Virus record (IMG/VR): IMGVR_UViG_3300050821_002957
Coordinates: 143,192-207,191 of that record
DNA: 64,000 bases
Direction: 5' to 3' (one strand)
Origin: a virus
The translations under genes and the position numbers were made by a program. Under the pieces are notes generated by a model, which saw only the letters and a list, made by a program, of their open reading frames with translations, searched no databases and had not been told where the DNA came from. The number at the start of each line of letters is the position of its first letter. Position 1 is the stretch's first letter. Shown piece by piece: positions 1 to 64,000 of the stretch.

Positions 1-170
1 CTTCCATTGGAGAAGGAAGATACTTGGCTCCAAATGAAATCCAAGCAAAAACCATCATGCCGATCCAAGCACAGATCAAGAGAATTTCAGTTGATTGATT
101 TCTGACGCTATTTGGGGAGATCCAATGCATCACCTTCAGCTTACGCTTGACCGGCGTCTTTGGCGTCATG
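1..170 (-). CDS. partial ORF (start ATG at 170, runs off window); predicted small membrane protein
   Basis: Open frame MTPKTPVKRKLKVMHWISPNSVRNQSTEILLICAWIGMMVFAWISFGAKYLPSPME with no stop before the window edge and a hydrophobic stretch. Confidence 0.3.
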
Positions 171-213
171 ACTACGACAGTTGTGTTCACGGCATCCTTC
201 TTTACTGAAAGCA

Positions 214-591
214 TTAATTTCTCTTGTCCGACAAAGTGTGGCGTCCTCGAATTCTAACGTTCATTTTGCTCTCGATTTCATCTTCAATTTTGCCGACTAA
301 CTCTGTCACTGTATCACGATCACAAGAAAAGGCAAATCCCACTTTACTGTGCGAGGGGCCGCAATTAAAAACAATTTCATATGTGTGAGATAGTTCATCC
401 GTCTCAGGATTTTTGTATGTCGAATAAAGAGTAATCGTATCAATAATCCCGCCAGCCATCTCCCACAAAATTTTAAGAAACACATTGGTGTCCCACTTTC
501 CAGGATCGGTGAGAACAAAACAAATATCTCGACTGATCTTGGTGAGTGAACCGGCAGCAATAGGAACCTTGTTCAATCCAATGTATGTCAT
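214..591 (-). CDS. hypothetical protein
   Basis: 125-aa ORF with ATG start; same strand and operon-like packing as the downstream minus-strand genes. Confidence 0.5.
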   Translation of the reverse strand: MTYIGLNKVPIAAGSLTKISRDICFVLTDPGKWDTNVFLKILWEMAGGIIDTITLYSTYKNPETDELSHTYEIVFNCGPSHSKVGFAFSCDRDTVTELVGKIEDEIESKMNVRIRGRHTLSDKRN

Positions 592-639
592 GTGATTCTC
601 CTATGAAGGGAGCCTCCCAAAGGAAGACTCCCAATTCAT

Positions 640-2502
640 TTACTGCTCGATGGTGCCGAGAACGATTTCGACACGGCGGTTCAATGCACGCTCAGAAGGT
701 GAATTCTGATTTGCGTTCGGATGAAGAGGCTCTTCCTGACCATGAGCGTAGGTGCGAACGATGTTCTTCACACCCTTGTTCTTCAGGTATTGAGCAACCG
801 AATCTGCACGAGCCTGAGAAAGCGTAACGTTGGCATCGGCATTTCCGGTATTGTCGGTATGGCCGTGAGCAGCCACGGCGTACTTGGTCAATACGATGTC
901 ATCGGCGAGTTGATTCAACACACCGTAAGAAACCGGCAGAATCGTAGCGCTGCCAACCGAGAACTGAATGCTGTAGTTCTTACGGCCTTCAATGCTCGAC
1001 ATGGACTTCGTGGACTTCGTGACCACGACATCTTCGGCATTGTTTGTCGGCAGAACATTCTTCGCAGCAACCGCAGCCACATATTGCGTATCCAAAATTT
1101 CTGAAACCGCAGGATAAGTCGCCATGATGTTAGGATACTGCTGGACATCGATCTTACCGAAAGTGTTGTACGTGGCAGCAAAAAGATTCACGCCGCCGTT
1201 CAAACCGAAGGACTGCATCGCATCGGCAAGATTGGCAACAGAAGAACCACCGAGATGGACACGAACACCCAATGCATCCGGTTCAGTAACACCCTTGTAG
1301 TATCGAACCCAATAATCCGCCGACTCTTCGTTATAAAGAGCGTAAGCGACCTTGCCGTATTCGGTCAAAGCTGCCGGATTCACACGCATCTGATCGGCAC
1401 CCTCGAAAGCTGCTGACAACATCTTTACGATGTCTTCTTTGTGAGCACGATCCCAGCGACGAAGGCCGATAAGCACACAAGGCATCTGGAATGCAGACTG
1501 TTGAGTGGTCATGATCGGCACGACTCCACCCTTCTTCTTCGCCACAGTCACGTCACCGGGCGTCCAGGTAACCACGGCATCGGCACATTTATGAATCTTG
1601 CCGCCACCGATGCCCTTTACAGTGAAGTCAGCACAGGCCACGCCGTTTGCGAAGTCCGCTGCCGCATCAGTATACGATTTGGAATCAATCCAGTTCATCG
1701 CAGTCTTGTCGTAGGTGTTAGTGTCCGGGTTATTCGGAATGTTGCACTGACCCAACTTCTTCAGAGCGATATTCCAGTCGCCGTCACGAAGCACGCCAAC
1801 GGTCACACCGCCACGCATTGCTTCACAGTTGTTCTTCCACTCTGCCGGTCCCCAGAAACCATCCTCACCACGGCTGTAACCGATAGTAGCGATAACTTCT
1901 GCAATCATGTCGGGTGCGATCTTCGCCAACTTCGGATTGATCGTCGCAAAGAAAGCCGGATCGCCATCACCCATGTCCGTAATGAACTTCACACCGCTGG
2001 CATTCGGGTCACTTGCAAGACGCTGCGCTGTATCCAACAGATCAGCTTGCATCTGATTGGTGTCATCCTGACGAGTGATACGAACGTTGACGCCATACTT
2101 CTCCATCAACGATCCTTTGCTGGTCTGAATGAACTTGGATTTACCGCTCTGCCCAACAGAGCTACCAACAGCATAGTCCAGACCGCCGTTCGCATTCCAG
2201 GCCCATTGCTCGATCTCATGAACGGGGCCTGCAATGCAATTACGAATGTTGCCGTCCATGCATGGCTGAACTGCCGTCGAAGTCGGAAGCGGAGCCGCCT
2301 TCACGTTGCCGGGGTTGGTTTCGAGCACATTCGCAGTGATCTCTTCGGCCTTGACCGGGATGTAAGCCTTCAGTGCGTTCGGGCGAGGGATGAGTCCAGT
2401 GTAGACGGCATGACGATAGCCGAATACCAGACCACCAACCACAAGCAAGAACAAAATCAGTTTCGGTAGCGGTTTCATTTTCATATGTTTGTTCCTTTTC
2501 AA
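640..2502 (-). CDS. membrane-anchored OmpA-family peptidoglycan-binding protein
   Basis: N-terminal basic + hydrophobic anchor (KLILFLLVVGGLVFGY). C-terminal OmpA_C-like segment (TDNTGNADANVTLSQARADSVAQYLKNKG...NRRVEIVL). Confidence 0.75.
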   Translation of the reverse strand: MKRNKHMKMKPLPKLILFLLVVGGLVFGYRHAVYTGLIPRPNALKAYIPVKAEEITANVLETNPGNVKAAPLPTSTAVQPCMDGNIRNCIAGPVHEIEQWAWNANGGLDYAVGSSVGQSGKSKFIQTSKGSLMEKYGVNVRITRQDDTNQMQADLLDTAQRLASDPNASGVKFITDMGDGDPAFFATINPKLAKIAPDMIAEVIATIGYSRGEDGFWGPAEWKNNCEAMRGGVTVGVLRDGDWNIALKKLGQCNIPNNPDTNTYDKTAMNWIDSKSYTDAAADFANGVACADFTVKGIGGGKIHKCADAVVTWTPGDVTVAKKKGGVVPIMTTQQSAFQMPCVLIGLRRWDRAHKEDIVKMLSAAFEGADQMRVNPAALTEYGKVAYALYNEESADYWVRYYKGVTEPDALGVRVHLGGSSVANLADAMQSFGLNGGVNLFAATYNTFGKIDVQQYPNIMATYPAVSEILDTQYVAAVAAKNVLPTNNAEDVVVTKSTKSMSSIEGRKNYSIQFSVGSATILPVSYGVLNQLADDIVLTKYAVAAHGHTDNTGNADANVTLSQARADSVAQYLKNKGVKNIVRTYAHGQEEPLHPNANQNSPSERALNRRVEIVLGTIEQ

Positions 2503-2517
2503 ATTGATTCGACGAAT

Positions 2518-3606
2518 TTACTTTTTCTTAAACAGATCGCCGTATTCGTCACCGGAAGTCTGTTGCTGTGCAGGCACGTACATCGGTTTGCCACTCGTCA
2601 TGCTCATCGTCAAAGCCGCAGGCGTAGCTTCGATCTGACGAGTAGCGTCGGAAATGATGTTTGCCTTGCTTACCTGATTGCCGTTGCCGCCTAACTGTAC
2701 ACCGGCATTCTTATTCTGCCATGCGTCCAACATCTGCATAGCCTTCTCAGTATCCACGCCGTCCTGTAGATCGGACTGCTTGAGAATGTCTTTCGTCACG
2801 TCGAGGAAGTTTTCGACTTCACCCATCGCAGCGGTATAGTCTTGTTCCAATTTGACAGTGGCTTCATCCCACATGTCTTTTTCAGGAAGACCCTTGAGAA
2901 TCGCCATTGCACCACGAACCACGCCACGGTCGGCCTTGGCTTCTTCACGCTCTTCTTCACGGAACTTGATTTCGTTGCCCATGTCGATGATCGTGTCGCT
3001 GCACAGATGATAGTAGCGATCCATGATAGTGATCAACAAAGTCAGGCGCTTCATTTCTTCGATGTAGCGAGCCTTCTTCGCTTCCAGGCGGGTGACCTGT
3101 TTCTTGTTGATGTTCATCCCGCTTTGATCGTTGTTTTTCACGGCCTGATTCAAAAGACCGTAAGTATTTTCCAGTTCTGCATCATTGGCTTGCTGACGAC
3201 GTTGAACCTTGACACGCTGCCCTTTCAGAGCATCGAGAGATTCCTTCATCTCATTCAGCTTGCCTTCCATGCGTTCCTTGTAAGTCTTCAGGATACCGAT
3301 AGGGTCGATGCTAATGAATTGACTGGTAAGCCAGCGCATCATCGAGCGATACAAGTAGAAGACCATATTTCGCAGTTGCCCATCGACGACAAGCCAGCCG
3401 AGCAGCGCAATACCGATGCCAACCACAAAAAGATGGAAAATGTTGTCCACTGCATTGACCATGTAATCGCCAATGGAGCTTCCGAAAAAGTAAAGAATCA
3501 ATGCGACCGCTGCGACTGGAATACCGTAGCTAAAAGCCTTGGTTAAACCATCTCCCGGTCGAGTTCCTTTAGTTACTGTTGAAAGTGTGTTAAGTTCGCC
3601 TGCCAT
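2518..3606 (-). CDS. membrane protein with two TM helices and a long coiled-coil domain
   Basis: Hydrophobic helices (IPVAAVALILYFFG, IFHLFVVGIGIALLGWLVV) followed by K/E-rich heptad-like sequence. Stop lies 16 nt before the start of the OmpA gene. Confidence 0.65.
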   Translation of the reverse strand: MAGELNTLSTVTKGTRPGDGLTKAFSYGIPVAAVALILYFFGSSIGDYMVNAVDNIFHLFVVGIGIALLGWLVVDGQLRNMVFYLYRSMMRWLTSQFISIDPIGILKTYKERMEGKLNEMKESLDALKGQRVKVQRRQQANDAELENTYGLLNQAVKNNDQSGMNINKKQVTRLEAKKARYIEEMKRLTLLITIMDRYYHLCSDTIIDMGNEIKFREEEREEAKADRGVVRGAMAILKGLPEKDMWDEATVKLEQDYTAAMGEVENFLDVTKDILKQSDLQDGVDTEKAMQMLDAWQNKNAGVQLGGNGNQVSKANIISDATRQIEATPAALTMSMTSGKPMYVPAQQQTSGDEYGDLFKKK

Positions 3607-3645
3607 ATTGTTCCTTTGTTGTTGTTCCTTTCGATTCGATGCTGA

Positions 3646-4329
3646 CTACTTCGCCGTCGATGCAGAGGAAGGCATCGGGGAGTAAATCTTCAGCTTGTTC
3701 AGCGAATCGTTGATTTCGGCAGTGACTTGCTGAGTTGCCGTGTCGAGACTGGTTTGCATGACACCGATCTCTGCACGCTGTTCGATCACTTGCGTAGAGA
3801 GTTGATCACGCTGCTTGGAAAGTTCTTCGATCTGATTATTGATGCCAGTGATCGAATTTTCACGAGTGGTCACTTCTTTTTCGGTCTGGGCCTTGATTGC
3901 GCCAATGATCTTACCGTGTTCTAATTCGATGACATTGAGCATCGCATTGAACGCTTCGGCCAATTGCGCCTGAGTAATGTTCTGTGTCTTCGCCAATGTC
4001 TTCAGGGCCGCACGAAAACGACCACCTTCGTCCTTGATGGCGTCTTCAAGAGACTCAGCAATCGTCAGAAACGACTGAATTGTAACTGCATTTGGCGACA
4101 ATGCCAATTTCGCACGGAACTTGGTCACAAAGTCAGTGACTCGGCCAGGATCGACCGCTCCGTTCAAAATCGGAGTTGAAGTTGTCGGTGCATTTCCACG
4201 AATCGACTGAGAAATCGAAGACGAAGGTGCAGCGGCAACAGGTGTTTCGGTTTTCTCGGCATCGGCAGCAGAATGATCAAATAATGCATCACCAAGCGCC
4301 GACCCAATAGAGCTAATGTTAAATTTCAT
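3646..4329 (-). CDS. coiled-coil protein
   Basis: 227-aa Q/E/K-rich ORF with heptad character; first gene of a three-gene minus-strand block. Confidence 0.55.
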   Translation of the reverse strand: MKFNISSIGSALGDALFDHSAADAEKTETPVAAAPSSSISQSIRGNAPTTSTPILNGAVDPGRVTDFVTKFRAKLALSPNAVTIQSFLTIAESLEDAIKDEGGRFRAALKTLAKTQNITQAQLAEAFNAMLNVIELEHGKIIGAIKAQTEKEVTTRENSITGINNQIEELSKQRDQLSTQVIEQRAEIGVMQTSLDTATQQVTAEINDSLNKLKIYSPMPSSASTAK

Positions 4330-4391
4330 ACGGGTCCTTTCAATCTACTCACAAATTTTCTACAACGTCAAGTATTTCGTACATTAACGTT

Positions 4392-4634
4392 TTACAACTT
4401 GAACACCAATCTCAACGCTGACTTGCCGGTTTCTTGCATCGACACTAATTCCTCAGCAATGAGTTCTTGCTTTTGCTTGGCCGTCAACGAGGAGTCATCG
4501 TACAGACTAACTATTCGCTTCAGATACTCGTCCATTCGTGTCAACTGCACTCTGAACGCTATCTGTTCCGGCGTCGGTTTTGATGGTTTCTTTGTCATTC
4601 CGTCTGCGTATCTCTGCCCACAATTGCTGCACAA
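4392..4634 (-). CDS. hypothetical protein
   Basis: 80-aa ORF. Confidence 0.4.
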   Translation of the reverse strand: MCSNCGQRYADGMTKKPSKPTPEQIAFRVQLTRMDEYLKRIVSLYDDSSLTAKQKQELIAEELVSMQETGKSALRLVFKL

Positions 4635-4815
4635 GAAAATGTTCGGGACCTAATGACTTTTCAAGTTCATATGATCACCAACCAACTTCTCAAGCGGCTG
4701 TTCATGGAGAGGAATGTTTAGATCATTCATCTTGACATTCTTTCCTTTCATTTACTCAGGTGTTTGACCTAATTCATACATCAAACCTAACATGACAATA
4801 CCTGCCTGTCAAGAA

Positions 4816-5181
4816 CTAGATGCACCTTTGTGTGTTCTTTTCTTTGGCACTCACTTTTAACACTGACTCACGACTAATACGAATAGGATTAGGACACTTC
4901 GCTCCGGGCACATCAGGACAGTTATGTGCTATGCGGTCACCAAACTCTTCTTCTAACTCTGCCTGTCGTTCAAGTAAAATAGTCAAGTTGTAAATGTGTC
5001 CTTCGATACCTTTGAGAGTGACAAACCACTGATTAACTTTCATCCTAACTTGATGGCGCTCCACATTCTTTACGATAGCAATACCACCGCAGACATCACG
5101 TTCACCCTGTTCAATGTACCAACTAGAGTCTATGTACAGTTCGTCTCCTGGTCTAACTTCTGACGGATTTTTCTTCGACAT
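4816..5181 (-). CDS. hypothetical protein
   Basis: 121-aa ORF. Confidence 0.5.
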   Translation of the reverse strand: MSKKNPSEVRPGDELYIDSSWYIEQGERDVCGGIAIVKNVERHQVRMKVNQWFVTLKGIEGHIYNLTILLERQAELEEEFGDRIAHNCPDVPGAKCPNPIRISRESVLKVSAKEKNTQRCI

Positions 5182-5498
5182 TCTTCATCTACCTCCCAAT
5201 TATCGGCGTGGTTTTCACAACAAAATAATCGATACCGGCGCACAGGATCAAATAATTGTTTTACGTAATCATCCAACAAAACAATGGCTACGGTGCTGTC
5301 CTTAAGACAAAAAAATTCATGACAATAATCACACTCAGCCTGTGACGACCAATCGCCAGGAAGACGCAATGGAGGATCAAGACGTTCACCCGCCAACATC
5401 CGAATGACAATCTCACCGTGTTCTTTCACACGCTTCGGACGATGTTTTTGATGAACGCCTCGACTTCCACCAGTCTGTAATGAAGTACGCTTATACAT
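5130..5498 (-). CDS. hypothetical Cys/His-rich protein (possible zinc binding)
   Basis: Start MYKRTS overlaps the upstream stop as TAATG. C-terminal half carries CDYCHEFFC...FCCENHAD. Confidence 0.45.
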   Translation of the reverse strand: MYKRTSLQTGGSRGVHQKHRPKRVKEHGEIVIRMLAGERLDPPLRLPGDWSSQAECDYCHEFFCLKDSTVAIVLLDDYVKQLFDPVRRYRLFCCENHADNWEVDEECRRKIRQKLDQETNCT

Positions 5499-6106
5499 TA
5501 CGTCGCTATCATCACCTGATCCGGCTGCACGACCGTCGCCGACAATGCTTCGATGGCAATGCGAGCTTCGTATTCTTGAATGTATTCGAGATGAACTTTT
5601 TCGATTTTCGCCACAACCTTTTTCGGAAGGTCGGCTTTCACAGCAACCTTGACGACTGCCGGGGTTCCCTTTACCGGGCATCCTTCAGTCTCACCACCGC
5701 AGGCGCAGGACTTTGCATGGACACCTTTTTTGATGGCTGTTTTGAGGATACTGGCGTAGACGAGTTTCTTGGCTTTTTCAGGAGGGATGTTTTCGTTTTC
5801 TTTCCACTCGTAAGAGCGACGAACACCGATGTTAAGATTCTTGATGGGATTGTTCTGCTTACGTTTGTCTTTTTTCTTTGGTTGAGGATTTGCTTCCATC
5901 AAAGATCCGGCCAGAATTGTAATCGGCTCCAAGATGCCCTGATATTGTCGGTAGAGATTGGTAATCGTCTCTACTTCCGCCGCATACTCAATCTGCAACG
6001 TGGCAATCTGCGTCTTCAATATTTCGACACGATCCCCTGAACGGCGAAGCAAATCTATTACTGTGGCTTCATCGGTTTTTTCACCGAGGTTTAAATTTTC
6101 AATCAT
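5498..6106 (-). CDS. hypothetical protein
   Basis: 202-aa ORF with a lysine-rich middle segment. Confidence 0.55.
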   Translation of the reverse strand: MIENLNLGEKTDEATVIDLLRRSGDRVEILKTQIATLQIEYAAEVETITNLYRQYQGILEPITILAGSLMEANPQPKKKDKRKQNNPIKNLNIGVRRSYEWKENENIPPEKAKKLVYASILKTAIKKGVHAKSCACGGETEGCPVKGTPAVVKVAVKADLPKKVVAKIEKVHLEYIQEYEARIAIEALSATVVQPDQVMIAT

Positions 6107-6187
6107 AGTTGTTCCTTCCGGTCTCGATAGACCTTTCCTGAACCATCATAAAACATCTACATCTACTTTGTCAAGCAGATACATCAA

Positions 6188-6451
6188 GTGCTAGATAGCA
6201 ATATGGTTTGTCTCTTTGATCGTTTCCTCACCGAAGAACTCTCGGTGCCATCAGATGCTATTCTCAGCTTTTACGCCCATCCTCGAATTCAAGTCCAAGT
6301 ATACGATGATTCGCCCTGTTATACGGCACTTTTCTACGTGGACGGCAAACCGACACTCAAAGAAAATCTAATCGACGGACTCTCAAAATTTTTTGAACGA
6401 ACAATCATCGACGCAAATTTTCACGCCTTCCTAATTGAAATTGTCTCATAA
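6188..6451 (+). CDS. hypothetical protein
   Basis: 87-aa ORF. Confidence 0.45.
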   Translation: MLDSNMVCLFDRFLTEELSVPSDAILSFYAHPRIQVQVYDDSPCYTALFYVDGKPTLKENLIDGLSKFFERTIIDANFHAFLIEIVS

Positions 6452-6471
6452 AACGCTGTCTAAATGGATGC

Positions 6472-7080
6472 ATGAAGACACCAGAAGTTCTCTACCACTA
6501 TACCACCGGCAACATTTTCCGCAAGATCCTTCATCAAGGTGCAATCGAACCAGATCGTACCGAACCAAAAAATGAAAATGAAGTTCCGACCGTCACTTTT
6601 TCGAGCAATCCTGTTTGGGAGCGCACTCGTTTTCGTGTTGGTAAACTGCCTGACGGCCAATTGATCATGATGAGTCAGCAGCTTTTGAAAGAATTTGATG
6701 GCGGTGTATTTCGTATTTTGGTGCCTGGAGAGCTTGCTCCGCTTACTTGGCACGACATGAAAGACACCTGCGGCATCAGTAAAGAAGCCATGAAAGGCAT
6801 CTACGATTTTGCACTTCAGGTTGGCGCAAAAACCTCTCAATGGTTTGCCACGACCGAACGAGTACCTGAAGATGTATGGATCAATGTCGAAAAATTGAAT
6901 GACACTGGGGAATGGGTCGAACTGGCTGAAGATGAAATTCCTGAACCATCTGCCGAAGAATCTGGTAACATGGGATTCAATACTTCCAGTCCCATAGAAA
7001 TTGGAAACAAAGAAGAATTGGTTCCTGTGACCGATGAAAATGTTCTTCGTGAAGCCGGATCATTGGTCTCCGCAGAATAA
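6472..7080 (+). CDS. hypothetical protein
   Basis: 202-aa ORF. Confidence 0.55.
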   Translation: MKTPEVLYHYTTGNIFRKILHQGAIEPDRTEPKNENEVPTVTFSSNPVWERTRFRVGKLPDGQLIMMSQQLLKEFDGGVFRILVPGELAPLTWHDMKDTCGISKEAMKGIYDFALQVGAKTSQWFATTERVPEDVWINVEKLNDTGEWVELAEDEIPEPSAEESGNMGFNTSSPIEIGNKEELVPVTDENVLREAGSLVSAE

Positions 7081-7227
7081 AATTTTCCGCAGAAAGATTC
7101 TGAAGAACTTAAAGTTTCTGGAGAATTTCTTTCGCTTCACTGGAGATTGTAGCGAATTTTTCAGGAATGTCAAGTAGGTCAACTTTTCTCTTGGAAATAT
7201 TACCGAGTCTGTGATAGTATTCTGCCC

Positions 7228-7692
7228 ATGAGCGAAAGACCGCTACCAGGAAAACCACAACCAAGAGAACGCAGACCGTTGGCGGAACCGGAATGGGATG
7301 GAAATGCTTGCCTCTTTATTACGGCACATGCAGCCCGTCGTATGGAGGAACGTTTTGGTCTCACCCGGCTTCGGACTACACCGTTTGAAATTCAGACGAT
7401 GTATTGTGAAGCAACCGACATTGACCGGCCTGTCTGGGCACTTCGGATCAGCAATGGAAAATCAAATGGATGGATTCTTGGCAGATGGGAACTCGCCGAA
7501 CCCGTTCTGGCCCGAGGAATCTACAAATATTGGTTTGTCGGCACCACAGTTATCAACGACAAACAGTTCAATTATTCCCGGCTAGAGGTTCGTAAGACCA
7601 TCAGAATCAACGTCAAACGAATCATCAACGAATCTTCACGAATACGTCCAAAAAGTGAAGATACATCTATTGACATTTACGACCAACTCTGA
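7228..7692 (+). CDS. hypothetical protein
   Basis: 154-aa ORF. Confidence 0.55.
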   Translation: MSERPLPGKPQPRERRPLAEPEWDGNACLFITAHAARRMEERFGLTRLRTTPFEIQTMYCEATDIDRPVWALRISNGKSNGWILGRWELAEPVLARGIYKYWFVGTTVINDKQFNYSRLEVRKTIRINVKRIINESSRIRPKSEDTSIDIYDQL

Positions 7693-7698
7693 TACGAT
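7660..7698 (+). promoter_or_regulatory. promoter family copy 1: GATACATCTATTGACA, 17-bp spacer, TACGAT, 6 nt, ATG 7705
   Basis: Exact TTGACA, 17-bp spacer and -10-like hexamer; the start codon sits where the transcript would begin (leaderless). Confidence 0.55.
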
Positions 7699-7704
7699 TG
7701 GTTC

Positions 7705-7986
7705 ATGGTTCCAAAGACGATAAAGCAAATTCAGGACGATGTGTCCCGGATTCATTTTATGACACGAGATTTTGCGATCCATGTTCGTAAGTTGAAACTG
7801 GCTCACAAGAATCGTGTCGTCGAGCAACAGCGTATGTCGGATGAAGGCGTGCCCGGAAGTCAGGAGCCTTTCAATGTGCCAGCGTTTGCTTTGGAATATC
7901 AAGCTGACGCACTTATTGATCTCGCCAACCAAATCAAGGAATCGGCCAAGTTCTTACGAAATACGCCGGTAGATGAATGGAAATGA
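7705..7986 (+). CDS. hypothetical protein
   Basis: 93-aa ORF directly downstream of a promoter copy. Confidence 0.55.
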   Translation: MVPKTIKQIQDDVSRIHFMTRDFAIHVRKLKLAHKNRVVEQQRMSDEGVPGSQEPFNVPAFALEYQADALIDLANQIKESAKFLRNTPVDEWK

Positions 7987-8198
7987 ACCAATACGAAAAG
8001 ATGGTCAAGGCAAAAGAGTTACTCATCGAGGCTCGCAAACTTTGGTTCGAGGCAGCTTGTGGAAATTTTAATCCTCCAATCGAAAAGCACAATGCGATGG
8101 CCGGTCACTCATTACAGGATGAAGGTGTGCGTCCAATGATCGACACGCTGATCCTCATGGCGGAAAACGAACTCGTCCATTACGTAAAGGAATCCTAA
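7977..8198 (+). CDS. hypothetical protein
   Basis: 73-aa ORF overlapping the upstream gene. Confidence 0.45.
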   Translation: MEMNQYEKMVKAKELLIEARKLWFEAACGNFNPPIEKHNAMAGHSLQDEGVRPMIDTLILMAENELVHYVKES

Positions 8199-8377
8199 TG
8201 CCACAGTCGCAAGCCAGCACCGCCGATCAACTTGAAAAACTGAAGGTTCTCGTCGCCGATCAGGAATATGATCTCGACAATCTTGGTCCACATGATCTTC
8301 GGGCCATTGTGAAGATTGCGAATTTCAACGGTTTGTACGATGCCGCTGACTTCGTAAGAAATCAGGCCGGAAAATAA
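8198..8377 (+). CDS. hypothetical small protein (59 aa)
   Basis: TAATG overlap with the upstream stop; clean ORF MPQSQASTADQLEKLKVLVADQEYDLDNLGPHDLRAIVKIANFNGLYDAADFVRNQAGK. Confidence 0.4.
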   Translation: MPQSQASTADQLEKLKVLVADQEYDLDNLGPHDLRAIVKIANFNGLYDAADFVRNQAGK

Positions 8378-8559
8378 AAAATCACATTGGAGTGGAAATG
8401 AATCCTGAACACTACCCGACTTGGGCCGCACTATCTTATGAATTTTGGGCGTTTGCCTCGATTCATCCTTTTGAGGCGACCGTTTTCGTATTGGCTACAT
8501 TGACTGTTATTGGTTGGTGGGTCCGAAAAGACTAACGAAGAATGACAGATTGAAAACCT

Positions 8560-8763
8560 GTGGTACGATGTGTCATGACTTTTGATCCGCACGATTTCAA
8601 ACCCACGACGCTTGGACTTTGCGAGATTTGCGCCGAGCACAAGTACCATCCTTCGCACCATGAATTTATTCTACATCCCACGTATAGAGGACCCGGCTGC
8701 GCTCATTGTGGAAAGCCGGAAAAAGGTCACAAACCAGCCTCAAAAAAAGTTGAAAAAAATTAG
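8560..8763 (+). CDS. small Cys/His zinc-finger-like protein
   Basis: CEICAEHKYHPSHHEF...CAHCGKPEKGH. Confidence 0.45.
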   Translation: MVRCVMTFDPHDFKPTTLGLCEICAEHKYHPSHHEFILHPTYRGPGCAHCGKPEKGHKPASKKVEKN

Positions 8764-8801
8764 ATACATCTATTGACATCAACCCAGTTGTTTGGTATTC
8801 T
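8763..8801 (+). promoter_or_regulatory. promoter family copy 2: GATACATCTATTGACA, 17 bp, TATTCT, 6 nt, ATG 8808
   Basis: Same box, same spacing and same 6-nt gap to the ATG. Confidence 0.55.
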
Positions 8802-8807
8802 TGATTC

Positions 8808-9176
8808 ATGAGCACAACGACCAAGACGACCAAAAAGACTGCGGTAAAGAAGACGGTTTCCAGGGCGAAAACGACCTTGGTGATGAACCGGGACAAAAAG
8901 GCCAAGCCGGTAACAACAGCCAAGAAGAATGCACTGACGGCTCGCTCGCCTTTTGCTCCGAAAGTTTCCAAGCCTCGTGTGTTTGTTCCGGTGAATCAGC
9001 TTGGTGTTGTCGATCAGATCACCAATGCGTTTGCCCGTCACAACATGTTCGCTACGGTTTTGGGGGTCCTCATCGGCAGTTTCGTTCCGGTTGCGGTTTG
9101 CCGGCGCATTATGGTGTTCAGGTTCATCCGGCTCTATGGGTTCTGGTGTTGGGCGGTCTGGTCTACTCAGCGCTGA
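8808..9176 (+). CDS. lysine-rich (histone H1-like N-terminus) protein with TM segment; apparently continues in the -1 frame to 9400
   Basis: MSTTTKTTKKTAVKK... then a TM helix. The 8792..9400 frame encodes a further multi-TM, lysine-rich C-terminus with no in-frame ATG. Confidence 0.5.
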   Translation: MSTTTKTTKKTAVKKTVSRAKTTLVMNRDKKAKPVTTAKKNALTARSPFAPKVSKPRVFVPVNQLGVVDQITNAFARHNMFATVLGVLIGSFVPVAVCRRIMVFRFIRLYGFWCWAVWSTQR

Positions 9177-9400
9177 CAGTTTTCAAGTGGGGTGTTGCTG
9201 CGTTTTCGTCGCCGGTCAAGAGCGTCGGCTTTGTGCTGCTGCTGGAAGGTACGTTGACGTTCAGTAATGAACACGCTTTGGCTTTGGGTGCTTTAGCAAT
9301 TCTGGCATTCATCAACGCAGTAGCGACGGCTTGCAACTTGATCGCTCAGAAGAAAGAAGCGAAGCAGGAAGCAATTGCAGCAAAGAAAGCAGGAAAGTAA

Positions 9401-9568
9401 ATGTTATCACCTATAACTAAAGCTGATCTAGAGAAATTTTTGCAGGAGAATAGTCATCTTCCTGGTGACACTCCCATTTACATCATTTACGGTCTCGGCC
9501 CTGCCAAGATGGACCAGATGTATGTTGATGATGAGATGTGTGAAGAAGTGGCAATCTTTTTCCAGTAA
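9401..9568 (+). CDS. hypothetical small protein (55 aa)
   Basis: ATG immediately after the upstream stop. Confidence 0.35.
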   Translation: MLSPITKADLEKFLQENSHLPGDTPIYIIYGLGPAKMDQMYVDDEMCEEVAIFFQ

Positions 9569-9580
9569 AGGAATGGGAAC

Positions 9581-9766
9581 ATGATCGAACTTTCAGTAAT
9601 ATTGTCGTGCGGCCACGTTGCTGTCGTAGAGTCGCCGGTTCCCTTTGATATTTTGGATCGGATGGGATTTGCATCGGCATCATGTCCTCAGGGATGTGGT
9701 TATCGAATGATCATCAAGGAAAATAAAGACACATCTTCTATTGACAAACCGAAGAAGGTGGGATAG
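9581..9766 (+). CDS. hypothetical small protein
   Basis: 61-aa ORF with a Cys pair. Confidence 0.4.
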   Translation: MIELSVILSCGHVAVVESPVPFDILDRMGFASASCPQGCGYRMIIKENKDTSSIDKPKKVG

Positions 9767-9769
9767 GCT
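9728..9769 (+). promoter_or_regulatory. promoter family copy 3 (variant box GACACATCTTCTATTGACA, 17 bp, TAGGCT, 7 nt, ATG 9777)
   Basis: TTGACA, exact 17-bp spacer and a -10-like hexamer directly before the ATG. Confidence 0.45.
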
Positions 9770-9776
9770 AAGAACA

Positions 9777-10118
9777 ATGACGATTCAACAGAATGGTGGT
9801 TTCAAATCGAGTGGAGAAGGGCCGAAGGAAGTGCGCCCACCGGAGCCAGTCAGCTTTATTGTAAAGTTTACATACTGGCCATCGATGACCAAGGATTGCA
9901 GTCCTTCGGATAGTAAGATCATCGTTCAGGCAATGAGCTACGACGAGGCTGTAGAGAACTCCAAGAAAGAACTCAAGGCTAAGAAAATGTGGCGGCAGGT
10001 TATCGCTATTCACTCGGTGAGTTTTGTTTGTGATGGTTGGGGTCGAGCGATCAAGCCGACAAGTTCCAATCGAGGGAAACTTCAATTCGAGGAAAGTGTC
10101 GCTGAATATCTACTATGA
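9777..10118 (+). CDS. hypothetical protein
   Basis: ATG just downstream of promoter copy 3; 113 aa. Confidence 0.55.
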   Translation: MTIQQNGGFKSSGEGPKEVRPPEPVSFIVKFTYWPSMTKDCSPSDSKIIVQAMSYDEAVENSKKELKAKKMWRQVIAIHSVSFVCDGWGRAIKPTSSNRGKLQFEESVAEYLL

Positions 10119-10321
10119 CCCAACAAGAGGTCGTCGAAAAAATTGTTCAGTTGAGAGAGGAACGGTGTGATTGTGTTTTGTCCGTCCGTATGCCCTCAAC
10201 TTGTCGCCGATGTTGGGATCTGATGTTTTACACGGAATTATTGAGAGATTGGAAAGAAAACGAAGAATTGACTTGGCCGGAACTAACCGTCACTTGTCGT
10301 GAAGAAAAGATGGAGGATTAA
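10115..10321 (+). CDS. hypothetical protein
   Basis: 68-aa ORF with an ATGA overlap. Confidence 0.45.
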   Translation: MTQQEVVEKIVQLREERCDCVLSVRMPSTCRRCWDLMFYTELLRDWKENEELTWPELTVTCREEKMED

Positions 10322-10324
10322 AAA

Positions 10325-11752
10325 ATGAATTTTGAAACTTTGAAGCACACAAACTATGGGGCAACTGTCGTAACGCTCTCGAAGTTTGTTGCATTGGAAA
10401 AGGGTGATGGTGGCCGTCAGGCGTGCGACAACGTGAAAGCTGCGTTGATTTTTGGTATGCAGGTTATCGTCAGCAAGGATGTCGAAGCTGGTTCGGTAGG
10501 TCTGTATTTCCCTGCGGAGACTGCGCTGTCAGCAGAATTCCTGGGTCAGAACAACCTCTATCGCAAGGCCGAGTTTGGCAACACCGATCCCGAAAAGAAG
10601 GGATTTTTCGAGCAGCATGGTCGTGTCCGTGTCGTGAAGTTCCGTGGTCACAAGTCGGAAGGCTTCTGGATTCCGCTGGACTCACTCAAGTATCTGGGCC
10701 TGCCGCTGTCGGAATTTCCAGTTGGTGCTGAATTCGATTTTGTGAACGAACACGAAATCTGCCACAAGTACATTCCTCGCCGTAACCGGGTGTCGAATCC
10801 TTGTGCGCCTCGTGGCCGTAAGGCTCGTGTCGAAGACAAGCTGGTAGACGGTCAGTTCCGTTTCCATATCGATACGGCGCAGCTTCGTCGTAATGCTCAT
10901 CGTATCGAACCGGACACGTTAATCTCGGTGTCTGAGAAGTGGCATGGTACGTCGGCCATCTTCTCGAACATCCTGGTAAAGCGTGATCTGGCGTGGTATG
11001 AGCGTGCGCTGAAGTGGCTGGGCACGAAGATCCAGGAATACGAATTCGGTTTCACCTGGGCGTCTCGCCGTGTTGTGAAGGGTGTGGATGGCGAAGCAAA
11101 GAAGGATGCCGTTCATTTTTACTCGACCGACATCTGGGGCACGGTCGCAAAGGAAGTCCAGGAATTCATTCCGAAGGGCTTCACGATTTACGGCGAAATT
11201 GTCGGCTTTACGCCGGATGGTGGTGCGATCCAAAAGGGTAAGACTGGTGTTTACCATTATGGTTGCCAGCCGGGTACGCATCGCTTCTTGGTGTATCGTG
11301 TCACGTCAACGAACTACGATGGTAAGGTCGTAGAACTGGCGTGGCCGCAAATGAAGGAATTCTGCCGCAAGTACGGTCTCGAAATGGTCAAGGAACTATA
11401 CTATGGCCGTGCGGATGGATTCTTTCCGATGGATCGAGTTGAAGCGTTCGACAACGAAGGCTATTCAATCGGTAATCGCAACATGACGCTCGACGAATGG
11501 CAGGAAGGTTTTGTCAAGGCGCTTGAAAAGGCGTTTGTCTATGACCAGATGTGCCAACACAACAACATGGAAGTTCCGGCAGAAGGTGTCGTGGTCCGTG
11601 TTGAACGCTACGACGAATGCGAAGCCTTCAAACTGAAGTCGTTCCTGTTCCTCCAGCACGAGTCTGATCAGTTGGACAAGGGCGAACTGGACATGGAAAC
11701 GGCAGAAGCCGAAGGTGGCGCTGACGAAGTTACGGAAGGCGCAGAAGCATGA
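10325..11752 (+). CDS. putative RNA ligase (Rnl2/Rnl5-like nucleotidyltransferase with N-terminal extra domain)
   Basis: 475-aa ORF. Segment SEKWHGTSAIFSN matches covalent nucleotidyltransferase motif I (KxHGxN type of the Rnl2 family). An approximately 200-aa N-terminal domain precedes it. Confidence 0.45.
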   Translation: MNFETLKHTNYGATVVTLSKFVALEKGDGGRQACDNVKAALIFGMQVIVSKDVEAGSVGLYFPAETALSAEFLGQNNLYRKAEFGNTDPEKKGFFEQHGRVRVVKFRGHKSEGFWIPLDSLKYLGLPLSEFPVGAEFDFVNEHEICHKYIPRRNRVSNPCAPRGRKARVEDKLVDGQFRFHIDTAQLRRNAHRIEPDTLISVSEKWHGTSAIFSNILVKRDLAWYERALKWLGTKIQEYEFGFTWASRRVVKGVDGEAKKDAVHFYSTDIWGTVAKEVQEFIPKGFTIYGEIVGFTPDGGAIQKGKTGVYHYGCQPGTHRFLVYRVTSTNYDGKVVELAWPQMKEFCRKYGLEMVKELYYGRADGFFPMDRVEAFDNEGYSIGNRNMTLDEWQEGFVKALEKAFVYDQMCQHNNMEVPAEGVVVRVERYDECEAFKLKSFLFLQHESDQLDKGELDMETAEAEGGADEVTEGAEA

Positions 11753-11783
11753 TTGGGAAGTTGACACGCCTGCAATTTGCGGT

Positions 11784-12311
11784 ATGATTGTAGGCGTGTC
11801 AATCCCTAAATTATCGAACAAGCAAATTACTCTCAATGCAGTCCTCCCTCTGAAAGGCGTAACATTCACCGACCGAGAAGCAATGGATGATGCATTTTTA
11901 CCGTACTTCGCACCACTCCAAAATTTCTTCCACGGCGAAGGACATCGTGATCTTGTTGATCGTCTGATTCGTTGTGGATGGATCACTGTAGATCGAGTCA
12001 AAGGCACATTTACCGTGGTGCTTGAAGAAGGCATCCAAGTTGCAATGCAGGCGACCGACCCAACACAAGGCCCGACTCCTCGCACAGTAGAAATGTCATT
12101 TCTGGAAGAACATCAGCCGGTGACGCAACTCACTTTCGTTCAGATGCAAATGATCGATGAAGTCGGGAAGCATACATCATATGATCCAGGCCCCAATGAA
12201 CCGAAGCGAATCGCCATTCTTGAAACTCTTATCGATGCAGGTTTGGTTCAAATTTCATATTCATTGACTCCATTGGGCATTGCAGAATTCAAAAAACTCG
12301 GATCTATTTAA
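11784..12311 (+). CDS. hypothetical protein
   Basis: First ATG of the 11715 GTG-initiated frame; 175 aa. Confidence 0.45.
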   Translation: MIVGVSIPKLSNKQITLNAVLPLKGVTFTDREAMDDAFLPYFAPLQNFFHGEGHRDLVDRLIRCGWITVDRVKGTFTVVLEEGIQVAMQATDPTQGPTPRTVEMSFLEEHQPVTQLTFVQMQMIDEVGKHTSYDPGPNEPKRIAILETLIDAGLVQISYSLTPLGIAEFKKLGSI

Positions 12312-13363
12312 TGCGTCTGAAAAAAGCATTTTCGTTCGACGACGTGATGCTCGTGCCACGTCTTAGTCACATGAACACCAGGAGCGATGCCGATCTCTCT
12401 ACGACTGTCGCTAGTGTACCGTTAAAAATTCCAATCATCGCCGCCAACATGTCTTCCGTGTGTGAAGCAGATATGGCTATTGCTTTGGCACAAATCGGTG
12501 GTCTTGGAATTATTCATCGCATGTGCTCTGTAGATGAACAAGCAGCAATGGTCAGACATGTTCGTGGAAGTGCTGGAATTGTACGTCCTCTTGAACCACC
12601 TGCTGTACGAGTTGGGTTTTCCATAGGCGTTGGTGAAGATTGGCGTGACCGTATGGATGCTTGCCGACATCATGCTGATATTGTATGCTTAGACATTGCA
12701 CATGCTCATCATCAGCGGGTCATTGAACTGCTCGACAAATATTTTGGAATTTACAAAGACTATCCGATCATCATTGGACAGGTAAGTACGGCTGCTGCGG
12801 TTCGTGATCTTCTCCGGTCGAATCATGTAGCAAAACATTTACCGACGATTGCGTTCAAGACTTCTATTGGCGGCGGCTCGCTTTGTACGACTAGAATCAA
12901 AACGGGATTTGGTGTGCCGACACTTCAGTCAATCATGGACATTCACCAAGTATTTCCTGAAATTAACATCATTGGTGACGGCGGCATCAAAGAATCTGGT
13001 GACATCGTAAAGTCGCTGGCCGCAGGCGCAAGTGCTGTGATGCTTGGCAGTCTTCTTGCCGGAACCGATGAAGCCCCTGGTAGAATCGTAAAGAGTAAAG
13101 ACATCATGTTCAAGGTCTATCGTGGTTCGGCGTCGTTCGGTGATAAAGCTCTACGTGGAGAAAAGACACGAAACGTCGAAGGCGAGGAAGCTCTTGTTCC
13201 CTACAAAGGTAGTGTTCATCGTGTCGTCGAAAATTTACTCGATGGAATTCGTAGTGGATTTTCTTACGGTGGTGCTGCTACAATAAATGAATTACAGGAC
13301 GGAATCGAATTCATTGAAATTTCAGCCCACGGTTACCAAGAAAGCCTACCGCATGGTAAGTGA
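12311..13363 (+). CDS. guaC: IMPDH/GMP reductase family enzyme without CBS insert (GuaC-like)
   Basis: FDDVMLVP start, GGLGIIHR, catalytic-Cys loop [34 protein letters not shown]; 350 aa. Confidence 0.8.
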
Positions 13364-13549
13364 AGAAGAAGTACTGAAAGTATGTGCTAAAGAGCGCCCA
13401 GAGTGGAGAATGCGCTACAGTCATCGGTATTTCTACATGTCCTGGGGTGCTGATACACTCGCTGAATTGCGGCGGATCGTATCTAATAAAGGTCTTAAAT
13501 TTGTGATTGATAATTCAAAATTTTGATACGAATTATTGTTGGAGTTTTC

Positions 13550-13579
13550 TTGTGTTTTGCTACCATATTCGTGTATTAT
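13550..13579 (+). promoter_or_regulatory. candidate promoter TTGTGT, 18 bp, TATTAT upstream of coaD
   Basis: Hexamers by eye. Confidence 0.3.
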
Positions 13580-13613
13580 GGTGTTCTAAGCTGGGTCGTA
13601 AAAAAGAACAGAA

Positions 13614-14132
13614 ATGATAGAAGATAGAACGGACTCTCAACACGCAGTTTACGCCGGGACGTTCGATCCATTTACAAAAGGTCATGAGCATGTACTGATG
13701 CAGGCGAAGCCACTCTTCGACCGGATCACACTTGCAATCGGTGTGAACCCAGGTAAGAAGACGATGTTCACGTTGGAAGATCGCCTCGCTATGTTGCGTG
13801 ATGTAGCAAATCAGCACAACAGAATGAAGGTCTCCTCTTTCGAGAATTTGTACCTCATGGATTATGCCGAGAGTATTGGTGCCCGGTATGTAATCAGAGG
13901 TCTCCGTAATGCAGCCGATTTTGAGTACGAGCTTTCGATTGCTCAAATCAACAAAGGAATTAATCCTCGTATTCGTACAGTATTTTTCATGGCAGATCGT
14001 GAATTCGCCGACATCAGTTCCAGTGTCGTCAAAGGTCTCATCGGCCCGAAGGATTGGCAGAAAGTTATTAAAGAATATTTGCCGATGGAAATGTGGGAAC
14101 GTTTTTTCAAAATACTTGACAAGAACTCATAG
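13614..14132 (+). CDS. coaD: phosphopantetheine adenylyltransferase
   Basis: YAGTFDPFTKGHEHV (HxGH nucleotidyltransferase motif), RGLRNAADFEYE, ISSSVVKGL; 172 aa. Confidence 0.85.
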   Translation: MIEDRTDSQHAVYAGTFDPFTKGHEHVLMQAKPLFDRITLAIGVNPGKKTMFTLEDRLAMLRDVANQHNRMKVSSFENLYLMDYAESIGARYVIRGLRNAADFEYELSIAQINKGINPRIRTVFFMADREFADISSSVVKGLIGPKDWQKVIKEYLPMEMWERFFKILDKNS

Positions 14133-14144
14133 AGAGGTTAACAT
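14116..14144 (+). promoter_or_regulatory. promoter TTGACA, 17 bp, TAACAT, 8 nt before ATG 14153
   Basis: Exact -35 and 17-bp spacer. Confidence 0.45.
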
Positions 14145-14152
14145 CAAAACTA

Positions 14153-16540
14153 ATGACGAACGGATCAACCAATCATAATAGCGCTCTCGAAACCGTCTTA
14201 ACCGGCGAAGCGAGTAAGCTGCTTCATACACACAGTGCCACTGTCTTGGCGAAATACGGAAGCCTTAGGAAGGAATTGGAAGCTCTTCAGAATGCTGTCA
14301 ATAAGCATGAAGAGAAAATTTCAAAGTTAGTCAGAACCGCAAAGAAGCAACTCGATCCGTTTTACGATAGGTTTGATCCGACCAGCAAAGCAGGCGTCGA
14401 AGACCTCTCGATTTTCCGGTTCATTGATAACGTCGGCGGCAGTCTGATCAACTTCATGTCGAACAGCAGTGCAAGATTGCAGATGATCCAGATGTATAGT
14501 GATCTTCTGCTTCCGGCGCTTCAACACAAGACCAGTGAACTGTCAGACATCGTTCTGGCAGAAGACAGCGGATCTGAATTGATTCGTACCTGCTCTGCGG
14601 AATTTCAACAGACTGTACTTGGTTTCGAGAAGTTGTTAGCTTCTATCTACGTCGGCACTCGTGGTGAATACAAGAAGCTCCGTCGTAAGTTCTTGGGCGG
14701 AAGTGCGGCCCCTGATAACGATAACGTCGAAGATCAGTTGCTCATGTCCTTCTTTGGAACCAAACCGCCGCAACGTGAGACGACTGGTCCTGCAACTGCT
14801 CTGATCGATGAAAACTGTGTTCTGACTCAGTTGCTCATTGACATCGGTGAGAATCTTCCTCGTTTTTACGAAAAGGTCACCCCGATTTTGAAGCGTGGAA
14901 AGTTGTCCGGTAAGACCAAGACGACCAAAATTCTTGACCAGGGTGAAATTGAAGACTGGGCCGGTACGTTGACTTCAATTTCCAATCCGATCTACTGGAA
15001 GTACGTCAATAATCCTGGCGAACTGACCACGACCATTCTCAGTGTTGTAAAGGCATTCCAGACTGAATACACACAGATTGCAACTGCTCTGCACGCTCTG
15101 GTCATGAAGGCCAATCTCGAACACGAAGAGAAGCGGCGCATCATCGACGATCCGGCTGCGTTGACCAAGCAGTACAATCGTATCAACTTTCTGTCGATCA
15201 GACCGTCTGCTGAAGACATTGCTCCTCGCACCAAAATGGATGCAGATTTGGCAGCAGCACGTACCAAATTGTTTGTCCAGTTGAAAGAGACCATTGATCT
15301 TCTATCTCAGATGGATCACCACGAACAGACCACGGAAGATTTCGCTATCGACCGTGTAAGAAAGGCCATCGAACTGAAAGAAGCGATGGATGACATTCAG
15401 CGTACAGAAGCTCAGAAGCATCTCAAGCGCAATATTGCTGACGACAATGAATTCTACGTCGGCAAGTCGGGCAATCTTGGTTCGATTAGTTCCGAGCGTG
15501 AACCTGCTCCTCGCATCACGTATGACGATGTGATTGGTGCCAGCTTCATCAAGGCCAAGCAGCACGTCGATGAAGTAATCAAGGTTGCTTCTCATCCTCA
15601 CTTGATGCGTCTTTCGGCTCCTCGTGGAAATGTGAAGAGCAATTTGCTGTTCATTGGGCCTTATGGTTGCGGTAAGACGGAAATAGCTCGTGCTATCGGT
15701 GGTGACAAACGTATCATCGGCTTCAACGTTGCTGTTGCAGACATGTTGACTGCTTACATGCACGAATCGGTCAAGAACGTCAAGCGTGTCTATGATTGTG
15801 CCAAGGATCTCCGCAAGGGTTCTCGGTACACCAAGCCGGTTGCAATTTTGATGGACGAGTTTGATCGTCTCTTCAATTACGGCGAAGGTGTTCATGCTGC
15901 CTATGATGGCGGTCGCATGACTGGTGTTCTTCAGGAAATGATGGACGGCGTTGTGGACTACGAAGGTGTGTTCTTGGTCGGCATGACGAACGTTCCGAAG
16001 CAAATTCCTGAAGCTGTTCTGCGTCGGTTCAAGTACGTCGATGTGGTCGGTCAGTTGACGCAGGAAGAGCGGGTCAAGTTGTTCAAGATGTTCCTGACTC
16101 GTGGTCTCCCGGTCGATGAATCCGTCACCGAAGCCGATTATCTGAAGTGGGCCGATATGATGAATCACGCTCCTGGTGATGTCATTGGAAAGGTCACCGA
16201 CGAAATTCACTTCAAGTTCATGCATGAGCTTGTAACCCGAGACGAAAAAATCATCGCCACTCTAGAAAAGTCTTTGTCCAAGAAACTTCGTGATCGTGAA
16301 GCCAAGAAAACCGACTACACATTCCTGAAGGCAGCACTGGCGAAGCACAAGACGATTGGCGCAGCCGACATCACGACCGCACTGGAAGCAGTCATCGTCC
16401 AGCCACAAGTAAAGATGCAAATCAACAAGGCGAAGCAGACCTACAAGGATGCAGAAGACATCATGAAGGGTTTGAGTGCAATCGGCGAGTCGGACCACGG
16501 TTTCCACGGTCTGAAAAAGTCCCAAATCTGGGGCCAGTAA
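14153..16540 (+). CDS. large AAA+ ATPase-domain protein
   Basis: 795 aa. C-terminal AAA module with Walker A GPYGCGKT, Walker B ILMDEFD and SRH-like EAVLRRF. Confidence 0.8.
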   Translation: MTNGSTNHNSALETVLTGEASKLLHTHSATVLAKYGSLRKELEALQNAVNKHEEKISKLVRTAKKQLDPFYDRFDPTSKAGVEDLSIFRFIDNVGGSLINFMSNSSARLQMIQMYSDLLLPALQHKTSELSDIVLAEDSGSELIRTCSAEFQQTVLGFEKLLASIYVGTRGEYKKLRRKFLGGSAAPDNDNVEDQLLMSFFGTKPPQRETTGPATALIDENCVLTQLLIDIGENLPRFYEKVTPILKRGKLSGKTKTTKILDQGEIEDWAGTLTSISNPIYWKYVNNPGELTTTILSVVKAFQTEYTQIATALHALVMKANLEHEEKRRIIDDPAALTKQYNRINFLSIRPSAEDIAPRTKMDADLAAARTKLFVQLKETIDLLSQMDHHEQTTEDFAIDRVRKAIELKEAMDDIQRTEAQKHLKRNIADDNEFYVGKSGNLGSISSEREPAPRITYDDVIGASFIKAKQHVDEVIKVASHPHLMRLSAPRGNVKSNLLFIGPYGCGKTEIARAIGGDKRIIGFNVAVADMLTAYMHESVKNVKRVYDCAKDLRKGSRYTKPVAILMDEFDRLFNYGEGVHAAYDGGRMTGVLQEMMDGVVDYEGVFLVGMTNVPKQIPEAVLRRFKYVDVVGQLTQEERVKLFKMFLTRGLPVDESVTEADYLKWADMMNHAPGDVIGKVTDEIHFKFMHELVTRDEKIIATLEKSLSKKLRDREAKKTDYTFLKAALAKHKTIGAADITTALEAVIVQPQVKMQINKAKQTYKDAEDIMKGLSAIGESDHGFHGLKKSQIWGQ

Positions 16541-16547
16541 AATCCTC

Positions 16548-16593
16548 TTTACAATCGTTCATGGATCTGTTAGTATTTGGTCCATGAACGATT
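16548..16593 (+). promoter_or_regulatory. promoter TTTACA, 17 bp, TAGTAT, 7 nt, ATG 16584, embedded in a perfect 12-bp inverted repeat (aatcgttcatgg / ccatgaacgatt)
   Basis: The IR arms bracket the -10 element and include the start codon. Confidence 0.5.
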
Positions 16594-16793
16594 CCCTAAA
16601 AGGCACAATGAATTTGAATGAACTGATCATGGGTGTTCGGGCGGAACCGGCATTTAATGGTAAGGTTCGTCTTAAGTATCTTGCAATTTCAGGAGGCTGT
16701 GGCCCGGAACTGAGCATGGACTTCGATTTAGCAAGAAAAACCATCATGGCATTGGAAACGGCAATGGCGGGTGGAACCTACGAAAGCGAATAA
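16584..16793 (+). CDS. hypothetical small protein (paralog of the next gene at its N-terminus)
   Basis: MNDSLKGTMNL resembles MSDSFLNGSMPG of the 16844 gene. Confidence 0.5.
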   Translation: MNDSLKGTMNLNELIMGVRAEPAFNGKVRLKYLAISGGCGPELSMDFDLARKTIMALETAMAGGTYESE

Positions 16794-16794
16794 A

Positions 16795-16853
16795 GGTACA
16801 TCTACCTGTTGACAATCGCTCATGAGCCTGCTAGAATGGGTTCATGAGCGATT
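16795..16853 (+). promoter_or_regulatory. promoter family copy 4 (GGTACATCTACCTGTTGACA, 17 bp, TAGAAT, 6 nt, ATG 16844) with 12-bp inverted repeat (aatcgctcatga / tcatgagcgatt)
   Basis: Same architecture as the 16548 element. Confidence 0.5.
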
Positions 16854-17185
16854 CCTTTTTGAACGGTTCAATGCCTGGAGATTACGTCGAGCTAGGCGAT
16901 GTCTGCCGAAAACGCCTGGGAATGCAGTGTCAATACGGCTCCCGGTACGCTAACGATCTCTGCAAAGACCTTCGTTACATCGGAACAACCGCCGACTACC
17001 ACTCGATGCAGATTCACCGAGATGACGTTGAAGAGTATGTCGGTCGAGTGGCCATCTATCGCCATAAAATTGGTGCCATTGGGGAAGCCGAATCATTTGC
17101 GTTGTGTCCTGCCGCTCATAGATTTGATTCGCATATTTTTGATGTGGTCGCCGAGTTCATTCGCAAAAAGGACGTAAAATGCTGA
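16844..17185 (+). CDS. hypothetical protein
   Basis: 113-aa ORF. Confidence 0.5.
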   Translation: MSDSFLNGSMPGDYVELGDVCRKRLGMQCQYGSRYANDLCKDLRYIGTTADYHSMQIHRDDVEEYVGRVAIYRHKIGAIGEAESFALCPAAHRFDSHIFDVVAEFIRKKDVKC

Positions 17186-17364
17186 GAGTAGGAGATCGTG
17201 TTCGCCGAGAAAAAGAGCTAGGCCGGATTCGGATGACACCAGCAATGGAATACGGTCGATATGAAATCGAATTCGATAACGGTGTGACACTATTTCTGAA
17301 CGCCGACGAATTTGAAGACGTTCCTTTACCACAATTTTGCAGGGATATTTTTGAGGAATTATGA
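17179..17364 (+). CDS. hypothetical small protein
   Basis: 61-aa ORF overlapping the neighbouring genes. Confidence 0.4.
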   Translation: MLRVGDRVRREKELGRIRMTPAMEYGRYEIEFDNGVTLFLNADEFEDVPLPQFCRDIFEEL

Positions 17365-18008
17365 ACGAAGACACCATCGAGACACATCCAAGTTACGCCC
17401 AGATCAGTGCCAGCCGAGTGAGTTCAAACCCCGGCGCAACAATGTACGGTTCCAAACTTCAGCATGGTCGTTATATCATCATCACAATCTCGGAATCGGA
17501 ACTGCATCGCTCGATTAATTCGGATCGTTACCATGATCGCAAGCAATTGATTCGTGTTCGTCTGACAGAAAACCAGTTCGCAGAATTCATTACGTCATTG
17601 AACAGCGGCGGCGGCGCACCTTGCACTATTGAACGGCAAAACGGCCAACAAATTCCTTCGCCACCATTTCGTGATGAAGTTGGCACCGTCCGAAACGAGT
17701 TTGAAGCCAAGGCCAAGGAAGTCGCCAAGACTCTGGCAGATGCACAGAAGCGTCTCGCTGTAATGATTGCACCGGGTGGCAAGGCTTCCAAGGCCGACCT
17801 GAATACTCTTCAAAGCGAAATTGACAAAGCTGTGCGGGAGATCGGTGCAAACATGCCGTACATGGCCGAGTGCTTTGTCGAAACGATGGAAGAAGTCGTG
17901 ACCGACGCCAAGGCCACCATTGAAGCCTTCGCTGCCGACCGTCGTCAGTCTGGTCTCACCGAAGCTCCAGTGTTGACTTTAAACGCCGTCGATGAGGACC
18001 CAAAATGA
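17361..18008 (+). CDS. hypothetical protein
   Basis: 215-aa ORF. Confidence 0.55.
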   Translation: MNEDTIETHPSYAQISASRVSSNPGATMYGSKLQHGRYIIITISESELHRSINSDRYHDRKQLIRVRLTENQFAEFITSLNSGGGAPCTIERQNGQQIPSPPFRDEVGTVRNEFEAKAKEVAKTLADAQKRLAVMIAPGGKASKADLNTLQSEIDKAVREIGANMPYMAECFVETMEEVVTDAKATIEAFAADRRQSGLTEAPVLTLNAVDEDPK

Positions 18009-18271
18009 CACTCAAAATATTGGTCATGTCGGCTTTGGAGACCATTTCCGAAGACGGAGGGTTTCTTCCGGCTACCAAAGATCCTGTCAATGCAACATCG
18101 AAGCGAGTGAAGCCAAATCCGTATGCTGGGTATGCTCCGCTTGCCGACGACATAATCAAGGCTTGGGATGAAGATCCTGACCAGATCGTTACTCCCGATG
18201 CCTATGAAGACGTTTGTATCGGCATTCATGAATACGCAAAAGCACGCCCACCAAAAAAGAAAGCGTCATGA
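18005..18271 (+). CDS. hypothetical protein
   Basis: 88-aa ORF with an ATGA overlap. Confidence 0.5.
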   Translation: MTLKILVMSALETISEDGGFLPATKDPVNATSKRVKPNPYAGYAPLADDIIKAWDEDPDQIVTPDAYEDVCIGIHEYAKARPPKKKAS

Positions 18272-18786
18272 TCCTCGACATTCTCAAAGCGCAAAACCCA
18301 GCAGACTTCACTTTCCTGAAAAAGAAAGCTGCTGATGTCACTTCATTCGGTGAAGCAATACAAGCTCTTGCCGACCAGATGATTGAAACCATGCTGGCAC
18401 CAAATGAAAATGGAGATCCCAGAGGCGTCGGTTTGGCTGGTCCACAAGTTGGTGTTGGCTTGAACATCTTCGTCATGCGTACCCAACATGGAATCGAACA
18501 TGACACTCGTGAATCGATGGTTATCATCAATCCTCACGTCCTAATCGAAACCAATGGCACCGAGGAAGAGATAGAAGGCTGTCTGAGCATTCCCGGCCTC
18601 TTAGGGAAGGTGAAGCGACACAAAGAGCTTGGCGTGGTGTTCTATGACGCCTACGGCCACCGCAAAGGCATGGCCTTGAGCGGTTTCATTGCCCGAGTCT
18701 TCCAACACGAGAAAGATCACCTGGACGGCATTCTCTTTACCGACCGAACCAAAGATTTGTACGTCCCAAAAAAGAAGGCATCATGA
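18268..18786 (+). CDS. def: peptide deformylase
   Basis: GVGLAGPQVG, EGCLSIPG and QHEKDHLDG motifs; 172 aa. Confidence 0.9.
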   Translation: MILDILKAQNPADFTFLKKKAADVTSFGEAIQALADQMIETMLAPNENGDPRGVGLAGPQVGVGLNIFVMRTQHGIEHDTRESMVIINPHVLIETNGTEEEIEGCLSIPGLLGKVKRHKELGVVFYDAYGHRKGMALSGFIARVFQHEKDHLDGILFTDRTKDLYVPKKKAS

Positions 18787-19007
18787 TCATCCTGGTAAAG
18801 CCGTGTGTTCGACCAGAAGACAATTTGAAAGTGGATTATCACGATCAAAATGGTGGATGCTGGTATCGAGCCATCAATGTTGCTGGTCAGTTGTGTTTTG
18901 AAGCGACAGGCGGTGAAGAAGAAGTCGGCGGCTTCATCACGTTAGTCATGCTTGGTGAAGGAATGCAAGTCGGTAACGAATTTTCTTTGACTTTAGTTCC
19001 GGCCTAG
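18783..19007 (+). CDS. hypothetical protein
   Basis: 74-aa ORF. Confidence 0.45.
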   Translation: MIILVKPCVRPEDNLKVDYHDQNGGCWYRAINVAGQLCFEATGGEEEVGGFITLVMLGEGMQVGNEFSLTLVPA

Positions 19008-19016
19008 TGGTATTCT
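18987..19016 (+). promoter_or_regulatory. candidate promoter TTGACT, 18 bp, TATTCT with GGAGGG RBS before ATG 19041
   Basis: Hexamers and Shine-Dalgarno by eye. Confidence 0.35.
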
Positions 19017-19040
19017 TTCTTTGGAGGGTTCAACAAACCT

Positions 19041-19271
19041 ATGGCTGACGAAAACAGCGGTCCCCAGATTCAGGGCAAACCGGCAAAAACTGCTTCTGCA
19101 ATAGAAAAGGCGCTTCTCGGTGAAATGGCCGAAGCTCGCATCAAAGAGTTCCGTAACAAGCTCAAGGAACTGGTAGTCGCTCGTGACGCCGCACAGAAGG
19201 TACTCGACGGAAAGAACGCAGAGATCAAGGCGCTTTCCGAAGACTACAGCGACGTTCTAGCACCTGAGTAA
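19041..19271 (+). CDS. small coiled-coil protein
   Basis: 76-aa ORF, strong RBS. Confidence 0.5.
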   Translation: MADENSGPQIQGKPAKTASAIEKALLGEMAEARIKEFRNKLKELVVARDAAQKVLDGKNAEIKALSEDYSDVLAPE

Positions 19272-19286
19272 TTTCATTCAACCGGC

Positions 19287-19976
19287 GTGCAACATCACAT
19301 TGAAGATCCCGAAGACAATTGGGGTTATGAAATGATTCCCACGCCGGAATACTCCAAAGAAGATTATGAATACCAGGGAAAAGTGAGCCGCCGCAGAATG
19401 TATTTTGTGAAACCAGTGAAATTTCCGTACAAAGTCGTACTGAACGACAATGACGAAAGTGAATTCCCAGAACCTATGTCTAGCAAGGCAGAACAACACA
19501 CACGATGGTACAATTCAATAGCATTGTATGAGATGGTTCACAATAGCCAGATCGTACTCAATTTTGGTGGATTGCATTATCTAGCCGAAGATCTTGCAAA
19601 AGCAGGCTGGACGTGTAGAATCACATACAATCCCTATGGTGGTCGCACGAAAGTAGTGTTTAATAGCGCCGACCGTCGATCCACATTGTGTTTCCGTGTG
19701 GACCGATCAAAACAAGATTTCAAGTCAAACGACCATGCGCTTCTAAAGCGTCTTGGTGAGGGCACATTCAACATCGTCCCCAAGATCCTGGTCACTGAAA
19801 AGGTCATTCAAAAAGAAGTGGTCACGGAAGTAGTCAAAGAAGTGATAACTGAAGAAGCATCTGATTTTGAACTTTTGGATCGTGTCAATCAGAACATCCA
19901 AAAGCGTCTCAAGGCTCGACCGAAGAGAAAAGCTGTTCCAACTGAGGTTCCGCAGGTAATGAAAGCGGCATCATGA
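19287..19976 (+). CDS. hypothetical protein
   Basis: 229-aa ORF. Confidence 0.55.
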   Translation: MQHHIEDPEDNWGYEMIPTPEYSKEDYEYQGKVSRRRMYFVKPVKFPYKVVLNDNDESEFPEPMSSKAEQHTRWYNSIALYEMVHNSQIVLNFGGLHYLAEDLAKAGWTCRITYNPYGGRTKVVFNSADRRSTLCFRVDRSKQDFKSNDHALLKRLGEGTFNIVPKILVTEKVIQKEVVTEVVKEVITEEASDFELLDRVNQNIQKRLKARPKRKAVPTEVPQVMKAAS

Positions 19977-20380
19977 TAAACAGACTGACCCACGACGAAG
20001 AAACTGGCAAACGCTTTCTGACGAAGGAAGAGCTTGAAGACGGTGCTTATTACGTCGGACATTGCCGGAATGCGTCTGTGGCTCGTTGGAACGCCGAGAA
20101 ACAACAATTCTATCACTGGCGAGAGAAGTGGGGAATCTTTTCCACTGAGACTATCAAACATCCAGTCGATGACGAGAAATTTGATGTTTTTCTTCCACAT
20201 CGAAAACTCGAAGAACCAAAATTTGAAATCCCATTCGACGAGACTGAGTTCAAAGGGGATAAAAAATTGCTTTATGAGCACAACCTTGAAGTTTGGTGCT
20301 ATTGTGGGTTAACCGGCAAGTGCATCCATTGCAAATGTGATGCCCGAGAAAGAGAGCTACAAAACGATGTCGATGCATAG
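19973..20380 (+). CDS. hypothetical protein with C-terminal Cys cluster
   Basis: 135-aa ORF; WCYCGLTGKCIHCKC. Confidence 0.55.
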   Translation: MINRLTHDEETGKRFLTKEELEDGAYYVGHCRNASVARWNAEKQQFYHWREKWGIFSTETIKHPVDDEKFDVFLPHRKLEEPKFEIPFDETEFKGDKKLLYEHNLEVWCYCGLTGKCIHCKCDARERELQNDVDA

Positions 20381-20651
20381 TTACGTCCAGGGAATCAAAC
20401 CTCCAGACGAAAAGTTCAACCAGATGCTTACAATTTGGAAGGCATGTATTGATGCAAACGTTAATCCGCCTGCCGCTGTCCATGAATTTTTTCGGGGTGA
20501 TGTTCCTGATGAAAAGGGCGTCATTGTGGACTTACAAGACGGTCATCCAGCAGTGCGGGAATATAAAGTAGACATGCAAGACGGCTTTGAGATCGATCTT
20601 CGCAAGCTGCCGGAAGACATCAAGATCATTCGATTCGTGAATTCGTACTAG
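20370..20651 (+). CDS. hypothetical protein
   Basis: ATG overlapping the upstream stop. Confidence 0.45.
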   Translation, partial: SMHSYVQGIKPPDEKFNQMLTIWKACIDANVNPPAAVHEFFRGDVPDEKGVIVDLQDGHPAVREYKVDMQDGFEIDLRKLPEDIKIIRFVNSY

Positions 20652-20662
20652 GGAGAAACATC

Positions 20663-20827
20663 ATGATCGCTACGAACATTTCTGAAAAAGAAGCAGAGAA
20701 GATCGTGGATAAACTCATCGACGACTTACAGGGCCGCAGCGGTCTGGGTAATGTCTGGGATGAGATGGATGATGAGATTCGTCGGGATCTCAAAGACGCC
20801 TGGATTGAAATCGTAATGAAAACATGA
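20663..20827 (+). CDS. hypothetical small protein (54 aa)
   Basis: GGGAG RBS; ATGA overlap with the next gene. Confidence 0.4.
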   Translation: MIATNISEKEAEKIVDKLIDDLQGRSGLGNVWDEMDDEIRRDLKDAWIEIVMKT

Positions 20828-21198
20828 CGCAAATCCCGGTCTCTCGGTTGATTGAATTTTACAATCCGTTCGAGTCACCATCGCCTTGGTATGATGTCGA
20901 ATTGGATTCTAACCAAAGACTCTCGATGCAGGTTATAAGTGAAGCAATCCGTCGTGAACGTTTCATTTCGTCAAATTGTTACGGAGAAAAATTTGACGAC
21001 CGCATCTGTCGAATTGCTTACCTTGTGAAATTCGGATGGTCGGATGCAATTTCACTGAAGATCACAAGTTCAAATTGTAAAATTGAAGATGGCAATCATC
21101 GCTTCGCTGCCGCCATTTTCCGTAAAGATACCTACATTTCTTGCAATCTTTCTGGACAAGTTGGGTATTGTTTCGCTTTGTTCGGAGTCAAACCTTAA
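20824..21198 (+). CDS. ParB/Srx-like nuclease-domain protein
   Basis: IEDGNHRFAAAI resembles the DGHHR motif of ParB-like nuclease domains. Confidence 0.4.
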   Translation: MTQIPVSRLIEFYNPFESPSPWYDVELDSNQRLSMQVISEAIRRERFISSNCYGEKFDDRICRIAYLVKFGWSDAISLKITSSNCKIEDGNHRFAAAIFRKDTYISCNLSGQVGYCFALFGVKP

Positions 21199-21590
21199 GA
21201 CAGAAACTTCGGTTCCAGATGAATGGCGAAGGGGATCTCATGGGTATAGCCTTTACCGATCAGATCATTCGAGTGAACCGGCTTCATTTTCTTTCCACGA
21301 TCTAAAGACAATGTGATGTGATAGAGCTTTCCATCTGGACGCTTGGTGCTCCCGTTGATTTCGACGACGAGAGCTTCCAGGCCATCTTGGGATGCATAGC
21401 CGACAACATGAGCTTCCTTTACAGCAGGCGGCAAGGGATCGCTGCTGCTGGCCGGGAACTTATACGTGACATGGTGACAAATCACTTCAGGATTTTTTGG
21501 CTGATAGTGATGCAACAATTCACGTCGGCTCGCATCAGTCAATTCGTATGCTGTGTACCCCATTTTATTAAACGCCTCGAAGGTAAGCAT
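21195..21590 (-). CDS. hypothetical protein
   Basis: 131-aa ORF. Confidence 0.5.
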   Translation of the reverse strand: MLTFEAFNKMGYTAYELTDASRRELLHHYQPKNPEVICHHVTYKFPASSSDPLPPAVKEAHVVGYASQDGLEALVVEINGSTKRPDGKLYHITLSLDRGKKMKPVHSNDLIGKGYTHEIPFAIHLEPKFLS

Positions 21591-21598
21591 AGCACAAA

Positions 21599-22576
21599 TT
21601 AGTATTGCTTTGCGTCTGGTGCGAACGGGCCAGCTTTGTGGTGAGCCATGAGTGAATCGTGATGTTGGACGCCTTTGGTAATGTGCGAGTGCATCGATTT
21701 CAAATCTGTACCGCCATCATGAAATGCACCACCACGCCATGAGTGTTTATCAGGACGGCCCTTGTGTGTAGTCGTCACTAACTGGACACCTGATTTCCAA
21801 TGATGATCTGGTTGATATGTATGGACAGTCGTTGCGCCTTTCTTCCATGTACTCTTATGTTCCAGACCAGCTTTTGTAGCTTCGTCGTGCCACGGATGAC
21901 GTTCTTCTGGCTTTACATCTTTTGCATCGGTTAAGGTAGAATGGGCTTCGTTCATTTCTTCGTCCTCATTTCTAAGTCTACCAAATTCGATGTTTTTTTT
22001 GCGACGTTCAAGTGCCAAATCCCGAACTGCCTTTTGCTTCACAATTGGATCAGCACTCAACAAACTGGTGTTGATGTTCTTTCGCAAATTATAAAGTCTA
22101 CGAATTTCCATAAGACTTTCACCGTTCGGTCCAACTTCTTCGTGTAAACTGCGGAGATGATGTTGAAGATCACGAAGTGGAGTTGCATTACCGCCGACAC
22201 CCCGTTTCTTTCCTGCCTTTACGTGATTCCAGCTACGATCATCACCAAAAGTTAGAGTATGACCGGATTCATGCTTCCAAGTGTTCGGCGAGCCTTTGAC
22301 ACGTTTGTACTCGTGCTTTCTGGCGTGATGCTCCTGGCGTTCTTTGATGTGCGCCATACGCTCTGCTTTACGACTCTCTGCGGCTTCCTTCTTGGCGTGC
22401 AACTTCAACAATGCTTTATACTTAGGATGTTTCGTGCCGTACTTTGAACTAGCCGACTTGATGTGACTTTTGAGAGTTTTGAGATCCCGAATTTCGTTCA
22501 GGTTCATTTCATCCAACAGGACGAGTTCTTGCAGTTCTTCCGCAAGCAATTGACCGAGTTCTTTAGCGTATGACAT
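21599..22576 (-). CDS. hypothetical protein with His/Trp-rich C-terminal tandem repeats
   Basis: Start taken at MSYAKELG. C-terminal repeats of H-x-x-W-(K/R)-x-G (EHKSTWKKG, DHHWKSG, DKHSWRGG). Confidence 0.55.
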   Translation of the reverse strand: MSYAKELGQLLAEELQELVLLDEMNLNEIRDLKTLKSHIKSASSKYGTKHPKYKALLKLHAKKEAAESRKAERMAHIKERQEHHARKHEYKRVKGSPNTWKHESGHTLTFGDDRSWNHVKAGKKRGVGGNATPLRDLQHHLRSLHEEVGPNGESLMEIRRLYNLRKNINTSLLSADPIVKQKAVRDLALERRKKNIEFGRLRNEDEEMNEAHSTLTDAKDVKPEERHPWHDEATKAGLEHKSTWKKGATTVHTYQPDHHWKSGVQLVTTTHKGRPDKHSWRGGAFHDGGTDLKSMHSHITKGVQHHDSLMAHHKAGPFAPDAKQY

Positions 22577-22629
22577 GTCTGTATTTAGAACAACTTGACA
22601 GAACCCAAATTCGTGTTGAAATAGTTGGC

Positions 22630-23112
22630 ATGAGTCGTACAATTCCAGATTGGGACAGCTACTTCATGGGGATGCTTGAACCAATTTCTCGTCGTAGTAA
22701 AGATCCTAATACACAGGTCGGATGTGTAATCACAGGATCAGATCACAACATTAGATCGACGGGGTTCAATAGCTTTCCACGAGGCATTCAAGACGATGTT
22801 CCTGAACGTCTTGAGAGGCCCGAGAAGTACTTTTGGATTGAACATGGAGACCGTAACGCAATTTATGCCGCCGCCAGAGTTGGAACACCACTACAAGGTT
22901 GCAAAATGTACCTTACTGGTTTGCCATGTATGGATTGTGCCCGAGCCATTATTCAGGTGGGAATCGTCGAAGTAATCTATGATGGCAACCGACAAGACGA
23001 ATGGGCAAAAACCACACCAAAATATGTACCAGATTTTGAGCGAGTAAAAATCTTGTTGCACGAGGCAGGTATTATACTGACCGAGTGGCGAGAGAGTCCA
23101 TGTTCTTCATAA
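22630..23112 (+). CDS. cd: dCMP deaminase (CDA fold) with atypical HGD in place of HAE
   Basis: N-terminus WDSYFMGMLEPISRRSKDPNTQVGCVIT and zinc motif LPCMDCARAI are classic dCMP deaminase. The first zinc motif reads EHGDRNAI instead of HAExNA. Confidence 0.7.
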   Translation: MSRTIPDWDSYFMGMLEPISRRSKDPNTQVGCVITGSDHNIRSTGFNSFPRGIQDDVPERLERPEKYFWIEHGDRNAIYAAARVGTPLQGCKMYLTGLPCMDCARAIIQVGIVEVIYDGNRQDEWAKTTPKYVPDFERVKILLHEAGIILTEWRESPCSS

Positions 23113-23549
23113 CGGTCTTTCCATTGTTTGCTGCTTTTGTCGGTGGTGTTTTGGTGATTTATGCTGCGTTCCACAAATCTAACGAATCAGGAACCATCGA
23201 AGGCAAAATTAGAAATCTTCGGGTGAGTCGGCCACTTTACAAGAACACCAAGCGAGCCGGGACACGGTTTGATTTTCAGGTCTGGGTGGAGAACAATTCC
23301 GGGCGTGATGTCATATTCGGCTTTCCGACCATAGAAATCAATTTGAAAGACGGCAAGGTTCATGAATGGAAACTTCCTGACCAAATTGGATTCGTACCTA
23401 AAGAAAGTTACGTACTAATTCCAAAAAGCAGAAGTGAATTCATCAGATTGTATCTTGATGATGTGGATCAATCGGCACTTGACCTGAAGTCGTTGTCGGT
23501 GAAAGTTAAGGATAATAAAGGAATGTTGTATGTTTTCATTGAGGAGTAA
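23085..23549 (+). CDS. hypothetical membrane-anchored protein
   Basis: N-terminal TM helix; 154 aa. Confidence 0.5.
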   Translation: MARESMFFITVFPLFAAFVGGVLVIYAAFHKSNESGTIEGKIRNLRVSRPLYKNTKRAGTRFDFQVWVENNSGRDVIFGFPTIEINLKDGKVHEWKLPDQIGFVPKESYVLIPKSRSEFIRLYLDDVDQSALDLKSLSVKVKDNKGMLYVFIEE

Positions 23550-23579
23550 GAGACACCGCTAGACCGCTAAATAGTAGCG

Positions 23580-23873
23580 ATGGCAAGAACCACCAATCAA
23601 CTGGCCGAAGGTTTCAGTTTCGCCGGAACGTTTCTCTTCTCGCAGAAAGCGGATGCTGAGGGCATAGCAGCAATGTTAGGTCTTCAGGGTGCCTTTCCGA
23701 TGCAAACCGATGAAGGTTTGTTTTGGATGCCCGGAACATCATACGACGAACTTCTTCAGCGCATCTATTCTGATTGGACGTTACCCGACAAAGCCACGGT
23801 TCCTCTAGCCCATCCTCAAGATCCAAACAGACTGACGTTTCTTGCTTACCTAGATACTCAGGGAGAGCAATAA
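23580..23873 (+). CDS. hypothetical protein
   Basis: 97-aa ORF. Confidence 0.45.
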   Translation: MARTTNQLAEGFSFAGTFLFSQKADAEGIAAMLGLQGAFPMQTDEGLFWMPGTSYDELLQRIYSDWTLPDKATVPLAHPQDPNRLTFLAYLDTQGEQ

Positions 23874-23879
23874 AACTAT

Positions 23880-24158
23880 ATGCCAATTTACGAATACGGA
23901 TGCTCCAATTGCGAGACACTATTCGAGAAGATTCTGAAGATGAGTGAGATGGAAGAGCCTTTGCACAATCCATGTCCTGAATGTGGTTCCTTAGGGAGCA
24001 TTACACAAGAGGTCACAGCGGCAAATTTCGGAGATCCCGTTCGCATGGGTCGAGTAAAACCCGATGCTGGATGGAATGATGTCTTGAAGAAGGTAAAGAG
24101 TGCTCACCCGAAAGGCAACTGGGGGAATAAGAAATTTACCCCGACGCAAGGGAGGTAA
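23880..24158 (+). CDS. FmdB-family zinc-ribbon protein
   Basis: MPIYEYGCSNCETLFE...CPECGS. Confidence 0.55.
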   Translation: MPIYEYGCSNCETLFEKILKMSEMEEPLHNPCPECGSLGSITQEVTAANFGDPVRMGRVKPDAGWNDVLKKVKSAHPKGNWGNKKFTPTQGR

Positions 24159-24197
24159 TGAGCACAGTTAGAAATTAATTTTAGGAGAACGCAAGGA

Positions 24198-24953
24198 ATG
24201 TCCAAGCGCAAAAGAACGGCAAACGGCGACCAACACAACAACCAGTCGCTAGACCAGAGTTTCAGATTGAAGAAGATTTCTCCGATGACCGATACGCAAT
24301 CCGACGTATTCGATGCGTATTCAGAGGATTTGAATCTTTTCTTGTACGGCTGCGCCGGAACGGGAAAAACATTCATCTCGCTCTATCTTGCTTTAAAAGA
24401 AGTTCTGAATCCAAATTCGCCATATCGCAAGGTTTACATGGTGAGGTCGTCTGTGCCTTCCCGAGACATGGGCTTCATGCCGGGTAACAAGCAAGAGAAG
24501 ATGGCTGTCTACGAAGCTCCTTACATTGCGATGGTCAACACATTGTTTGGTCGGGGTGATGCCTATCAAGTTGCCGTCCAAAAAGGTGCTTTTGAAATGC
24601 TTTCGACATCCTTCATGAGAGGCGCAACGCTTGAAAATTGTATTGTGATCGCCGACGAAGTTCAAAATTATTCCTTCCAGGAGCTTGATACCCTTGTCAC
24701 CAGACCGGGACAAAACTGCCGTATGATCATGTGCGGCGACGTAGAACAGTGTGATTTGATCCGTAACAAGTACGATACTACTGGTTTGCCTCAGTTCATG
24801 AAGATCGTTGATTTGATGGAGTCTTTTGAGTTTATCGAGTTCATGCCGCAGGACATCGTTCGTTCGGGTTTTGTCAAAGAATATATAATGGCAAAGCGTA
24901 AGGTTGAACACGGTGAGACATCAGAATTTCTCCCGTCCGAGGAACCAGCATAA
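24198..24953 (+). CDS. phoH: PhoH-like P-loop ATPase
   Basis: LYGCAGTGKT Walker A, IVIADEVQN, MCGDVEQCDL; 251 aa. Confidence 0.8.
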   Translation: MSKRKRTANGDQHNNQSLDQSFRLKKISPMTDTQSDVFDAYSEDLNLFLYGCAGTGKTFISLYLALKEVLNPNSPYRKVYMVRSSVPSRDMGFMPGNKQEKMAVYEAPYIAMVNTLFGRGDAYQVAVQKGAFEMLSTSFMRGATLENCIVIADEVQNYSFQELDTLVTRPGQNCRMIMCGDVEQCDLIRNKYDTTGLPQFMKIVDLMESFEFIEFMPQDIVRSGFVKEYIMAKRKVEHGETSEFLPSEEPA

Positions 24954-24956
24954 ATT

Positions 24957-25175
24957 ATGGAATATTATTGCCCATCATGTCGAGATTGGTTCGACACCAC
25001 ATACTGTGCATCACACTATGAAAGTGTTCACGGTCAGTCTGACGTAACATTTGAAAAGTTGAGACAACGCATGAAAGTGGTTGGTGGGTTAGACGTTAGA
25101 GACGAAAAAGAGGCCGCACTTGAAGAAGAGGAGCGGCCCGTTTTCGTGACAAATAATTTCAGACATCAATTGTAG
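24957..25175 (+). CDS. hypothetical small protein
   Basis: 72-aa ORF. Confidence 0.4.
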   Translation: MEYYCPSCRDWFDTTYCASHYESVHGQSDVTFEKLRQRMKVVGGLDVRDEKEAALEEEERPVFVTNNFRHQL

Positions 25176-25189
25176 AGATAGAGGAACAT

Positions 25190-25519
25190 ATGACAACAAT
25201 CGCAACATACAATCAAGCTCGTTCGCTGGCACATGCCCTTGGAGAGTTTAATATCGGCATAAAGCCTGAAACCTTCGAGATGACAACCTCTGGAATCTAC
25301 ATTCCTCGTTGGATAGGTTATAGCCGGATTCCTCATGAATTCGATCCTATCACTGGTGTCGCTCAATGGTATTTCTTTTTCCGTTTTGTCAACACAGCAA
25401 CCGCCGATCTCAATGTCGGAGAAGCTCTTGACTTCCAAAACGGAAAACCGTCTGGCGCTCGTGGAATGGCTGCATTGGTCAACAAGATCAAGTCAAACGT
25501 TCGTGTCGTAAAACCGTAA
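25190..25519 (+). CDS. hypothetical protein
   Basis: 109-aa ORF. Confidence 0.5.
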   Translation: MTTIATYNQARSLAHALGEFNIGIKPETFEMTTSGIYIPRWIGYSRIPHEFDPITGVAQWYFFFRFVNTATADLNVGEALDFQNGKPSGARGMAALVNKIKSNVRVVKP

Positions 25520-25520
25520 C

Positions 25521-25548
25521 TTGACGTTTTGAGATTGTGCGGTATGTT
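25521..25548 (+). promoter_or_regulatory. promoter TTGACG, 16 bp, TATGTT, 6 nt, ATG 25555
   Basis: Same leaderless geometry as the box-promoter family. Confidence 0.4.
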
Positions 25549-25554
25549 AGGATT

Positions 25555-25953
25555 ATGCCGCCAACACGAAGACTTGAAGCACGAGATACACCACTACTCG
25601 GTATTGCCAAACTTTCTGAAGGTGTTCCTCGCATTGTTGAAATTTTAGACAATCTGTTCAAATATGCTTCGATGATCGATCCCTACTCTATTTTGGGTGG
25701 GGCGGCGTATCTTGTCTATTTGGATGAATTAGGAATCTATTGTAGTGACATCGGAGCTTTGTTTAGGCGTTGCAACCAAAATGTTCTGGAGATGGCAACC
25801 GTATTACGTGCCTATCAATTGGGCATTCTGACTGACACCGAAATTCGTTCAGTTATTGATTCTAAACATGGATTTAATACTCAGGCTCTTTTTACCGCCG
25901 TCCAAGCGGAATTGCCGGGTTTTGGACAAATGTCCATACAGAAAGATGAATAA
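25555..25953 (+). CDS. hypothetical protein
   Basis: First ATG of a GTG-initiated frame; sits 6 nt after the -10 element. Confidence 0.5.
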   Translation: MPPTRRLEARDTPLLGIAKLSEGVPRIVEILDNLFKYASMIDPYSILGGAAYLVYLDELGIYCSDIGALFRRCNQNVLEMATVLRAYQLGILTDTEIRSVIDSKHGFNTQALFTAVQAELPGFGQMSIQKDE

Positions 25954-26617
25954 GACTTTTACTCATCTACCACTGCAAACTCCTCTTCCTGAGCTTTCCG
26001 CAGACACTACAGACCACGGACGTTTTTATACTACACCGGCAGGAAACGTTTATCCTTCTATCACCACAGTCCTTTCTGTATTGAGCAAAGAACACATTGG
26101 TAAGTGGAAAGAAAAAGTCGGCGAGATCCAGGCTAAAGAAATTTCAGAACACGCTTCCAATCGAGGAACGGAGCTTCATGCAATTTTAGAGTCGTATCTC
26201 AATAATGAAGAATTGATTTTTCCGACTGATCCCAAAAGCAAAGTGCGGATCATGTTCAATCGCATGAAACGTGTCTTGAACAACGTCGATAACGTCATAG
26301 CTCAAGAAGTTCCATTGTATTCTGATGAACTTGGTATTGCAGGCCGGTGTGACGTGATCGCTGAATGGATCAAGAAATTGTCCATCATCGATTTTAAAGG
26401 ATCGACCAAGGCAAAGAAGGTCGATTGGATCTCTGGTTATTTTATGCAAGCGACCGGCTACTCTCTTATGTTTGAAGAACGTACCGGGATTAAGATCGAC
26501 CAAATTGTAATTTTGATGTCGGGGGAAGATGACTTCTCTTGTCAGGTGTTTGTTGAAGATCGAGAGAAATTCATTGAACCTCTGAAAGAGACCATTGCAC
26601 TATTTCACAAACAATGA
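25946..26617 (+). CDS. PD-(D/E)XK-family nuclease (phage exonuclease-like)
   Basis: RFYTTPAGNVYPSITTVL, GRCDVIAEW, IIDFKGSTK (D...D-x-K); 224 aa. Confidence 0.5.
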   Translation: MNKTFTHLPLQTPLPELSADTTDHGRFYTTPAGNVYPSITTVLSVLSKEHIGKWKEKVGEIQAKEISEHASNRGTELHAILESYLNNEELIFPTDPKSKVRIMFNRMKRVLNNVDNVIAQEVPLYSDELGIAGRCDVIAEWIKKLSIIDFKGSTKAKKVDWISGYFMQATGYSLMFEERTGIKIDQIVILMSGEDDFSCQVFVEDREKFIEPLKETIALFHKQ

Positions 26618-27048
26618 GCAACCACACTCTTACGTACAAAGAAATCATGAACATTCCAGCGGGACGCATCATGAATACATTTATCAATGAATACGTCCTT
26701 GGTCAACATCCAGAACGCTGGAGCAATGGACAACAAAAGGAGATCAGAGTCCATTGGTTTGAAGAGCATCCTCGTGCGTGCGCTGAGGATGACGGGGGCT
26801 ACTGCTCTGCGGATAGCATATCAAAATTCAGCACGGACATTTCGGCAGCAATGGCACTGGCAAACGTACTATTTGGAAAAACCTTGACAACCAAGACCAT
26901 CACAGATAAAGATGCGACGGTCGTCAATCAATGGGCCACGTTTTCAAATGTAGGATTTGGAGATCCTAACTACAACTGGAAGCAGGCGTGGGCAGTCGGA
27001 GAAACGATGGCTTTAGCAATATGTAGAGCCGCATTACTAGCAGTATAA
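26614..27048 (+). CDS. hypothetical protein
   Basis: 144-aa ORF. Confidence 0.5.
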   Translation: MSNHTLTYKEIMNIPAGRIMNTFINEYVLGQHPERWSNGQQKEIRVHWFEEHPRACAEDDGGYCSADSISKFSTDISAAMALANVLFGKTLTTKTITDKDATVVNQWATFSNVGFGDPNYNWKQAWAVGETMALAICRAALLAV

Positions 27049-27060
27049 CTATTAACAACT

Positions 27061-28227
27061 ATGAAACTCATCTCAAAACTCACAGCAATTCTCGCCCTGT
27101 TTACAGCAGCGGCATTCGCACAACAGACGTATCCATTCACTCTCTCTCCAAATGGTGGTGTTTCGGCTACTCTGAACAAGTACACATCTCCTAGCATCGT
27201 TCAAATTCCGACGCCCGTAGTCGTATCTCTGGCAAGTGGTGTTGTCGGCAATCACGTCGTCAGTGTCAACATGCCGCCGACTGTCGATGTCAACGGAAAC
27301 ATCAATACAGCGATGTTCAGCTTTACAATTACCAACGCTGATGGTTCCTATAACGGATCACAAGGTTTGGTTCTTGGATCAGGTGGCCCTACATCAGTCT
27401 ATTTGAATGTCAACGTTGCTCTTCTACCGGCTACCTCGGGTCAACCTCTTGGTATTCCAATGTACGTCACGGATGCTTCGTCGGGATTGACATCAGCAAT
27501 CTTTTTCTACATCACCAATGTGGATGGTCGCACTTACGTCTACCCAGCGTCGAATGTTCGGGCACTCCCACACGTTGCAAGTGGTGTAGGTTGGCAGACA
27601 ATCGTAGAGTTCACAAATCAGAATTCTTCAAACACTCAGGTTCGTGTTGACTTCTCTGATCAATCTGGAAATCCTTTGGCGCTGCACTTAGCTGACGGTC
27701 GCCAAGCATCTTCCATTTACGAAGACATCAATGCTCATGGAAATGCAAGTATCACTATCGCCGATTCAGCCGCAACCTCGACGATCATTGCAACCGCTTT
27801 GGTCACTCCAACGATTGGTTTTCCAGTTGGCGTTACTGAAATTTTCAATACGACAAACGTTCCGCATTCGGCTGGTGTTGCGGCACAGCTTATCAATACC
27901 GATAGTTTGACATTCTTTTATGACACAACCAACGGCAATGCAATTGGTCTGGCTCTTCTCAATTCGTTGAACTATGCCGAACCGTTGACATTGACCTACT
28001 ACGATCAGTTCGGAAATCAACTGGCACAGACTACAGAGACATTGTGCGCCGGATGCCAGATCGCTCGTACACTCACCGCAGCAGTCGTTCCTGCTATTCA
28101 AGGTAAGACTGGCACGATCACAGCATCCTTCCCGGCTGGTTTTTCGGCAATGACTGGAATTGCTTTCCGTTTTGATTCTAATTTCTTCTTCATTCCGATT
28201 CTTCCTATCACCAACACAATTCAGTAA
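27061..28227 (+). CDS. secreted T/S/N-rich protein (signal peptide)
   Basis: MKLISKLTAILALFTAAAFAQQ signal sequence; low-complexity body. Confidence 0.65.
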   Translation: MKLISKLTAILALFTAAAFAQQTYPFTLSPNGGVSATLNKYTSPSIVQIPTPVVVSLASGVVGNHVVSVNMPPTVDVNGNINTAMFSFTITNADGSYNGSQGLVLGSGGPTSVYLNVNVALLPATSGQPLGIPMYVTDASSGLTSAIFFYITNVDGRTYVYPASNVRALPHVASGVGWQTIVEFTNQNSSNTQVRVDFSDQSGNPLALHLADGRQASSIYEDINAHGNASITIADSAATSTIIATALVTPTIGFPVGVTEIFNTTNVPHSAGVAAQLINTDSLTFFYDTTNGNAIGLALLNSLNYAEPLTLTYYDQFGNQLAQTTETLCAGCQIARTLTAAVVPAIQGKTGTITASFPAGFSAMTGIAFRFDSNFFFIPILPITNTIQ

Positions 28228-28236
28228 AAAGGAAAT

Positions 28237-28258
28237 GGGACGTTCTTCGGAGCGTCCC
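28237..28258 (+). terminator. UUCG-tetraloop hairpin (GGGACGTTC-TTCG-GAGCGTCCC)
   Basis: 9-bp stem with a C(UUCG)G loop of the type abundant in T4 transcripts. Confidence 0.4.
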
Positions 28259-28266
28259 AAACTTTC

Positions 28267-28650
28267 ATGGGATATTACACAAAATTTTGGTTGACTATCG
28301 AACAAGGTCTCATTGATGATTTCGGGAAGGTTTATGATCTTCTCAGTAAAATTGTGACGGATGGACAAGGTTCTCCGTTTTATTACGAAGCCGACAGCGA
28401 TCAACTCAGTAGTGATGACACCATGACTTGGTACGATCATGATGAAGACTGTGCCGAAATGTCAAAGTCATTTCCTGATGTCACATTTTGCCTGGAAGGT
28501 CAAGGTGAAGAAGCCAGTGATACTTGGAAAAGTTATTATCGAAATGGTTTAATGCAAATCAGTCGGGCGATCATTACGTATCCACCATTTGATCCAACAA
28601 AGCTGAAGTCAGTATTTGAGGCTCAATCAAATGACAACGGACGACCTTAA
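28267..28650 (+). CDS. hypothetical protein
   Basis: 127-aa ORF. Confidence 0.5.
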   Translation: MGYYTKFWLTIEQGLIDDFGKVYDLLSKIVTDGQGSPFYYEADSDQLSSDDTMTWYDHDEDCAEMSKSFPDVTFCLEGQGEEASDTWKSYYRNGLMQISRAIITYPPFDPTKLKSVFEAQSNDNGRP

Positions 28651-28680
28651 AGCAAAATCATTAAAAACGGGAATTAAACA

Positions 28681-29076
28681 ATGCCTATCACCGATCTTTG
28701 GCTCGACGATGATCCAAGAAGAAAACTTCCCATCTGTGGAATTAGCTGGACATGGGTGCGTACCGCCGATGAAGCCATACTAGCTCTCCAGACTGGCACT
28801 GTAGAATTTGCCTCGCTCGATCATGATCTGGCTGACGAACATTACGTCAAGTTTTTTGAAGCTGAAGAAAATGGCACAGAACTAGACACATCCGACTGCA
28901 AAGAACGAACCGGATATGACGTTCTCCTGTGGATGCGAGAGAACAATGTCTGGCCCTCTGAAGGTGTCCGAATCCACACAATGAATACCGTCAGAAAACC
29001 CATTATGTTGGCAATGGTCTACGAGCATTATGGGCGCACTTTTCAATATCAATACGCCGGGACGCACAATGTCTAA
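28681..29076 (+). CDS. receiver (REC)-like domain protein (cyclic-phosphate-processing receiver type)
   Basis: LWLDDDP...SLDHDL...IHTMN pattern resembling CheY-like fold variants found in phages. Confidence 0.35.
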   Translation: MPITDLWLDDDPRRKLPICGISWTWVRTADEAILALQTGTVEFASLDHDLADEHYVKFFEAEENGTELDTSDCKERTGYDVLLWMRENNVWPSEGVRIHTMNTVRKPIMLAMVYEHYGRTFQYQYAGTHNV

Positions 29077-29108
29077 CAACTTGACAAATAAGGGAAATTT
29101 TTGATAGA

Positions 29109-29696
29109 ATGGGTTCTGAAAAAATGGTAAGAAAAATCGGTCTCGCCGGAAAAAGCGGAAGCGGAAAAGATGTGGTGGCCGACTATTTAGGAGACCGCTA
29201 CAGCTACAAGAAAATTGCTGTTGCCGATGCGATCCGTAATGAAGTAGCTGACTTTTTTGATCATGCATTAGGATCGTGGTTTACCCACATTCCCGGATTC
29301 GTCACTGTCATCAAAGCATTCAAAGGCATGGTCTGGGAAAAACCTACACACTCAGCCATGCGTGTTCTGTTACAGTGGTGGGGTACAGAATATCGTCGTT
29401 CACAAGATCCTGATTACTGGACCAAAAAACTAGCTGCTCGTCTTGACAATAATGAATGGATAGTTGTATCTGATGTTCGTACACCCGAAGAAATGCGTGT
29501 AATTCGTGAAGCTGGTGGCGAAGTTTGGTTTGTATCTCGTCCTGGTGTTGCGCCGGTCGGAATTCCGAATCATTACACCGAAGTCGCCTTAGAGGGTGCA
29601 ACGTTCGATCAAACAATTTTGAATGACGGAACCTTAGAAGATTTGTTCCAACTTGTTGATTGGAAAGCAGATAGTTTCTGTAATTGCAAGTCCTAG
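29109..29696 (+). CDS. deoxynucleoside monophosphate kinase (T4 gene 1-like)
   Basis: P-loop GLAGKSGSGKD. C-terminal VVSDVRTPEEMRVIREAGGEVWFVSRPG...HYTE...ILNDGTLEDLF mirrors the T4 dNMP kinase segment DTRQDHE...VIHVVRPG...THITE...ITNDGSLEELF. Confidence 0.75.
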   Translation: MGSEKMVRKIGLAGKSGSGKDVVADYLGDRYSYKKIAVADAIRNEVADFFDHALGSWFTHIPGFVTVIKAFKGMVWEKPTHSAMRVLLQWWGTEYRRSQDPDYWTKKLAARLDNNEWIVVSDVRTPEEMRVIREAGGEVWFVSRPGVAPVGIPNHYTEVALEGATFDQTILNDGTLEDLFQLVDWKADSFCNCKS

Positions 29697-29766
29697 TACT
29701 TTAGTCCAATTGATGTATCTCTTGGGGTATGCTAGAGTGGTTTCCAGTGTGGAGACACTCTTTTCA

Positions 29767-30441
29767 ATGAAGACTATCAAACTGTTTTTCGCAACTATTT
29801 TTCTTGCCTTGGCTTCTAATGCCGTTGCAAGCTCTGTAACCATCGACTTCACTGCGCTACCCGGTCAGACCGCTGGTGGTGAGTACGTCGGCTTCTCACA
29901 GGCGACGATCATCACGCCGACTCAGACCTTCACCAATTTCGATCTGATCTGTGACGATTTCGAGCATACGACCAACATGCCAAGCGGCCCGTTCACTTAC
30001 GATGTATCGACGCTGCCTACGTTGTCGAACGTTCGTTGGACGCAATCACCGGAACTAATGGACTATGAATTGGCGGCAATCATCGTCTACACTTTCAACG
30101 GACTTGGTTCTGGTCAGAGTGCAGCCGCAGGAGCTTATAACTTTGCTTTGTGGGACCTGTTCGATCCGTCTGCTCCGACCTTTACGGGATCGGCGGCAGT
30201 ATTGAGTGCAGCGCAGACTCAGTACAATCTGGGCGCAAGCAATGCCGCAAACATTCATGCGTACAATCAGATTCAAATCTTCACTCCGGTGGGCGATTCT
30301 GCCAGCAACCAGGAGTTCTTGGGACTCTCTGGTACGCCGATTGGTGGGCCGCAGACACCTGAGCCTACCTCGATGCTTTTGTTGGGGTCTGGTCTGGTGT
30401 TCTTCGGCGTGATCGGTCGCAAGCGTCTCGCCAAACAGTAA
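29767..30441 (+). CDS. secreted protein with C-terminal PEP-CTERM sorting signal
   Basis: Signal peptide MKTIKLFFATIFLALASNAVA. C-terminus PEPTSMLLLGSGLVFFGVIGRKRLAKQ (PEP motif, TM helix, basic tail). Confidence 0.6.
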   Translation: MKTIKLFFATIFLALASNAVASSVTIDFTALPGQTAGGEYVGFSQATIITPTQTFTNFDLICDDFEHTTNMPSGPFTYDVSTLPTLSNVRWTQSPELMDYELAAIIVYTFNGLGSGQSAAAGAYNFALWDLFDPSAPTFTGSAAVLSAAQTQYNLGASNAANIHAYNQIQIFTPVGDSASNQEFLGLSGTPIGGPQTPEPTSMLLLGSGLVFFGVIGRKRLAKQ

Positions 30442-30454
30442 TTGGTGTGATATA

Positions 30455-31051
30455 ATGGCGAATGTGATGACCAAAGAAGAGCTTGACCGACGCATTAAAG
30501 AGCGAGCGCCTCATAGTGAAGCAGTCCGTGAAGGCATGGAGCTTGTCGAGCGAGCACGCACATTCGCCATTAAAAATCACGGTGACCAAAAGTATGACAC
30601 CGAACCCTATTCAGTGCATCTTGACGCCGTAGAGAACGTTCTAATCGAATTTGACCACATTTCCTCAGTCTTACGTGCGGCAGCGTGGCTTCATGATCTT
30701 GTCGAAGACACGAATGTTTCCCAGGCCGAAATCGACATCGAATTTCCTGGCTATGTTGCATTGATCGTTGGTGCTGTTACTTCAGAACCAGGGAAAAATC
30801 GTCGTGAACGAAACATTAAGACGTATCCAAAGATCGCACAGTACCCCGAAGCAATCATTCTCAAATTGGCCGACCGCATTGCAAACGTCCGCAACTGCAT
30901 CGCCACTCAAAGCGATTTGTTGAACATGTACCGCAAAGAGTATCCTGCCTTTCGTCTTGCGTTGAAAAGCGATAATCCCGACGTAAAACGGATGTGGTGG
31001 TATCTTGATTTCCTAATGAGTTACAATGACGACAGCAAACAAAGCCAATAG
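30455..31051 (+). CDS. HD-domain (p)ppGpp hydrolase of the SpoT/Mesh1 small-alarmone-hydrolase type
   Basis: NHGDQKYDTEPYSVHLDAV, WLHDLVEDT, ADRIANVRN. Confidence 0.7.
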   Translation: MANVMTKEELDRRIKERAPHSEAVREGMELVERARTFAIKNHGDQKYDTEPYSVHLDAVENVLIEFDHISSVLRAAAWLHDLVEDTNVSQAEIDIEFPGYVALIVGAVTSEPGKNRRERNIKTYPKIAQYPEAIILKLADRIANVRNCIATQSDLLNMYRKEYPAFRLALKSDNPDVKRMWWYLDFLMSYNDDSKQSQ

Positions 31052-31328
31052 AATAATCTTTCTTGCACGTACCAGCGAAACACGAACACGTCAAGCCATG
31101 ATCGATGCCAAGATCACATTGGCAGGCGTGGAGGCAATGTATGATGCTTGGGTTCGTGAGTATAACAGTGATCCTGACAACTTCGAGCCGGGACCGGGAT
31201 TTCATCGACCCAATCCGTACAATGTCGAAAATGCACAAGAACAAGTAAAGCGAGCAGAAGAAGCCTATAACGAAGCACGAGAGACACTGGAATTTGCAAC
31301 TGATGAATTTGTTCGCCGCCTTGTCTGA
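31026..31328 (+). CDS. hypothetical protein
   Basis: 100-aa ORF. Confidence 0.4.
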   Translation: MTTANKANRIIFLARTSETRTRQAMIDAKITLAGVEAMYDAWVREYNSDPDNFEPGPGFHRPNPYNVENAQEQVKRAEEAYNEARETLEFATDEFVRRLV

Positions 31329-31749
31329 CGAAGAAGAGCCTCCGGTTACACGTCTAGTCAACATCCGAAAGAAAAAAGATAGCATTTGGTACACCTGTGA
31401 TGTTAGAATAGATCGAGGTAGCTATTGGGGAAATCCTTTCAGTCATCTTCGAGCGAGTGCCGCTAAGTATCTTGTGGCGACCAGGAAAGAAGCCATCGAG
31501 AGTTATCGAGACTATGTTTTATCTCGCCCGGACATGATGGCTAGATTGGGTGAACTTAAAGGAAAGACGTTAGGGTGTTGGTGTGTATCAAAACCTTGGA
31601 CCTTTGGTGATTCGCCGCCAGAGGACTATGTGTGTCATGGACAAATTCTGATACAATTGATGCATGGATCGGCGCACACTAGCAGCGATTGGAATGAAAC
31701 TGGAAGAAGGAAGACTGAAGATGGCGGCAGCGAAGAAAAAGAAGTCTGA
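31303..31749 (+). CDS. DUF4326-family protein
   Basis: WGNPF...GKTLGCWC...CHG signature; first ATG of a TTG-initiated frame. Confidence 0.55.
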   Translation: MNLFAALSDEEEPPVTRLVNIRKKKDSIWYTCDVRIDRGSYWGNPFSHLRASAAKYLVATRKEAIESYRDYVLSRPDMMARLGELKGKTLGCWCVSKPWTFGDSPPEDYVCHGQILIQLMHGSAHTSSDWNETGRRKTEDGGSEEKEV

Positions 31750-32101
31750 AGTCAAAACGGAGTCATACAACGAATTCCGAGAGCGAGTTCTGACTGTCTG
31801 TGCTCGTGAAGCGCCGGATCAAGCGATCACTGAGGTCAGCACAAATACTGTAAGAAAAACGGTTCTGTACTATACGAACCCGGCCAAAAACAGTGACAAG
31901 GTTTACATCGCCGAAATCCTTAAGAGTAAAACATCGACTTTGTACGACGTTGTTTTTCAGTACGGAAGACGGGGCGGAACTTTGAAAGATGGCTTCAAAA
32001 AACGGAGTGTCGTGTGGTCCGAAGCGTTTCATGCCTACAACAAAGTGCTCGACGAGAAATTGAAAGAAGGATATACCCAAGACATTAAGGGTGGTTTATG
32101 A
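31721..32101 (+). CDS. hypothetical protein
   Basis: ATG preceded by a GGAAGAAGGAAG RBS; 126 aa. Confidence 0.5.
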   Translation: MAAAKKKKSEVKTESYNEFRERVLTVCAREAPDQAITEVSTNTVRKTVLYYTNPAKNSDKVYIAEILKSKTSTLYDVVFQYGRRGGTLKDGFKKRSVVWSEAFHAYNKVLDEKLKEGYTQDIKGGL

Positions 32102-32346
32102 AAAAATGCGTTAATTGCGGTCAAAACGACGCTAAGGCCGACTCTGTAATTTGTCAAGCGTGTGAGAACAGCGCTGCTGGATTACCTAAAGAATTTGCCG
32201 ATCAAGTCAAAGAATATGGCCGGATGATGAAAGAGTCGATGGACAAATGCGAAGCTGCTTGTGGCGTCGGATCTGGTTGTGTTAAAATTGGCAACTGTAT
32301 GGCTCATGCTCCAGGTTGTAAAAATGGTATTGGAAGTCATTTCTAA
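32098..32346 (+). CDS. small Cys-rich protein
   Basis: CVNCG...CQACE...C...C pairs. Confidence 0.45.
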   Translation: MKKCVNCGQNDAKADSVICQACENSAAGLPKEFADQVKEYGRMMKESMDKCEAACGVGSGCVKIGNCMAHAPGCKNGIGSHF

Positions 32347-32347
32347 A

Positions 32348-32506
32348 ATGAGCTACGACACGAAATGGCTGCTTTGTTTCTTGGTTGTGTTGGCCTCTGC
32401 AATCGTAATTGATTGTACTCCTAACCTTTTGATTCAGAGTGTGTCGGGATGTGCCGGTATTGTCGCAACCGGATTTGTGCTGTATAATTATTATAAGTCA
32501 TTATGA
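32348..32506 (+). CDS. small membrane protein (52 aa)
   Basis: Hydrophobic ORF. Confidence 0.3.
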   Translation: MSYDTKWLLCFLVVLASAIVIDCTPNLLIQSVSGCAGIVATGFVLYNYYKSL

Positions 32507-33039
32507 GCCTGTTTCTCAGAGCATTGGTGCGTAGCGAAGGCAAGAGTTGCGAAGGCAAACTCAAGTATCCTCGTGAGGACTCTGCTGTCCGTAATGCTCT
32601 CGCAATGACCGAAAAGAAAAAGAAGCTCCACGCTGCCGAGGGCCGGGAGTCAACCGAATTTTTTGAGACGTACAAATGCAACTTTTGTGACGGCTGGCAT
32701 ATCGGTCACCAAACCAACTTCGATTGGATTCCACAGTCACACCGGGCGCAGCATTTGATGATGAATAAGTACGAGTGCTTCAGCAAAATCGATGAAGTCG
32801 TGTGTGGCAAAATTTGGATCAGCAACACAGTTTTCTCGAATCGAATTCTGGAGCATTTTCCGAACGTCAAAGATGAAATGGAGCGTCTTGTTATTTGTCC
32901 GAAATGCAAAGGAACACTGTACAAGAATCATGGCCGTCTTTGGGTGAATCTGGAGACGATCAACCCAGAATCCACTGAAACCATCGAAGCACTTTGGGCC
33001 AAACAAGATGTATCTGTTGACAATCTCGCCGAATCGTGA
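32503..33039 (+). CDS. hypothetical protein with Cys pairs
   Basis: 178-aa ORF. Confidence 0.55.
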   Translation: MSLFLRALVRSEGKSCEGKLKYPREDSAVRNALAMTEKKKKLHAAEGRESTEFFETYKCNFCDGWHIGHQTNFDWIPQSHRAQHLMMNKYECFSKIDEVVCGKIWISNTVFSNRILEHFPNVKDEMERLVICPKCKGTLYKNHGRLWVNLETINPESTETIEALWAKQDVSVDNLAES

Positions 33040-33045
33040 TAGAGT

Positions 33046-33261
33046 TTGTTCATGACGTACCGTATTCGTTTTCGCAACATAGGTTCCTTGCACGAATCGG
33101 AACCAAAGACTTTCAATGAGGCATGGGTTATCGCCATCAATCTCTCCCATTGGAATCAGCGTGTCGATATTATTGACGCTGAGACCGGCGAAGTACTCAA
33201 ATCCTCAGAACCGTACTCCGAGAATGGGGCACGGCAACTTGAAGCGATGCTGGCGCAGTAA
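33046..33261 (+). CDS. hypothetical small protein
   Basis: 71-aa ORF. Confidence 0.45.
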   Translation: MFMTYRIRFRNIGSLHESEPKTFNEAWVIAINLSHWNQRVDIIDAETGEVLKSSEPYSENGARQLEAMLAQ

Positions 33262-33395
33262 AGGCCAATCCTGGTGATTCGTGGAGCCTCTGCTGTTCGA
33301 GGCTCTCCCCACCGGGGTCTTATAAATAAAAACGTGGCAACCCCACATAGGAGGTCATCAATGTCAAGATTTATAGCTTAGGAGGCTTTAAATAC

Positions 33396-34304
33396 ATGCG
33401 TGATGACATCGTAAAACTCATTTACGAAAAAGAGCGGGGAGGATCTCGTTCAAAGTCCCTCAAGACTGGAAAGAAACTCGATCCTCGCATTGACTATGAC
33501 GACGATTTTGATTGGGGTCCGAAACGGATTTCCATAGCTCGTCGTAAAGAATATGGTTGGGACTGCAAGAGTCTCAATTACAATTTGCGTCCTCTCTATC
33601 GGTTCCTGGATCAGTCTGTGGGCCGACCTTGGAATGACGTACACAGCGAGATCCACAGTCAGATTGATCCTCGCACAGCCAACGGCCACACCATTTACAA
33701 ATGCATGGATCACCACGTTGACTCGCATGGCAATGGTGTAGTAAGCTGGCGGCGTTACGGCGGTGGTTTGTACGTCGATGATGACGGTATCCTTTGCAAG
33801 ACCGAATACCATCCTCGTCAACGTCCTGAAGTGCCTGTGACTTCGCTGCACTGGTACGATAATATCTGGTTTCAGCTTCACACTTTTAAGACCAAGGCAA
33901 AGTGTGGATGCGTTCACTTCAAGGAGCCGGTTCATCCTGAGGATGCTGATAAACCTCGTTGGTATCGTCCGTATCGAAACGAGCCTGCCGTCTGCATCCA
34001 CGGTAACGAACCTCTCACTCGTGAAATTTGGTACGTTGTCGAATACGTCTACCACAAGCCGGATGAAATCTACATGGTTCACAAGCTCGAAGACTATCGT
34101 CAACCTGGAGGCGGTCTTCGGCGTGGCTATGAGAAGTGGGGCCTGAGCGAAAGCTACCCGGTTCACTATGTCTACTATCGTGACGTTCCTGAGAAAATGA
34201 AGGACCCAATTGAAAAGTTGACCAAGCGCCGCACTGCAAACCGCAAACACTTGAAGCTCATTCGTAAAGCATTGGAAAAGGCCGCTGGACAAAAAGCGGC
34301 CTGA
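33396..34304 (+). CDS. hypothetical W/Y/H-rich protein
   Basis: Strong AGGAGG RBS; 302 aa. Confidence 0.65.
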   Translation: MRDDIVKLIYEKERGGSRSKSLKTGKKLDPRIDYDDDFDWGPKRISIARRKEYGWDCKSLNYNLRPLYRFLDQSVGRPWNDVHSEIHSQIDPRTANGHTIYKCMDHHVDSHGNGVVSWRRYGGGLYVDDDGILCKTEYHPRQRPEVPVTSLHWYDNIWFQLHTFKTKAKCGCVHFKEPVHPEDADKPRWYRPYRNEPAVCIHGNEPLTREIWYVVEYVYHKPDEIYMVHKLEDYRQPGGGLRRGYEKWGLSESYPVHYVYYRDVPEKMKDPIEKLTKRRTANRKHLKLIRKALEKAAGQKAA

Positions 34305-34319
34305 TGCTACAATGAGTGC

Positions 34320-34526
34320 ATGAGATTTCTGTGTACGTTCCTTTTCTTTTTTGCAATTCTCTTGGGTGCCGAGACTCTTGCTAACAGTCACCATTTTATG
34401 GTGACCGGCACAGTACGAAATTACACAATCACAGAATTTCAACCTTCAAAGAACACACATTGTTACGTACTTGAACCTCATTACGATAGCAACTCACCAT
34501 CGATCAGTTGCGTCGTCGAGCCATAA
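34320..34526 (+). CDS. small secreted protein
   Basis: Signal-peptide-like N-terminus. Confidence 0.4.
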   Translation: MRFLCTFLFFFAILLGAETLANSHHFMVTGTVRNYTITEFQPSKNTHCYVLEPHYDSNSPSISCVVEP

Positions 34527-35089
34527 TGAAACCTCAAACACAAGAGCAATTCCATTTTTTCTATGGAGGTCCGTTCTCACAATGGGCCTTCTCGCCGTTC
34601 ACTGTCAATGGCATTTACTACAAGACCGCCGAGCATTACATGATGTGGTACAAAGACCAACTTTTCGGTGGTACACTCTCCGATGAAATTCTTGCTGTCG
34701 ATCATCCTCGTGATGCAAAGTTATTGGGCCGGAAAGTTCCAAATTTTAACATCAATGTTTGGAATGCTGTCGCCAAGCCGGGTGTCTATCGTGGCAACAT
34801 GGCGAAGTTCACACAAAATCCTCTCATGCTTCAACAGTTAATGGAGACCTATGGTTACACGTTGGTTGAAGCCTCGCCGACCGATATTGTCTGGGGAATC
34901 GGTTTGGGGGAGCATGATCCGCTGCGTCTTGACCGTTCAAATTGGCGTGGAACGAATTGGTTGGGTGATGTACTTATGGATGTTCGAGACACGTTGACGC
35001 TTGCCTATCGTTGGCATGATGATCCTTCTGAGATCGGCAATCCAACAATCATCGAAGGTGAGAATTTGATTGGATCGGTCGAGCTATGA
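34526..35089 (+). CDS. NADAR-domain protein (YbiA / DUF1768 N-glycosidase family)
   Basis: FFYGGPFSQWAFSPF, TAEHYMMWYK, GRKVPNFN, LVEASPTDIVWGIGL, WRGTNWLGDVLMDVR. Confidence 0.75.
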   Translation: MKPQTQEQFHFFYGGPFSQWAFSPFTVNGIYYKTAEHYMMWYKDQLFGGTLSDEILAVDHPRDAKLLGRKVPNFNINVWNAVAKPGVYRGNMAKFTQNPLMLQQLMETYGYTLVEASPTDIVWGIGLGEHDPLRLDRSNWRGTNWLGDVLMDVRDTLTLAYRWHDDPSEIGNPTIIEGENLIGSVEL

Positions 35090-35445
35090 CCGCAAAAATG
35101 ATATTGGAATTAGAAGACGTTTTGGACAGAAAAGAGTCTCAAGAACTGACTCGTACTTTATTGTGTCGTTTGCTGGCAAAGTACCGAGCGGCAAATTTCT
35201 TCATAAAGTATCACATCTCGTTGAATCGTACATATCCACAAATTATTTTGCAATATCCAGACAGCCGAAAAGAACGCTGGCTGTACAAAGAAAAAGGACT
35301 TGAACTGATTCCTTTTGGATTGCCAATCGTCTATAAGGTTCCTACCACAGTACGAAAGTGTGGGCAAATACATAGTTGTCGTAATGGATGTTCCCAATGC
35401 TGGGAGATCACCAAAATTGAAAAGGGGTATACCGAGGTAAGATGA
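35086..35445 (+). CDS. hypothetical protein
   Basis: 119-aa ORF. Confidence 0.45.
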   Translation: MTAKMILELEDVLDRKESQELTRTLLCRLLAKYRAANFFIKYHISLNRTYPQIILQYPDSRKERWLYKEKGLELIPFGLPIVYKVPTTVRKCGQIHSCRNGCSQCWEITKIEKGYTEVR

Positions 35446-36029
35446 TTTACTCAGGAACCGGCCATCGACTGGAAGTGTTGCGTGGGGCCGACGAAACTAT
35501 CGATCTAGAAGTTATCCACCACAAAGCTGTCAGGTATGCGAAAAGCATTCTTCCATCTTACGCCGACATCACTCAAGGTATTTCAGGAATGGCAATTGGA
35601 TGGGACACTGCCTTTGCTCTAGCTCTGCTCGATCACGGTGTCCCAGTGATCGCTGCCATTCCGTTTATTGGTCAAGAAAGCATTTGGCCGGAACATGCCA
35701 AAAAACGTTATCACGAAATTCTTGACAAGTGCGCCGAGGTCCATGTTGTCTGTGAAGGTGGTTACGCTCCGCACAAATATCATGAGCGGGACAAATGGAT
35801 GGTCGAGCGGGGTCAAAAAATGATGGCTCTATGGAACGGTCATCCAAAAGGTGGAACTGCTGCGACCGTGCGCTATGCAAAGAAGGCAGGCAAAGAAATT
35901 GTCAATGTCTGGCCGGGATGGGAAATTTTTGAAATTGGATGCCCATGCGGATGCGGAGCCGATAGCGAGTCACATTGTTGGAATGCTTCTACGTGGGATA
36001 ATGAAGGTGGTCAAACTCAAATTTTTTGA
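35442..36029 (+). CDS. SLOG-superfamily Rossmann protein (LOG/DprA/YpsA-like)
   Basis: GISGMAIGWDTAFALALLDHGVPVIAAIPF and a later GGTAATVRYA segment resemble the LOG-family PGGxGT region. Confidence 0.45.
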   Translation: MIYSGTGHRLEVLRGADETIDLEVIHHKAVRYAKSILPSYADITQGISGMAIGWDTAFALALLDHGVPVIAAIPFIGQESIWPEHAKKRYHEILDKCAEVHVVCEGGYAPHKYHERDKWMVERGQKMMALWNGHPKGGTAATVRYAKKAGKEIVNVWPGWEIFEIGCPCGCGADSESHCWNASTWDNEGGQTQIF

Positions 36030-36325
36030 TACGACGTATACCCATACCGTTTCCGAATTGCATTATGAGCCTTCTCTTGTAAAACTGAATCAACCGTTGG
36101 ACTAGACCATGTATAAAAAGTTGCTTGAGTTGTTCGATTGACATGATCCACTGTGATCACACCATGCTGAAGAGAACGGTGATCGTCAATGCCATGATCG
36201 TCGGCTAGAACTTTATGTGATTCTTTGTCGGTGCCGATTACGTAACGGTCAAAATCTAAAATGTATGGATAAACTTCCTTAACCAATTGAGAATGTTTTT
36301 TCATTGAATTCGTGGTATACTTCAT
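36017..36325 (-). CDS. hypothetical protein (lone minus-strand gene)
   Basis: Protein-like ORF; no alternative plus-strand ORF covers this stretch. Confidence 0.35.
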   Translation of the reverse strand: MKYTTNSMKKHSQLVKEVYPYILDFDRYVIGTDKESHKVLADDHGIDDHRSLQHGVITVDHVNRTTQATFYTWSSPTVDSVLQEKAHNAIRKRYGYTSYQKI

Positions 36326-36338
36326 CCCAGAAATATTT

Positions 36339-36695
36339 ATGCAGAGAATCACTCCAGACCCAACCGGAAAAGACGCTCCAACCCCAGAAACATTGGTGAA
36401 TATGCTATATGGCAGAGTCGAGGAACTTGAAGCCATTGTGAAACGCCTAGAGCCTCAACCGCATTGGTCGGGAGCATCTAAAAGTCTTGTGATGCGTCTG
36501 AGAGGCATCTACGCAATAGGCCCAAACGCAATGCAAATGGGACCCAACGACAAACCAGAATTTGGCTGGCGCACTTTCGACCAAATGCCTCCAATCCAAT
36601 TTGAAGCGGCAGCACGCATTCAAGAATTGGAAGACAGACTTCAAAAATGCCTTGAACGATTTTTCAAACAGGAATGTGATCTTCGAGGAATCTGA
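36339..36695 (+). CDS. hypothetical protein
   Basis: First ATG of a GTG-initiated frame. Confidence 0.45.
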   Translation: MQRITPDPTGKDAPTPETLVNMLYGRVEELEAIVKRLEPQPHWSGASKSLVMRLRGIYAIGPNAMQMGPNDKPEFGWRTFDQMPPIQFEAAARIQELEDRLQKCLERFFKQECDLRGI

Positions 36696-36913
36696 TGTCA
36701 CAAGGCGTTTTTAGTTCTTGTGGTTTTTGTGGACTCCATCTCCCTTTGACTTTTGATGAACAAAAAGATGCCGACCGAGCATGGAAATTCAGCGGAATGA
36801 ACATCCATGAATGGCATCGCCGCAAGTTTCCAAATTACCATCCCCGGTTGACATTCAAGGTTCCGCTTGATATCATTGAGAAATGTCAAAGCCAGACAAA
36901 AAAGATTCAGTGA
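36695..36913 (+). CDS. hypothetical small protein
   Basis: 72-aa ORF. Confidence 0.4.
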   Translation: MSQGVFSSCGFCGLHLPLTFDEQKDADRAWKFSGMNIHEWHRRKFPNYHPRLTFKVPLDIIEKCQSQTKKIQ

Positions 36914-37863
36914 TCCTTACCGGGACCATTGGATCTCATAGCTACGGAACGGCCACGCCGACTTCAGATTACGACTACATGTCCGTCGTGATTGCATCGT
37001 CTGACGTGTACCTGGGTCTTGACAATTGGGGAACTGCTGGAACCAAAGACGACGTTTACGAAGATCCCGAAAAGAGTCTGGTCGAACATCGGTATTTTGA
37101 ATTGAAAAAGTTCGTTGGTATGTGCGCCGGAATGAACCCAAATGCAGTTCCGCTTTTGTGGCTGCAACCGGAGCACTACGAAACCATGTCGGCGGCTGGT
37201 AGAAAGCTCGTCCAGGCCCGAGAGATTTTTAATTCCAAAAAAGCATACGATACGTTCTCTGGTTACGCTCATGGTCAGCTTCAAAAAATGGGCGGCGTGT
37301 TCAATGATGCCGAAGAGTCGAACAAACTCTTGAAGCAAGGTCATATCAAATTTCAAGACTGGTCTGAAGACATGATCAAGCTGCTTCGGATGATTCGTGA
37401 TGGAAAGTCACCGATCCCTGAAGACGCCAAGCCTGCGGACATTTACATTTACGACGAAGGATGGTTGAACGCTCTTATTGCCTTGAAGACTCATTCCAAG
37501 GAAGAGATCAAGCGTATCAAAGACGGTCCAATCACCGGGCGCATGGGAGCGAAGCGGAAAGAGCTTCGTTCTCAATATGGTTTCGACACTAAATTTGCTT
37601 TTCATACGATTCGACTGATGAGAATGTGCGTCGAATTTCTTACGCACCCTGAAGAAGGTCTGAAGGTGTACCGCAAAGACATCGATGCTGACTTCTTGTA
37701 CTCAATCAGAACCGGCGCTGTCTCACAAGAAGACATCAAGAAGATGGCCGACGACCTGTTCGCTCAAGCCAAAGAAGCCTTGGTCACCACGTCTCTTCCA
37801 GATAAGCCTGACACCGAAGCAATTCATAACTTGACGATGGACCTGATTAGATCATCCATTTGA
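36883..37863 (+). CDS. predicted minimal nucleotidyltransferase (PF10127-like)
   Basis: LTGTIGSHSYGTATPTSDYDYMSVV (GS...D-x-D motif); 326 aa. Confidence 0.5.
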   Translation: MSKPDKKDSVILTGTIGSHSYGTATPTSDYDYMSVVIASSDVYLGLDNWGTAGTKDDVYEDPEKSLVEHRYFELKKFVGMCAGMNPNAVPLLWLQPEHYETMSAAGRKLVQAREIFNSKKAYDTFSGYAHGQLQKMGGVFNDAEESNKLLKQGHIKFQDWSEDMIKLLRMIRDGKSPIPEDAKPADIYIYDEGWLNALIALKTHSKEEIKRIKDGPITGRMGAKRKELRSQYGFDTKFAFHTIRLMRMCVEFLTHPEEGLKVYRKDIDADFLYSIRTGAVSQEDIKKMADDLFAQAKEALVTTSLPDKPDTEAIHNLTMDLIRSSI

Positions 37864-37907
37864 CAGATCACAACTTTCCATAGCAGCTATATAACTAATA
37901 GACTGCT

Positions 37908-38372
37908 ATGGATATTACACAGTACATTTCGGTGGGTTTGAGTGCCTTGGGACTTGTAGGTGGTTTATTCTCCTACGTTCTAAGCCTACGTATCAAACAC
38001 GACATTCTAGAGAACAACGAAAAACTTGAAAAAGACATTCAAGCTGCAAAGGACGCAGCTACAGTTGGACTATCTCAACTTAGGAATGATTTACTTCGAG
38101 AGTTTGGAACCAATCAGGATAAGGGCGACGAAAAACGAGAACGCCTTGAACGTGAATTGGGCGATCTCCAGGCCGGTCTTACAGATCGTATTCTAAATGC
38201 AGTAAATGGGAAGTATGTAAGGATCGATATTCATCAACAAGCTATAGCCAATATTCAAGATCGTTTCCTATCCATGAAAGAACTTATCGAAGTCAACATG
38301 GGTAAGATTGAGCAAGGTCTGGATCGGCAAATTTTAGACTTGAAGGATCGAATCTTTCATCAACCCAAATAA
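37908..38372 (+). CDS. membrane-anchored coiled-coil protein
   Basis: N-terminal TM helix and heptad repeats. Confidence 0.5.
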   Translation: MDITQYISVGLSALGLVGGLFSYVLSLRIKHDILENNEKLEKDIQAAKDAATVGLSQLRNDLLREFGTNQDKGDEKRERLERELGDLQAGLTDRILNAVNGKYVRIDIHQQAIANIQDRFLSMKELIEVNMGKIEQGLDRQILDLKDRIFHQPK

Positions 38373-38382
38373 GGGGTAAGCA

Positions 38383-38541
38383 ATGGCCGATAAAGCTGTA
38401 GCAACGAAAAGAGAGAAACTTACCATCGATCCCCGAGAATTGATGTTGTATGAGCTTCAAAAGGTCCGTAAGACATTCGCAGACGTAGCGGTCCAAGTAT
38501 CCAAGGATCTTACGAAAGTGATGCCTACAAACTTGACATAA
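38383..38541 (+). CDS. hypothetical small protein (52 aa)
   Basis: AAGGGG RBS. Confidence 0.3.
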   Translation: MADKAVATKREKLTIDPRELMLYELQKVRKTFADVAVQVSKDLTKVMPTNLT

Positions 38542-38628
38542 TCCGTCGATGTGCTATCGTGGTGTTGTGAAGTTTCAAACAATGAGCTAGGACAACCTTG
38601 TTCATATCTAGGAAAACAAAAAACAAAC

Positions 38629-39117
38629 ATGAAAAATTTAATTGCATTATTTGTATTGGCATTGGGCACTGTCTTTGCACAGTCCGCAGTACCGCAGAAT
38701 GAAGTTTTTGGCAACGTAGGTCTGTCGTTCCCTCGCACGCCTGCAATCACGACCACCGTCAGCGCAACCGCAGGTTATGGTCGGACTCTGGCAAACGAAA
38801 CCTTTGGCAGCACTGAAGTGATCGGCACTTATGATTTCACTCGTGCTACCCCGAAGGGCGGCGTTCAGTCTTTCTTGGGTGGCGTGAAGCAAAACTTCAA
38901 GAGCACTCTTCCGGGCATCGTTCCATTCTTGTCGGTCCAAGTCGGTGAGGCAACATTGCTTCGTAAGACCAGCTTTGCAACCGAAGTAGCTGGCGGCGTT
39001 CGGTTCACCAAGCTGTGCCCATTGTTTGGCGTCGATCTTGGCGTCAAGGGTACGAAGGTTGATGACAAGACACCGATGTATGGTGGTGTGTTCGTCGGCC
39101 TCTCGAAGAGCTTCTAG
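38629..39117 (+). CDS. secreted beta-barrel-like outer-membrane protein
   Basis: Signal peptide MKNLIALFVLALGTVFAQS. C-terminal GVFVGLSKSF ends in Phe (OMP beta-signal). Confidence 0.5.
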   Translation: MKNLIALFVLALGTVFAQSAVPQNEVFGNVGLSFPRTPAITTTVSATAGYGRTLANETFGSTEVIGTYDFTRATPKGGVQSFLGGVKQNFKSTLPGIVPFLSVQVGEATLLRKTSFATEVAGGVRFTKLCPLFGVDLGVKGTKVDDKTPMYGGVFVGLSKSF

Positions 39118-39176
39118 TTTTAAGAGCGTCTAGAATCGTCTAGACAATTTCAACGAGGGTGTGTTAGTATGAGAAC

Positions 39177-39869
39177 ATGAAAACTCTGCTAACCGCCCTC
39201 GTTTTATTTGGTGTTGCTGCTTCAGCGCAGACATCGCAAGAAAAGCCGTGCCCAAATGGTGGCTACGGTCCAGATTGCATCGTTCCCGGACTATTGCAAC
39301 TTCCTTCCGAAACCACGACCACTCCTAAGTCCGATAAGATTTCTGACGGATCAACATCAAATGATCTGTTCTTCATGGTTGGCTCCGATTTCGACCGTCC
39401 TGGTTTGCTGCCTCGTGCAAATTACAATGTCGGCCTGGGTCACACTTTCTCCTTCTTGACCAATTCTCCTGTTCATTATTTCGGCGATGAAGTTACCGTT
39501 GCGTACACTTACGAAAACGGTGGACCGAAAGGTTTCTGGCATGGTCCTACAAGCACCAGCACTGAAAGCCTTGGTCTGATGAAAAACATCAGCATTCCGC
39601 ATACGAAGAAAGTTACTGTCTACACTTGGCCGCAACTCGGTCTTACATCCATTTTTACCGGAAAGCCAGCGACAATACTGGATACAAAAGTGGTTGTTGA
39701 TGGTGTTCCTCTTCCTCCCACACAAAATCGTCTGTATGCCGGTTTTGCTATTGGGGCGATCATCCACCTTCCACACAACACGTCCATTTGGATTCAAGAG
39801 AGCTACAACAAAGTCGTGACGGTGCCGTGGTACACAACGACTTCGATTGGCTATACGATCAGCTTCTAA
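39177..39869 (+). CDS. secreted beta-barrel-like outer-membrane protein
   Basis: Signal peptide MKTLLTALVLFGVAASAQT. C-terminus SIGYTISF ends in Phe. Confidence 0.5.
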   Translation: MKTLLTALVLFGVAASAQTSQEKPCPNGGYGPDCIVPGLLQLPSETTTTPKSDKISDGSTSNDLFFMVGSDFDRPGLLPRANYNVGLGHTFSFLTNSPVHYFGDEVTVAYTYENGGPKGFWHGPTSTSTESLGLMKNISIPHTKKVTVYTWPQLGLTSIFTGKPATILDTKVVVDGVPLPPTQNRLYAGFAIGAIIHLPHNTSIWIQESYNKVVTVPWYTTTSIGYTISF

Positions 39870-39989
39870 TGATACTACAATCACTAAAACAATTTTTGGG
39901 ACGCATTATGTTTTAGTCTCCTTGGGATGTTCCCTTCGGTATTTAGTTGCTAGAATATTTCTTCCGGCATAGGAAAATTTTATAAGGTA

Positions 39990-40018
39990 TTGACAGGATA
40001 CGGGTCTTGTGCTATAAA
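39990..40018 (+). promoter_or_regulatory. sigma70-type promoter TTGACA, 17 bp, TATAAA driving the tmRNA precursor
   Basis: Consensus -35, exact 17-bp spacer and near-consensus -10 lying 7 to 8 nt before the acceptor piece. Confidence 0.6.
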
Positions 40019-40025
40019 TAGAGTC

Positions 40026-40325
40026 GTAGCAGATAGTCGAAGTGAACGAAGAACGCTTCTTGGACATGGGTTCAATTCCCATCGGCTCCACCAAAATTCT
40101 GATTTTAGGCATCAGAGAACTTATGGGGCCGCCCCGGTTTCGACAGGATGAGATGTTGCGTAAGCAGGGCTACCGTGGTCCTTGTCCACGTTATCCAGAA
40201 GGAATCATAAACGCTAATGCACCTGCATTTGCTTTCGCTGCCGCTGCCTAAACAGCGCTCGAACGAAGTCGGAGAACTTTGTTAAAGAACTCCCAACAGA
40301 AGGCCGGGGCAACTCGGCCTTTTGC
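40026..40325 (+). ncRNA. ssrA: circularly permuted (two-piece) tmRNA: acceptor piece ends in CCA at 40093, coding piece starts GGGGCCG at 40125, tag frame 40213..40251, terminator 40301..40325
   Basis: T-arm GGGTTCAATTCCC. 3' acceptor strand CGGCUCC-A-CCA pairs with downstream 5' GGGGCCG, giving G3-U70 and discriminator A (alanine identity). Tag ORF ANAPAFAFAAAA + TAA. GC hairpin followed by a T-run. Confidence 0.75.
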
Positions 40326-40490
40326 TTTTTGAAAGGTTGTGTTTATGAGACGACATTTGAAAATGGTCCATCACCACGGCAAACGAGCACTAAAGTCTAA
40401 GTACGGACAGGTGTTCATCATCCTGTGGTTCGTGCCGGAAGCCATTGCACTTTTTGGTTTGATATGGGCTGCATGGCGACACCTTGTAAA

Positions 40491-40841
40491 ATGAAGTTTC
40501 TTCTGTTCATTCTCTTATTCTTCGCATCAAGCGCCTGGGCCGCAGAGAAGCCTCTTGTCGAAAAATGCTTCAAAGTCCAGTCTCTCATCAAGGCAGATCC
40601 AGAGCATTATTGGGCTACCTGGAAGAACGCCTGTCCGTACATCATTGACTCGATCTACGTAAACGTCGATTTCAAAGACAAGGCCGGAAGCATTCTTGGA
40701 CATGGAGTCTGGTCGCTACATTATGTCAAACCGGGCGAGGGCCGCTACATTCGATTCTCAACTCCATCCTTGACAAGTGACTATTTCTCTGTTATCTTAA
40801 AAGAGATTACTTTGGACGCTTTCAAAGCTCTACGGTACTAA
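40491..40841 (+). CDS. small secreted protein
   Basis: MKFLLFILLFFASSAWA signal peptide (the listed ORF starts upstream at a GTG). Confidence 0.5.
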   Translation: MKFLLFILLFFASSAWAAEKPLVEKCFKVQSLIKADPEHYWATWKNACPYIIDSIYVNVDFKDKAGSILGHGVWSLHYVKPGEGRYIRFSTPSLTSDYFSVILKEITLDAFKALRY

Positions 40842-40932
40842 ATACGAACATGGTACGTTTTTCCACCATCACGACAAGCACTACCACGACCGTCTAGTTC
40901 CTCTAGAACGGTCCACTTCCCATTTCAATTAA

Positions 40933-41008
40933 GCCGAATTAGCTCAGTTAGCAGAGCGCCGCCCTCGTAATGCGGAGGTCATGAGTGCAACTCTCATATT
41001 CGGCTCCA
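40933..41008 (+). tRNA. tRNA-like gene, anticodon CGT (Thr), with noncanonical T-loop (TGCAACT) and 31-39 mismatch; CCA encoded
   Basis: Cloverleaf by hand: acceptor GCCGAAT/ATTCGGC, D GCTC/GAGC, anticodon loop CTCGTAA, T-stem ATGAG/CTCAT. Confidence 0.45.
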
Positions 41009-41011
41009 AAT

Positions 41012-41085
41012 GCCGCCTTATTTCAATGGTAGACTCTATCTCTGGTACAGATAGGATTTGGGTTCGATTCCCAAAGGCGGCTCCA
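41012..41085 (+). tRNA. tRNA, anticodon GGT (Thr) in the best parse (alternative parse CTG/Gln); weak D-stem; CCA encoded
   Basis: Acceptor GCCGCCT/AGGCGGC, anticodon stem TATCT/AGATA with loop CTGGTAC, T-arm TTGGG-TTCGATT-CCCAA. Confidence 0.55.
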
Positions 41086-41139
41086 CATAGTTTCGGAAAA
41101 TCGATGTGTCTAAATATCCAATAAGAGGATATTCCGAAC

Positions 41140-41766
41140 ATGACACGCAGCGAAGCCGGAAGGTTAGGTGGACAAATTATAGGGCAAAGAAATCGTGATG
41201 AGTCGTTTGCTCGATATTATGCAAACCCAAAATATTGTTTCCAGTGCGGATCGATCATTAAAATTCCACTGGGTAAGAGATACCAGTCCATTGCAAACAA
41301 GAAATTTTGTACGTCAAGTTGTTCGGCAACGTTTAACAATGCACAACGAGGACGGAAGGAACGGCTATGCAAGCGATGTAGCGCTGTCATCTCAAATTCC
41401 AACAAAGAATTTTGCAGCCATGTTTGTAGCAATCAATTTCGATACGAAAGATTCATTAAAGAGTGGCGAGCCGGGGACACATCAAAGGCTTCAACTTGCG
41501 ACGGACTATCCATCAGCAACCATATCCGTCGCTATCTGTTCGATAAGTATGAATCGAAGTGCTGTAAGTGTGGCTGGAACCGAGTCAATTCGGTAACTGG
41601 AAGAATTCCTCTAGTCGTCAATCACATCGATGGGCACTCGGAGAATAATTTAGAAAGCAACCTGGAGCTTATCTGCCCATCTTGCGATAGCCTAACGCCG
41701 ACCTACATGGCTCTGAACATTGGTCACGGTAGGAAGGCTCGTTACCGGGCAAAGGGTCCAAAATAA
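41140..41766 (+). CDS. HNH homing endonuclease
   Basis: CCKCGWN...PLVVNHIDGHSENNLESNLELICPSCDS (HNH motif); located immediately after the tRNA pair. Confidence 0.7.
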   Translation: MTRSEAGRLGGQIIGQRNRDESFARYYANPKYCFQCGSIIKIPLGKRYQSIANKKFCTSSCSATFNNAQRGRKERLCKRCSAVISNSNKEFCSHVCSNQFRYERFIKEWRAGDTSKASTCDGLSISNHIRRYLFDKYESKCCKCGWNRVNSVTGRIPLVVNHIDGHSENNLESNLELICPSCDSLTPTYMALNIGHGRKARYRAKGPK

Positions 41767-41833
41767 TTTTATAGCTTCGCTTGACAGGTTCTTTTCCTTA
41801 GTGTATTCTTAGTTCAGGCTTAGGGAAAATTTA

Positions 41834-43051
41834 GTGCAACAAACTAGAACATCGACGACTTTTCGTGTTAAACATACTCCGTGGAATAAAGGTAAGAAGA
41901 CCGGAGTTGGTGGACCTAAAGGGAGAAAATGGACAACAGAAGAGCGTCAACGAAGTTCTGAGGTACGGAAAGGACAAACCCCTTGGAATAAAGGGAAGAC
42001 GGGAATTGGTGTGTGGTCCTCACAGCGCCGCAAACAACATACCGAAAAGATGAAAAAACGGTGGGCTGTTTCCCTGCAAACACGAGATGAAAAATTATCG
42101 GTTTCTATGAAGAAAGTTCTATCAACAGTGGATTACACTTTCATTAGTCACTATAGAGGAATGACCGGAAAGTGGCCGCTCGTCCGAATCATCTACAAGT
42201 GTACAAAAGGACACAAAATTGATGCTTCATGGCCTGCTGTTAAACGAGCCATAGAAATTCGTGGATCAAATTGTCGCTTGTGTTCAATTCAGGTAAAACG
42301 AGAACATCCTTTTCCTGGTAGAATACACATAAAACCGTTTTCTACATATGCCTTACTATTCAAAGAAGCAGGAGCAACTCTTCTTTCAATTGAATACAAT
42401 CCTAAAAAGGAATTTCATTATGTGTGTCGGTGTGGTAAACGTTGTAAAACGACTCACTACCAACGTTACCAGTGTCGAGAGTGTGGAAACAAAGCCGGGG
42501 CACAAAAAAATCGAGAATTTATTAGACCTATAGGATTAGCCGCTCCTGGTCATCTTGGACAAAAGCGTGCTTCTAGACTCGAACAACTTCAAGCAGAATT
42601 TTTAGCAGCCGGATGTAAGATAACAAAATATGTAAATTGCAAGCGAATGTACTACATTTGTTCATGTGGAGGGTTTGGTGTTTCCACTTTGTGGAATTGG
42701 CGTCGGGGCGCACGATGTTCAAAATGTTCGTCTAGACGACAAGGCAAACAGAAGTCGTTTAAAGAAATTCTAGCCACATTCTTGAAGGCTGGATGTGTCC
42801 CTTTGTTCGATCAATATCTGAATGCTCATGATCCTTTACGATTTCGTTGTCGATGTGGTCGCATTGCCCAGAAAGGCTTCCAAATGTTCGAGCATCATCC
42901 GCACTGCATTCATTGTGGGCGAGAAATCCAAGCCCAACAGGGACAGCGTATCACTAAAATTAGAAAATTCTATCAAGAGGCAATTACTAAAATCAATGTT
43001 TCCCGAGAATTGAAACGTGTCCTGAAAGGGGTCAAGAAGATGGGACCATGA
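41834..43051 (+). CDS. Cys-rich protein with PWNKGK repeats and four tandem zinc-ribbon-like repeats (homing-endonuclease-type DNA-binding modules?)
   Basis: HTPWNKGKK / QTPWNKGKT repeats; repeated (Y/F)xCxCG...CxxC units. Confidence 0.45.
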   Translation: MQQTRTSTTFRVKHTPWNKGKKTGVGGPKGRKWTTEERQRSSEVRKGQTPWNKGKTGIGVWSSQRRKQHTEKMKKRWAVSLQTRDEKLSVSMKKVLSTVDYTFISHYRGMTGKWPLVRIIYKCTKGHKIDASWPAVKRAIEIRGSNCRLCSIQVKREHPFPGRIHIKPFSTYALLFKEAGATLLSIEYNPKKEFHYVCRCGKRCKTTHYQRYQCRECGNKAGAQKNREFIRPIGLAAPGHLGQKRASRLEQLQAEFLAAGCKITKYVNCKRMYYICSCGGFGVSTLWNWRRGARCSKCSSRRQGKQKSFKEILATFLKAGCVPLFDQYLNAHDPLRFRCRCGRIAQKGFQMFEHHPHCIHCGREIQAQQGQRITKIRKFYQEAITKINVSRELKRVLKGVKKMGP

Positions 43052-43287
43052 AGGTACTACAATTCCCTAAACCGCAACTGATTCAGTCAGTCGCACCCGG
43101 CCAAGTCTACGATGATTTGTATGTGATGGAAAAAACAGATCGTCGCCAAGGTGGACATGTGATCTGGCAATGTCGGTGTCAATGTGGGCGTATCACATAC
43201 GTCACAGCCTACCGATTAAGATTTCGAGTTATTAAATCATGTGGCAAATGCCGCAAAGGACAACATCATGAACAGCATTACGTTTAA
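43048..43287 (+). CDS. small zinc-ribbon protein (same repeat type as the upstream gene)
   Basis: WQCRCQCGRITYV...CGKC. Confidence 0.4.
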   Translation: MKVLQFPKPQLIQSVAPGQVYDDLYVMEKTDRRQGGHVIWQCRCQCGRITYVTAYRLRFRVIKSCGKCRKGQHHEQHYV

Positions 43288-44002
43288 GAACAAATTGCGT
43301 CCCTTATCGGACGAGATCAAGAATGAATTGGCAGCAGTTCGGGACCAGGGCAACTCTGTTTTGGATTCTCTCCAGAGCGTTTTGCTCAAAGCACTCGTCT
43401 CGATCCACGGTGCATGGCGACAGGAACCGATCCCGAACAAGAAAGCGATGTGGGATCATGTTTCAAAAGAAGCGAAGCGTATCCTCGTTGACAAACAACA
43501 TGGCGGCGGGGCCGATCATGGTTGGACATTAGGCACCTTCCAGAACTACATAAGTCGGGTGAAGAAAGCCATTGTATTTCAGGTGGACATCTACACCGCC
43601 GAAAGTGAAACCACGGAATTACTTCGTGAAGCTCAAATTCGTGCCGAGAAGCTGGCCGAAGACGCTGGCAGCATGAAGACCGAAAAGTTCATGGTGGCTG
43701 CAATTAAAGCCGTCAAAGTTGATCGTGAAGCCAGAGCAAAAGCGAACGCCGAAAAGGAAGCAGTGGGACATGGATTTCATGGTCTTCCAAATCCGAATGA
43801 ATTCAAGGACGACGAAGCGCTCGCCCTTGGAACCATCAAGCAGTTCTATTCATATCTTGGATACATCCAAGATCGCATCAAAGGTGACAGCGATGCCGAG
43901 AAGCTGCTTCGCAAGATTCAGAAACAAGTCGTCACCTACAAGGAAGAACATTCTTCTGAGTTTGCTGAATTTGAAGAAGTGCTGGCTTCGGCGGCAGCTT
44001 AG
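43241..44002 (+). CDS. hypothetical protein
   Basis: 253-aa ORF. Confidence 0.55.
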   Translation: MANAAKDNIMNSITFKNKLRPLSDEIKNELAAVRDQGNSVLDSLQSVLLKALVSIHGAWRQEPIPNKKAMWDHVSKEAKRILVDKQHGGGADHGWTLGTFQNYISRVKKAIVFQVDIYTAESETTELLREAQIRAEKLAEDAGSMKTEKFMVAAIKAVKVDREARAKANAEKEAVGHGFHGLPNPNEFKDDEALALGTIKQFYSYLGYIQDRIKGDSDAEKLLRKIQKQVVTYKEEHSSEFAEFEEVLASAAA

Positions 44003-44268
44003 GTCTCTCTTTTTCCGAAGAGGGTCATTTTGGCCCTCTTCACTAATCTAAGGCGTTGTATTGATCACGAAGTTGAGTCTTTGTTAATCGTCCGTTTTCG
44101 TAATCCTCCAATAGTTCTGTCAATTTGTTTTCTCGTTCTTGTAGTGTCGATAAACAGCGCTCGACAGCCGGAAAGTTTGTTTTGAGATAAGTCACCAGAA
44201 TATTTAGTCGTGGTAGAAATGGCTTTTAACTCCTTTTGTTTCAAGTAAATAGAGGTATCCCTTAAAAT

Positions 44269-44490
44269 ATGATGGTTAAGAAAACAAAGTTGGCGGATGG
44301 CGTGAGTAGTATCGAATTTTTAGATCGATACGACAAGCCATGCATCCTGCTCCGAGATACTTTGCCAGACGATGCCATCCCTGGGATTACATTTGTGGTG
44401 ACCGGACAGATTCATTTAGATTTGGATCAAGTACGATGGCTGGCTCGTGAATTGTCTCATTTTGCTGAATGGGGGAAATTTTTAGAATAG
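44269..44490 (+). CDS. hypothetical small protein
   Basis: 73-aa ORF. Confidence 0.45.
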   Translation: MMVKKTKLADGVSSIEFLDRYDKPCILLRDTLPDDAIPGITFVVTGQIHLDLDQVRWLARELSHFAEWGKFLE

Positions 44491-44520
44491 GATAAAAAAT
44501 GCATCTACACCTATTTCCAT

Positions 44521-45240
44521 TCAAATCAATCTCTGAGCAAGTAACGCCATGATTTCCTTCTCTTCCTGAAGCGAATGGCGTAACATCTCGTCGATCACGT
44601 CAACAGGCTCTTCCTGAGGTTCTGGCGGCTCTGGTGGGGTTGTTGGGGCCGGTGGTGGTTCTGGGGCCTTGGCCTGTTCCTGAACGTTCTGAGGCTCTGG
44701 CTGGCCGAACATTGGATCGAATTCATCCAAAAGAGGATCGTAAAAATCTGTAAAAGTTGGTCGCCGGGTTTGCGGTCTTGGCCACAGTTCAAACCGATAG
44801 GTCATTGAATTGAAAAAATGATCAAGTTCTTCGGCATCGTTCCCGGCTGGTCGAGTGCTATTTGACGGCTTGAACACATGCATACATGAAAACGCACCGA
44901 AGTAATGTGCTGTCATGTAAATTTCTTCGTTCGGTCGTGTAGGATTTCTGTAGATGCGACCGTTGCTTGAAAAGGTCTGATAGATCCAGCCATCTTGTTT
45001 CAACCGATCTTCCATTGCGACCACAGTTCGATGTAATTTGTTTTTTGGTGGTGCCGTTGTCGGTTTTGAAACAGGTGGCGACGGCGGTTTATAATCGGCC
45101 TGGGTAAAGATCGATGGAAAGTTGTATTTCGTCGCAAGTTCAATGGCCCGAGCACGAGCAATTTCGCCTTCTTCGGGAGTGCCGGGTCTCAATGCAAGCG
45201 CTTCGAGACTACGGATTTTTTGCTCTATGTCGTGGGCCAT
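44521..45240 (-). CDS. hypothetical Pro-rich protein
   Basis: 239-aa ORF on the minus strand. Confidence 0.55.
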   Translation of the reverse strand: MAHDIEQKIRSLEALALRPGTPEEGEIARARAIELATKYNFPSIFTQADYKPPSPPVSKPTTAPPKNKLHRTVVAMEDRLKQDGWIYQTFSSNGRIYRNPTRPNEEIYMTAHYFGAFSCMHVFKPSNSTRPAGNDAEELDHFFNSMTYRFELWPRPQTRRPTFTDFYDPLLDEFDPMFGQPEPQNVQEQAKAPEPPPAPTTPPEPPEPQEEPVDVIDEMLRHSLQEEKEIMALLAQRLI

Positions 45241-45259
45241 CTAGAGAGCATTTAGCTCA

Positions 45260-45475
45260 TTAGAGAGTATGCTTGCATTTACGACAGCGCAGACCGACTT
45301 CATCATAGCTGCCATCGCCATTTTCTCGGAACAAACGATGAACTGTTGCACGATGACAAAATGGGCATAGAAATTGAAAGAGGGCTTCTTCAGACATAAT
45401 CAAGTCCTGAAGCAAGTCTTCGAGATCGTTCAAAAGGATTTCAGGTATTCCGTACATGGTATTATTTAGATGCAT
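45260..45475 (-). CDS. small zinc-ribbon protein
   Basis: CPFCH...CRKCKH. Confidence 0.45.
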   Translation of the reverse strand: MHLNNTMYGIPEILLNDLEDLLQDLIMSEEALFQFLCPFCHRATVHRLFRENGDGSYDEVGLRCRKCKHTL

Positions 45476-45508
45476 CTACTTGACAAGATCCGACGAATGT
45501 GATATCTT
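45469..45508 (+). promoter_or_regulatory. promoter family copy 5 (GATGCATCTACTTGACA, 17 bp, TATCTT, 6 nt, ATG 45515)
   Basis: Same geometry as the other copies. Confidence 0.5.
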
Positions 45509-45514
45509 CCAATC

Positions 45515-45868
45515 ATGGCTTACATAGCAATGAGCGCTTGTGGACAGTGCCATCAAATTTTTTCGTACAATCCACATCTTGTCCCGTCTTTGAACGATGT
45601 GCCGTTTTGCCGTAATTGTGTCGAACGTGCAAATCCCAAACGCATCGCCAACGGTCTGGAGCCGATCAACATCCTCCCTGGCGCATACGAATCGGTCGCC
45701 GAAACTCCCGCTGAAGAGATGGAAACGGATTATCAATGCGATCAAGAGTACTACGATCCAGAAGAGCCGATGACGCCATACGACAGCGACGATGAATTTG
45801 AAGATGAATTCAATGACGATATCGACCGGGACGATCTTGACGATTATCCACCGGCATTTCGCCCCTAA
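45515..45868 (+). CDS. Cys-containing protein with acidic tail
   Basis: 117-aa ORF. Confidence 0.5.
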   Translation: MAYIAMSACGQCHQIFSYNPHLVPSLNDVPFCRNCVERANPKRIANGLEPINILPGAYESVAETPAEEMETDYQCDQEYYDPEEPMTPYDSDDEFEDEFNDDIDRDDLDDYPPAFRP

Positions 45869-45874
45869 AAAGTT

Positions 45875-45913
45875 GATACATCTATTGACTTCTGAACTGA
45901 TCTACGGTAGACT
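45875..45913 (+). promoter_or_regulatory. promoter family copy 6 (GATACATCTATTGACT, 17 bp, TAGACT; 28-nt leader to ATG 45942)
   Basis: Box conserved; the only copy with a leader. Confidence 0.45.
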
Positions 45914-45941
45914 TGAAGAGTAGACAAAAGGACACCACCTT

Positions 45942-46196
45942 ATGAACGACAATCTCCCAATTCTTTACATCCCCGTCAACGGCCACAAAGTCGCAGACAA
46001 ACCCGGCTGGACTAATAGCGTCGGCATTCCTTCCCAGTCGAGCGATGCGCTTTACGTCATCGCCCAGCGCAAGACAAGCCGTGGTTGGGGCTGCTCTTGC
46101 CGTGGATGGATTCGTCATCGTCACTGCAAGCATCTTGAAGCCCTTCGCCTGCCTGCTAACGAACGTCCTTACGAAGTTCAACTGAAAGGCAACTGA
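45942..46196 (+). CDS. SWIM-type zinc-finger protein
   Basis: WGCSCRGWIRHRHCKHLEAL (CxC...CxH). Confidence 0.5.
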   Translation: MNDNLPILYIPVNGHKVADKPGWTNSVGIPSQSSDALYVIAQRKTSRGWGCSCRGWIRHRHCKHLEALRLPANERPYEVQLKGN

Positions 46197-46227
46197 TGAC
46201 AGCCGAAAACCAAAAAAAGAAAAATTA

Positions 46228-46527
46228 TTGTCTGGCGGCATCAAAAAAATCACGAAGAATCTGAAAATTCTAGAGGATTTGAAACAGACTCCTCTAGCGC
46301 AGGATCAACACAAAAGAATTGAAATAATGATCTCGGTCTTTAAGAGATGGCAGGAAATCATCACTCTAACTTTAGCGAAAATTGTTTTGACTGAGATCCT
46401 TATCGACGCCGCCACGCAAGACGCCATTGATTTCAAACAGGCAGAGGCAGCTTTGGAGGTCGAATACAATAAGGCCATCGATGAAGTGGATGCCTTTCTC
46501 GAATTTTGGATTGAATTTTCTGTTTGA
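46228..46527 (+). CDS. hypothetical protein
   Basis: 99-aa ORF. Confidence 0.4.
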   Translation: MSGGIKKITKNLKILEDLKQTPLAQDQHKRIEIMISVFKRWQEIITLTLAKIVLTEILIDAATQDAIDFKQAEAALEVEYNKAIDEVDAFLEFWIEFSV

Positions 46528-46605
46528 GGCTGATACTCGGGCAGAGCGAGGGTTTCTTGGATAAAACACTCTATCAGCGGTGCCAGGAAACCCTCAAAAA
46601 ATTTA

Positions 46606-46644
46606 GATACATCTATTGACATCTGGTCGGGAATGCGGTATCCT
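46606..46644 (+). promoter_or_regulatory. promoter family copy 7 (GATACATCTATTGACA, 17 bp, TATCCT, 6 nt, ATG 46651)
   Basis: Implies the real start is 46651 rather than the upstream ATG at 46633, which lies inside the spacer. Confidence 0.5.
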
Positions 46645-46650
46645 TTGAAT

Positions 46651-46947
46651 ATGAAGACACGGAAAACAGTCAACGTTGCGGAAATGCTTTTCACAGCGAA
46701 CTATTTTATGAAGCATTCCAAACCGGAGCAGGTTGGTGAGCGCCGGGGAACCGCCAGTTTGCTGGAATCGATGCTGCACGCCAGTGGCAACTACAGTGGT
46801 TTTGGCTACATCGAACTGACGAATGCCGGAACCAATCAGCAGAAGTTAGGTGACGAGAGCCGTGTGTTCTACTACGTTTCTCAGAACCTTCGGAATGACT
46901 ACAAAGGTGTCGAAGATCGCAAAGCTCAGGAAGGATTCGTTTACTAA
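46651..46947 (+). CDS. hypothetical protein
   Basis: ORF downstream of promoter copy 7. Confidence 0.5.
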
Positions 46948-46948
46948 C

Positions 46949-47350
46949 ATGGGACGCCGACTTGATCCTGAAGAACGAGATCGCCGAGCAGCCGAGCGAA
47001 AAGCTGCGACCTGGGGCGGCAAGACTCGTCTGACGTACAACCCCGACGAAGAAGGCTACGGAAGTCCCGAACTGTGGCGCAGACTCTTCTCCGAACGTAT
47101 GGGCCTTGATGCTGCTCGTGCGACGGTCGGCAAGAAATCGCCTCGTGCCATTCTTGGTCTTGATGAAGTTCGCATTTACACTCAAGCTGCTTGGGATGTC
47201 TTGAAGTCGGCCTTTCGTAAGCTGGCCTTCAAATTTCACCCAGACTACAATCCTGGATCTGACACCGCCGAAGCCATGTTCAAAGAGATCCGGGGCGCTT
47301 ACGAAATCCTGGAAGACGAATTCAAACGACACGGAGTTGATGCACGATGA
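46949..47350 (+). CDS. J-domain (DnaJ-like) protein
   Basis: [34 protein letters not shown] with the HPD motif. Confidence 0.65.
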
Positions 47351-47577
47351 TTTTACCGGACGATGTAAAGAAATTCGACAAGCTGTGTGCAGACTTAGTG
47401 AAGCTCATGAAGAAGATTCGTGAAACTTCACCAGAGGCCGAAATTTTCATGGAAGCCGAGGGTGGTTTAATGTTGTTCGATGGAAACAGCCGCATCGACG
47501 ACGGTGAAGATTTTAATTGGGAAGCACAACGAGGCAAATCACATTGGACGCCCGGTTTTGGAGGAGGAGCAATATGA
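47347..47577 (+). CDS. hypothetical small protein
   Basis: 76-aa ORF. Confidence 0.4.
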
Positions 47578-47822
47578 CACTTGAACAGTTCAAAGAAACT
47601 CGACATGGAAAAGCGTTGTTTGCAGTGTACACCCCAAAGGAAACTGGCATATGGGGCATCTACGGCGAGACAGACGATCCTGGTGGAAGCTGCTTCACTC
47701 CGCTGTTGGGCGTCTTCATTGGCACGATGGCCGACGCAATGGAAGTCGCTGTGGCACAGAAAAGATTTGTTTCCTGGGGCGGCGGTGGCGATTTACGAAA
47801 GTTGACGGTGCTGACGAAATGA
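47574..47822 (+). CDS. hypothetical protein
   Basis: GGAGGAG RBS; 82 aa. Confidence 0.45.
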   Translation: MTLEQFKETRHGKALFAVYTPKETGIWGIYGETDDPGGSCFTPLLGVFIGTMADAMEVAVAQKRFVSWGGGGDLRKLTVLTK

Positions 47823-48151
47823 CTCCATTTTCGCTCGCAGACACACTTCTCAAAAGCTCGACTGATGCCGAACTGTACGACATCATCGACAAAGCTCGCA
47901 AAATTTTGGCCGAACGTCGAGACCAAAAGATTGCCGAAGAGACTGCGATTTTGAAACCCAAGATCAAAGCTGCATATGAGGCTGTCGCTGCGATTCAAGC
48001 TGAGTACGATGCCGCCACGTTGTCGATTCAGAAACGAGTAATCAAGGAATGTCGCCTCGATCCGGCAATTCAGGTTCATGATGATCTCGCTGCCGAACTT
48101 TCAAATTTGGAATGGAAGTACCCACCGACCTCTGGAGGACCAATCGGATGA
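47819..48151 (+). CDS. hypothetical protein
   Basis: ATGA overlap; 110 aa. Confidence 0.45.
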   Translation: MTPFSLADTLLKSSTDAELYDIIDKARKILAERRDQKIAEETAILKPKIKAAYEAVAAIQAEYDAATLSIQKRVIKECRLDPAIQVHDDLAAELSNLEWKYPPTSGGPIG

Positions 48152-48429
48152 CACCGGAACAAATCGAAGAACACGCCGAGCAAGTACAAAAACGTGATGA
48201 ACACAAAGGCAAATGGCTTGTAGGGCACGGATGTCATCGTGGGGCGCTTACGAGCCGAGACAGTAGAGTCACGTATCACGATTCACTAGAAGCCTGTCGT
48301 GAATACATCCGGGAGCAAGAAGCATTTTATCTTTCCATCGGCTACATGATCTGGTTCGCCTACGCCATTGCACCGGGCAAGACAGACAAGGATCGTATTT
48401 CATTGCACCGGGGAAACTCGTACCAATAG
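48148..48429 (+). CDS. hypothetical protein
   Basis: ATGA overlap; 93 aa. Confidence 0.45.
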   Translation: MTPEQIEEHAEQVQKRDEHKGKWLVGHGCHRGALTSRDSRVTYHDSLEACREYIREQEAFYLSIGYMIWFAYAIAPGKTDKDRISLHRGNSYQ

Positions 48430-48512
48430 ACGTATCTGCTTCCTTGACAAACTCCACATCCATGTTGTAATGGTTCTGCCCTCGCTAAATAGAAACGAGG
48501 CATCCAAGACGC

Positions 48513-48806
48513 ATGGCAAAGAATTTACCTCAAGATCAGTACCACATTGAACTTTGCACTCAATTCTGCGCTGACGTTGAAGCGCTGATTAACGAGAGCA
48601 ACAAGAAAGCAGACGAAAGAGTCGCCAAGGCCGGAAAAGCTACGACACGACTCGGATACGTAGATGCAGTCCTCATTGTAGCGGAACGCCGGAAAATAGA
48701 ACCGGACCTCGCAGCCGCCTACCTCAACCCAGAAATCAAACAGAAAATGCAGCAAGAGTGGGAGAACAAACACATGCTCCCAAAGTCTGCTCGATTACCG
48801 TTCTGA
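48513..48806 (+). CDS. hypothetical protein
   Basis: 97-aa ORF. Confidence 0.45.
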   Translation: MAKNLPQDQYHIELCTQFCADVEALINESNKKADERVAKAGKATTRLGYVDAVLIVAERRKIEPDLAAAYLNPEIKQKMQQEWENKHMLPKSARLPF

Positions 48807-48807
48807 C

Positions 48808-49086
48808 ATGACGCAGACGTATTTCACATTCGGCCATGATGGAGTGATAGAATTTCAAGGCTATCTTGACACTCTTTACGGAACGGTGACGCCCGACGAA
48901 GATGACAAAAATGTTCATCGTCTGCCGTACAACCATTCAGTGCTTAATCGTGATGTCTGGAAGACTCAGGACGAAGCGATAGCAGCATACCAAGCCTCAG
49001 TGACCAAAGATGTTCAAAGTGTGATCCTACGTTATCGTAAAGCCTGTGAACAGTATCCTGGTTTCTTTGTGATGTGGCCTGAATGA
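48808..49086 (+). CDS. hypothetical protein
   Basis: 92-aa ORF. Confidence 0.45.
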   Translation: MTQTYFTFGHDGVIEFQGYLDTLYGTVTPDEDDKNVHRLPYNHSVLNRDVWKTQDEAIAAYQASVTKDVQSVILRYRKACEQYPGFFVMWPE

Positions 49087-49712
49087 CCGGATACGATGCC
49101 TGCCGCCGTTTCATGGCGTTGAACAATCACTTCTTCCAACCGAATTATGATTTCTTTAAGTACAAAGGTGGAGTACCTCTCAAGTTTGATACTTATGATG
49201 CCAAGCGCCAAGACGAAAAGCACAGATATGATCGACTAGGCCGAAAATTTCAATCCGACGAAGACCTTGAAAATTTCATGGTCGCCAATCTTCTCGAATC
49301 CAAGAAGAGGCTGTGGGTCGGCGCACTGTTTGGTGGTGAAGCAGACAACGTTTACATTCGCTGGCAAGGTCGAACTCAGGCGATTCAGTACAATCTCACC
49401 AGTGAAGTTAGACGGCTTGTAGACCGGCTGGAGAGTTTCAATGCTCTTTTCAAAGTAGCCGACAATGAACATCCTGAAATCTTGAAAGCCTATCTTCGGG
49501 GCGACATCTCTTTAGAGAGTTTTGTAGTCCTTGACCTTTGCATTGGTTTCATTGACAACATCGATGTAAAGCTCAGTGATGATCGAAATTGGACCATTGT
49601 CAAGCATAAAGCCATTAAGTACAGACCTTTCCTCGAACGGCTAAATATCGACATCCCGGCGCTCCGAAAAGCAGTGCTGGAGTCGATCCGAGGATTGGGG
49701 GTTACAAGCTAA
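49083..49712 (+). CDS. gp59: gp59-like helicase-loading protein
   Basis: Sits immediately upstream of the gp32 homolog, as in T4. ISLESFVVLDLCIGFIDNID parallels T4 gp59 ISFETFILLDSFLNIIDK. Similar length (209 vs 217 aa). Confidence 0.55.
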   Translation: MTGYDACRRFMALNNHFFQPNYDFFKYKGGVPLKFDTYDAKRQDEKHRYDRLGRKFQSDEDLENFMVANLLESKKRLWVGALFGGEADNVYIRWQGRTQAIQYNLTSEVRRLVDRLESFNALFKVADNEHPEILKAYLRGDISLESFVVLDLCIGFIDNIDVKLSDDRNWTIVKHKAIKYRPFLERLNIDIPALRKAVLESIRGLGVTS

Positions 49713-49984
49713 TGCCTGTTACAAAAGATACTCAATTGGACTACTTCATGGATGTCGTTCTTAGGAACTACTGTCGTGCTGCCGAAGAGTGCGAATTTTT
49801 ATACCAAGAAGCAGAAGATTTAAGGAATTGTCTGACAATTCTTTTCCAAGAAAATTCCGATCTTCGATTTCGATTGCAAGAGGCTGGGCTTGAAGTTCCT
49901 GTCTCAAATTTTGTCACGGCAGAAGAGGCTGCGGCAATGGACGATCAGGAAATGTTTCCAGTCGAAAATAACGATTTAGCCTAA
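49712..49984 (+). CDS. hypothetical protein
   Basis: 90-aa ORF. Confidence 0.45.
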   Translation: MPVTKDTQLDYFMDVVLRNYCRAAEECEFLYQEAEDLRNCLTILFQENSDLRFRLQEAGLEVPVSNFVTAEEAAAMDDQEMFPVENNDLA

Positions 49985-50135
49985 TGAATACGGGGCTGTC
50001 AGGCCGAAAACTTGACAGTCCTGAAAACCGTGAGATGCTAAATATGTTGAGAGATTATGAAGGCAGCAACGCAGTGAGTTGCTTGCAGAAAGGCAGTGGA
50101 TACAACGTTAAACATACGAGAGATACTACGAAAAT

Positions 50136-51143
50136 ATGTCGATTACAAAAAACACAGAGTCCCGTACACAGTACTTGGCCTCTCTCCGCAGCAAAGTCCA
50201 GGAGATGTCCTCTCCCAAGGGTTCCTCAAACAACACAAGACAGAATGATGATCGCTACTGGCGTCCAGAAGTAGATAAAGCTGGCACCGGAAGCGCAGTT
50301 ATTCGTTTCCTTCCTCCGAAGTCTGGTAATGCTTTTCCGTTCGTCCAGCTTTGGAGCCACGGTTTCCAAAATCCCGAGAACAGCAAGTGGTTCATTGACA
50401 ATTGCCCGTCCTCACTTGGTGGCCTTCCCTCTGATGTTTGCCCGGTTTGCGCCGACAACAACAGTTTGTGGAATGCAGACAAGGACAAGGAAAGTCCGCT
50501 GAAGAAGTTGGCTTCGTCTCGCAAGCGCAAGCTATCTTACATCAGCAACATTTTGGTTGTGAAAGATCCAAAACATCCTGAGAATGAAGGCAAGGTGTTC
50601 TTGTTCAAGTATGGCAAGAAAATCTTCGAGAAGATCAAGGACATGATTGATCCTCCAGCCGAATTCGCAGACATGCAGCCCATCGATCCATATGACATGG
50701 AAGAAGGCGCAAACTTCAAGCTCCGTCAGGTGAAGGTAGACAACTTCCCGAACTATGACAAGTCCAGTTTCGACGCTCCTTCGGCAGTCGGTGACGAAGA
50801 CTACATCGCATCAATCGAAGCACAGTTGATCGATCTGAATTCGTTGCTCGATCCGAAGCACTTCAAGCCATATGCAAAGTTGGCCGAACGCTTCACATTT
50901 GTAACTGGTGCAGCAGCCCCGAGCACCACATCTACAGGCGGCGACAGTGCTGTCTCTACTCCATCGGTTGAAGATGGAATGACCGATGATGAGCCGGTAG
51001 CAAAGCCAGCCGCAGCAAGGACCGCAACGTCTAAGCCTGCTGGTCGAACCGCAAAGCCGAAAGCAACTGCGGAAGTACCGGATGCAACACAAGATGACGA
51101 TTACTTCGAGAAGTTGGCCGCACAGTCAGCAAACGAAGACTAA
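50136..51143 (+). CDS. gp32: single-stranded DNA-binding protein, T4 gp32 family
   Basis: DKAGTGSAVIRFLPP, Cys/His zinc site, LWNADKDKESPLKKLASSRKRKLSYISNILVVKDPKHPENEGKVF (nearly identical to T4 gp32), acidic C-terminal tail. Confidence 0.95.
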   Translation: MSITKNTESRTQYLASLRSKVQEMSSPKGSSNNTRQNDDRYWRPEVDKAGTGSAVIRFLPPKSGNAFPFVQLWSHGFQNPENSKWFIDNCPSSLGGLPSDVCPVCADNNSLWNADKDKESPLKKLASSRKRKLSYISNILVVKDPKHPENEGKVFLFKYGKKIFEKIKDMIDPPAEFADMQPIDPYDMEEGANFKLRQVKVDNFPNYDKSSFDAPSAVGDEDYIASIEAQLIDLNSLLDPKHFKPYAKLAERFTFVTGAAAPSTTSTGGDSAVSTPSVEDGMTDDEPVAKPAAARTATSKPAGRTAKPKATAEVPDATQDDDYFEKLAAQSANED

Positions 51144-51163
51144 TCAGTAAGTTTGAAAAAGAT

Positions 51164-51194
51164 AGCGGGGTCTTCGGGCCTCGCTTTTTTGTTT
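51164..51194 (+). terminator. rho-independent terminator with UUCG tetraloop (AGCGGGGTC-TTCG-GGCCTCGCT + T-run) after gp32
   Basis: GC-rich stem, UUCG loop and a TTTTTTGTTTT run. Confidence 0.6.
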
Positions 51195-51284
51195 TAGACA
51201 GGTACTTTTGGTTCAAGAAGTTTTTTGATTCCCCGGCGTGCCATCGTGGTCAGCTTGGGAATTTTTTTGGTTTTGAACTGGTTC

Positions 51285-51335
51285 TTCTTTTTCTTCTTTT
51301 TCTTCTTTTTCTTTTTCTTCTTCGGTTTTGGTGGT
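51285..51335. repeat. polypyrimidine simple repeat (TTCTT/CTTTT)n
   Basis: ttcttctttttcttctttttcttctttttctttttcttcttc; would encode poly-Lys on the minus strand. Confidence 0.7.
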
Positions 51336-51465
51336 GTCAATCCTAGTGTCTTATAAATCGATTTCTTCTTCGGTGGCGACAGCAACGCCGAAGCATCAAA
51401 CTCTTTTAGAAACTGGGTGAATGTAAGCACTGGAGTATTTAGTTTTTGCGTGCCTAAATAGCAAC

Positions 51466-51717
51466 ATGAACGAAGCAATTGTATACCAAGTACGCTCAGT
51501 CGATGCTTTCGGCAAACAGAACGTGGTCCATTCCTATGAAACCGAAGAGGCTGCAAAGGTCGCTATCAAAATGATGCAGAAGCGAACACGAAAGCGGTAT
51601 GTTGTTCATCCTGTCAAGAATCGGCCTGCGGAACACTGGGGCATTAACTTTCCACCCAACCATCCGAAGCATCCAGACAATCTTAAAAACCCACCAAAGA
51701 GCCGCCGTTTAAGTTGA
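51466..51717 (+). CDS. hypothetical protein
   Basis: 83-aa ORF. Confidence 0.45.
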   Translation: MNEAIVYQVRSVDAFGKQNVVHSYETEEAAKVAIKMMQKRTRKRYVVHPVKNRPAEHWGINFPPNHPKHPDNLKNPPKSRRLS

Positions 51718-51748
51718 CAAGATTTGAACTCATGCGATCATAGTACGC

Positions 51749-52006
51749 ATGAATAACATTTTGCTGAACGATCCTGACACATTCATTCAATGGCGCAAAA
51801 CCGATGAACCCGGCGATAATCCAAAGTGGGAATCGCAGTGTGGTTATATCGAACAAACCAGCTTCGGGGATCGTCCAATATTCCAAGGATTTGTCGGCCC
51901 CAACCAAACACCCACTCAGACAAAGACCAGTCTAATTTCAATCAAACAAGAAGTCGAGCGGCTGTTTAAAAAGAATTATCAACTGACCTGGGCTTATCAA
52001 GATTAG
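51749..52006 (+). CDS. hypothetical protein
   Basis: 85-aa ORF. Confidence 0.4.
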   Translation: MNNILLNDPDTFIQWRKTDEPGDNPKWESQCGYIEQTSFGDRPIFQGFVGPNQTPTQTKTSLISIKQEVERLFKKNYQLTWAYQD

Positions 52007-55000
52007 GTCGGAATAAACATAGCGTTTTGATTGCGCTCATAAGATGTATCAGTGTTCTTTGCACGTAGGTCACCAGTATGAGTACTGTTATTGTTAGTGA
52101 TCTTTGTGGTCTGTGGTGCAATGATCTGATGTCCGGTTCCTGATTGTCCTGACGTTCTGTTCAATTCAGAATTTACCGCTGAGACTTGTGCCAATTGAAC
52201 ACCAGTGCTTTCAGGAGACAATTTCGGTGTATCAAGTCTAGGAGCAGCAGTATTTGTAGCTGTGGCAACCATTGCAGGCATTGACGTTGCTGTTGGTCGA
52301 TCTACAGGCTTTGGACTACGTGATAAAGCTGTCACCACATTCTTTTGATTAGCTACGTTCTTGATTGTATCGCCGTAACCTCTAGCCGTGGCATACTTCG
52401 CTCCCATGTTCTCAATGAACTTGTTTACATCTCCAGTCTTTTGATATTCGGCAAAGGCAGCGGCATACGGACCCTTTGGATTAGATAGGAGTTTTGCGTG
52501 AGCTATGAAACCTTCTTCCATAGTCTTGTAATCGGCAAACTCTCTCTTGACTGAAAATCTTTTTTTGCCTGACCAACCCATCTTCAAAGGAGAGCCATCC
52601 AACTCTGTTGCTGTAGCTGCTTCTTTCGGTTTTGATTTTTGAAATTGAGCGAATTCAGCGGGAGTCATGTCTTCCTGGGTCGTTCTAGTCTGACTCATCG
52701 TATCGCTTTTTGATTTGGTGACTCCAAATGCATTGTTACCAATCGAATGCTTACCCCAACCAGATTCTACGGCCCATTGTGCAATTGTTACTTGAGCCGG
52801 AACACCAGTTGCTTTTTCTGCATCCATTGCCATCTGTGCGATTTCTGGTGGAACTTCGCCCTGCTTGTACTTGATGTTTTTGTTCTGTGTTCCGCCACCT
52901 GTTCCAAGAATACCGATACCTGAACCACCAGCCGCCGTGACACCAGAAGATTGTGGCTGTGGCGTTGCAGGTGTCGGTGAGGTTGGTGAAGATGTCGGCG
53001 CAACTGTTTTCGTCTGTGTTGGCGATGTTGTCGGAGTGTGAAAGCTACGAGCAGTCTTTGCCAATTCAGGTGTAGATGAAATTGGAGTAGCAGGAGGCGG
53101 ATTCAATCCTCTACGTGGCGTTACAGTATTTTGTGTCTGTTGGGTCGGAGCAGGCGCAGCACTAGGAGCCGGTGCTGAAGTAGTTGGTGCAGGCTTGGCT
53201 GTTTCTGCTGTCTTCTTACCGCCGCCAAATGGATGTAGAATTGAATTGATCTTATCAGAAATCCAATCAATGACAGATTTGATAGCATCGGTTACTGACT
53301 GCAAGGCATCTGTCAAAATTTTGGTGTTTTGTGGGCCAATAATGTTTTCGACCATCTTCTTGATCGAATCGAAAACACTGGAGAAGGCCGTACTGATACT
53401 TGCAAACGCTTTGGTGATGGTCTCCATACCAGGGATCTTCATGATCTCTTGACCAAAGTTTTCAAATGATTTTGTGAATGCCTCGATTACCTTATCCAAT
53501 GCATCTTTGATGGTATCGAGATTGAACATCGTCAAGAACCATTTGCCAAGCGCACTGAACATTCCCAGTACACCATCTTTCAGTTCTTCTATTCCTTTGT
53601 CGAATGTCTTAGGATCAGACAAATCGGACAGACCATCGATGAACTTTGACAGTCCTTCAAAAAAGTCGCCGATGATCTCAATCATCTTGCCAAGACGTTT
53701 TGCGACAAACTCCAGGATCGGTCCCAGAACTTTGAAGATTGGTTTGGATGCCACATAGAGAGCACTCAAAATGGAACCAATTGCTTTGAAAATGCTGGCA
53801 AACGATTTTGCGCTGGTCTTTCCAAGTGTCTTTCCAATTTCTGTTTTGACACCTGCCAATCCGAGCACGAAATCAATAATTCCGAACAGACCTTCGACCA
53901 CGCCGCCTAAACCACCAGCGACCCGATCCATCATCGTCAATTTCTTTTTGTCTCCAAGATACTTTTCTGCGTGCATGAATGCCGGGATGAAATCGAAGAT
54001 AGCAGTGATTGCCATAATGACTTCGCCGACAACTGGAATGAAATCTAGGAATTCAGCCATTCGACCTGCGCCACCCAAGAGTTTTGCGCCCTTGAGCATC
54101 TCGCCGCCTTCGGCCAGGAGCTTAGTACCACCCTTTGCACCTGCTTCAGCACCTTCCCCGACTGCCTTTCCAACCTCTCCCAGACCCTTTGCGCCGTCCT
54201 CTACGGCTTCGATGCCGCTTGCCGCACCCTCAACACCCCTTCCAGCCCCAGAAGCGCCCTTGCCTCGTCCAAACCAGCGCTTGAACATGCCTCCTTCTTC
54301 AGCTTCAGCCCCACCTTTAGCAGTTTTGTTGCCGAGACCCAGCCACTTTCCAATTTTGCCGCCAAACAACCGTCCGATTCCGGCTTCAATGCCAGACATG
54401 AGACCGCCGAGCAAACCGCCCTTTTTCCCACCTGATTTTTTGGCGACATCAGCAAGCAATCCACCAGCATCGCCATCGGTTGTTTCCCGACGCTTTGCGT
54501 TCGCATCCAATTCGGATTGATCTAGTTGCTTTGCAAGCAATTTGTTGATTTCTTTTAGTTCAATCAACTGCTCTTCGTCTAATTTTGCGACTCTCGAAAG
54601 CGGACCTTCTTTGTCGCTGGTAAGAATGCTCAATTTTTTGTCTTGATCTTTTTGGACACCTTCCATGAGCTTGAGCAAACCTGCGGTATTACTTTGGCTC
54701 GCCAGTTTTTCAGGATGTAATGTCGGTTCATCCAAATCCATACGCCCGTTTTGAACAAGCTCTGGAGCCGCCGCCTTTTTCAATTGTGGTGGTGCTTCAA
54801 ATTTTTCTACGTTTGGCATCGCATGAACAGCAGCAGTCATCATTGCTTTGACTGGACTGTTGTACGGATTTTTCATGCGCTCCGCTTCTTGCTTTTCCAT
54901 ATGGGCTAAAGCAGTCGGTTTCGGATGAGATTCTTCACCAAAAATTTCCGGCCAATCTGGTGTGCCTGAAGGCTTTTTTAAACTATCTTCATGCTTCTTT

Positions 55001-56295
55001 TGTAATAGACCTTTACCATGCTTTCTGATGGACTCTAACCATGCATCACGTTCATCTAACTCTTGCTGCTTCTTTGGTGTGCTCTTCTGATAACCTGCCC
55101 AATCAGGAATTGCATTACCCAAGTGATCCCGAACCAATTGCTGAGGAGCCGAGGACACAGATGGTCCGTGAGCTACTGCGGTCGGAGACGTTGATCCTAT
55201 TGTTTGAAGTGGTGACTGAGATACTGGTGTTGACTGTCCTTGAGAACCAGCGGCACGTTCCCATAAAGGTTGATAATCAGGGCGCAACAATTCAGCACGC
55301 AAATTCTGATGCTGTTCTGTGCTGATCTTACCCTTAGCGTGCAAATTTTCAAGAGCGGAGTGGCGAACATCTTCGTCTTTGATTTTTCCAAGATGTTCCT
55401 TTACGGTATCATGATCATGTTTGACATCAGCATCGTCAAGCATCGGTTCATCCGGGCGTGGTAATACTTTTTTGATGTCACCGACTTTGAATTGATTAGC
55501 TTTTGTTTTCTGACGTGCTTCTCGACGATCACGCATTTTTTCGAGAATATACTTGGTAGCTAAACCGACAATCGGAGAGTGACCAGCCAAACCAGAGATG
55601 ACACTGACTGCATCAATATTTTGCTTCTGTAAGAACGAACCCATTTTACCGAGCAAACCTGTACGCTGACGTGTCTCTTGCTCCAATGCCTTTTGTAGAT
55701 TAAGAGTGGCATTAGTGAGAATCTTATTTTCGGTGCCGACAGTGCTGAATCGAACACTCTCTTGAATATCAGAGAGCTTTTTCTTTGCTCCTTCCAGTTC
55801 GTCCTTGCTGTACGTATGGTACTCGGACGCCATGCTATCAATATTTTCAGCGTGGCGTTTTCCTGCATCGGAATACACATTACCACGTCGTTGCTTAATC
55901 AGCTTTTCTTTGTCTTTCTTTTTTTGAAGCGCAGTAAGTTGATCGACGACTTTTTTGGTAGATGCTTCGACCTGACGAATCTTCTCGAAATCGTCATCAT
56001 TGTTGTTGCCACCAGTAGACTTTCTTGGAGACCTTGGACGACTGCCACCGCCACCTGAAGACGAGTTACGAGGAGCAGATCCACCGCCGCCACCTGAAGA
56101 CACGTTGCCATCCTTTAACATGTCTGCTAGGTCTTCGGCTGCGTTTTCAGTGGCCTGTTGAAATACCTGATGGATTTTGGTCGTCAGCTTCTTGGACAGA
56201 TCATCTAAGAGATCTTCTTTGTCCACAAGCGTCAGATTTGAAACATCAATCTGATTCAGGTCTACCCCGTTTTTTGTTGTCTTCTTGGATGGCAT
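52003..56295 (-). CDS. 1430-aa virion-associated protein, tape-measure-like, with FlgJ-type glucosaminidase domain (approx nt 52350..52850)
   Basis: IAQWAVESGWGK...NNAFGVTKS...EGFIAHAKLLSNPKGPYAAAF...GYGDTIKNV matches the mannosyl-glycoprotein endo-beta-N-acetylglucosaminidase domain. Long helical and Gly-rich segments, G/S-rich linkers. Confidence 0.75.
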   Translation of the reverse strand: MPSKKTTKNGVDLNQIDVSNLTLVDKEDLLDDLSKKLTTKIHQVFQQATENAAEDLADMLKDGNVSSGGGGGSAPRNSSSGGGGSRPRSPRKSTGGNNNDDDFEKIRQVEASTKKVVDQLTALQKKKDKEKLIKQRRGNVYSDAGKRHAENIDSMASEYHTYSKDELEGAKKKLSDIQESVRFSTVGTENKILTNATLNLQKALEQETRQRTGLLGKMGSFLQKQNIDAVSVISGLAGHSPIVGLATKYILEKMRDRREARQKTKANQFKVGDIKKVLPRPDEPMLDDADVKHDHDTVKEHLGKIKDEDVRHSALENLHAKGKISTEQHQNLRAELLRPDYQPLWERAAGSQGQSTPVSQSPLQTIGSTSPTAVAHGPSVSSAPQQLVRDHLGNAIPDWAGYQKSTPKKQQELDERDAWLESIRKHGKGLLQKKHEDSLKKPSGTPDWPEIFGEESHPKPTALAHMEKQEAERMKNPYNSPVKAMMTAAVHAMPNVEKFEAPPQLKKAAAPELVQNGRMDLDEPTLHPEKLASQSNTAGLLKLMEGVQKDQDKKLSILTSDKEGPLSRVAKLDEEQLIELKEINKLLAKQLDQSELDANAKRRETTDGDAGGLLADVAKKSGGKKGGLLGGLMSGIEAGIGRLFGGKIGKWLGLGNKTAKGGAEAEEGGMFKRWFGRGKGASGAGRGVEGAASGIEAVEDGAKGLGEVGKAVGEGAEAGAKGGTKLLAEGGEMLKGAKLLGGAGRMAEFLDFIPVVGEVIMAITAIFDFIPAFMHAEKYLGDKKKLTMMDRVAGGLGGVVEGLFGIIDFVLGLAGVKTEIGKTLGKTSAKSFASIFKAIGSILSALYVASKPIFKVLGPILEFVAKRLGKMIEIIGDFFEGLSKFIDGLSDLSDPKTFDKGIEELKDGVLGMFSALGKWFLTMFNLDTIKDALDKVIEAFTKSFENFGQEIMKIPGMETITKAFASISTAFSSVFDSIKKMVENIIGPQNTKILTDALQSVTDAIKSVIDWISDKINSILHPFGGGKKTAETAKPAPTTSAPAPSAAPAPTQQTQNTVTPRRGLNPPPATPISSTPELAKTARSFHTPTTSPTQTKTVAPTSSPTSPTPATPQPQSSGVTAAGGSGIGILGTGGGTQNKNIKYKQGEVPPEIAQMAMDAEKATGVPAQVTIAQWAVESGWGKHSIGNNAFGVTKSKSDTMSQTRTTQEDMTPAEFAQFQKSKPKEAATATELDGSPLKMGWSGKKRFSVKREFADYKTMEEGFIAHAKLLSNPKGPYAAAFAEYQKTGDVNKFIENMGAKYATARGYGDTIKNVANQKNVVTALSRSPKPVDRPTATSMPAMVATATNTAAPRLDTPKLSPESTGVQLAQVSAVNSELNRTSGQSGTGHQIIAPQTTKITNNNSTHTGDLRAKNTDTSYERNQNAMFIPT

Positions 56296-56298
56296 TCA

Positions 56299-56646
56299 TT
56301 ATCCGTTTAGTTGCTGTGGTCCATCAACTTTAGTAGTCGGATCGGGTAAAAGTTCATGCTTTGCTTGGTTACCCTTTTGGACGGCGTTGATGCGTTGCTG
56401 TTGAATGGTTGGTTCTGTCAAGTTCATTCTAAAGTTCAAGAATGTCTTTGCCGAACTGCGAAACCACGTCCAGGTCCATTGAGGGATCTCTTTGAACGAG
56501 GGCAGCATTTCAGGCATTGATCCGATGGTTGCCGACGCCAAAAGACCCAACATTAACTGGTTGTCTTTCGCCCAGGTTAGAATTTGTTCGATTGATGGCA
56601 TGATCATGGGACTATTTATGTCCAAGCCAATCAATAGATACATCAA
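56299..56646 (-). CDS. hypothetical protein
   Basis: 115-aa ORF. Confidence 0.45.
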   Translation of the reverse strand: MMYLLIGLDINSPMIMPSIEQILTWAKDNQLMLGLLASATIGSMPEMLPSFKEIPQWTWTWFRSSAKTFLNFRMNLTEPTIQQQRINAVQKGNQAKHELLPDPTTKVDGPQQLNG

Positions 56647-56838
56647 TAGTTTAGCGTTTTCTATTGTTCTCGTCGGCGATCCGTTTGTTTTCCGAATCGA
56701 TGTAGTCTTTGATGAGAACTAGATAGGCATCACGTTCCCACGGTATCATTCCCTCGACCTCAGTCAACGAATACTTATGGTGAAACATGAGACTGAAGTT
56801 CACCATGAACATATTCGGGAGTGAATTGTGGCTGAGGG

Positions 56839-57651
56839 CTATCCGAAAAAACTTGGAAGTCCCTCGATGTGGAGAGGTTCTTCATATCCACACTTTGAGC
56901 AATGGAACTGAGTATCATGTGCCAGCTTCGGAATTGATTCAAAAAACTTCTGAAGTTTGACAAACTGTGCCTGAGTTAGCTTCTCAACCCATTCTTGGAT
57001 ATCTTTGGTTGTAAAGTTGTTATAGACTGACTCTTCGTCAAAGACAGATTCGATACAAAGAGCAATAGTAATCAGAGCGTCGTTCACATTGTCCTTTGGA
57101 GTTACAACGGCCCCAGTCGCACGTAATAACTGTCTTGCCATCTTAAAATTTGGATAGCGCATGTTAACGCCAAGTGTTTCGGTCAAGAAAATCTGCTTCT
57201 GATGATCTTCGTTGAATTGTATCCTTACGTCATCCAGATTGATCTTAACTTTTACTACATGGTCACAATCGGCAATGATCGGTGCATCAGGATCATCATT
57301 GGACTTTTTGAAAATTCGACGTTTTTCAGCTTCTTCCGGCGTCAATGTCACTTTGTTGTGGCAACGATAACTCAATTCGACATTGGAATCTACCGAGCGT
57401 GAGCGCAATTGTAAGAAGATGAATTCCAAATCGAAATTTGCCAGTTCTTCTACTTTGATTGGCGAAAGAGCACATGACGTGACTACCTGGACGATAGCAT
57501 CGAGCATCTGCCTTTCATCTTCACCTTCCAATGCAATGAGCAACAGTTTCTCCTCTTTTACAAGGAACGGACGAAACTGGATTCCCTGGCCGGTGGACGG
57601 AATGATGATTTCAAAATGGGGAACGATCTTTTCGAGATTGGGTAATGGCAT
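56839..57651 (-). CDS. hypothetical virion-module protein with C-terminal CxxC
   Basis: 270-aa ORF ending ...CSKCGYEEP. Confidence 0.55.
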   Translation of the reverse strand: MPLPNLEKIVPHFEIIIPSTGQGIQFRPFLVKEEKLLLIALEGEDERQMLDAIVQVVTSCALSPIKVEELANFDLEFIFLQLRSRSVDSNVELSYRCHNKVTLTPEEAEKRRIFKKSNDDPDAPIIADCDHVVKVKINLDDVRIQFNEDHQKQIFLTETLGVNMRYPNFKMARQLLRATGAVVTPKDNVNDALITIALCIESVFDEESVYNNFTTKDIQEWVEKLTQAQFVKLQKFFESIPKLAHDTQFHCSKCGYEEPLHIEGLPSFFG

Positions 57652-57683
57652 ACTGATCGTATGTAGTCACCACAAAAACAACG

Positions 57684-58466
57684 TTATGTTAGTCCACCAC
57701 TTGTGCCCGGACCATTATTGCTGCCGGGACCATTGACGGTCTGTGTAAACGGAACGTTCGTACCTGTGGCAGAACGTATCGCTGTTGTCTGACCACCATT
57801 GTTAGAGCCACCATTGATGTAAGTCCAAGCACTCGCATATTTGTACGTAAAGGTCACTTGGATGGTCTGGAACGTATTGTTGTTTGCGTAAGCTAAAGGT
57901 TGTTGAGCAATGGCAATAGGATACGCATCGATCAAGATAGTATAATAATTTGGGCTTACTTGAGCACCGCCGACCGACCCAGACCCAGAGTTTGCAAAAT
58001 CTGGATATTGAACAATGGCAATGTCGGTGCAATATTCACTGATGTAGTTGAAATTGTTGGTGTTGAAATCCATCACCATGTACATCCAAGCCTCAAAAAA
58101 CCAACGCTCATTCATTTGGTTACCGCACATGAACGTCATAGTTGTGTCTTGATATTCCGGGCGATGAGGAATCTTGTACGATGGACCATAGGAACGATTG
58201 GTCTCCATTTGAAACTGATAGCTAGGAAGCTCAGACTGTTGACAATAAGCCTGTAATTCAATAGCCATCGTGGACGTGTCACCACTAAAATAGTCAGCCA
58301 TCCAATCTACAGCATCGTCGCTAAACTGGAGAATAGCGGATTGTGCATTGTAGATTGCGGTAGATCGCTGCGCCAGAGCTTGAGTAGGAATGGTAATGTC
58401 ATAACAATTTTGAACAGCCCAACCTGTGCTATTCAATTGTGATCGGAATGCGTCGATGTTTAACAT
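57684..58466 (-). CDS. tail tube-family protein (T4 gp19/gp48/gp54-like fold) - tentative
   Basis: N-terminus FRSQLNSTGWAVQNCYDITIP resembles gp19 AFESGDFARPNLFQVEIS; C-terminus NNTFQTIQVTFTYKYA resembles gp19 NNEIQTFEVTLALDYWE. N/T/S/G-rich. Confidence 0.4.
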   Translation of the reverse strand: MLNIDAFRSQLNSTGWAVQNCYDITIPTQALAQRSTAIYNAQSAILQFSDDAVDWMADYFSGDTSTMAIELQAYCQQSELPSYQFQMETNRSYGPSYKIPHRPEYQDTTMTFMCGNQMNERWFFEAWMYMVMDFNTNNFNYISEYCTDIAIVQYPDFANSGSGSVGGAQVSPNYYTILIDAYPIAIAQQPLAYANNNTFQTIQVTFTYKYASAWTYINGGSNNGGQTTAIRSATGTNVPFTQTVNGPGSNNGPGTSGGLT

Positions 58467-59653
58467 TATCGTCTCCTTTTTAACTTTTGAATCATTCGTT
58501 TGCTGTCACTCCAGACTCGTTCTTTCTTTTCTTTCTGGAATTGCTCGACCGGCAAGAACACTGCAATCTCCCAATCAACCGGCTCCACGTTGAGTAGTTC
58601 ACTCTTTACCTGTGATGCCAAGTAACGTTTGATCGTCGGTTTAACTTCAGGAAACTGTGCCACGTTCTTGATCAAACCATATGACATTTGCAATTTTGTA
58701 ATCTTATCTAATGATTTATCGTTCGCAAAGGAAAGTAGTTTGTCGAAGAGCTTTGCACGAAGTAACAATGGAAGATAATGAAGATTGAGACCCAGCCATC
58801 CGTCATCGTACAGTTCGACGACGAAGATCAAAGGAAACTTATCCCAATATGGAAGATCGTCTTTGGTCTTTGCATCATAAAAATACATGAACATCTTTCC
58901 GACCAATGCTTCGGCGGCTGTCTGCCCTTGTGAAATTAATCTGGTACGGTTCGGTGACTTTTTTGTCTTGTTAACATTGTCGGTCAGCCAGTTGCGTGCG
59001 CCTTTGGTTAATGACTTGATGCCATAACGACGAAGTTTGAGACGTATCTTTTCAAAGAACGTTGGATTCCTTGGATCTTTCGGGGGAATCCAATCGCCTT
59101 GTTTGATGTCTGGCTTCTGCGCTGGGGGAGGAGCACTTGGTTGACCACCACGACTGACTTGTGTCGGTTGGGGACCTTCCGGCGCAGTTATTTCAGGCGC
59201 ATATTGTTTTGCAACGTCTCTAATATCCTCTGGTGGCTTACTAGGATCGTAATAGCTCTTTACTGCATCTCGAATCGATTGAATAGAAGAGTTATGTGGG
59301 TCGAGTTTGTTCTGTTTGATGATCTGAATAATCTCGCTTTCAGAAGCCTTCTTGCCAATAGCCTTGATGTTTCGCCCGACCAAGTGTTTCAAGTCCTGCA
59401 TTGCGCTATGAGCAACAACCTTCTTCGCAGCTTCCTGGATCACTTTGTCATTTACGAGCGAGGATTTTGAGAGATGAGTTACAACGCTGGCAATGTCTTC
59501 GTTCGCAACGGGGCGATTCGGTACGAGTTTATGAAAGGCGTCAGATATCAAACTCTTGATATTTGGAACTTTGTTGGGATCGAAAGAGACACTACGGACA
59601 TACTTCGTCGCAATCTTTCGGATCTCTGCTTCACTAATAATTTGTTTTGGCAT
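58466..59653 (-). CDS. hypothetical virion-module protein
   Basis: 395-aa ORF with an ATGA-type junction to its neighbours. Confidence 0.55.
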   Translation of the reverse strand: MPKQIISEAEIRKIATKYVRSVSFDPNKVPNIKSLISDAFHKLVPNRPVANEDIASVVTHLSKSSLVNDKVIQEAAKKVVAHSAMQDLKHLVGRNIKAIGKKASESEIIQIIKQNKLDPHNSSIQSIRDAVKSYYDPSKPPEDIRDVAKQYAPEITAPEGPQPTQVSRGGQPSAPPPAQKPDIKQGDWIPPKDPRNPTFFEKIRLKLRRYGIKSLTKGARNWLTDNVNKTKKSPNRTRLISQGQTAAEALVGKMFMYFYDAKTKDDLPYWDKFPLIFVVELYDDGWLGLNLHYLPLLLRAKLFDKLLSFANDKSLDKITKLQMSYGLIKNVAQFPEVKPTIKRYLASQVKSELLNVEPVDWEIAVFLPVEQFQKEKKERVWSDSKRMIQKLKRRR

Positions 59654-60177
59654 TAAAAACCACTCAGGTGCTTTTCAGTCAAGATCATCCATTCCCATCC
59701 ATGCTGGTCGCAGAATTTTTTGGCTTCGGTCCACTTCGCTTGATTGATGATCCAATTTTTCTGTTCGGCGAAGTAACGACGTGTTTTTCGTTTTGGTTCT
59801 TTTGGGGGAACAGTCGCCGTACTCCATTTACATTCGACCAATCGAGTAGTGATCTTCCCATCCCGATTTTTGGTGATAACTTTGAAGTCTACGAAGTAAC
59901 GATGCATCTTTTTGTCGAGGGGTGAATAATATGGGATCACAGTCTCTTCGGAAGACCATCTCAGGACAGAAGGTTGGTCGTCAAGATACTTCATCATTCG
60001 CAATTCCATCTTGGACCGATAAGTGATCGTATTGATATCACCATCGTATTTTTCTGGGTGAAGTGGTGTAAAGAAGCCTCTACGTGTTCCGTGGGTCTTT
60101 CTGCGTTTGTTCAGTTTTGACGGAGCAATTTCTTTAGCTCTCGGTTCCGGTTTGGGTGTTGGTTGCTGTTGATCCAC
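59653..60177 (-). CDS. small PD-(D/E)XK-like protein, possibly a gp4-type head-completion nuclease
   Basis: IPYYSPLD...YFVDFKV...LVECK pattern (D...D-x-K ... E-x-K); position next to the structural genes. Confidence 0.35.
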   Translation of the reverse strand: MDQQQPTPKPEPRAKEIAPSKLNKRRKTHGTRRGFFTPLHPEKYDGDINTITYRSKMELRMMKYLDDQPSVLRWSSEETVIPYYSPLDKKMHRYFVDFKVITKNRDGKITTRLVECKWSTATVPPKEPKRKTRRYFAEQKNWIINQAKWTEAKKFCDQHGWEWMILTEKHLSGF

Positions 60178-60202
60178 ATACGTATTTAGCCCATATAAAT
60201 AA

Positions 60203-61264
60203 GTGCAAATGCCTGCTCAAACCAATTTCAATTCTTGGGTTCAAGCTCAACAGACGAACCAATCAAACGGTCAAGATGCCCCGCTTGCCGGAATCGACAC
60301 AAGTCAATATACGTATTCCAGCTTCATTTATCCGCTTGACCTGGGTGCTCCGGGCGCAGGCAAGGATCACTACATGGTGTTCCATATTAATGAAACTTCT
60401 ACGACACAATATCAGACCACAAATGTAAACGGGGCGGCTCCTACGGGTCAGCCCACAATTGTTGCTAACGCCCAACAGAGTCAAGCAAATGGAATGGGTT
60501 CGACAACAAATACTCCGTCGCAAAATGGAACCTCTACGTCGGGGCAGCAAGGCAATTCTGCATCAAATCCTTCATCAGTTGTGGCTTATCAACCGATCAA
60601 ACGAGTAGCAACCACAATCGTTTTGTACATCCCTCAACATCAAGTCAACTATCATGCTGAGTGGGAAGCAGAAAATCTTGGCGTGGCCGCAGACGTAATG
60701 GAAGCGATCAAAGGTTCAGAGAGTTTGAAAGATTTGTTTAAGTCGGCTGGTGCTTCTGGCCTGAAAAATGCCGGAACCATGTTGAACGAATTGACTGACT
60801 TGAATTTGTCTGCCGCAACATCCGCAGCAACTCGAATTGCAATCAACCCTCACATGGAAGTCATCTTCAATGGTATCGGATTTCGTCAATTCCAGTTCAG
60901 TTTTCGATTCACCGCTCAAAGTGAAGCCGAAGCGTTGAACATCGATAACATCATTCGAGCGTTCAAATTTTATGCAGCCCCGGAGATTTTAGCTGGAGCC
61001 GCAGGCCGATTCTGGATCTATCCGGCTGAGTTTGACATTCAGTTTTATTCCAATGGCACCGAGAATGATTTTTTAAACAAAATCAGTACATGTGCCTTGA
61101 CCGACATGCAAGTCAACTATACGTCGGCTGGTCAGTGGTCCGCACATCGCCCGTACAAATCGACACCAGGACTTGCAGGTTCACCTAGCGTCTGTACCGA
61201 CATTCAGCTTACATTCAAAGAACTCGAAATCATCACGAAGGAAAGAATTCTACAAGGATACTAA
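60203..61264 (+). CDS. hypothetical structural protein (Q/N/S/T-rich N-terminus; possibly tail tube/baseplate family)
   Basis: 353-aa ORF diverging from the minus-strand virion genes. Confidence 0.5.
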   Translation: MQMPAQTNFNSWVQAQQTNQSNGQDAPLAGIDTSQYTYSSFIYPLDLGAPGAGKDHYMVFHINETSTTQYQTTNVNGAAPTGQPTIVANAQQSQANGMGSTTNTPSQNGTSTSGQQGNSASNPSSVVAYQPIKRVATTIVLYIPQHQVNYHAEWEAENLGVAADVMEAIKGSESLKDLFKSAGASGLKNAGTMLNELTDLNLSAATSAATRIAINPHMEVIFNGIGFRQFQFSFRFTAQSEAEALNIDNIIRAFKFYAAPEILAGAAGRFWIYPAEFDIQFYSNGTENDFLNKISTCALTDMQVNYTSAGQWSAHRPYKSTPGLAGSPSVCTDIQLTFKELEIITKERILQGY

Positions 61265-61265
61265 A

Positions 61266-61481
61266 ATGGCTTACTCGCTTGGTGGAGATTTGTGGCCTTT
61301 GTGTACGTGTGGACATGGGTATTTGGCTCACGATGCACATAGTCTAAAGTGTCAAGATGACCCTTCCGATTGGGGATGTTGCTACTGCAAAAAGTGTGCT
61401 AAATGTCCTTGCGAGTACTTTACCGCAGACAAAGGATATTATGCCGCAGACAAAAGAACAACTCCATCAGATGTACGTTGA
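61266..61481 (+). CDS. small Cys-rich protein
   Basis: CTCGHGY...CCYCKKCAKCPCEY. Confidence 0.4.
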   Translation: MAYSLGGDLWPLCTCGHGYLAHDAHSLKCQDDPSDWGCCYCKKCAKCPCEYFTADKGYYAADKRTTPSDVR

Positions 61482-61744
61482 GTACATCGCTGAACTTCGA
61501 CGCCTCAAAAATGAGAAGTACGGCGAACAGTTGGAATTTCAATTTGAAGAGAAGGCATTGGACATACCAGCATGGCGCAAGAACAAGAACAAACAGAAAG
61601 AAGCAAAGTGATTGACATCGGCGAATGGAAGAAAGCACATGGACTTCCGTCGCCACCTTATCAACCGACAAATGAAACCACAACTGTCTTTGTGAACAAA
61701 TTTTCAAACCCGAGTTTTTGGACAGTTCCACCTAAACGACCATC

Positions 61745-62056
61745 TCAATAACAGATGATGACGAATGGGATGTCTTCAAGCTCACTCAGGCGCACATCTT
61801 GTTCTTCTCGACAGCAAATGTCATCGAAGAGTTTATCGTCTTTGATCTGGCCGCAGTCAAACGCTAGGAACGTTTCATCTTCGGTCTGGCCGGTCAAGCG
61901 TGTCCATTCACTCAGCGTGGCCTTGTAGACTGCCTCGTATGCATCCTTGCCTTCTCTAGTGCATCGGATGAATATGGCCTTGTCACACCCATGTGCCGTT
62001 ACCGGCTTCTTTCTTTTATTCTTTGTCTTCGTCGCACCACTCATCGATTTTCCCAT
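61745..62056 (-). CDS. hypothetical protein
   Basis: Start taken at MGKSMSG. Confidence 0.4.
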   Translation of the reverse strand: MGKSMSGATKTKNKRKKPVTAHGCDKAIFIRCTREGKDAYEAVYKATLSEWTRLTGQTEDETFLAFDCGQIKDDKLFDDICCREEQDVRLSELEDIPFVIICY

Positions 62057-62349
62057 TTTGTTGTGATGTCCTTGATTACTGTGTCTGGCTCCGTAGTATA
62101 AAGCCAAAAAAGTTGAACTGCGTTATTGCCCCGAACTTGCATTTTCAAACCACCGCTGACTGACGTGAACTTGATATGTGGTTGTGCTCCTGCTCGAACA
62201 GGAGTGATGATCCCCAGACCAATTTTTGTAACATGTGGTGATTCTTTTGCAGCAAGCACAACAGGGATAGCAGTAGGAATGACAGTCGAGTGGTTACCGG
62301 AAAACTTTGGTCCACGCAACAATCCTTTGAGTCCCTTATGACTGCCCAT
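62041..62349 (-). CDS. hypothetical protein
   Basis: 102-aa ORF whose 3' end overlaps the next gene. Confidence 0.4.
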   Translation of the reverse strand: MGSHKGLKGLLRGPKFSGNHSTVIPTAIPVVLAAKESPHVTKIGLGIITPVRAGAQPHIKFTSVSGGLKMQVRGNNAVQLFWLYTTEPDTVIKDITTKWENR

Positions 62350-62429
62350 GTGGATTATTTTGACACAGTACTAGGCCGCAGTGCAAGTGTATTCTTTCTG
62401 GAAGCACTCTTTGCGCTACATAACCTTAC

Positions 62430-62921
62430 ATGATCTGTAAGAAATGCCAAAATCGTATCCCTACTCGCATTGTAATCGAAGGCCGTCGCCGAAACCTTCA
62501 GCGCCGCAAGTATTGTTTAAAGTGCTCGCCATTCGGAGTCCACAACACTGGCGACCCACAAAAAATTTCTCTTCGAGGTACAGATCGAAAATGCGAAGGA
62601 TGTATCAACATGATAGAACGTCGAAGACGATATTGTTCATCATGCATAAGCCGGATGCGCCGTCACAAAAGAAAACAGGTTGGTGTAGATGTGTTGGGAG
62701 GAAAATGTATGGATTGCGGCTATAATCGATGTCTGGCTGCTCTCTCATTTCATCACCGTGATCCTTCAAAAAAGGAATTTACGATCAGTGAATTTTCGAG
62801 AACTACGATGTCTCGATTCATTGCCGAAGTAAAGAAGTGTGATTTGGTTTGTGCTACATGCCACATCGAGAGGCACTATTTGAAAGATGGAGCCGAGTGG
62901 GAGAATCGAACTCCCGAATGA
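62430..62921 (+). CDS. HNH homing endonuclease
   Basis: CGYNRCLAALSFHHRDPSKKEFTIS...CDLVCATCH. The 3' end overlaps the antisense tRNA by 34 nt. Confidence 0.7.
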   Translation: MICKKCQNRIPTRIVIEGRRRNLQRRKYCLKCSPFGVHNTGDPQKISLRGTDRKCEGCINMIERRRRYCSSCISRMRRHKRKQVGVDVLGGKCMDCGYNRCLAALSFHHRDPSKKEFTISEFSRTTMSRFIAEVKKCDLVCATCHIERHYLKDGAEWENRTPE

Positions 62922-62962
62922 TCGCTTTGCAGGCGAATACCTTACCACTTGGTTAACTCGGC
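62888..62962 (-). tRNA. tRNA-Cys (anticodon GCA), CCA encoded
   Basis: Cloverleaf GCCGAGT-TA-ACCA-AGTGGTA-AGGT-A-TTCGC-CTGCAAA-GCGAT-CATTC-GGGAG-TTCGATT-CTCCC-ACTCGGC-T-CCA. Confidence 0.7.
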
Positions 62963-62968
62963 GTAGAA

Positions 62969-63202
62969 CTATCGACGAGGAGAACGAAAGGCGTGTTCCC
63001 TAATAGCTTTAATCTCTGATCGCAAAGACTTGATTTCTGTTTGAAGAGGTTCGATCTGCTTATTGATGACATCAGTGATGAGATTTTTTAATTCTCCCAC
63101 AGCGTTATCGTCATCGGGAAGTTGTCCCTGGAAAACAGTATCTTCAGTTCTCTTCGAGAGAGCATAGAACAGATGAGCGAACAAATAATTTTGAGTGAAC
63201 AT
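62969..63202 (-). CDS. hypothetical small protein between the two tRNAs
   Basis: Coiled-coil-like C-terminus; start taken at MFTQNY to avoid the tRNA. Confidence 0.3.
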   Translation of the reverse strand: MFTQNYLFAHLFYALSKRTEDTVFQGQLPDDDNAVGELKNLITDVINKQIEPLQTEIKSLRSEIKAIREHAFRSPRR

Positions 63203-63219
63203 GGTAGTTATATAGAATT

Positions 63220-63296
63220 TGGAGCACCCGGTGAGAGTCGAACTCACTTTTCATCAGTTTTGCAGACTGTGCCCTCACCACTTTGGGTTCAGGTGC
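63220..63296 (-). tRNA. second tRNA with anticodon GCA (Cys), CCA encoded
   Basis: GCACCTG-AA-CCCA-AAGTGGTG-AGGG-C-ACAGT-CTGCAAA-ACTGA-TGAAAA-GTGAG-TTCGACT-CTCAC-CGGGTGC-T-CCA; U6-G wobble in the acceptor, 27-43 mismatch. Confidence 0.55.
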
Positions 63297-63442
63297 ATGA
63301 AAGAGATTGGTGTGCTTTTAACAGAAGTGATGAAGAACGACGGTCGTAACAATCGCAACGACGTAGGCTGCGAGAATTGACTTGATGATGTAACGTCCGT
63401 ATTCCATGTCAGTATCTATCTTCCCACAAATTTTGAATTCTG

Positions 63443-63721
63443 TCAATAGAGGTCTTCACTAAAAAGAATCGTGCCGACGTATTGTCCATCTTTTCCATAA
63501 CACGATGGCCTGCCGGAAGCCTTCTGAATCTGCATGGCTTCCTCTCGACCAACGAACCTACCCGTCGATGTCACAAACCCTTGTTCAGCCTTGAGAATGT
63601 CCAGCCGATTAACATCAGGCATGACACGCACTACGTCAAGACAATGATTGTGCCGGTGACCGTAGTACACTTCTCCATTCGGCATCCTGATCGCAGAGCA
63701 AATACAAAATTCAGATTCCAT
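63443..63721 (-). CDS. hypothetical protein
   Basis: 92-aa ORF. Confidence 0.4.
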   Translation of the reverse strand: MESEFCICSAIRMPNGEVYYGHRHNHCLDVVRVMPDVNRLDILKAEQGFVTSTGRFVGREEAMQIQKASGRPSCYGKDGQYVGTILFSEDLY

Positions 63722-63950
63722 TCTCCGATTCTAACATAGTCCGAACGTGATCAAGTTGAGCTTTGGCAAAATCCAATTCAAGTTGTGCCTTGGCTAATTT
63801 TTTGTAGAGGTTTTCCAAGATTCGCTCTCGGTTCCGGCGCAGTCTTACAGCTACCTGCTGCGGTGTCGGTTGGAAACAGCGTCGGGACAAACGTCGAATC
63901 AACCACCACAAAGCTCTCAGTCTCATAATGCTCTCCGCTTGCGATCCCAA
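63711..63950 (-). CDS. hypothetical protein
   Basis: 79-aa ORF with a coiled-coil-like C-terminus. Confidence 0.3.
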   Translation of the reverse strand: MGSQAESIMRLRALWWLIRRLSRRCFQPTPQQVAVRLRRNRERILENLYKKLAKAQLELDFAKAQLDHVRTMLESENGI

Positions 63951-64000
63951 GGCTTTCGTTCCGGCTTGCGCTTCTTGGTCTTGAACATCTCAGGCGCAAT

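What the first reader, a model, noticed from the sequence alone, without database searches (positions are those of the whole stretch)
7660..9769. Family of at least 7 promoters with a conserved upstream box (gATACATCTAyTTGACA), exact 17-bp spacer and the start codon 6 nt after the -10 (leaderless mRNAs)
The seven copies sit at 7660, 8763, 9728 (variant), 16795, 45469, 45875 and 46606. Each has TTGACA or TTGACT, exactly 17 bp, a TAnnnT hexamer, and then, in six of the seven, the ATG 6 to 7 nt later. Transcription would therefore start at or within 1 to 2 nt of the start codon, giving leaderless mRNAs. The copy at 45875 has a 28-nt leader.

The 10-nt ATACATCTAT extension 5' of the -35 is far more conserved than a UP element needs to be. 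It looks like a binding site for a phage or host regulator or a sigma appropriation factor. Promoters at 14116 and 25521 share the geometry without the box.

Copy 7 also implies the annotated start of the 46633 ORF is wrong and the real start is 46651.
Basis: seen in the sequence. Interest (0 to 1): 0.65.

Follow-up and report, generated by a model that had tools for sequence, protein, structure and literature searches.

The report
Leaderless phage promoters with palindromic operator
A giant T4-like phage from environmental metagenomes starts many of its early-type genes from near-perfect bacterial promoters placed so that the messenger RNA begins at the start codon, and about half of these promoters carry a conserved 12-base palindrome just upstream that looks like the docking site of an unknown regulator.

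Summary
All seven listed copies exist. I found two more box copies (33005, inverted; 6176-6187, minus strand) and six box-less promoters with the same geometry. TTGACN, 16-18 nt, TAnnnT, 5-8 nt, ATG plus ORF occurs 10 times against 0.1 expected.

The window is part of a 404-kb T4-like phage contig. The "box" is misdescribed. It is a 12-bp dyad, TAGAT-RY-ATCTA, at -47 to -36 (centre -41.5). It occurs in both orientations, sometimes 1-5 bp from the -35, sometimes between divergent promoters. In relatives it also sits inside the -35/-10 spacer. It is conserved while flanks and spacers diverge, and is absent as a repeat from bacterial genomes. That pattern fits a dimeric protein's operator better than an UP element or a hairpin.

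Leaderless initiation is supported by sequence only:
- fixed 6-nt spacing between the -10 and the ATG
- a pyrimidine at -1 in 59 of 60 promoters
- no Shine-Dalgarno sequence
- ATGs conserved in orthologues

The closest known elements are the PeSL early-promoter cassettes of T4-type phages. No regulator was identified, and its sign (repressor favoured) is inferred. This is a new variant of a known kind.

The parts
7648..7707 (+). Box promoter. A-tract; dyad AAGATACATCTA 7658-7669; -35 TTGACA 7670-7675; 17 bp; TGn plus -10 TACGAT 7693-7698; 6 nt; ATG 7705 (93-aa ORF).
8751..8810 (+). Box promoter. A-tract; perfect half-sites TAGATACATCTA 8761-8772; -35 8773-8778; 17 bp; -10 TATTCT 8796-8801; 6 nt; ATG 8808.
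9716..9779 (+). Box promoter, variant. Dyad AAGACACATCTT 9726-9737; 3-nt gap; -35 9741-9746; 17 bp; -10 TAGGCT 9764-9769; 7 nt; ATG 9777.
16783..16853 (+). Box promoter, variant. Dyad AAGGTACATCTA 16793-16804; 4-nt gap; -35 16809-16814; 17 bp; -10 TAGAAT 16832-16837; 6 nt; ATG 16844. A 12-bp inverted repeat (16814-16825 / 16842-16853) brackets the -10 and covers the ATG.
32995..33054 (+). New box promoter with the dyad in the opposite orientation. AAGATGTATCTG 33005-33016; -35 33017-33022; 17 bp; -10 TAGAGT 33040-33045; 6 nt; ATG 33052 (69 aa, conserved in 6 related loci).
45457..45517 (+). Box promoter with a perfect 12-bp palindrome TAGATGCATCTA 45467-45478. 1-nt gap; -35 45480-45485; 17 bp; -10 TATCTT 45503-45508; 6 nt; ATG 45515. 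The dyad lies between this gene and the divergent Zn-ribbon gene 45260-45457 (-).
45863..45944 (+). Box promoter with a leader. TTGATACATCTA 45873-45884; -35 TTGACT 45885-45890; 17 bp; -10 TAGACT 45908-45913; 28 nt containing AAGGA; ATG 45942.
46594..46653 (+). Box promoter. TAGATACATCTA 46604-46615; -35 46616-46621; 17 bp; -10 TATCCT 46639-46644; 6 nt; ATG 46651. The in-frame ATG at 46633 lies inside the spacer and is not conserved in the orthologue.
6104..6197 (-). New minus-strand box promoter with a leader. Dyad TTGATGTATCTG 6187-6176; 1-nt gap; -35 TTGACA 6174-6169; 18-bp spacer holding a second, degenerate box-like TAGATGTAGATG; -10 TATGAT 6150-6145; 38-nt leader with GGAAGG; ATG 6106 (202 aa).
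11761..11802 (+). Box-less leaderless-type promoter. TTGACA; 16 bp; TATGAT; 7 nt; GTG 11796. An 11-bp inverted repeat (11761-11771 / 11792-11802) pairs the -35 with the start codon.
14116..14155 (+). Box-less promoter. TTGACA; 17 bp; TAACAT; 8 nt; ATG 14153 (795-aa AAA ATPase).
16548..16593 (+). Box-less leaderless-type promoter. TTTACA; 17 bp; TAGTAT; 7 nt; ATG 16584. A 13-bp inverted repeat spans the spacer and the start codon. It is a paralogue of the 16809 promoter.
25521..25557 (+). Box-less leaderless-type promoter. TTGACG; 16 bp; TATGTT; 6 nt; ATG 25555.
36848..36885 (+). Box-less leaderless-type promoter. TTGACA; 17 bp; TATCAT; 6 nt; ATG 36883 (326-aa RlaP-type nucleotidyltransferase).
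39141..39179 (+). Weaker box-less leaderless-type promoter. TAGACA; 18 bp; TAGTAT; 6 nt; ATG 39177.

Best explanation
These are promoters read by the host's primary-sigma RNA polymerase in the small-gene (early-type) region of a roughly 404-kb T4-like phage.

Core promoter. The core is a consensus -35 (TTGACA), a 17-18 bp spacer, a TGn extended -10 and a TAnnnT -10. It is placed so that the preferred start position, 7 nt after the -10, is the A of the ATG. The first gene of each transcription unit is therefore made from a leaderless mRNA. Downstream genes in the unit use ordinary Shine-Dalgarno sites.

The dyad. Nine of the window's promoters carry an upstream A-tract and a 12-bp dyad-symmetric site, TAGAT-RY-ATCTA, at -47 to -36 (centre -41.5). 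Seven of these nine are among the 13 leaderless starts; the other two have leaders. I infer that this dyad is the operator of a dimeric DNA-binding regulator. The regulator is more likely phage-encoded than host-encoded and was not identified. It would co-ordinately control this promoter subset.

Direction of control. The core elements are already near consensus, and in relatives the same dyad also sits inside the -35/-10 spacer. Negative control is therefore the more likely sign: shut-off of an immediate-early class, or holding RNA polymerase at a strong promoter. Activation from the class II position remains possible.

Shown versus inferred. Shown: motif anatomy, enrichment, symmetry, positional variants and conservation across related phages. 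Inferred: promoter activity, the transcription start site, leaderless translation, protein binding and the direction of control.
For: Promoter and leaderless geometry:
- 10 full matches against 0.115 expected, all co-oriented with genes.
- 13 leaderless-type starts in the window.
- Across 60 unique promoters from the window and relatives, the -1 base is C in 40 and T in 19, and TG sits at -15/-14 in 51. The control is 21 pyrimidines in 43 SD-led starts.
- Internal genes show AGGA or GGAG before their ATG.
- Orthologues keep the ATG and align from Met1 while upstream DNA diverges.
- A gene caller without a leaderless model truncated 7705 to 7759 and 16844 to 16871.

Dyad as an operator:
- All six position pairs are symmetric in 25 gap-free copies.
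- Both orientations occur: centre AC 21, GT 8, GC 4. Examples are 33005 and 6176-6187 in the window.
- 45467 is a perfect palindrome.
- The offset from the -35 varies from 0 to 5 bp.
- One dyad is shared by two divergent -35 hexamers in L032 and L014.
- The dyad lies inside the spacer in L040, L046, L051 and L060.
- 27 sites with up to 1 mismatch occur in 177 kb, against about 1.4 expected by my calculation. 22 of them abut a -35.
- The dyad cannot form a stable hairpin: -1.5 kcal/mol, z +0.3.

Conservation:
- The dyad plus -35 is identical over 20-25 nt between the window and L102. Coding DNA is 72-74% identical and the flanks are unalignable.
- The same holds for L032, L064 and L061.
- The dyad is present in relatives fetched through a protein rather than through the motif.
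- 22 of 117 metagenome pattern hits have the left half-site, against 0.7 expected by my calculation.

Not a host-wide motif: the 18-mer gives 17 single hits in 596 Gb of bacterial genomes, which by my calculation is the chance number. None has a -10 or an ATG.

Core strength: box promoters have cores at least as good as box-less ones. TTGACA 69% against 30%, 17-bp spacer 71% against 30%, TG 87% against 70%.
Against: - No transcription start site, no protein-DNA binding and no expression timing were measured.
- The host is unknown, so the efficiency of leaderless translation there is unknown.
- No DNA-binding domain was found among about 105 ORFs of the window by Pfam or PHROGs. The window is only 64 of about 404 kb.
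- The orientation bias (AC over GT) and the better conservation of the -35-proximal half-site mean the site is not used fully symmetrically. Part of that bias comes from how relatives were fished, using the pattern GATACATCTA.
- A 12-bp site with half-site centres 7 bp apart is short for a helix-turn-helix dimer.
- One leaderless start is GTG (11796), which is a poor leaderless initiator in E. coli (own knowledge).
Confidence: 0.55

Rival explanations
1. The box is a cis-acting promoter-strength element read by RNA polymerase itself, with no dedicated regulator. It would act as an UP-element-like contact for the alpha C-terminal domains, or as an extended -35 contact. This resembles the extra conserved upstream positions that let T4 early promoters outcompete host promoters.
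For: - The box sits where the proximal UP subsite lies, and an A-tract occupies the distal position (-55 to -49).
- T4 early promoters also carry conserved upstream sequence, AAAAAGTTG before TTTAC. The same 9-mer starts the A-tract/box junction here.
- The flexible alpha linker could tolerate 0-5 bp offsets.
Against: - The box is not A/T-only. It has invariant G at -45 and C at -38, and it is dyad-symmetric.
- It works in both orientations and is shared by divergent promoters.
- It occurs inside the -35/-10 spacer, where alpha cannot bind usefully.
- It is absent from the equally well-built box-less promoters of the same phage.
- It is not a repeated motif in bacterial genomes.
Confidence: 0.18
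2. The conserved cassette is mainly a recombination module of the PeSL type. Identical promoter cassettes flank unrelated small genes and serve as patches of homology for modular shuffling. The box is then conserved by copying and gene conversion, or as the target of a recombination protein, rather than by transcriptional regulation.
For: - The setting is the one described for PeSLs (PMC2839356, PMC4122927): a hyperplastic small-gene region of a T4-like genome, near-consensus sigma-70 promoters, an A/T-rich upstream region, and a dyad element whose position relative to the promoter varies.
- Genes downstream of near-identical cassettes are mostly unrelated between relatives.
- GIY-YIG endonuclease genes are common near the cassettes.
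- Three promoters carry strong PeSL-like hairpins.
Against: - Only the dyad, the hexamers and TGn are conserved. Spacers differ in sequence and even in length between copies and between orthologues. This is the signature of position-specific selection, not of recent copying.
- The conserved patch (about 18-25 bp) is shorter than the patches of under 50 bp that the PeSL authors discuss.
- This rival is compatible with, and does not exclude, a regulatory role.
Confidence: 0.12
3. The dyad binds an activator at the class II position (-41.5), like CRP or FNR, or lambda cI at OR2. The box promoters would then form a delayed class switched on by a phage protein rather than an immediate-early class that is shut off.
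For: - The centre is at -41.5 in the gap-free copies.
- The -10 hexamers of box promoters are only about 4.0 of 6 matches, against 4.4 for box-less ones.
- At the Zn-ribbon gene the dyad lies over the -35 position of a TAAATA promoter that has no -35 of its own. This resembles the MotA box at -30.
Against: - The -35 is consensus, the spacer is optimal and an extended -10 is present, so there is little for an activator to add.
- Offsets of 1-5 bp would rotate an activator away from its polymerase contact.
- Spacer-located copies are classical repressor positions.
Confidence: 0.2
4. The mRNAs are not leaderless. Transcription starts elsewhere, or the true start codons lie downstream, and the fixed spacing is a by-product of cassette duplication.
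For: - No start site was mapped.
- Automatic gene calls on the source contig chose downstream starts for two of the genes.
- Read-through from upstream units is likely, because few terminators are seen.
Against: - The spacing is kept in promoters that share no spacer or coding similarity, and in box-less promoters.
- The Y(-1)R(+1) rule holds in 59 of 60.
- Orthologous proteins are conserved from that Met.
- The alternative downstream starts have no Shine-Dalgarno sequence either (read).
Confidence: 0.1

Closest known systems
PeSL (promoter-early stem-loop) cassettes of T4-type phages (Arbiol et al. 2010, PMC2839356; Comeau et al. 2014, PMC4122927)
   Same: - Repeated, near-consensus sigma-70 promoters with an A/T-rich upstream region, spread through the small-gene hyperplastic regions of a T4-like genome.
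- A dyad element accompanies the promoter. It lies just upstream of the promoter in phage PST, where the stem is written AGNA-loop-TCNT, or between or over the hexamers in RB49/phi1.
- Unrelated ORFs follow similar cassettes.
- Three promoters here (11761, 16548, 16809) have stable stem-loops over the -10, as in PeSLs.
   Different: - The 12-bp dyad here cannot form a stable hairpin, so it is not a terminator.
- It is conserved as sequence, not as structure.
- PeSLs end with a Shine-Dalgarno sequence and a start codon, whereas most cassettes here are leaderless.
- The three long hairpins here have their 3' arm over the start codon.
T4 early promoters (host sigma-70, conserved upstream region)
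   Same: - Phage promoters for host polymerase that are conserved well beyond the two hexamers and carry an upstream A-rich tract.
- T4 shows AAAAAGTTG before its -35.
   Different: - T4 has no dyad between the A-tract and the -35.
- Its -35 is TTTAC(A/T).
- Its early genes have leaders with Shine-Dalgarno sites.
Operators centred near -41.5 (CRP/FNR class II sites; lambda cI at OR2; phi29 p4 next to the -35). Comparison from my own knowledge.
   Same: A dyad-symmetric site abuts the -35 and is positioned to touch sigma region 4 or alpha. With phi29 p4, the same contact activates a weak promoter and represses a strong one by blocking promoter escape.
   Different: - The site here is only 12 bp.
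- The -35 here is consensus.
- The offset varies between copies.
- The same site also occurs in spacers.
- No cognate protein is known.
Leaderless mRNAs (lambda cI from PRM; Actinobacteria, Deinococcus-Thermus, Caulobacter; mycobacteriophages). Comparison from my own knowledge; PMC5312081 states that phage transcripts are often leaderless.
   Same: The -10 lies 6-7 nt before a 5'-terminal AUG, with no Shine-Dalgarno sequence.
   Different: Here it is the systematic design for the first gene of many units in a T4-like phage. The remaining genes of each unit use Shine-Dalgarno sites.
T4 MotA/AsiA middle promoters (sigma appropriation)
   Same: A phage-specific upstream element marks a promoter class that uses a sigma-70 type -10.
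   Different: - The MotA box replaces the -35 at -30 and is asymmetric.
- Here the -35 is intact and the element is a dyad at -41.5.
- No MotA or AsiA domain was found in the window.

Membership tests
Sigma-70-type (-35/-10) promoter | -35 hexamer close to TTGACA and -10 hexamer of the form TAnnnT, separated by 17 +/- 1 bp | tested here: met
   All 9 box promoters and 4 of the 6 box-less ones have TTGAC(A/T/G); 16548 has TTTACA and 39141 has TAGACA. Spacers are 16-18 bp. TG is at -15/-14 in 51 of 60.
Sigma-70-type (-35/-10) promoter | Enrichment over chance and co-orientation with genes | tested here: met
   26 core matches against 5.9 expected. 10 with a leaderless ATG against 0.115. All 10 lie on the gene strand.
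Sigma-70-type (-35/-10) promoter | Initiation by host holoenzyme at the predicted position | not testable with these tools
   This needs in vitro transcription or 5'-end mapping.
Leaderless mRNA | Transcription start at, or within a few nt of, the start codon | tested here: inconclusive
   Only inferred. The A of the ATG is 7 nt after the -10 in most copies, and the -1 base is a pyrimidine in 59 of 60. No 5' ends were mapped. One short public contig over gp32 did not end at a promoter.
Leaderless mRNA | AUG start and no Shine-Dalgarno sequence | tested here: met
   12 of 13 starts are ATG and one is GTG. Only 5-8 nt separate the -10 from the codon.
PeSL cassette of T4-type phages | Repeated strong sigma-70-like promoter with an A/T-rich upstream region in a hyperplastic region of a T4-like genome | tested here: met
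   T4-like markers gp32, gp33, gp59 and a baseplate protein are present. The promoter family forms the largest repeat families. The A-tract spans -55 to -49.
PeSL cassette of T4-type phages | Stable stem-loop that can terminate upstream transcription | tested here: not met
   The dyad box folds at -1.5 to -3 kcal/mol, no better than shuffles. Only three promoters (11761, 16548, 16809) have strong hairpins, at -22 to -34 kcal/mol, and one of these is followed by a T-run.
PeSL cassette of T4-type phages | Shine-Dalgarno sequence and start codon at the 3' end of the cassette | tested here: not met
   Seven of nine box promoters have the ATG 6-7 nt after the -10. Only 45875 and 6176 (minus strand) have leaders.
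PeSL cassette of T4-type phages | Association with gene gain, loss or replacement between related phages | tested here: inconclusive
   Downstream genes are mostly unrelated between relatives. The contigs are too fragmentary to map breakpoints.
UP element | A/T-rich sequence from -40 to -60 with no dyad symmetry, functional only upstream of the -35 | tested here: not met
   The box has invariant G and C positions, is dyad-symmetric, is reversible and also lies in spacers. The A-tract further upstream does fit an UP subsite.
Class II activator site (CRP/FNR type) | Dyad site centred at -41.5 | tested here: met
   The box spans -47 to -36 in the 25 gap-free copies. 8 copies are displaced by 1-5 bp.
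Class II activator site (CRP/FNR type) | 16-22 bp site overlapping a weak or absent -35 | tested here: not met
   The site is 12 bp and the -35 is consensus.
T4 middle promoter (MotA/AsiA) | MotA box TGCTTtA at -30 in place of the -35, and MotA and AsiA genes | tested here: not met
   The -35 is intact. No MotA or AsiA Pfam hit was found in the window. The rest of the 404-kb genome was not searched.

The most novel reading that the evidence does not exclude
The 12-bp dyad is the operator of a so far unknown phage-encoded global regulator. This regulator would run the early-to-later switch in a widespread soil and wetland lineage of giant T4-like phages that lack the MotA/AsiA system. The systematic use of leaderless first cistrons would be part of a takeover strategy that keeps phage early translation independent of Shine-Dalgarno-dependent initiation.
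Probability: 0.3. Interest if true: 0.7.

Novelty: new variant of a known kind. Interest (0 to 1): 0.55.

Why it matters
How T4-like phages outside the T4 and coliphage group time their transcription is largely unknown, because most lack MotA and AsiA. This finding gives a concrete, testable handle: a short conserved palindrome at a fixed place in more than 50 promoters from many environmental phages. The palindrome can serve directly as bait to find the regulator.

The promoters also form a compact set with built-in leaderless starts. This has three practical uses:
- It allows gene-start annotation to be corrected in these genomes. Standard callers truncate the leaderless genes.
- It hints at the translation biology of the unknown host.
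- It could supply portable strong promoter parts.

Finally, it extends the PeSL idea of modular promoter cassettes to a very distant, 400-kb branch of the T4 superfamily.

Tried and rejected
1. I replaced it with the abutting form.

2. Looking for cultured relatives gave nothing useful. There was no near DNA match. Two large proteins gave only distant domain hits. gp32 is about 40% identical to cyanomyophage gp32.

3. Two related-loci scans with small promoter-proximal proteins found nothing. The window's own contig is not in IMG/VR.

4. The idea that the box is a host-genome motif or prophage repeat was rejected. There are 17 single hits in 596 Gb, which I calculate to be the chance number, and none has the promoter architecture.

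5. The idea that the box is an RNA or DNA hairpin or terminator was rejected by folding.

6. The search for the regulator was negative or inconclusive:
- Pfam and PHROGs over about 105 ORFs found no DNA-binding domain except a nominal FmdB-like Zn ribbon at 23880-24158.
That entry must be ignored. The correct ORF was rescanned and had no hit.
- A 52-aa ORF (38383-38541) that I guessed might be ribbon-helix-helix is an ORFan with no homologues, so it cannot be a lineage-wide regulator.
- A 171-aa ORF (11796-12311) had no PDB sequence match.
- A 57-aa helix-turn-helix-like ORF lies behind a spacer-box promoter in L040. It has no homologue in the window.
- The Zn-ribbon protein (45260-45457, minus strand) always lies next to a dyad. 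It models as a helix plus a zinc ribbon at pLDDT 83, but has no significant fold match. It remains a weak candidate only.
- Clustering ORFs near cassettes gave homing endonucleases and syntenic core genes, and no obvious regulator.

7. Public short contigs could not be used as proxies for transcript ends. There were no short contigs for the leaderless genes, and the gp32 contig does not end at a promoter.

8. T4 itself does not have the dyad.

9. A literature search for the motif strings returned only unrelated papers.

Full report
**What is there.** Each has TTGACA (TTGACT at 45885), exactly 17 bp, and a TAnnnT hexamer. The ATG follows after 6 nt at 7705, 8808, 16844, 45515 and 46651, after 7 nt at 9777, and after 28 nt at 45942.

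The motif is far above chance:
- ATACATCTATTGACA with up to 3 mismatches gives 9 sites against 2.0 expected, and no shuffle of 100 reaches that number.
- GATACATCTA with up to 1 mismatch gives 16 sites against 2.3.
- The whole architecture (TTGACN, 16-18 nt, TAnnnT, 5-8 nt, ATG opening an ORF of at least 40 codons) occurs 10 times against 0.115 in 200 dinucleotide-preserving shuffles. All 10 are on the strand of the genes.
- The promoter copies are the two largest direct-repeat families in the window.

With the extra y it matches only 45469. In the best copies the box abuts the -35.

**Additional copies.** A box promoter lies at 33005-33052 and another on the minus strand at 6187-6106; the latter has a leader. 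Box-less promoters with the same leaderless geometry precede 11796 (GTG), 14153, 16584, 25555, 36883 and 39177.

The window therefore has 13 leaderless-type starts, 7 with the box and 6 without. It also has 2 box promoters with leaders. The box and the leaderless geometry are separable features.

**Context.** The window has no close DNA relative among 50,697 phage records. It does encode T4-type markers:
- gp32 at 50136-51143, about 40% identical to cyanomyophage gp32
- gp33 and gp59
- a T4 baseplate protein
- RNA ligase, GMP reductase, peptide deformylase, PhoH and dCMP deaminase

It comes from a 404,282-bp metagenomic contig, ENA ERZ27253678 k141_5803278. A 405,631-bp copy exists elsewhere. 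This is a giant T4-like phage. The promoters lie in its + strand region, which is dense with small genes.

**The box is a 12-bp dyad.** Aligning the copies on the -35 shows that the conserved unit is TAGAT-RY-ATCTA at -47 to -36, preceded by an A-tract at about -55 to -49. In 25 gap-free copies from the window and relatives, all six position pairs are complementary. Examples are T/A at -47 and -36, G/C at -45 and -38, and A/T at -44 and -39. Six further observations bear on what the dyad is.

1. Both orientations occur. 45467-45478 is a perfect palindrome, TAGATGCATCTA. At 33005 and 6176-6187 the element is in the opposite orientation, with centre GT instead of AC. Over all copies the centre is AC in 21, GT in 8 and GC in 4.

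2. The distance to the -35 varies. It is 0 bp in 25 copies and 1, 3, 4 or 5 bp in 8 copies.

3. Divergent promoters can share it. In relatives, one dyad can be flanked by two divergent -35 hexamers (L032 13227, L014 2123).

4. [quoted passage not shown] Four relatives have it there:
   - L040: TTGACA-a-TTGATGTATCTA-tgtgg-TAATCT
   - L046
   - L051
   - L060

   Each of these is followed by an ORF, leaderless in three cases.

5. It tracks promoters. Dyads with up to 1 mismatch number 27 in 177 kb of family DNA, against about 1.4 expected. Of these, 22 abut a -35 and 3 lie in spacers.

6. It cannot form a useful hairpin. The fold is -1.5 kcal/mol, no better than shuffles.

A reversible, symmetric, position-flexible element that also appears at a classical repressor position is what a dimeric protein's operator looks like. 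It is not what an UP element or a terminator looks like.

**Conservation.** A scan of IMG/VR for the 16-mer gave mostly chance hits. One set of contigs, however, was 65-72% identical to the window in shared genes and carried the whole architecture. A second scan added more.

Relatives fetched independently of the motif also carry box promoters at orthologous places. These were retrieved through homologues of a small Zn-ribbon protein.

Between the window and L102, coding DNA is 72-74% identical and upstream flanks are unalignable. Yet 20-25 nt spanning the dyad and the -35 are identical at all three orthologous promoters. L032, L064 and L061 show the same footprint, even with a 17 versus 18 bp spacer change.

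There, 22 of 117 hits to the right half-site plus promoter pattern also have the left half-site, against 0.7 expected.

The 18-mer TAGATACATCTATTGACA occurs 17 times in 596 Gb of bacterial and archaeal genomes. That is the chance number. The hits are always single and never have a -10 or an ATG. The element therefore belongs to this phage lineage and is not a general host promoter feature.

**Leaderless initiation.** With a 6-nt gap the A of the ATG is the seventh base after the -10, which is the usual start position (established knowledge).

- In 60 unique promoters of this type from the window and relatives, the base before the ATG is C in 40 and T in 19, and a purine in only one. This matches the known pyrimidine(-1)/purine(+1) preference of bacterial RNA polymerase.
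- For 43 Shine-Dalgarno-led starts in the window, the same position is A 17, T 13, C 8, G 5.
- TG sits at -15/-14 in 51 of 60.
- Downstream genes in the same units have AGGA or GGAG before their ATG, so the host uses ordinary Shine-Dalgarno initiation too.
- Orthologous proteins align from the proposed Met.
- The ATG at 46633 lies inside the spacer and is missing in the L102 orthologue, while 46651 is kept.
- The gene caller used on the source contig cut 7705 back to 7759 and 16844 back to 16871.

All of this is inference from sequence. No 5' end was mapped, and attempts to use short public contigs as proxies failed.

**Mechanism.** The core promoters of box copies are at least as good as those of box-less copies: TTGACA 69% against 30%, 17-bp spacer 71% against 30%, TG 87% against 70%. 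They also have an A-tract. They should therefore be strong without help.

Together with the spacer-located copies, this makes negative control the more likely role of the dyad-binding factor. The possibilities are shut-off of an immediate-early class, or trapping of polymerase at a strong promoter as phi29 p4 does (own knowledge). Activation from -41.5 is not excluded.

At the conserved Zn-ribbon gene (45260-45457, minus strand) the dyad lies over the -35 position of a TAAATA-N5/6-ATG promoter in eight related loci.

I could not identify the regulator:
- No DNA-binding domain was detected in the window.
- A guessed ribbon-helix-helix ORF is an ORFan.
- The Zn-ribbon protein models confidently (pLDDT 83) but matches no DNA-binding fold.

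The window covers only a sixth of the genome, and a host factor is possible.

**Comparison with what is known.** The nearest described elements are the PeSL cassettes of T4-type phages. These are repeated strong sigma-70 promoters with an A/T-rich upstream region and a dyad element, and the position of the dyad relative to the promoter varies. They are concentrated in hyperplastic regions and implicated in modular gene shuffling (PMC2839356, PMC4122927). In phage PST the stems are written AGNA-loop-TCNT and lie just upstream of the promoter, which resembles TAGA-TACA-TCTA.

The present family differs from PeSLs in three ways:
- The dyad is too short and too A/T-rich to be a terminator hairpin.
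- It is conserved as sequence.
- Most cassettes lack the Shine-Dalgarno part and are leaderless.

Three promoters here (11761, 16548, 16809) do carry very stable PeSL-like stem-loops, at -34, -22 and -26 kcal/mol. Their 5' arm lies upstream of the predicted start site and their 3' arm covers the start codon. Only read-through transcripts would fold them.

T4's own early promoters show AAAAAGTTG before TTTAC, no dyad, and normal leaders. Sigma appropriation of the MotA/AsiA kind does not fit, because the -35 is intact.

**Verdict.** The box is a 12-bp palindromic operator-like site, independent of the leaderless design. The whole is a new variant of the T4-type early-promoter cassette, found in a widespread, uncultured lineage of giant phages.

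Noticed in passing
window 40032-40251 (promoter 39990-40018): The phage encodes a permuted (two-piece type) tmRNA (Rfam RF04321, 93.5 bits; ARAGORN tag ANAPAFAFAAAA). It has its own consensus TTGACA-17-TATAAA promoter. A homologous region exists in relative L034. Two tRNA-Thr genes follow at 40933-41085, and a tRNA-Cys lies at 62888-62962 (-).
   Followed up: partly
window 8808-9400: The gene behind the 8763 promoter changes frame. The ATG 8808 frame stops at 9176, while the membrane-protein C-terminus continues in another frame to 9400. The same 122-aa product is on record in two separate contigs. This points to a reproducible frameshift (programmed, or a real pseudogene) rather than a random assembly error.
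   Followed up: partly
window 11761-11802, 16553-16593, 16814-16853 (weaker: 36848-36889): Long inverted repeats bracket the -10. Their 5' arm lies in the -35/spacer and their 3' arm covers the start codon. As RNA they fold at -33.8, -21.8 and -25.8 kcal/mol (z -8.1, -5.7, -5.6). Only read-through transcripts would contain both arms. The one at 16814 is followed by a T-run and scores as a terminator.
   Followed up: partly
window 1-64000; source contig ENA ERZ27253678 k141_5803278: The window is part of a 404,282-bp contig with T4-type core genes, and a 405,631-bp copy exists elsewhere. From my own knowledge, this is far larger than cultured T4-like phages.
   Followed up: partly
window 29653-30441: This phage ORF has a signal peptide and a C-terminal PEP-CTERM sorting motif (PF07589, 22.1 bits), implying a host with an exosortase. 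Several other ORFs (27061-28227, 38551-39117, 39177-39869) also begin with signal-peptide-like sequences ending in AQ (my reading of the translations).
   Followed up: no
window 45260-45457 (-): This small Zn-ribbon protein (C-x2-C ... C-x2-C) is conserved in 8 related loci. It always lies beside a dyad and is preceded by TAAATA-N5/6-ATG with no -35. It is a possible autoregulated gene or a late-type leaderless promoter. The AF2 model has pLDDT 83 and no significant PDB fold match.
   Followed up: yes
window 60194-60211 and 33321-33328: The T4 late-promoter octamer TATAAATA occurs 3 times against 0.5 expected. At 60194 it ends 7 nt before the ATG 60209 of a 351-aa ORF, so a late gene may also be nearly leaderless.
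   Followed up: no
window 51283-51374: A CT-rich tandem tract (TCTTCTTTT repeats) lies in the intergenic region downstream of gp32.
   Followed up: no
L051 987 and L060 1886 (relatives): A yidD-like gene (membrane protein insertion efficiency factor motif, my reading of the translation) is carried by related phages. It is driven by a promoter with the dyad in its spacer and has a GTG start 7 nt after the -10.
   Followed up: no
L034, L042, L051, L064, L110, L182, L211 (relatives): GIY-YIG homing-endonuclease-like ORFs (my reading of the translations) are frequent close to the box promoters in related contigs. This fits a mobile, shuffled gene neighbourhood.
   Followed up: no
L098 3586, L099 3271, L034 2357, L040 8318 (relatives): A second conserved upstream sequence, TACATTTARCCC, abuts TTGACT at some leaderless promoters in relatives. 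These are probably orthologous promoters of one 66-aa gene rather than a second motif family.
   Followed up: no
window 45865-45876 compared with T4 (L103): The 9-mer AAAAAGTTG directly precedes the -35 of several T4 early promoters. It is also the junction of the A-tract and the dyad in many promoters here (AAAAAGTTGATACATCTA).
   Followed up: no

Follow-up and report, generated by a model that had tools for sequence, protein, structure and literature searches.

Two small neighbouring genes in IMG/VR virus record IMGVR_UViG_3300050821_002957 raise the question of what kind of element is formed when a promoter and a start codon are enclosed by the same inverted repeat. The window analysed here was a stretch of 64,000 nucleotides (positions 143,192 to 207,191 of that record), in which orf69 and orf113 were each preceded by a promoter with complementary arms on either side of its −10 hexamer. 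A sequence-only reading had taken these for a duplicated operator of a dimeric repressor, upstream of two paralogous genes. The window encoded gp2-, gp32- and gp48-like proteins, indicating a T4-related phage; megablast against reference phages gave no match to the window and tblastn yielded generic AAA domains only.

An inverted-repeat search of the window confirmed that both promoters are embedded in inverted repeats, with perfect arms of 13 bp in IR1 and 12 bp in IR2 (Table 1). The IR1 arms were 100% complementary and 15 nt apart. The full IR2 arms of 15 nt contained one G·T (15–16 nt counting G·U), and the perfect 12-mer within them paired 16814–16825 with 16842–16853. The coordinates proposed earlier held except for the left edge of IR2, which had been placed at 16813 and is in fact at 16814. 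The left arm had been described as abutting the −35 and the right arm as containing the ATG; at both sites the 5′ arm began at the final base of the −35 hexamer and the ATG lay within the 3′ arm. Both promoters had a 17 nt spacer and a TG-extended −10, and matched the sigma70-like consensus at 9 of 12 positions (promoter 1) and 11 of 12 positions (promoter 2). The distance from the −10 to the ATG was 7 nt and 6 nt, respectively, and neither site had a Shine-Dalgarno sequence, which is the geometry of a leaderless message. Sigma70-like promoters were likewise predicted by consensus match in the related loci L001, L002, L026 and L030.

Table 1. Positions of the inverted repeats, predicted promoters and genes in the 64,000-nucleotide window
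Feature	Position	Strand	Sequence	Remarks
IR1 5′ arm	16553–16565	+	AATCGTTCATGGA	Within the −35/−10 spacer of promoter 1
IR1 3′ arm	16581–16593	+	TCCATGAACGATT	Holds ATG 16584 and codons 2–4
IR2 5′ arm	16814–16828	+	AATCGCTCATGAGCC	Inverted-repeat search
IR2 3′ arm	16839–16853	+	GGTTCATGAGCGATT	Holds ATG 16844 and codons 2–4
Promoter 1, −35	16548–16553	+	TTTACA	Consensus scan
Promoter 1, −10	16571–16576	+	TAGTAT	Hairpin loop of IR1
Promoter 2, −35	16809–16814	+	TTGACA	Consensus scan
Promoter 2, −10	16832–16837	+	TAGAAT	Hairpin loop of IR2
Cassette 2, 5′ end	16791–16808	+	AGGTACATCTACCTG	TAA stop of orf69 plus the sequence given
U-rich tail	16854–16861	+	CCTTTTTG	Directly 3′ of IR2; codons Ser-Phe-Leu of orf113
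orf69	16584–16793	+	GKVRLKYLAISGGCGPE	Small conserved protein; core given
orf113	16844–17185	+	LGDVCRxRLGMQCQYGSRY...DYHSMxIHxDDV	Small protein; core given
Third hairpin-embedded leaderless promoter (family B)	11761–11802	+		Arms 11761–11776 and 11787–11802
Family B promoter	11761–11766; 11783–11788	+	TTGACA; TATGAT	−35; −10; start GTG 11796 in the 3′ arm
Fourth hairpin, like layout	37877–37912	+	TCCATAGCAG; CTGCTATGGA	Arms, 10 bp perfect
Related layout	39141–39203	+	TAGACA-18-TAGTAT	Promoter, then ATG 39177

RNA folding gave −24.1 kcal/mol for IR1 (z −5.9) and −27.5 kcal/mol for IR2 (z −4.5), and in neither case was any of 200 shuffled sequences equally stable. Among 3000 segments of 60 nt drawn at random from the window, perfect inverted repeats of at least 11 nt occurred just 4 times. 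When the full 64 kb was scanned, IR1, IR2 and the family B site ranked as the three best hairpins, all sharing the layout described, and a start codon lay in the 3′ arm in 4 of the 10 best inverted repeats that were not palindromic. The family B hairpin, located between an RNA ligase gene and a gene encoding 171 aa, folded at −33.8 kcal/mol (z −6.7). The hairpin at 37877–37912 carried TATATAA in its loop and ATG 37908 of a 154-aa ORF in its 3′ arm; its promoter type is uncertain because the −35 spacing does not suit sigma70. The site at 39141–39203 is a weaker case because its loop is 36 nt, the 5′ arm (AACGAGGG, 39152–39159) lying in the spacer and the 3′ arm (CCCTCGTT, 39196–39203) within the ORF, followed by TTATTT. 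Across members, fold energies of the stems enclosing the −10 lay between −24 and −34 kcal/mol and their z-scores between −4.5 and −8, and the start codon was predicted to be fully paired in the minimum free energy structure of all strong members. Rfam at gathering thresholds returned no RNA family match at the site.

Comparison of the arms revealed that structure rather than sequence appears to be what is conserved. IR1 and IR2 differed at two arm positions, and both differences were compensated (T:A to C:G and G:C to A:T), as had been noted from the sequence. Six sequences related to IR1 and IR2 (family A) were aligned over 17 pairs, 93.8% of which were paired, compared with 23–42% in slid controls; double changes occurred at 4 pairs (8 cells), and the covariation score was reached by none of 500 shuffles, a statistic that is weakened by the sequences being few and related (approximately 5–6 independent lineages). 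One further locus, L025, was identical to the window and contributes nothing to the comparison, and the DNA comparison leaves out P0002 (84% identity) and P0005 (75%), two of the closest relatives. Family B, represented by 11761–11802 and its counterparts in L001 and L002, had 18 pairs, 98% paired, with 5 double changes; here a change of the start codon from GTG to ATG was compensated by C to T in the spacer. The cassette of L028 had unrelated arms (TGTGGCAT/ATGCCACA) at the equivalent position. The arms thus co-vary in related phages, and the outcome named beforehand as refuting the sequence-only reading, arms that do not co-vary, did not occur. Every one-sided change either created or removed a G·U, and nearly all non-Watson-Crick positions were sense-strand G·U, which on the opposite strand would be A·C. 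Additionally, the sense RNA was more stable than the antisense RNA in 10 of 10 hairpins. Arms that vary while keeping their complementarity, together with the sense-strand G·U bias, favour a hairpin in the sense RNA and speak less for a fixed operator bound by a protein.

We therefore read each repeat as encoding an RNA hairpin on the sense strand, within approximately 60 bp that also contain a host-type (sigma70-like) promoter for a leaderless mRNA, and put the probability of this reading at roughly 60%. The 5′ arm occupies the −35/−10 spacer, the −10 the loop, and the start codon with the three codons that follow the 3′ arm. Transcription from the embedded promoter is predicted to initiate within the 3′ arm, on the A of the ATG or an adjacent base; the resulting transcript, without the 5′ arm, would be unable to fold and its 5′-terminal AUG would be free. 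A read-through transcript from the upstream gene would contain both arms and could fold into a stem of approximately 13–18 bp, acting as a terminator, an attenuator or a 3′-end structure, and in any RNA that continued past it the AUG would be buried in the hairpin. With read-through either ended or masked in this way, the downstream genes would be expressed only from their own promoters. The start codon had earlier been thought to be occluded by a bound protein; occlusion by RNA pairing in read-through transcripts is a plausible substitute, and the masking would be partly redundant because an AUG without a Shine-Dalgarno sequence in a polycistronic RNA would be expected to be poorly translated anyway. 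In its furthest-reaching form, which we consider somewhat less likely than not, a single unit of approximately 60 bp would stop or silence RNA arriving from upstream and start a 5′-AUG mRNA of its own, so that translation of the gene would depend on which promoter made its RNA. The cassette would also give the first three to four codons, at times with a Phe-rich U-tract, to any gene recombined onto it, such that a regulatory RNA structure would directly shape the N-termini of unrelated proteins.

The alternative closest to the original proposal is a palindromic operator, at which a dimeric or tetrameric DNA-binding protein occupying both arms blocks RNA polymerase, the orf113 product being a candidate. 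The promoter-in-palindrome geometry reaching the start codon stands, the dyad symmetry is perfect and centred at the −10, and at 4 of 7 family-A-type sites the gene directly downstream is an orf113 homologue. Joint change of half-sites would also be expected under selection by a symmetric, co-evolving dimer. The arms, however, varied freely among relatives (AATCGCTCATGA, AAATGCTCATGGA, AACCGATCATGGA, TGTGGCAT), whereas in the orf113 family the residues of two helices predicted near the N-terminus (G18–R22 and G26–Y35) were almost entirely invariant, and the asymmetries were nearly all sense-strand G·T, which is meaningless to a protein on duplex DNA. The half-site centres were 26–31 bp apart, far beyond those of MerR-type or usual helix-turn-helix operators. 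The cassette was present in L001 although there was no orf113 homologue within 12 kb, family B precedes an unrelated gene, and the architecture was repeated with unrelated sequences at 11761, 37877, L028 and L002; conversely, a distant orf113 homologue (L031) was led by a Shine-Dalgarno sequence and the repeat was absent. A search for further copies of the arm motif had been proposed: AATCGNTCATG with at most 1 mismatch gave 10 matches in the 64 kb against 8.0 expected, exact matches being confined to the four arms, so there were no extra half-sites past chance, and a genome-wide operator motif was rejected. The orf113 product had no significant Foldseek structural match and no Pfam match. The operator is thus the weaker interpretation, and we consider it unlikely.

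The duplication of the cassette was borne out, but not the paralogy of the genes that it precedes. BLASTP gave no alignment between the orf69 and orf113 proteins, which belong to two unrelated small-protein families with separate homologues and different conserved cores; orf69 had no Pfam match. The arm-encoded N-terminal residues were unconserved in both families. In orf113 the N-terminal 11 residues were unconserved and of low confidence, and the orf69 homologues P0041 and P0042 started near the internal Met, the first 8 residues being unconserved. The MxDS N-terminus common to the two proteins is explained by translation of the right arm of a portable cassette, and a shared N-terminal peptide can therefore be the by-product of a nucleic acid element and not a sign of paralogy. 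Public gene calls started both orf69 and orf113 at internal Met codons, a disagreement for which a leaderless cassette would account; for orf69 a leaderless start at 16584 and an internal start at 16608 are both possible. In L028 the conserved core of the orf113 family began at codon 5, and therefore no alternative start is available there.

Comparison with the relatives showed that the portable unit takes in everything between the upstream gene's stop codon and approximately codon 4 of the downstream gene. The AGGTACATCTACCTG stretch was conserved ahead of the −35 in relatives regardless of the upstream gene, with matches to 16791–16808 in L001 (7390–7406), L002 (8564–8580) and L030 (146–162). 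Unrelated genes were found behind the type-2 cassette (CATGAGCC.../GGTTCATG): orf113 in the window, a homologue of orf61 in L001, and in L002 a zinc-ribbon ORF. The orf113 family in turn was found behind three cassettes: type-2 in the window, type-1 in L026 and L030, and a third in L028. L002 kept the promoter but had lost the outer half of the stem, and in this locus at least a complete stem is therefore not required. Both orf69 and orf113 were absent from loci L001–L023. The cassettes flank variable small genes in a hypervariable interval that lies between the genes for an AAA ATPase and a peptide deformylase. No two close relatives matched the window in the contents of this interval, which was empty in L004 and L006, where the deformylase gene directly followed the AAA gene.

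The sequences 3′ of the stems bear on what the hairpin would do to read-through RNA. U-rich stretches (5–6 T in 10) followed the stems of IR2, L026, L030 and L028, and L001 had a weaker tail (4 T in 10), giving U-rich tails at 4–5 of 7 family A sites. IR2 was scored as terminator-like (17 pairs, loop of 6, T-run), and it and L026 passed the terminator scan. The IR1 and family B hairpins had no U-tract (1–3 T in 10), and canonical intrinsic termination would therefore not be general. The lack in most hairpins of the U-tract required for intrinsic termination would suit a reading in which the read-through hairpin is cut by an RNase III-like nuclease, as between T7 early genes, so that cleavage would separate and stabilise the upstream message, in place of transcription termination or masking of the AUG. 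The stems were long and nearly perfect, at 15–18 bp on the sense strand, and stood exactly at transcription-unit boundaries, and other gene-end hairpins of the window (e.g. 44017–44041) were also without U-tracts. Escherichia coli RNase III sites typically have approximately 20 bp, however, and the present stems were shorter; processing also leaves unexplained both the start codon in the 3′ arm and the U-rich tails of several members. We regard it as quite improbable.

The homology between the window and L001 ended after ATGAGCGATT and that with L002 after GGTTCATGA, in both cases at or inside the 3′ arm of the cassette, which probably also supplies homology for gene shuffling. These breakpoints, and the speculation by the authors who described a related phage cassette that its stem-loop might be a recombination target (PMC2839356), would suit an element acting as DNA (a cruciform or single-strand hairpin for recombination or supercoil-dependent control, or a neutral template-switch quasi-palindrome), but this is very improbable, as a cruciform treats both strands equally yet mismatches were tolerated only as sense-strand G·U, and a neutral quasi-palindrome would not recur at a fixed place relative to the −10 and start at at least four promoters with unrelated sequences. 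An N4-type hairpin or single-strand promoter was set aside because the −35/−10 is that of an ordinary duplex sigma70 promoter, with the −10 in the loop and not in the stem.

The sense-strand hairpin reading places the cassette beside two systems of T4-type phages. The first is the PeSL (promoter-early stem-loop) cassette (PMC2839356), present in the T4-like phages RB49/phi1, PST and nt-1 (Arbiol et al. 2010, PMC2839356; Comeau et al. 2014, PMC4122927). Like PeSLs, the present cassette is a composite element of approximately 50–60 bp that occupies short gaps between genes where the genome of a T4-related phage is hypervariable. It starts with the stop codon of the preceding gene, has a promoter that is strong and sigma70-like by consensus with a stem-loop between the −35 and −10 or over the −10 (the most frequent placements in PeSLs), and flanks small orphan genes, with similar copies ahead of unrelated genes. 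For PeSLs, insulation from transcription arriving from upstream and a part in modular shuffling have been proposed, and the same is suggested here. Unlike the PeSL, which ends in a Shine-Dalgarno sequence and start codon, the present cassette has no leader; the start and three codons are inside the 3′ arm, and the cassette writes the N-terminus (MSD/MND) of the protein it drives. Its stems are not of the GGGG...CCCC type, and only two similar copies were found in this 64 kb, compared with dozens. Terminator activity, promoter activity and mini-circles have been demonstrated for PeSLs (PMC2839356; PMC4122927), whereas the promoter and terminator functions of the present cassette are predicted.

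The second system comprises the T4 genes e (lysozyme), soc, 49 and I-TevI, in which hairpins are split by an internal promoter (PMC3014915). As in these genes, an RNA helix would sequester the initiation region in transcripts started upstream, and the promoter lies in the DNA for the 5′ strand or loop of the helix, the predicted +1 being here in the 3′ arm. The transcripts that such a T4 promoter makes are without the 5′ strand and hence translated; the split-hairpin logic is equal and the phage lineage shared. The internal promoter in T4 is a late promoter (TATAAATA) that provides early/late timing, whereas here the embedded promoter, like the one upstream, resembles the sigma70 type: the loops held TAGTAT or TAGAAT with a proper −35, and TATAAATA was found elsewhere in the window (33321, 40013 and 60194). 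Additionally, the T4 messages keep a Shine-Dalgarno leader while those of the cassette appear leaderless, and the T4 cases are gene-specific while the cassette is shared and portable. What is new is the leaderless form with coding sequence as an arm; the underlying logic is already known, and no new field is opened. If the reading is correct, two T4 paradigms, shuffling promoter/stem-loop cassettes and internally split hairpins, reach a distant relative of approximately 400 kb; the cassette would offer a handle on small-gene shuffling in very large phages and a compact natural part combining terminator/insulator, promoter and leaderless start in approximately 60 bp. We suggest, tentatively, that portable leaderless split-hairpin cassettes form a class in giant T4-related soil and peat phages, an undescribed leaderless counterpart of the PeSL. 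IMG/VR scans with a single AAA protein and three cassette DNA patterns found nothing, and IMG/VR profile scans gave 2 + 2 loci with the cassette in none.

Leaderless messages have precedents in phages, among them the lambda cI transcript from PRM. Cluster O mycobacteriophages produce leaderless transcripts from SigA/sigma70-type promoters; unlike here, no hairpin pairing the spacer with the start codon is described for them, and their 17-bp palindromes are separate elements, mostly away from promoters (PMC4351075). A spacing of 6–7 nt from the −10 to the start was the peak at approximately 18 promoter-like sites of the window, and six loci showed leaderless-type spacing ahead of their AAA ATPase gene as well; this phage of approximately 400 kb appears to rely heavily on leaderless mRNAs. 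A fold z below −3 was obtained for 7 of 44 leaderless-type promoters compared with 1 of 150 random segments. The hairpin was rejected as a general property of leaderless promoters, most of which had z near 0: approximately 12 of the 18 in the window were without a strong hairpin, which is therefore an option and not a rule.

A repeat search recovered both inverted repeats that the sequence-only reading had described at the starts of orf69 (IR1, ATG 16584) and orf113 (IR2, ATG 16844). Each encloses a sigma70-like promoter with a TG-extended -10 (see table). Of 3000 random 60-nt segments of the window, 4 had a perfect inverted repeat of at least 11 nt, RNA folding gave -24.1 kcal/mol (z -5.9) for IR1 and -27.5 kcal/mol (z -4.5) for IR2, and a hairpin scan of all 64 kb returned as its top three IR1, IR2 and another site with the same layout. 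The two repeats are more than chance. When +1 was placed by taking the -10 as -12 to -7, the first base of the start codon became +1 or +2. As a Shine-Dalgarno sequence has no room between the -10 and the ATG, both promoters are probably of the leaderless-mRNA type, which the sequence-only reading had not remarked on.

The two genes had also been taken for paralogues, which was refuted, as their 69-aa and 113-aa products gave no BLASTP alignment and had separate sets of homologues. The orf69 family shared the conserved core GKVRLKYLAISGGCGPE and the orf113 family LGDVCRxRLGMQCQYGSRY...DYHSMxIHxDDV. The initial 8-12 residues lacked conservation in both families, and residues 1-11 of the predicted orf113 model had a pLDDT <50. 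Judged from the DNA, the MxDS common to both proteins is the translation of the right arm, ATGAnCGATTCC. Public gene calls on identical DNA started at internal methionines, at 16608 rather than 16584 for orf69 (61 aa) and at 16871 rather than 16844 for orf113 (104 aa); the leaderless starts appear to have been overlooked by standard gene callers. The true start of orf69 is ambiguous because the internal start has a plausible Shine-Dalgarno sequence, AAAGG.

The window belongs to a contig of ~404-405 kb and encodes gp2-, gp32- and gp48-like proteins and a tape-measure-like protein, from which we infer a giant T4-related myovirus. The AAA ATPase gene (AAA) upstream of orf69 had ~30 orthologues in metagenomes. 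The gene order was RNA ligase, x, IMPDH-like, cytidylyltransferase, AAA, variable small genes and peptide deformylase, and the contents of the AAA-to-deformylase interval varied in every close relative; neither orf69 nor orf113 was found across related loci L001-L023. The AAA orthologues P0004, P0014, P0018, P0019 and P0028 were ~340 aa longer (e.g. L002 5001-8420) and carried Hom_end, Hom_end_hint and LAGLIDADG_3 domains. The ATPase of these relatives thus probably contains an intein with a homing endonuclease, which is absent from the window copy.

Comparison of these loci indicates that the ~60-bp cassette (promoter inside the hairpin, start codon in the 3′ arm) is portable, as one cassette precedes different genes and one gene family follows different cassettes. 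The conserved unit spanned from the upstream stop codon (TAAAGnTACATCTAcc) to ~10-13 nt inside the downstream ORF. The window IR1 is a type-1 cassette, and type 1 also preceded two orf113 homologues. In L001, the sequence 3′ of the AAA gene (...TAAAGCTACATCTACCTC TTGACA AATCGCTCATGAGCCTGC TAACAT AGGTTC ATGAGCGATTT) fused the type-2 cassette to the homologue of orf61, giving the protein MSDLRIGDRV..., whereas the window orf61 is Shine-Dalgarno-led and begins MLRVGDRV.... L002 had the same promoter and 5′ arm as the window type-2 cassette before an unrelated zinc-ribbon ORF; identity stopped after GGGTTCATGA, so that only the inner 9-10 pairs of the stem survive. At L030 133-156 a second hairpin, GTAGCTAC-CCTAAAAA-GTAGCTAC, separated the cassette from the stop codon of AAA, placing two consecutive stem-loops before that orf113 homologue.

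Features of the window and of related loci
Feature	Position	Strand	Details
IR1	16553-16565 / 16581-16593	+	13 nt, perfect, 15 nt between arms
IR2	16814-16828 / 16839-16853	+	15 nt, single G·T; perfect 12-mer 16814-16825 / 16842-16853
Promoter 1, sigma70-like, inside IR1	TTTACA-17 nt-TAGTAT-7 nt-ATG 16584	+	consensus match
Promoter 2, sigma70-like, inside IR2	TTGACA-17 nt-TAGAAT-6 nt-ATG 16844	+	consensus match
Hairpin, other sequence	37877-37912	+	ATG 37908 in 3′ arm; TATATAA in loop
Related hairpin layout	39141-39203	+	5′ arm in spacer, 3′ arm within ORF, then U tail
Hairpin around -35	34280-34301
AGAT(A/G)(C/T)ATCT, window	7660-7669, 8763-8772, 9728-9737, 33007-33016, 45469-45478, 45875-45884, 46606-46615	+
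AGAT(A/G)(C/T)ATCT, window	about 6185	-
AGAT(A/G)(C/T)ATCT, relatives	L002 ~282, L004 ~8418, L006 ~6152		conserved
AAA-to-deformylase interval, window			orf69, orf113, orf61, orf215, orf88
AAA-to-deformylase interval, L001			orf61 homologue, orf215 homologue, three others
AAA-to-deformylase interval, L002			zinc-ribbon ORF, orf215 homologue
AAA-to-deformylase interval, L004 and L006			empty
orf113 homologue, L026			type-1 cassette, AAATGCTCATGGA/TCCATGAGCATTT
orf113 homologue, L030			type-1 cassette, AACCGATCATGGA/TCCATGATCGGTT
orf113, window			type-2 cassette
orf113 homologue, L028			unrelated cassette, TTGACA TGTGGCAT ... ATGCCACA

An alignment of six sequences of family A (types 1 and 2) showed 17 pairs with 93.8% of cells paired and double-sided changes in four pairs (eight cells). 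Its covariation score was matched by 0/500 shuffles, and sliding the partner by 1-3 columns gave pairing of only 23-42%. Family B, an unrelated promoter with the RNA ligase gene on one side and a conserved gene of 127-177 aa on the other, was aligned from the window (11761-11802), L001 and L002 and showed 18 pairs, 98% paired, with five double changes, one of which replaced GTG by ATG as the start codon and was matched by a C-to-T change in the promoter spacer. The compensated co-variation of the arms that had been claimed was thereby borne out in relatives. One-sided changes in both families were all to or from G·U when read on the sense strand; non-Watson-Crick cells comprised 13 G·U, one A·C and one other mismatch (truncated L002 arm left out), and the sense RNA hairpin was stabler than the antisense in 10/10 cases, by 0.3-8.5 kcal/mol. 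As the sequences are few and related (~5-6 independent lineages), these figures are supportive rather than conclusive of conservation of complementarity, not arm sequence, on the sense strand. The bias suggests sense RNA, since it would not be expected of a cruciform or of a protein bound to double-stranded DNA.

This G·U bias is left unexplained by the dimeric repressor/operator proposed earlier, in which a protein would bind the palindrome at its arms. The promoter-in-palindrome geometry behind that proposal stood, but the operator mechanism is unlikely. In the orf113 family, nearly all residues of the two helices predicted at the N-terminus are invariant, yet the arms before its members differ; the centres of the half-sites lie 26-31 bp from each other; L001 carries the cassette without an orf113 homologue; and the distant orf113 homologue of L031 is Shine-Dalgarno-led with the repeat absent. 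A motif search found no further half-sites beyond chance in the 64-kb window.

The best explanation, to which we give a probability of about 60%, is a PeSL-like (promoter-early stem-loop), leaderless, split-hairpin promoter/insulator cassette, in which every functional step is predicted: where transcription starts, translation without a leader, termination or masking, and recombination. RNA begun upstream of the -35, e.g. from the AAA leaderless promoter at 14116, would alone hold both arms and form a stem of 13-18 bp that sequesters the AUG and leaves the -10 sequence in its loop. RNA from the embedded promoter would have its 5′ end inside the 3′ arm, be unable to fold and carry a 5′-terminal AUG. 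The hairpin would thus act on read-through only, by terminating or attenuating transcription, by insulating translation, or by both. At IR2 (CCUUUUUG), L026, L030 and L028 the stem was followed by a U-rich tail, and a weaker one was present in L001; a terminator scan accepted IR2 and L026, and in three orf113 homologues the U-tract would encode Phe at residue 4-5. IR1, the family B hairpins and a gene-end hairpin (44017-44041) had no U-tract, which counts against a purely canonical terminator. Directly 3′ of both IR1 (16590-16600) and the unrelated family B hairpin (11801-11811) was TCCCTAAA, in differing frames, perhaps by coincidence, perhaps as a signal common to the two 3′ flanks.

PeSLs of T4-like phages, the closest known match, start at the upstream stop codon, flank orphan genes in hyperplastic regions, have demonstrated terminator and promoter activity and mediate modular shuffling (PMC2839356; PMC4122927). 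The cassette shares the sequence features of PeSLs with one exception. The 3′ end of a PeSL holds a Shine-Dalgarno sequence and start codon, whereas the cassette would give a leaderless message with a coding 3′ arm. T4 genes e, soc, 49 and I-TevI have the same logic of a start site that splits the hairpin (PMC3014915), but with another promoter class, and the cassette is shared between genes. Leaderless phage promoters are already known, e.g. in Cluster O mycobacteriophages (PMC4351075).

Across the window, ~18 plus-strand sigma70-like promoters had a start codon 6-7 nt past the -10 (e.g. 7670, 8773, 11761, 14116, 33017, 36848, 45480, 46616 and 51714). The arrangement at the AAA gene was retained in six related loci, Shine-Dalgarno sequences were present at downstream genes within operons, and the genome seems to use leaderless mRNAs throughout. 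Most of the ~18 lacked significant structure; the hairpin layout is not universal among them. It turned up again with other sequences at 37877-37912, 39141-39203 and 34280-34301 (see table). At 37860-37865, a perfect TTGACA encloses the stop codon TGA of a 326-aa nucleotidyltransferase-like gene; the nearest -10-like element, TATATAA (37888-37894), is 22 nt off, a spacing at odds with a sigma70 promoter for the hairpin-embedded start at 37908. Many promoters had the palindrome AGAT(A/G)(C/T)ATCT directly 5′ of the -35 (TTGACA), often after an A-run, and cassette 2 had half of it (ACATCTA); it could serve as an UP-like element or as the site where a regulator binds.

Rfam identified tRNAs at 40933-41005 (+), 41012-41082 (+) and 62891-62962 (-) and a permuted tmRNA at 40032-40251 (+, 93.5 bits). 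Upstream of the tmRNA, 40013-40020 matched the T4 late-promoter consensus TATAAATA, which occurred at 33321, 40013 and 60194, all on the plus strand (3 observed, 0.54 expected in the window), consistent with T4-type late promoters. One copy stopped 1 nt short of the gp48-like baseplate gene start (60203), and these putative late promoters are possibly leaderless too.
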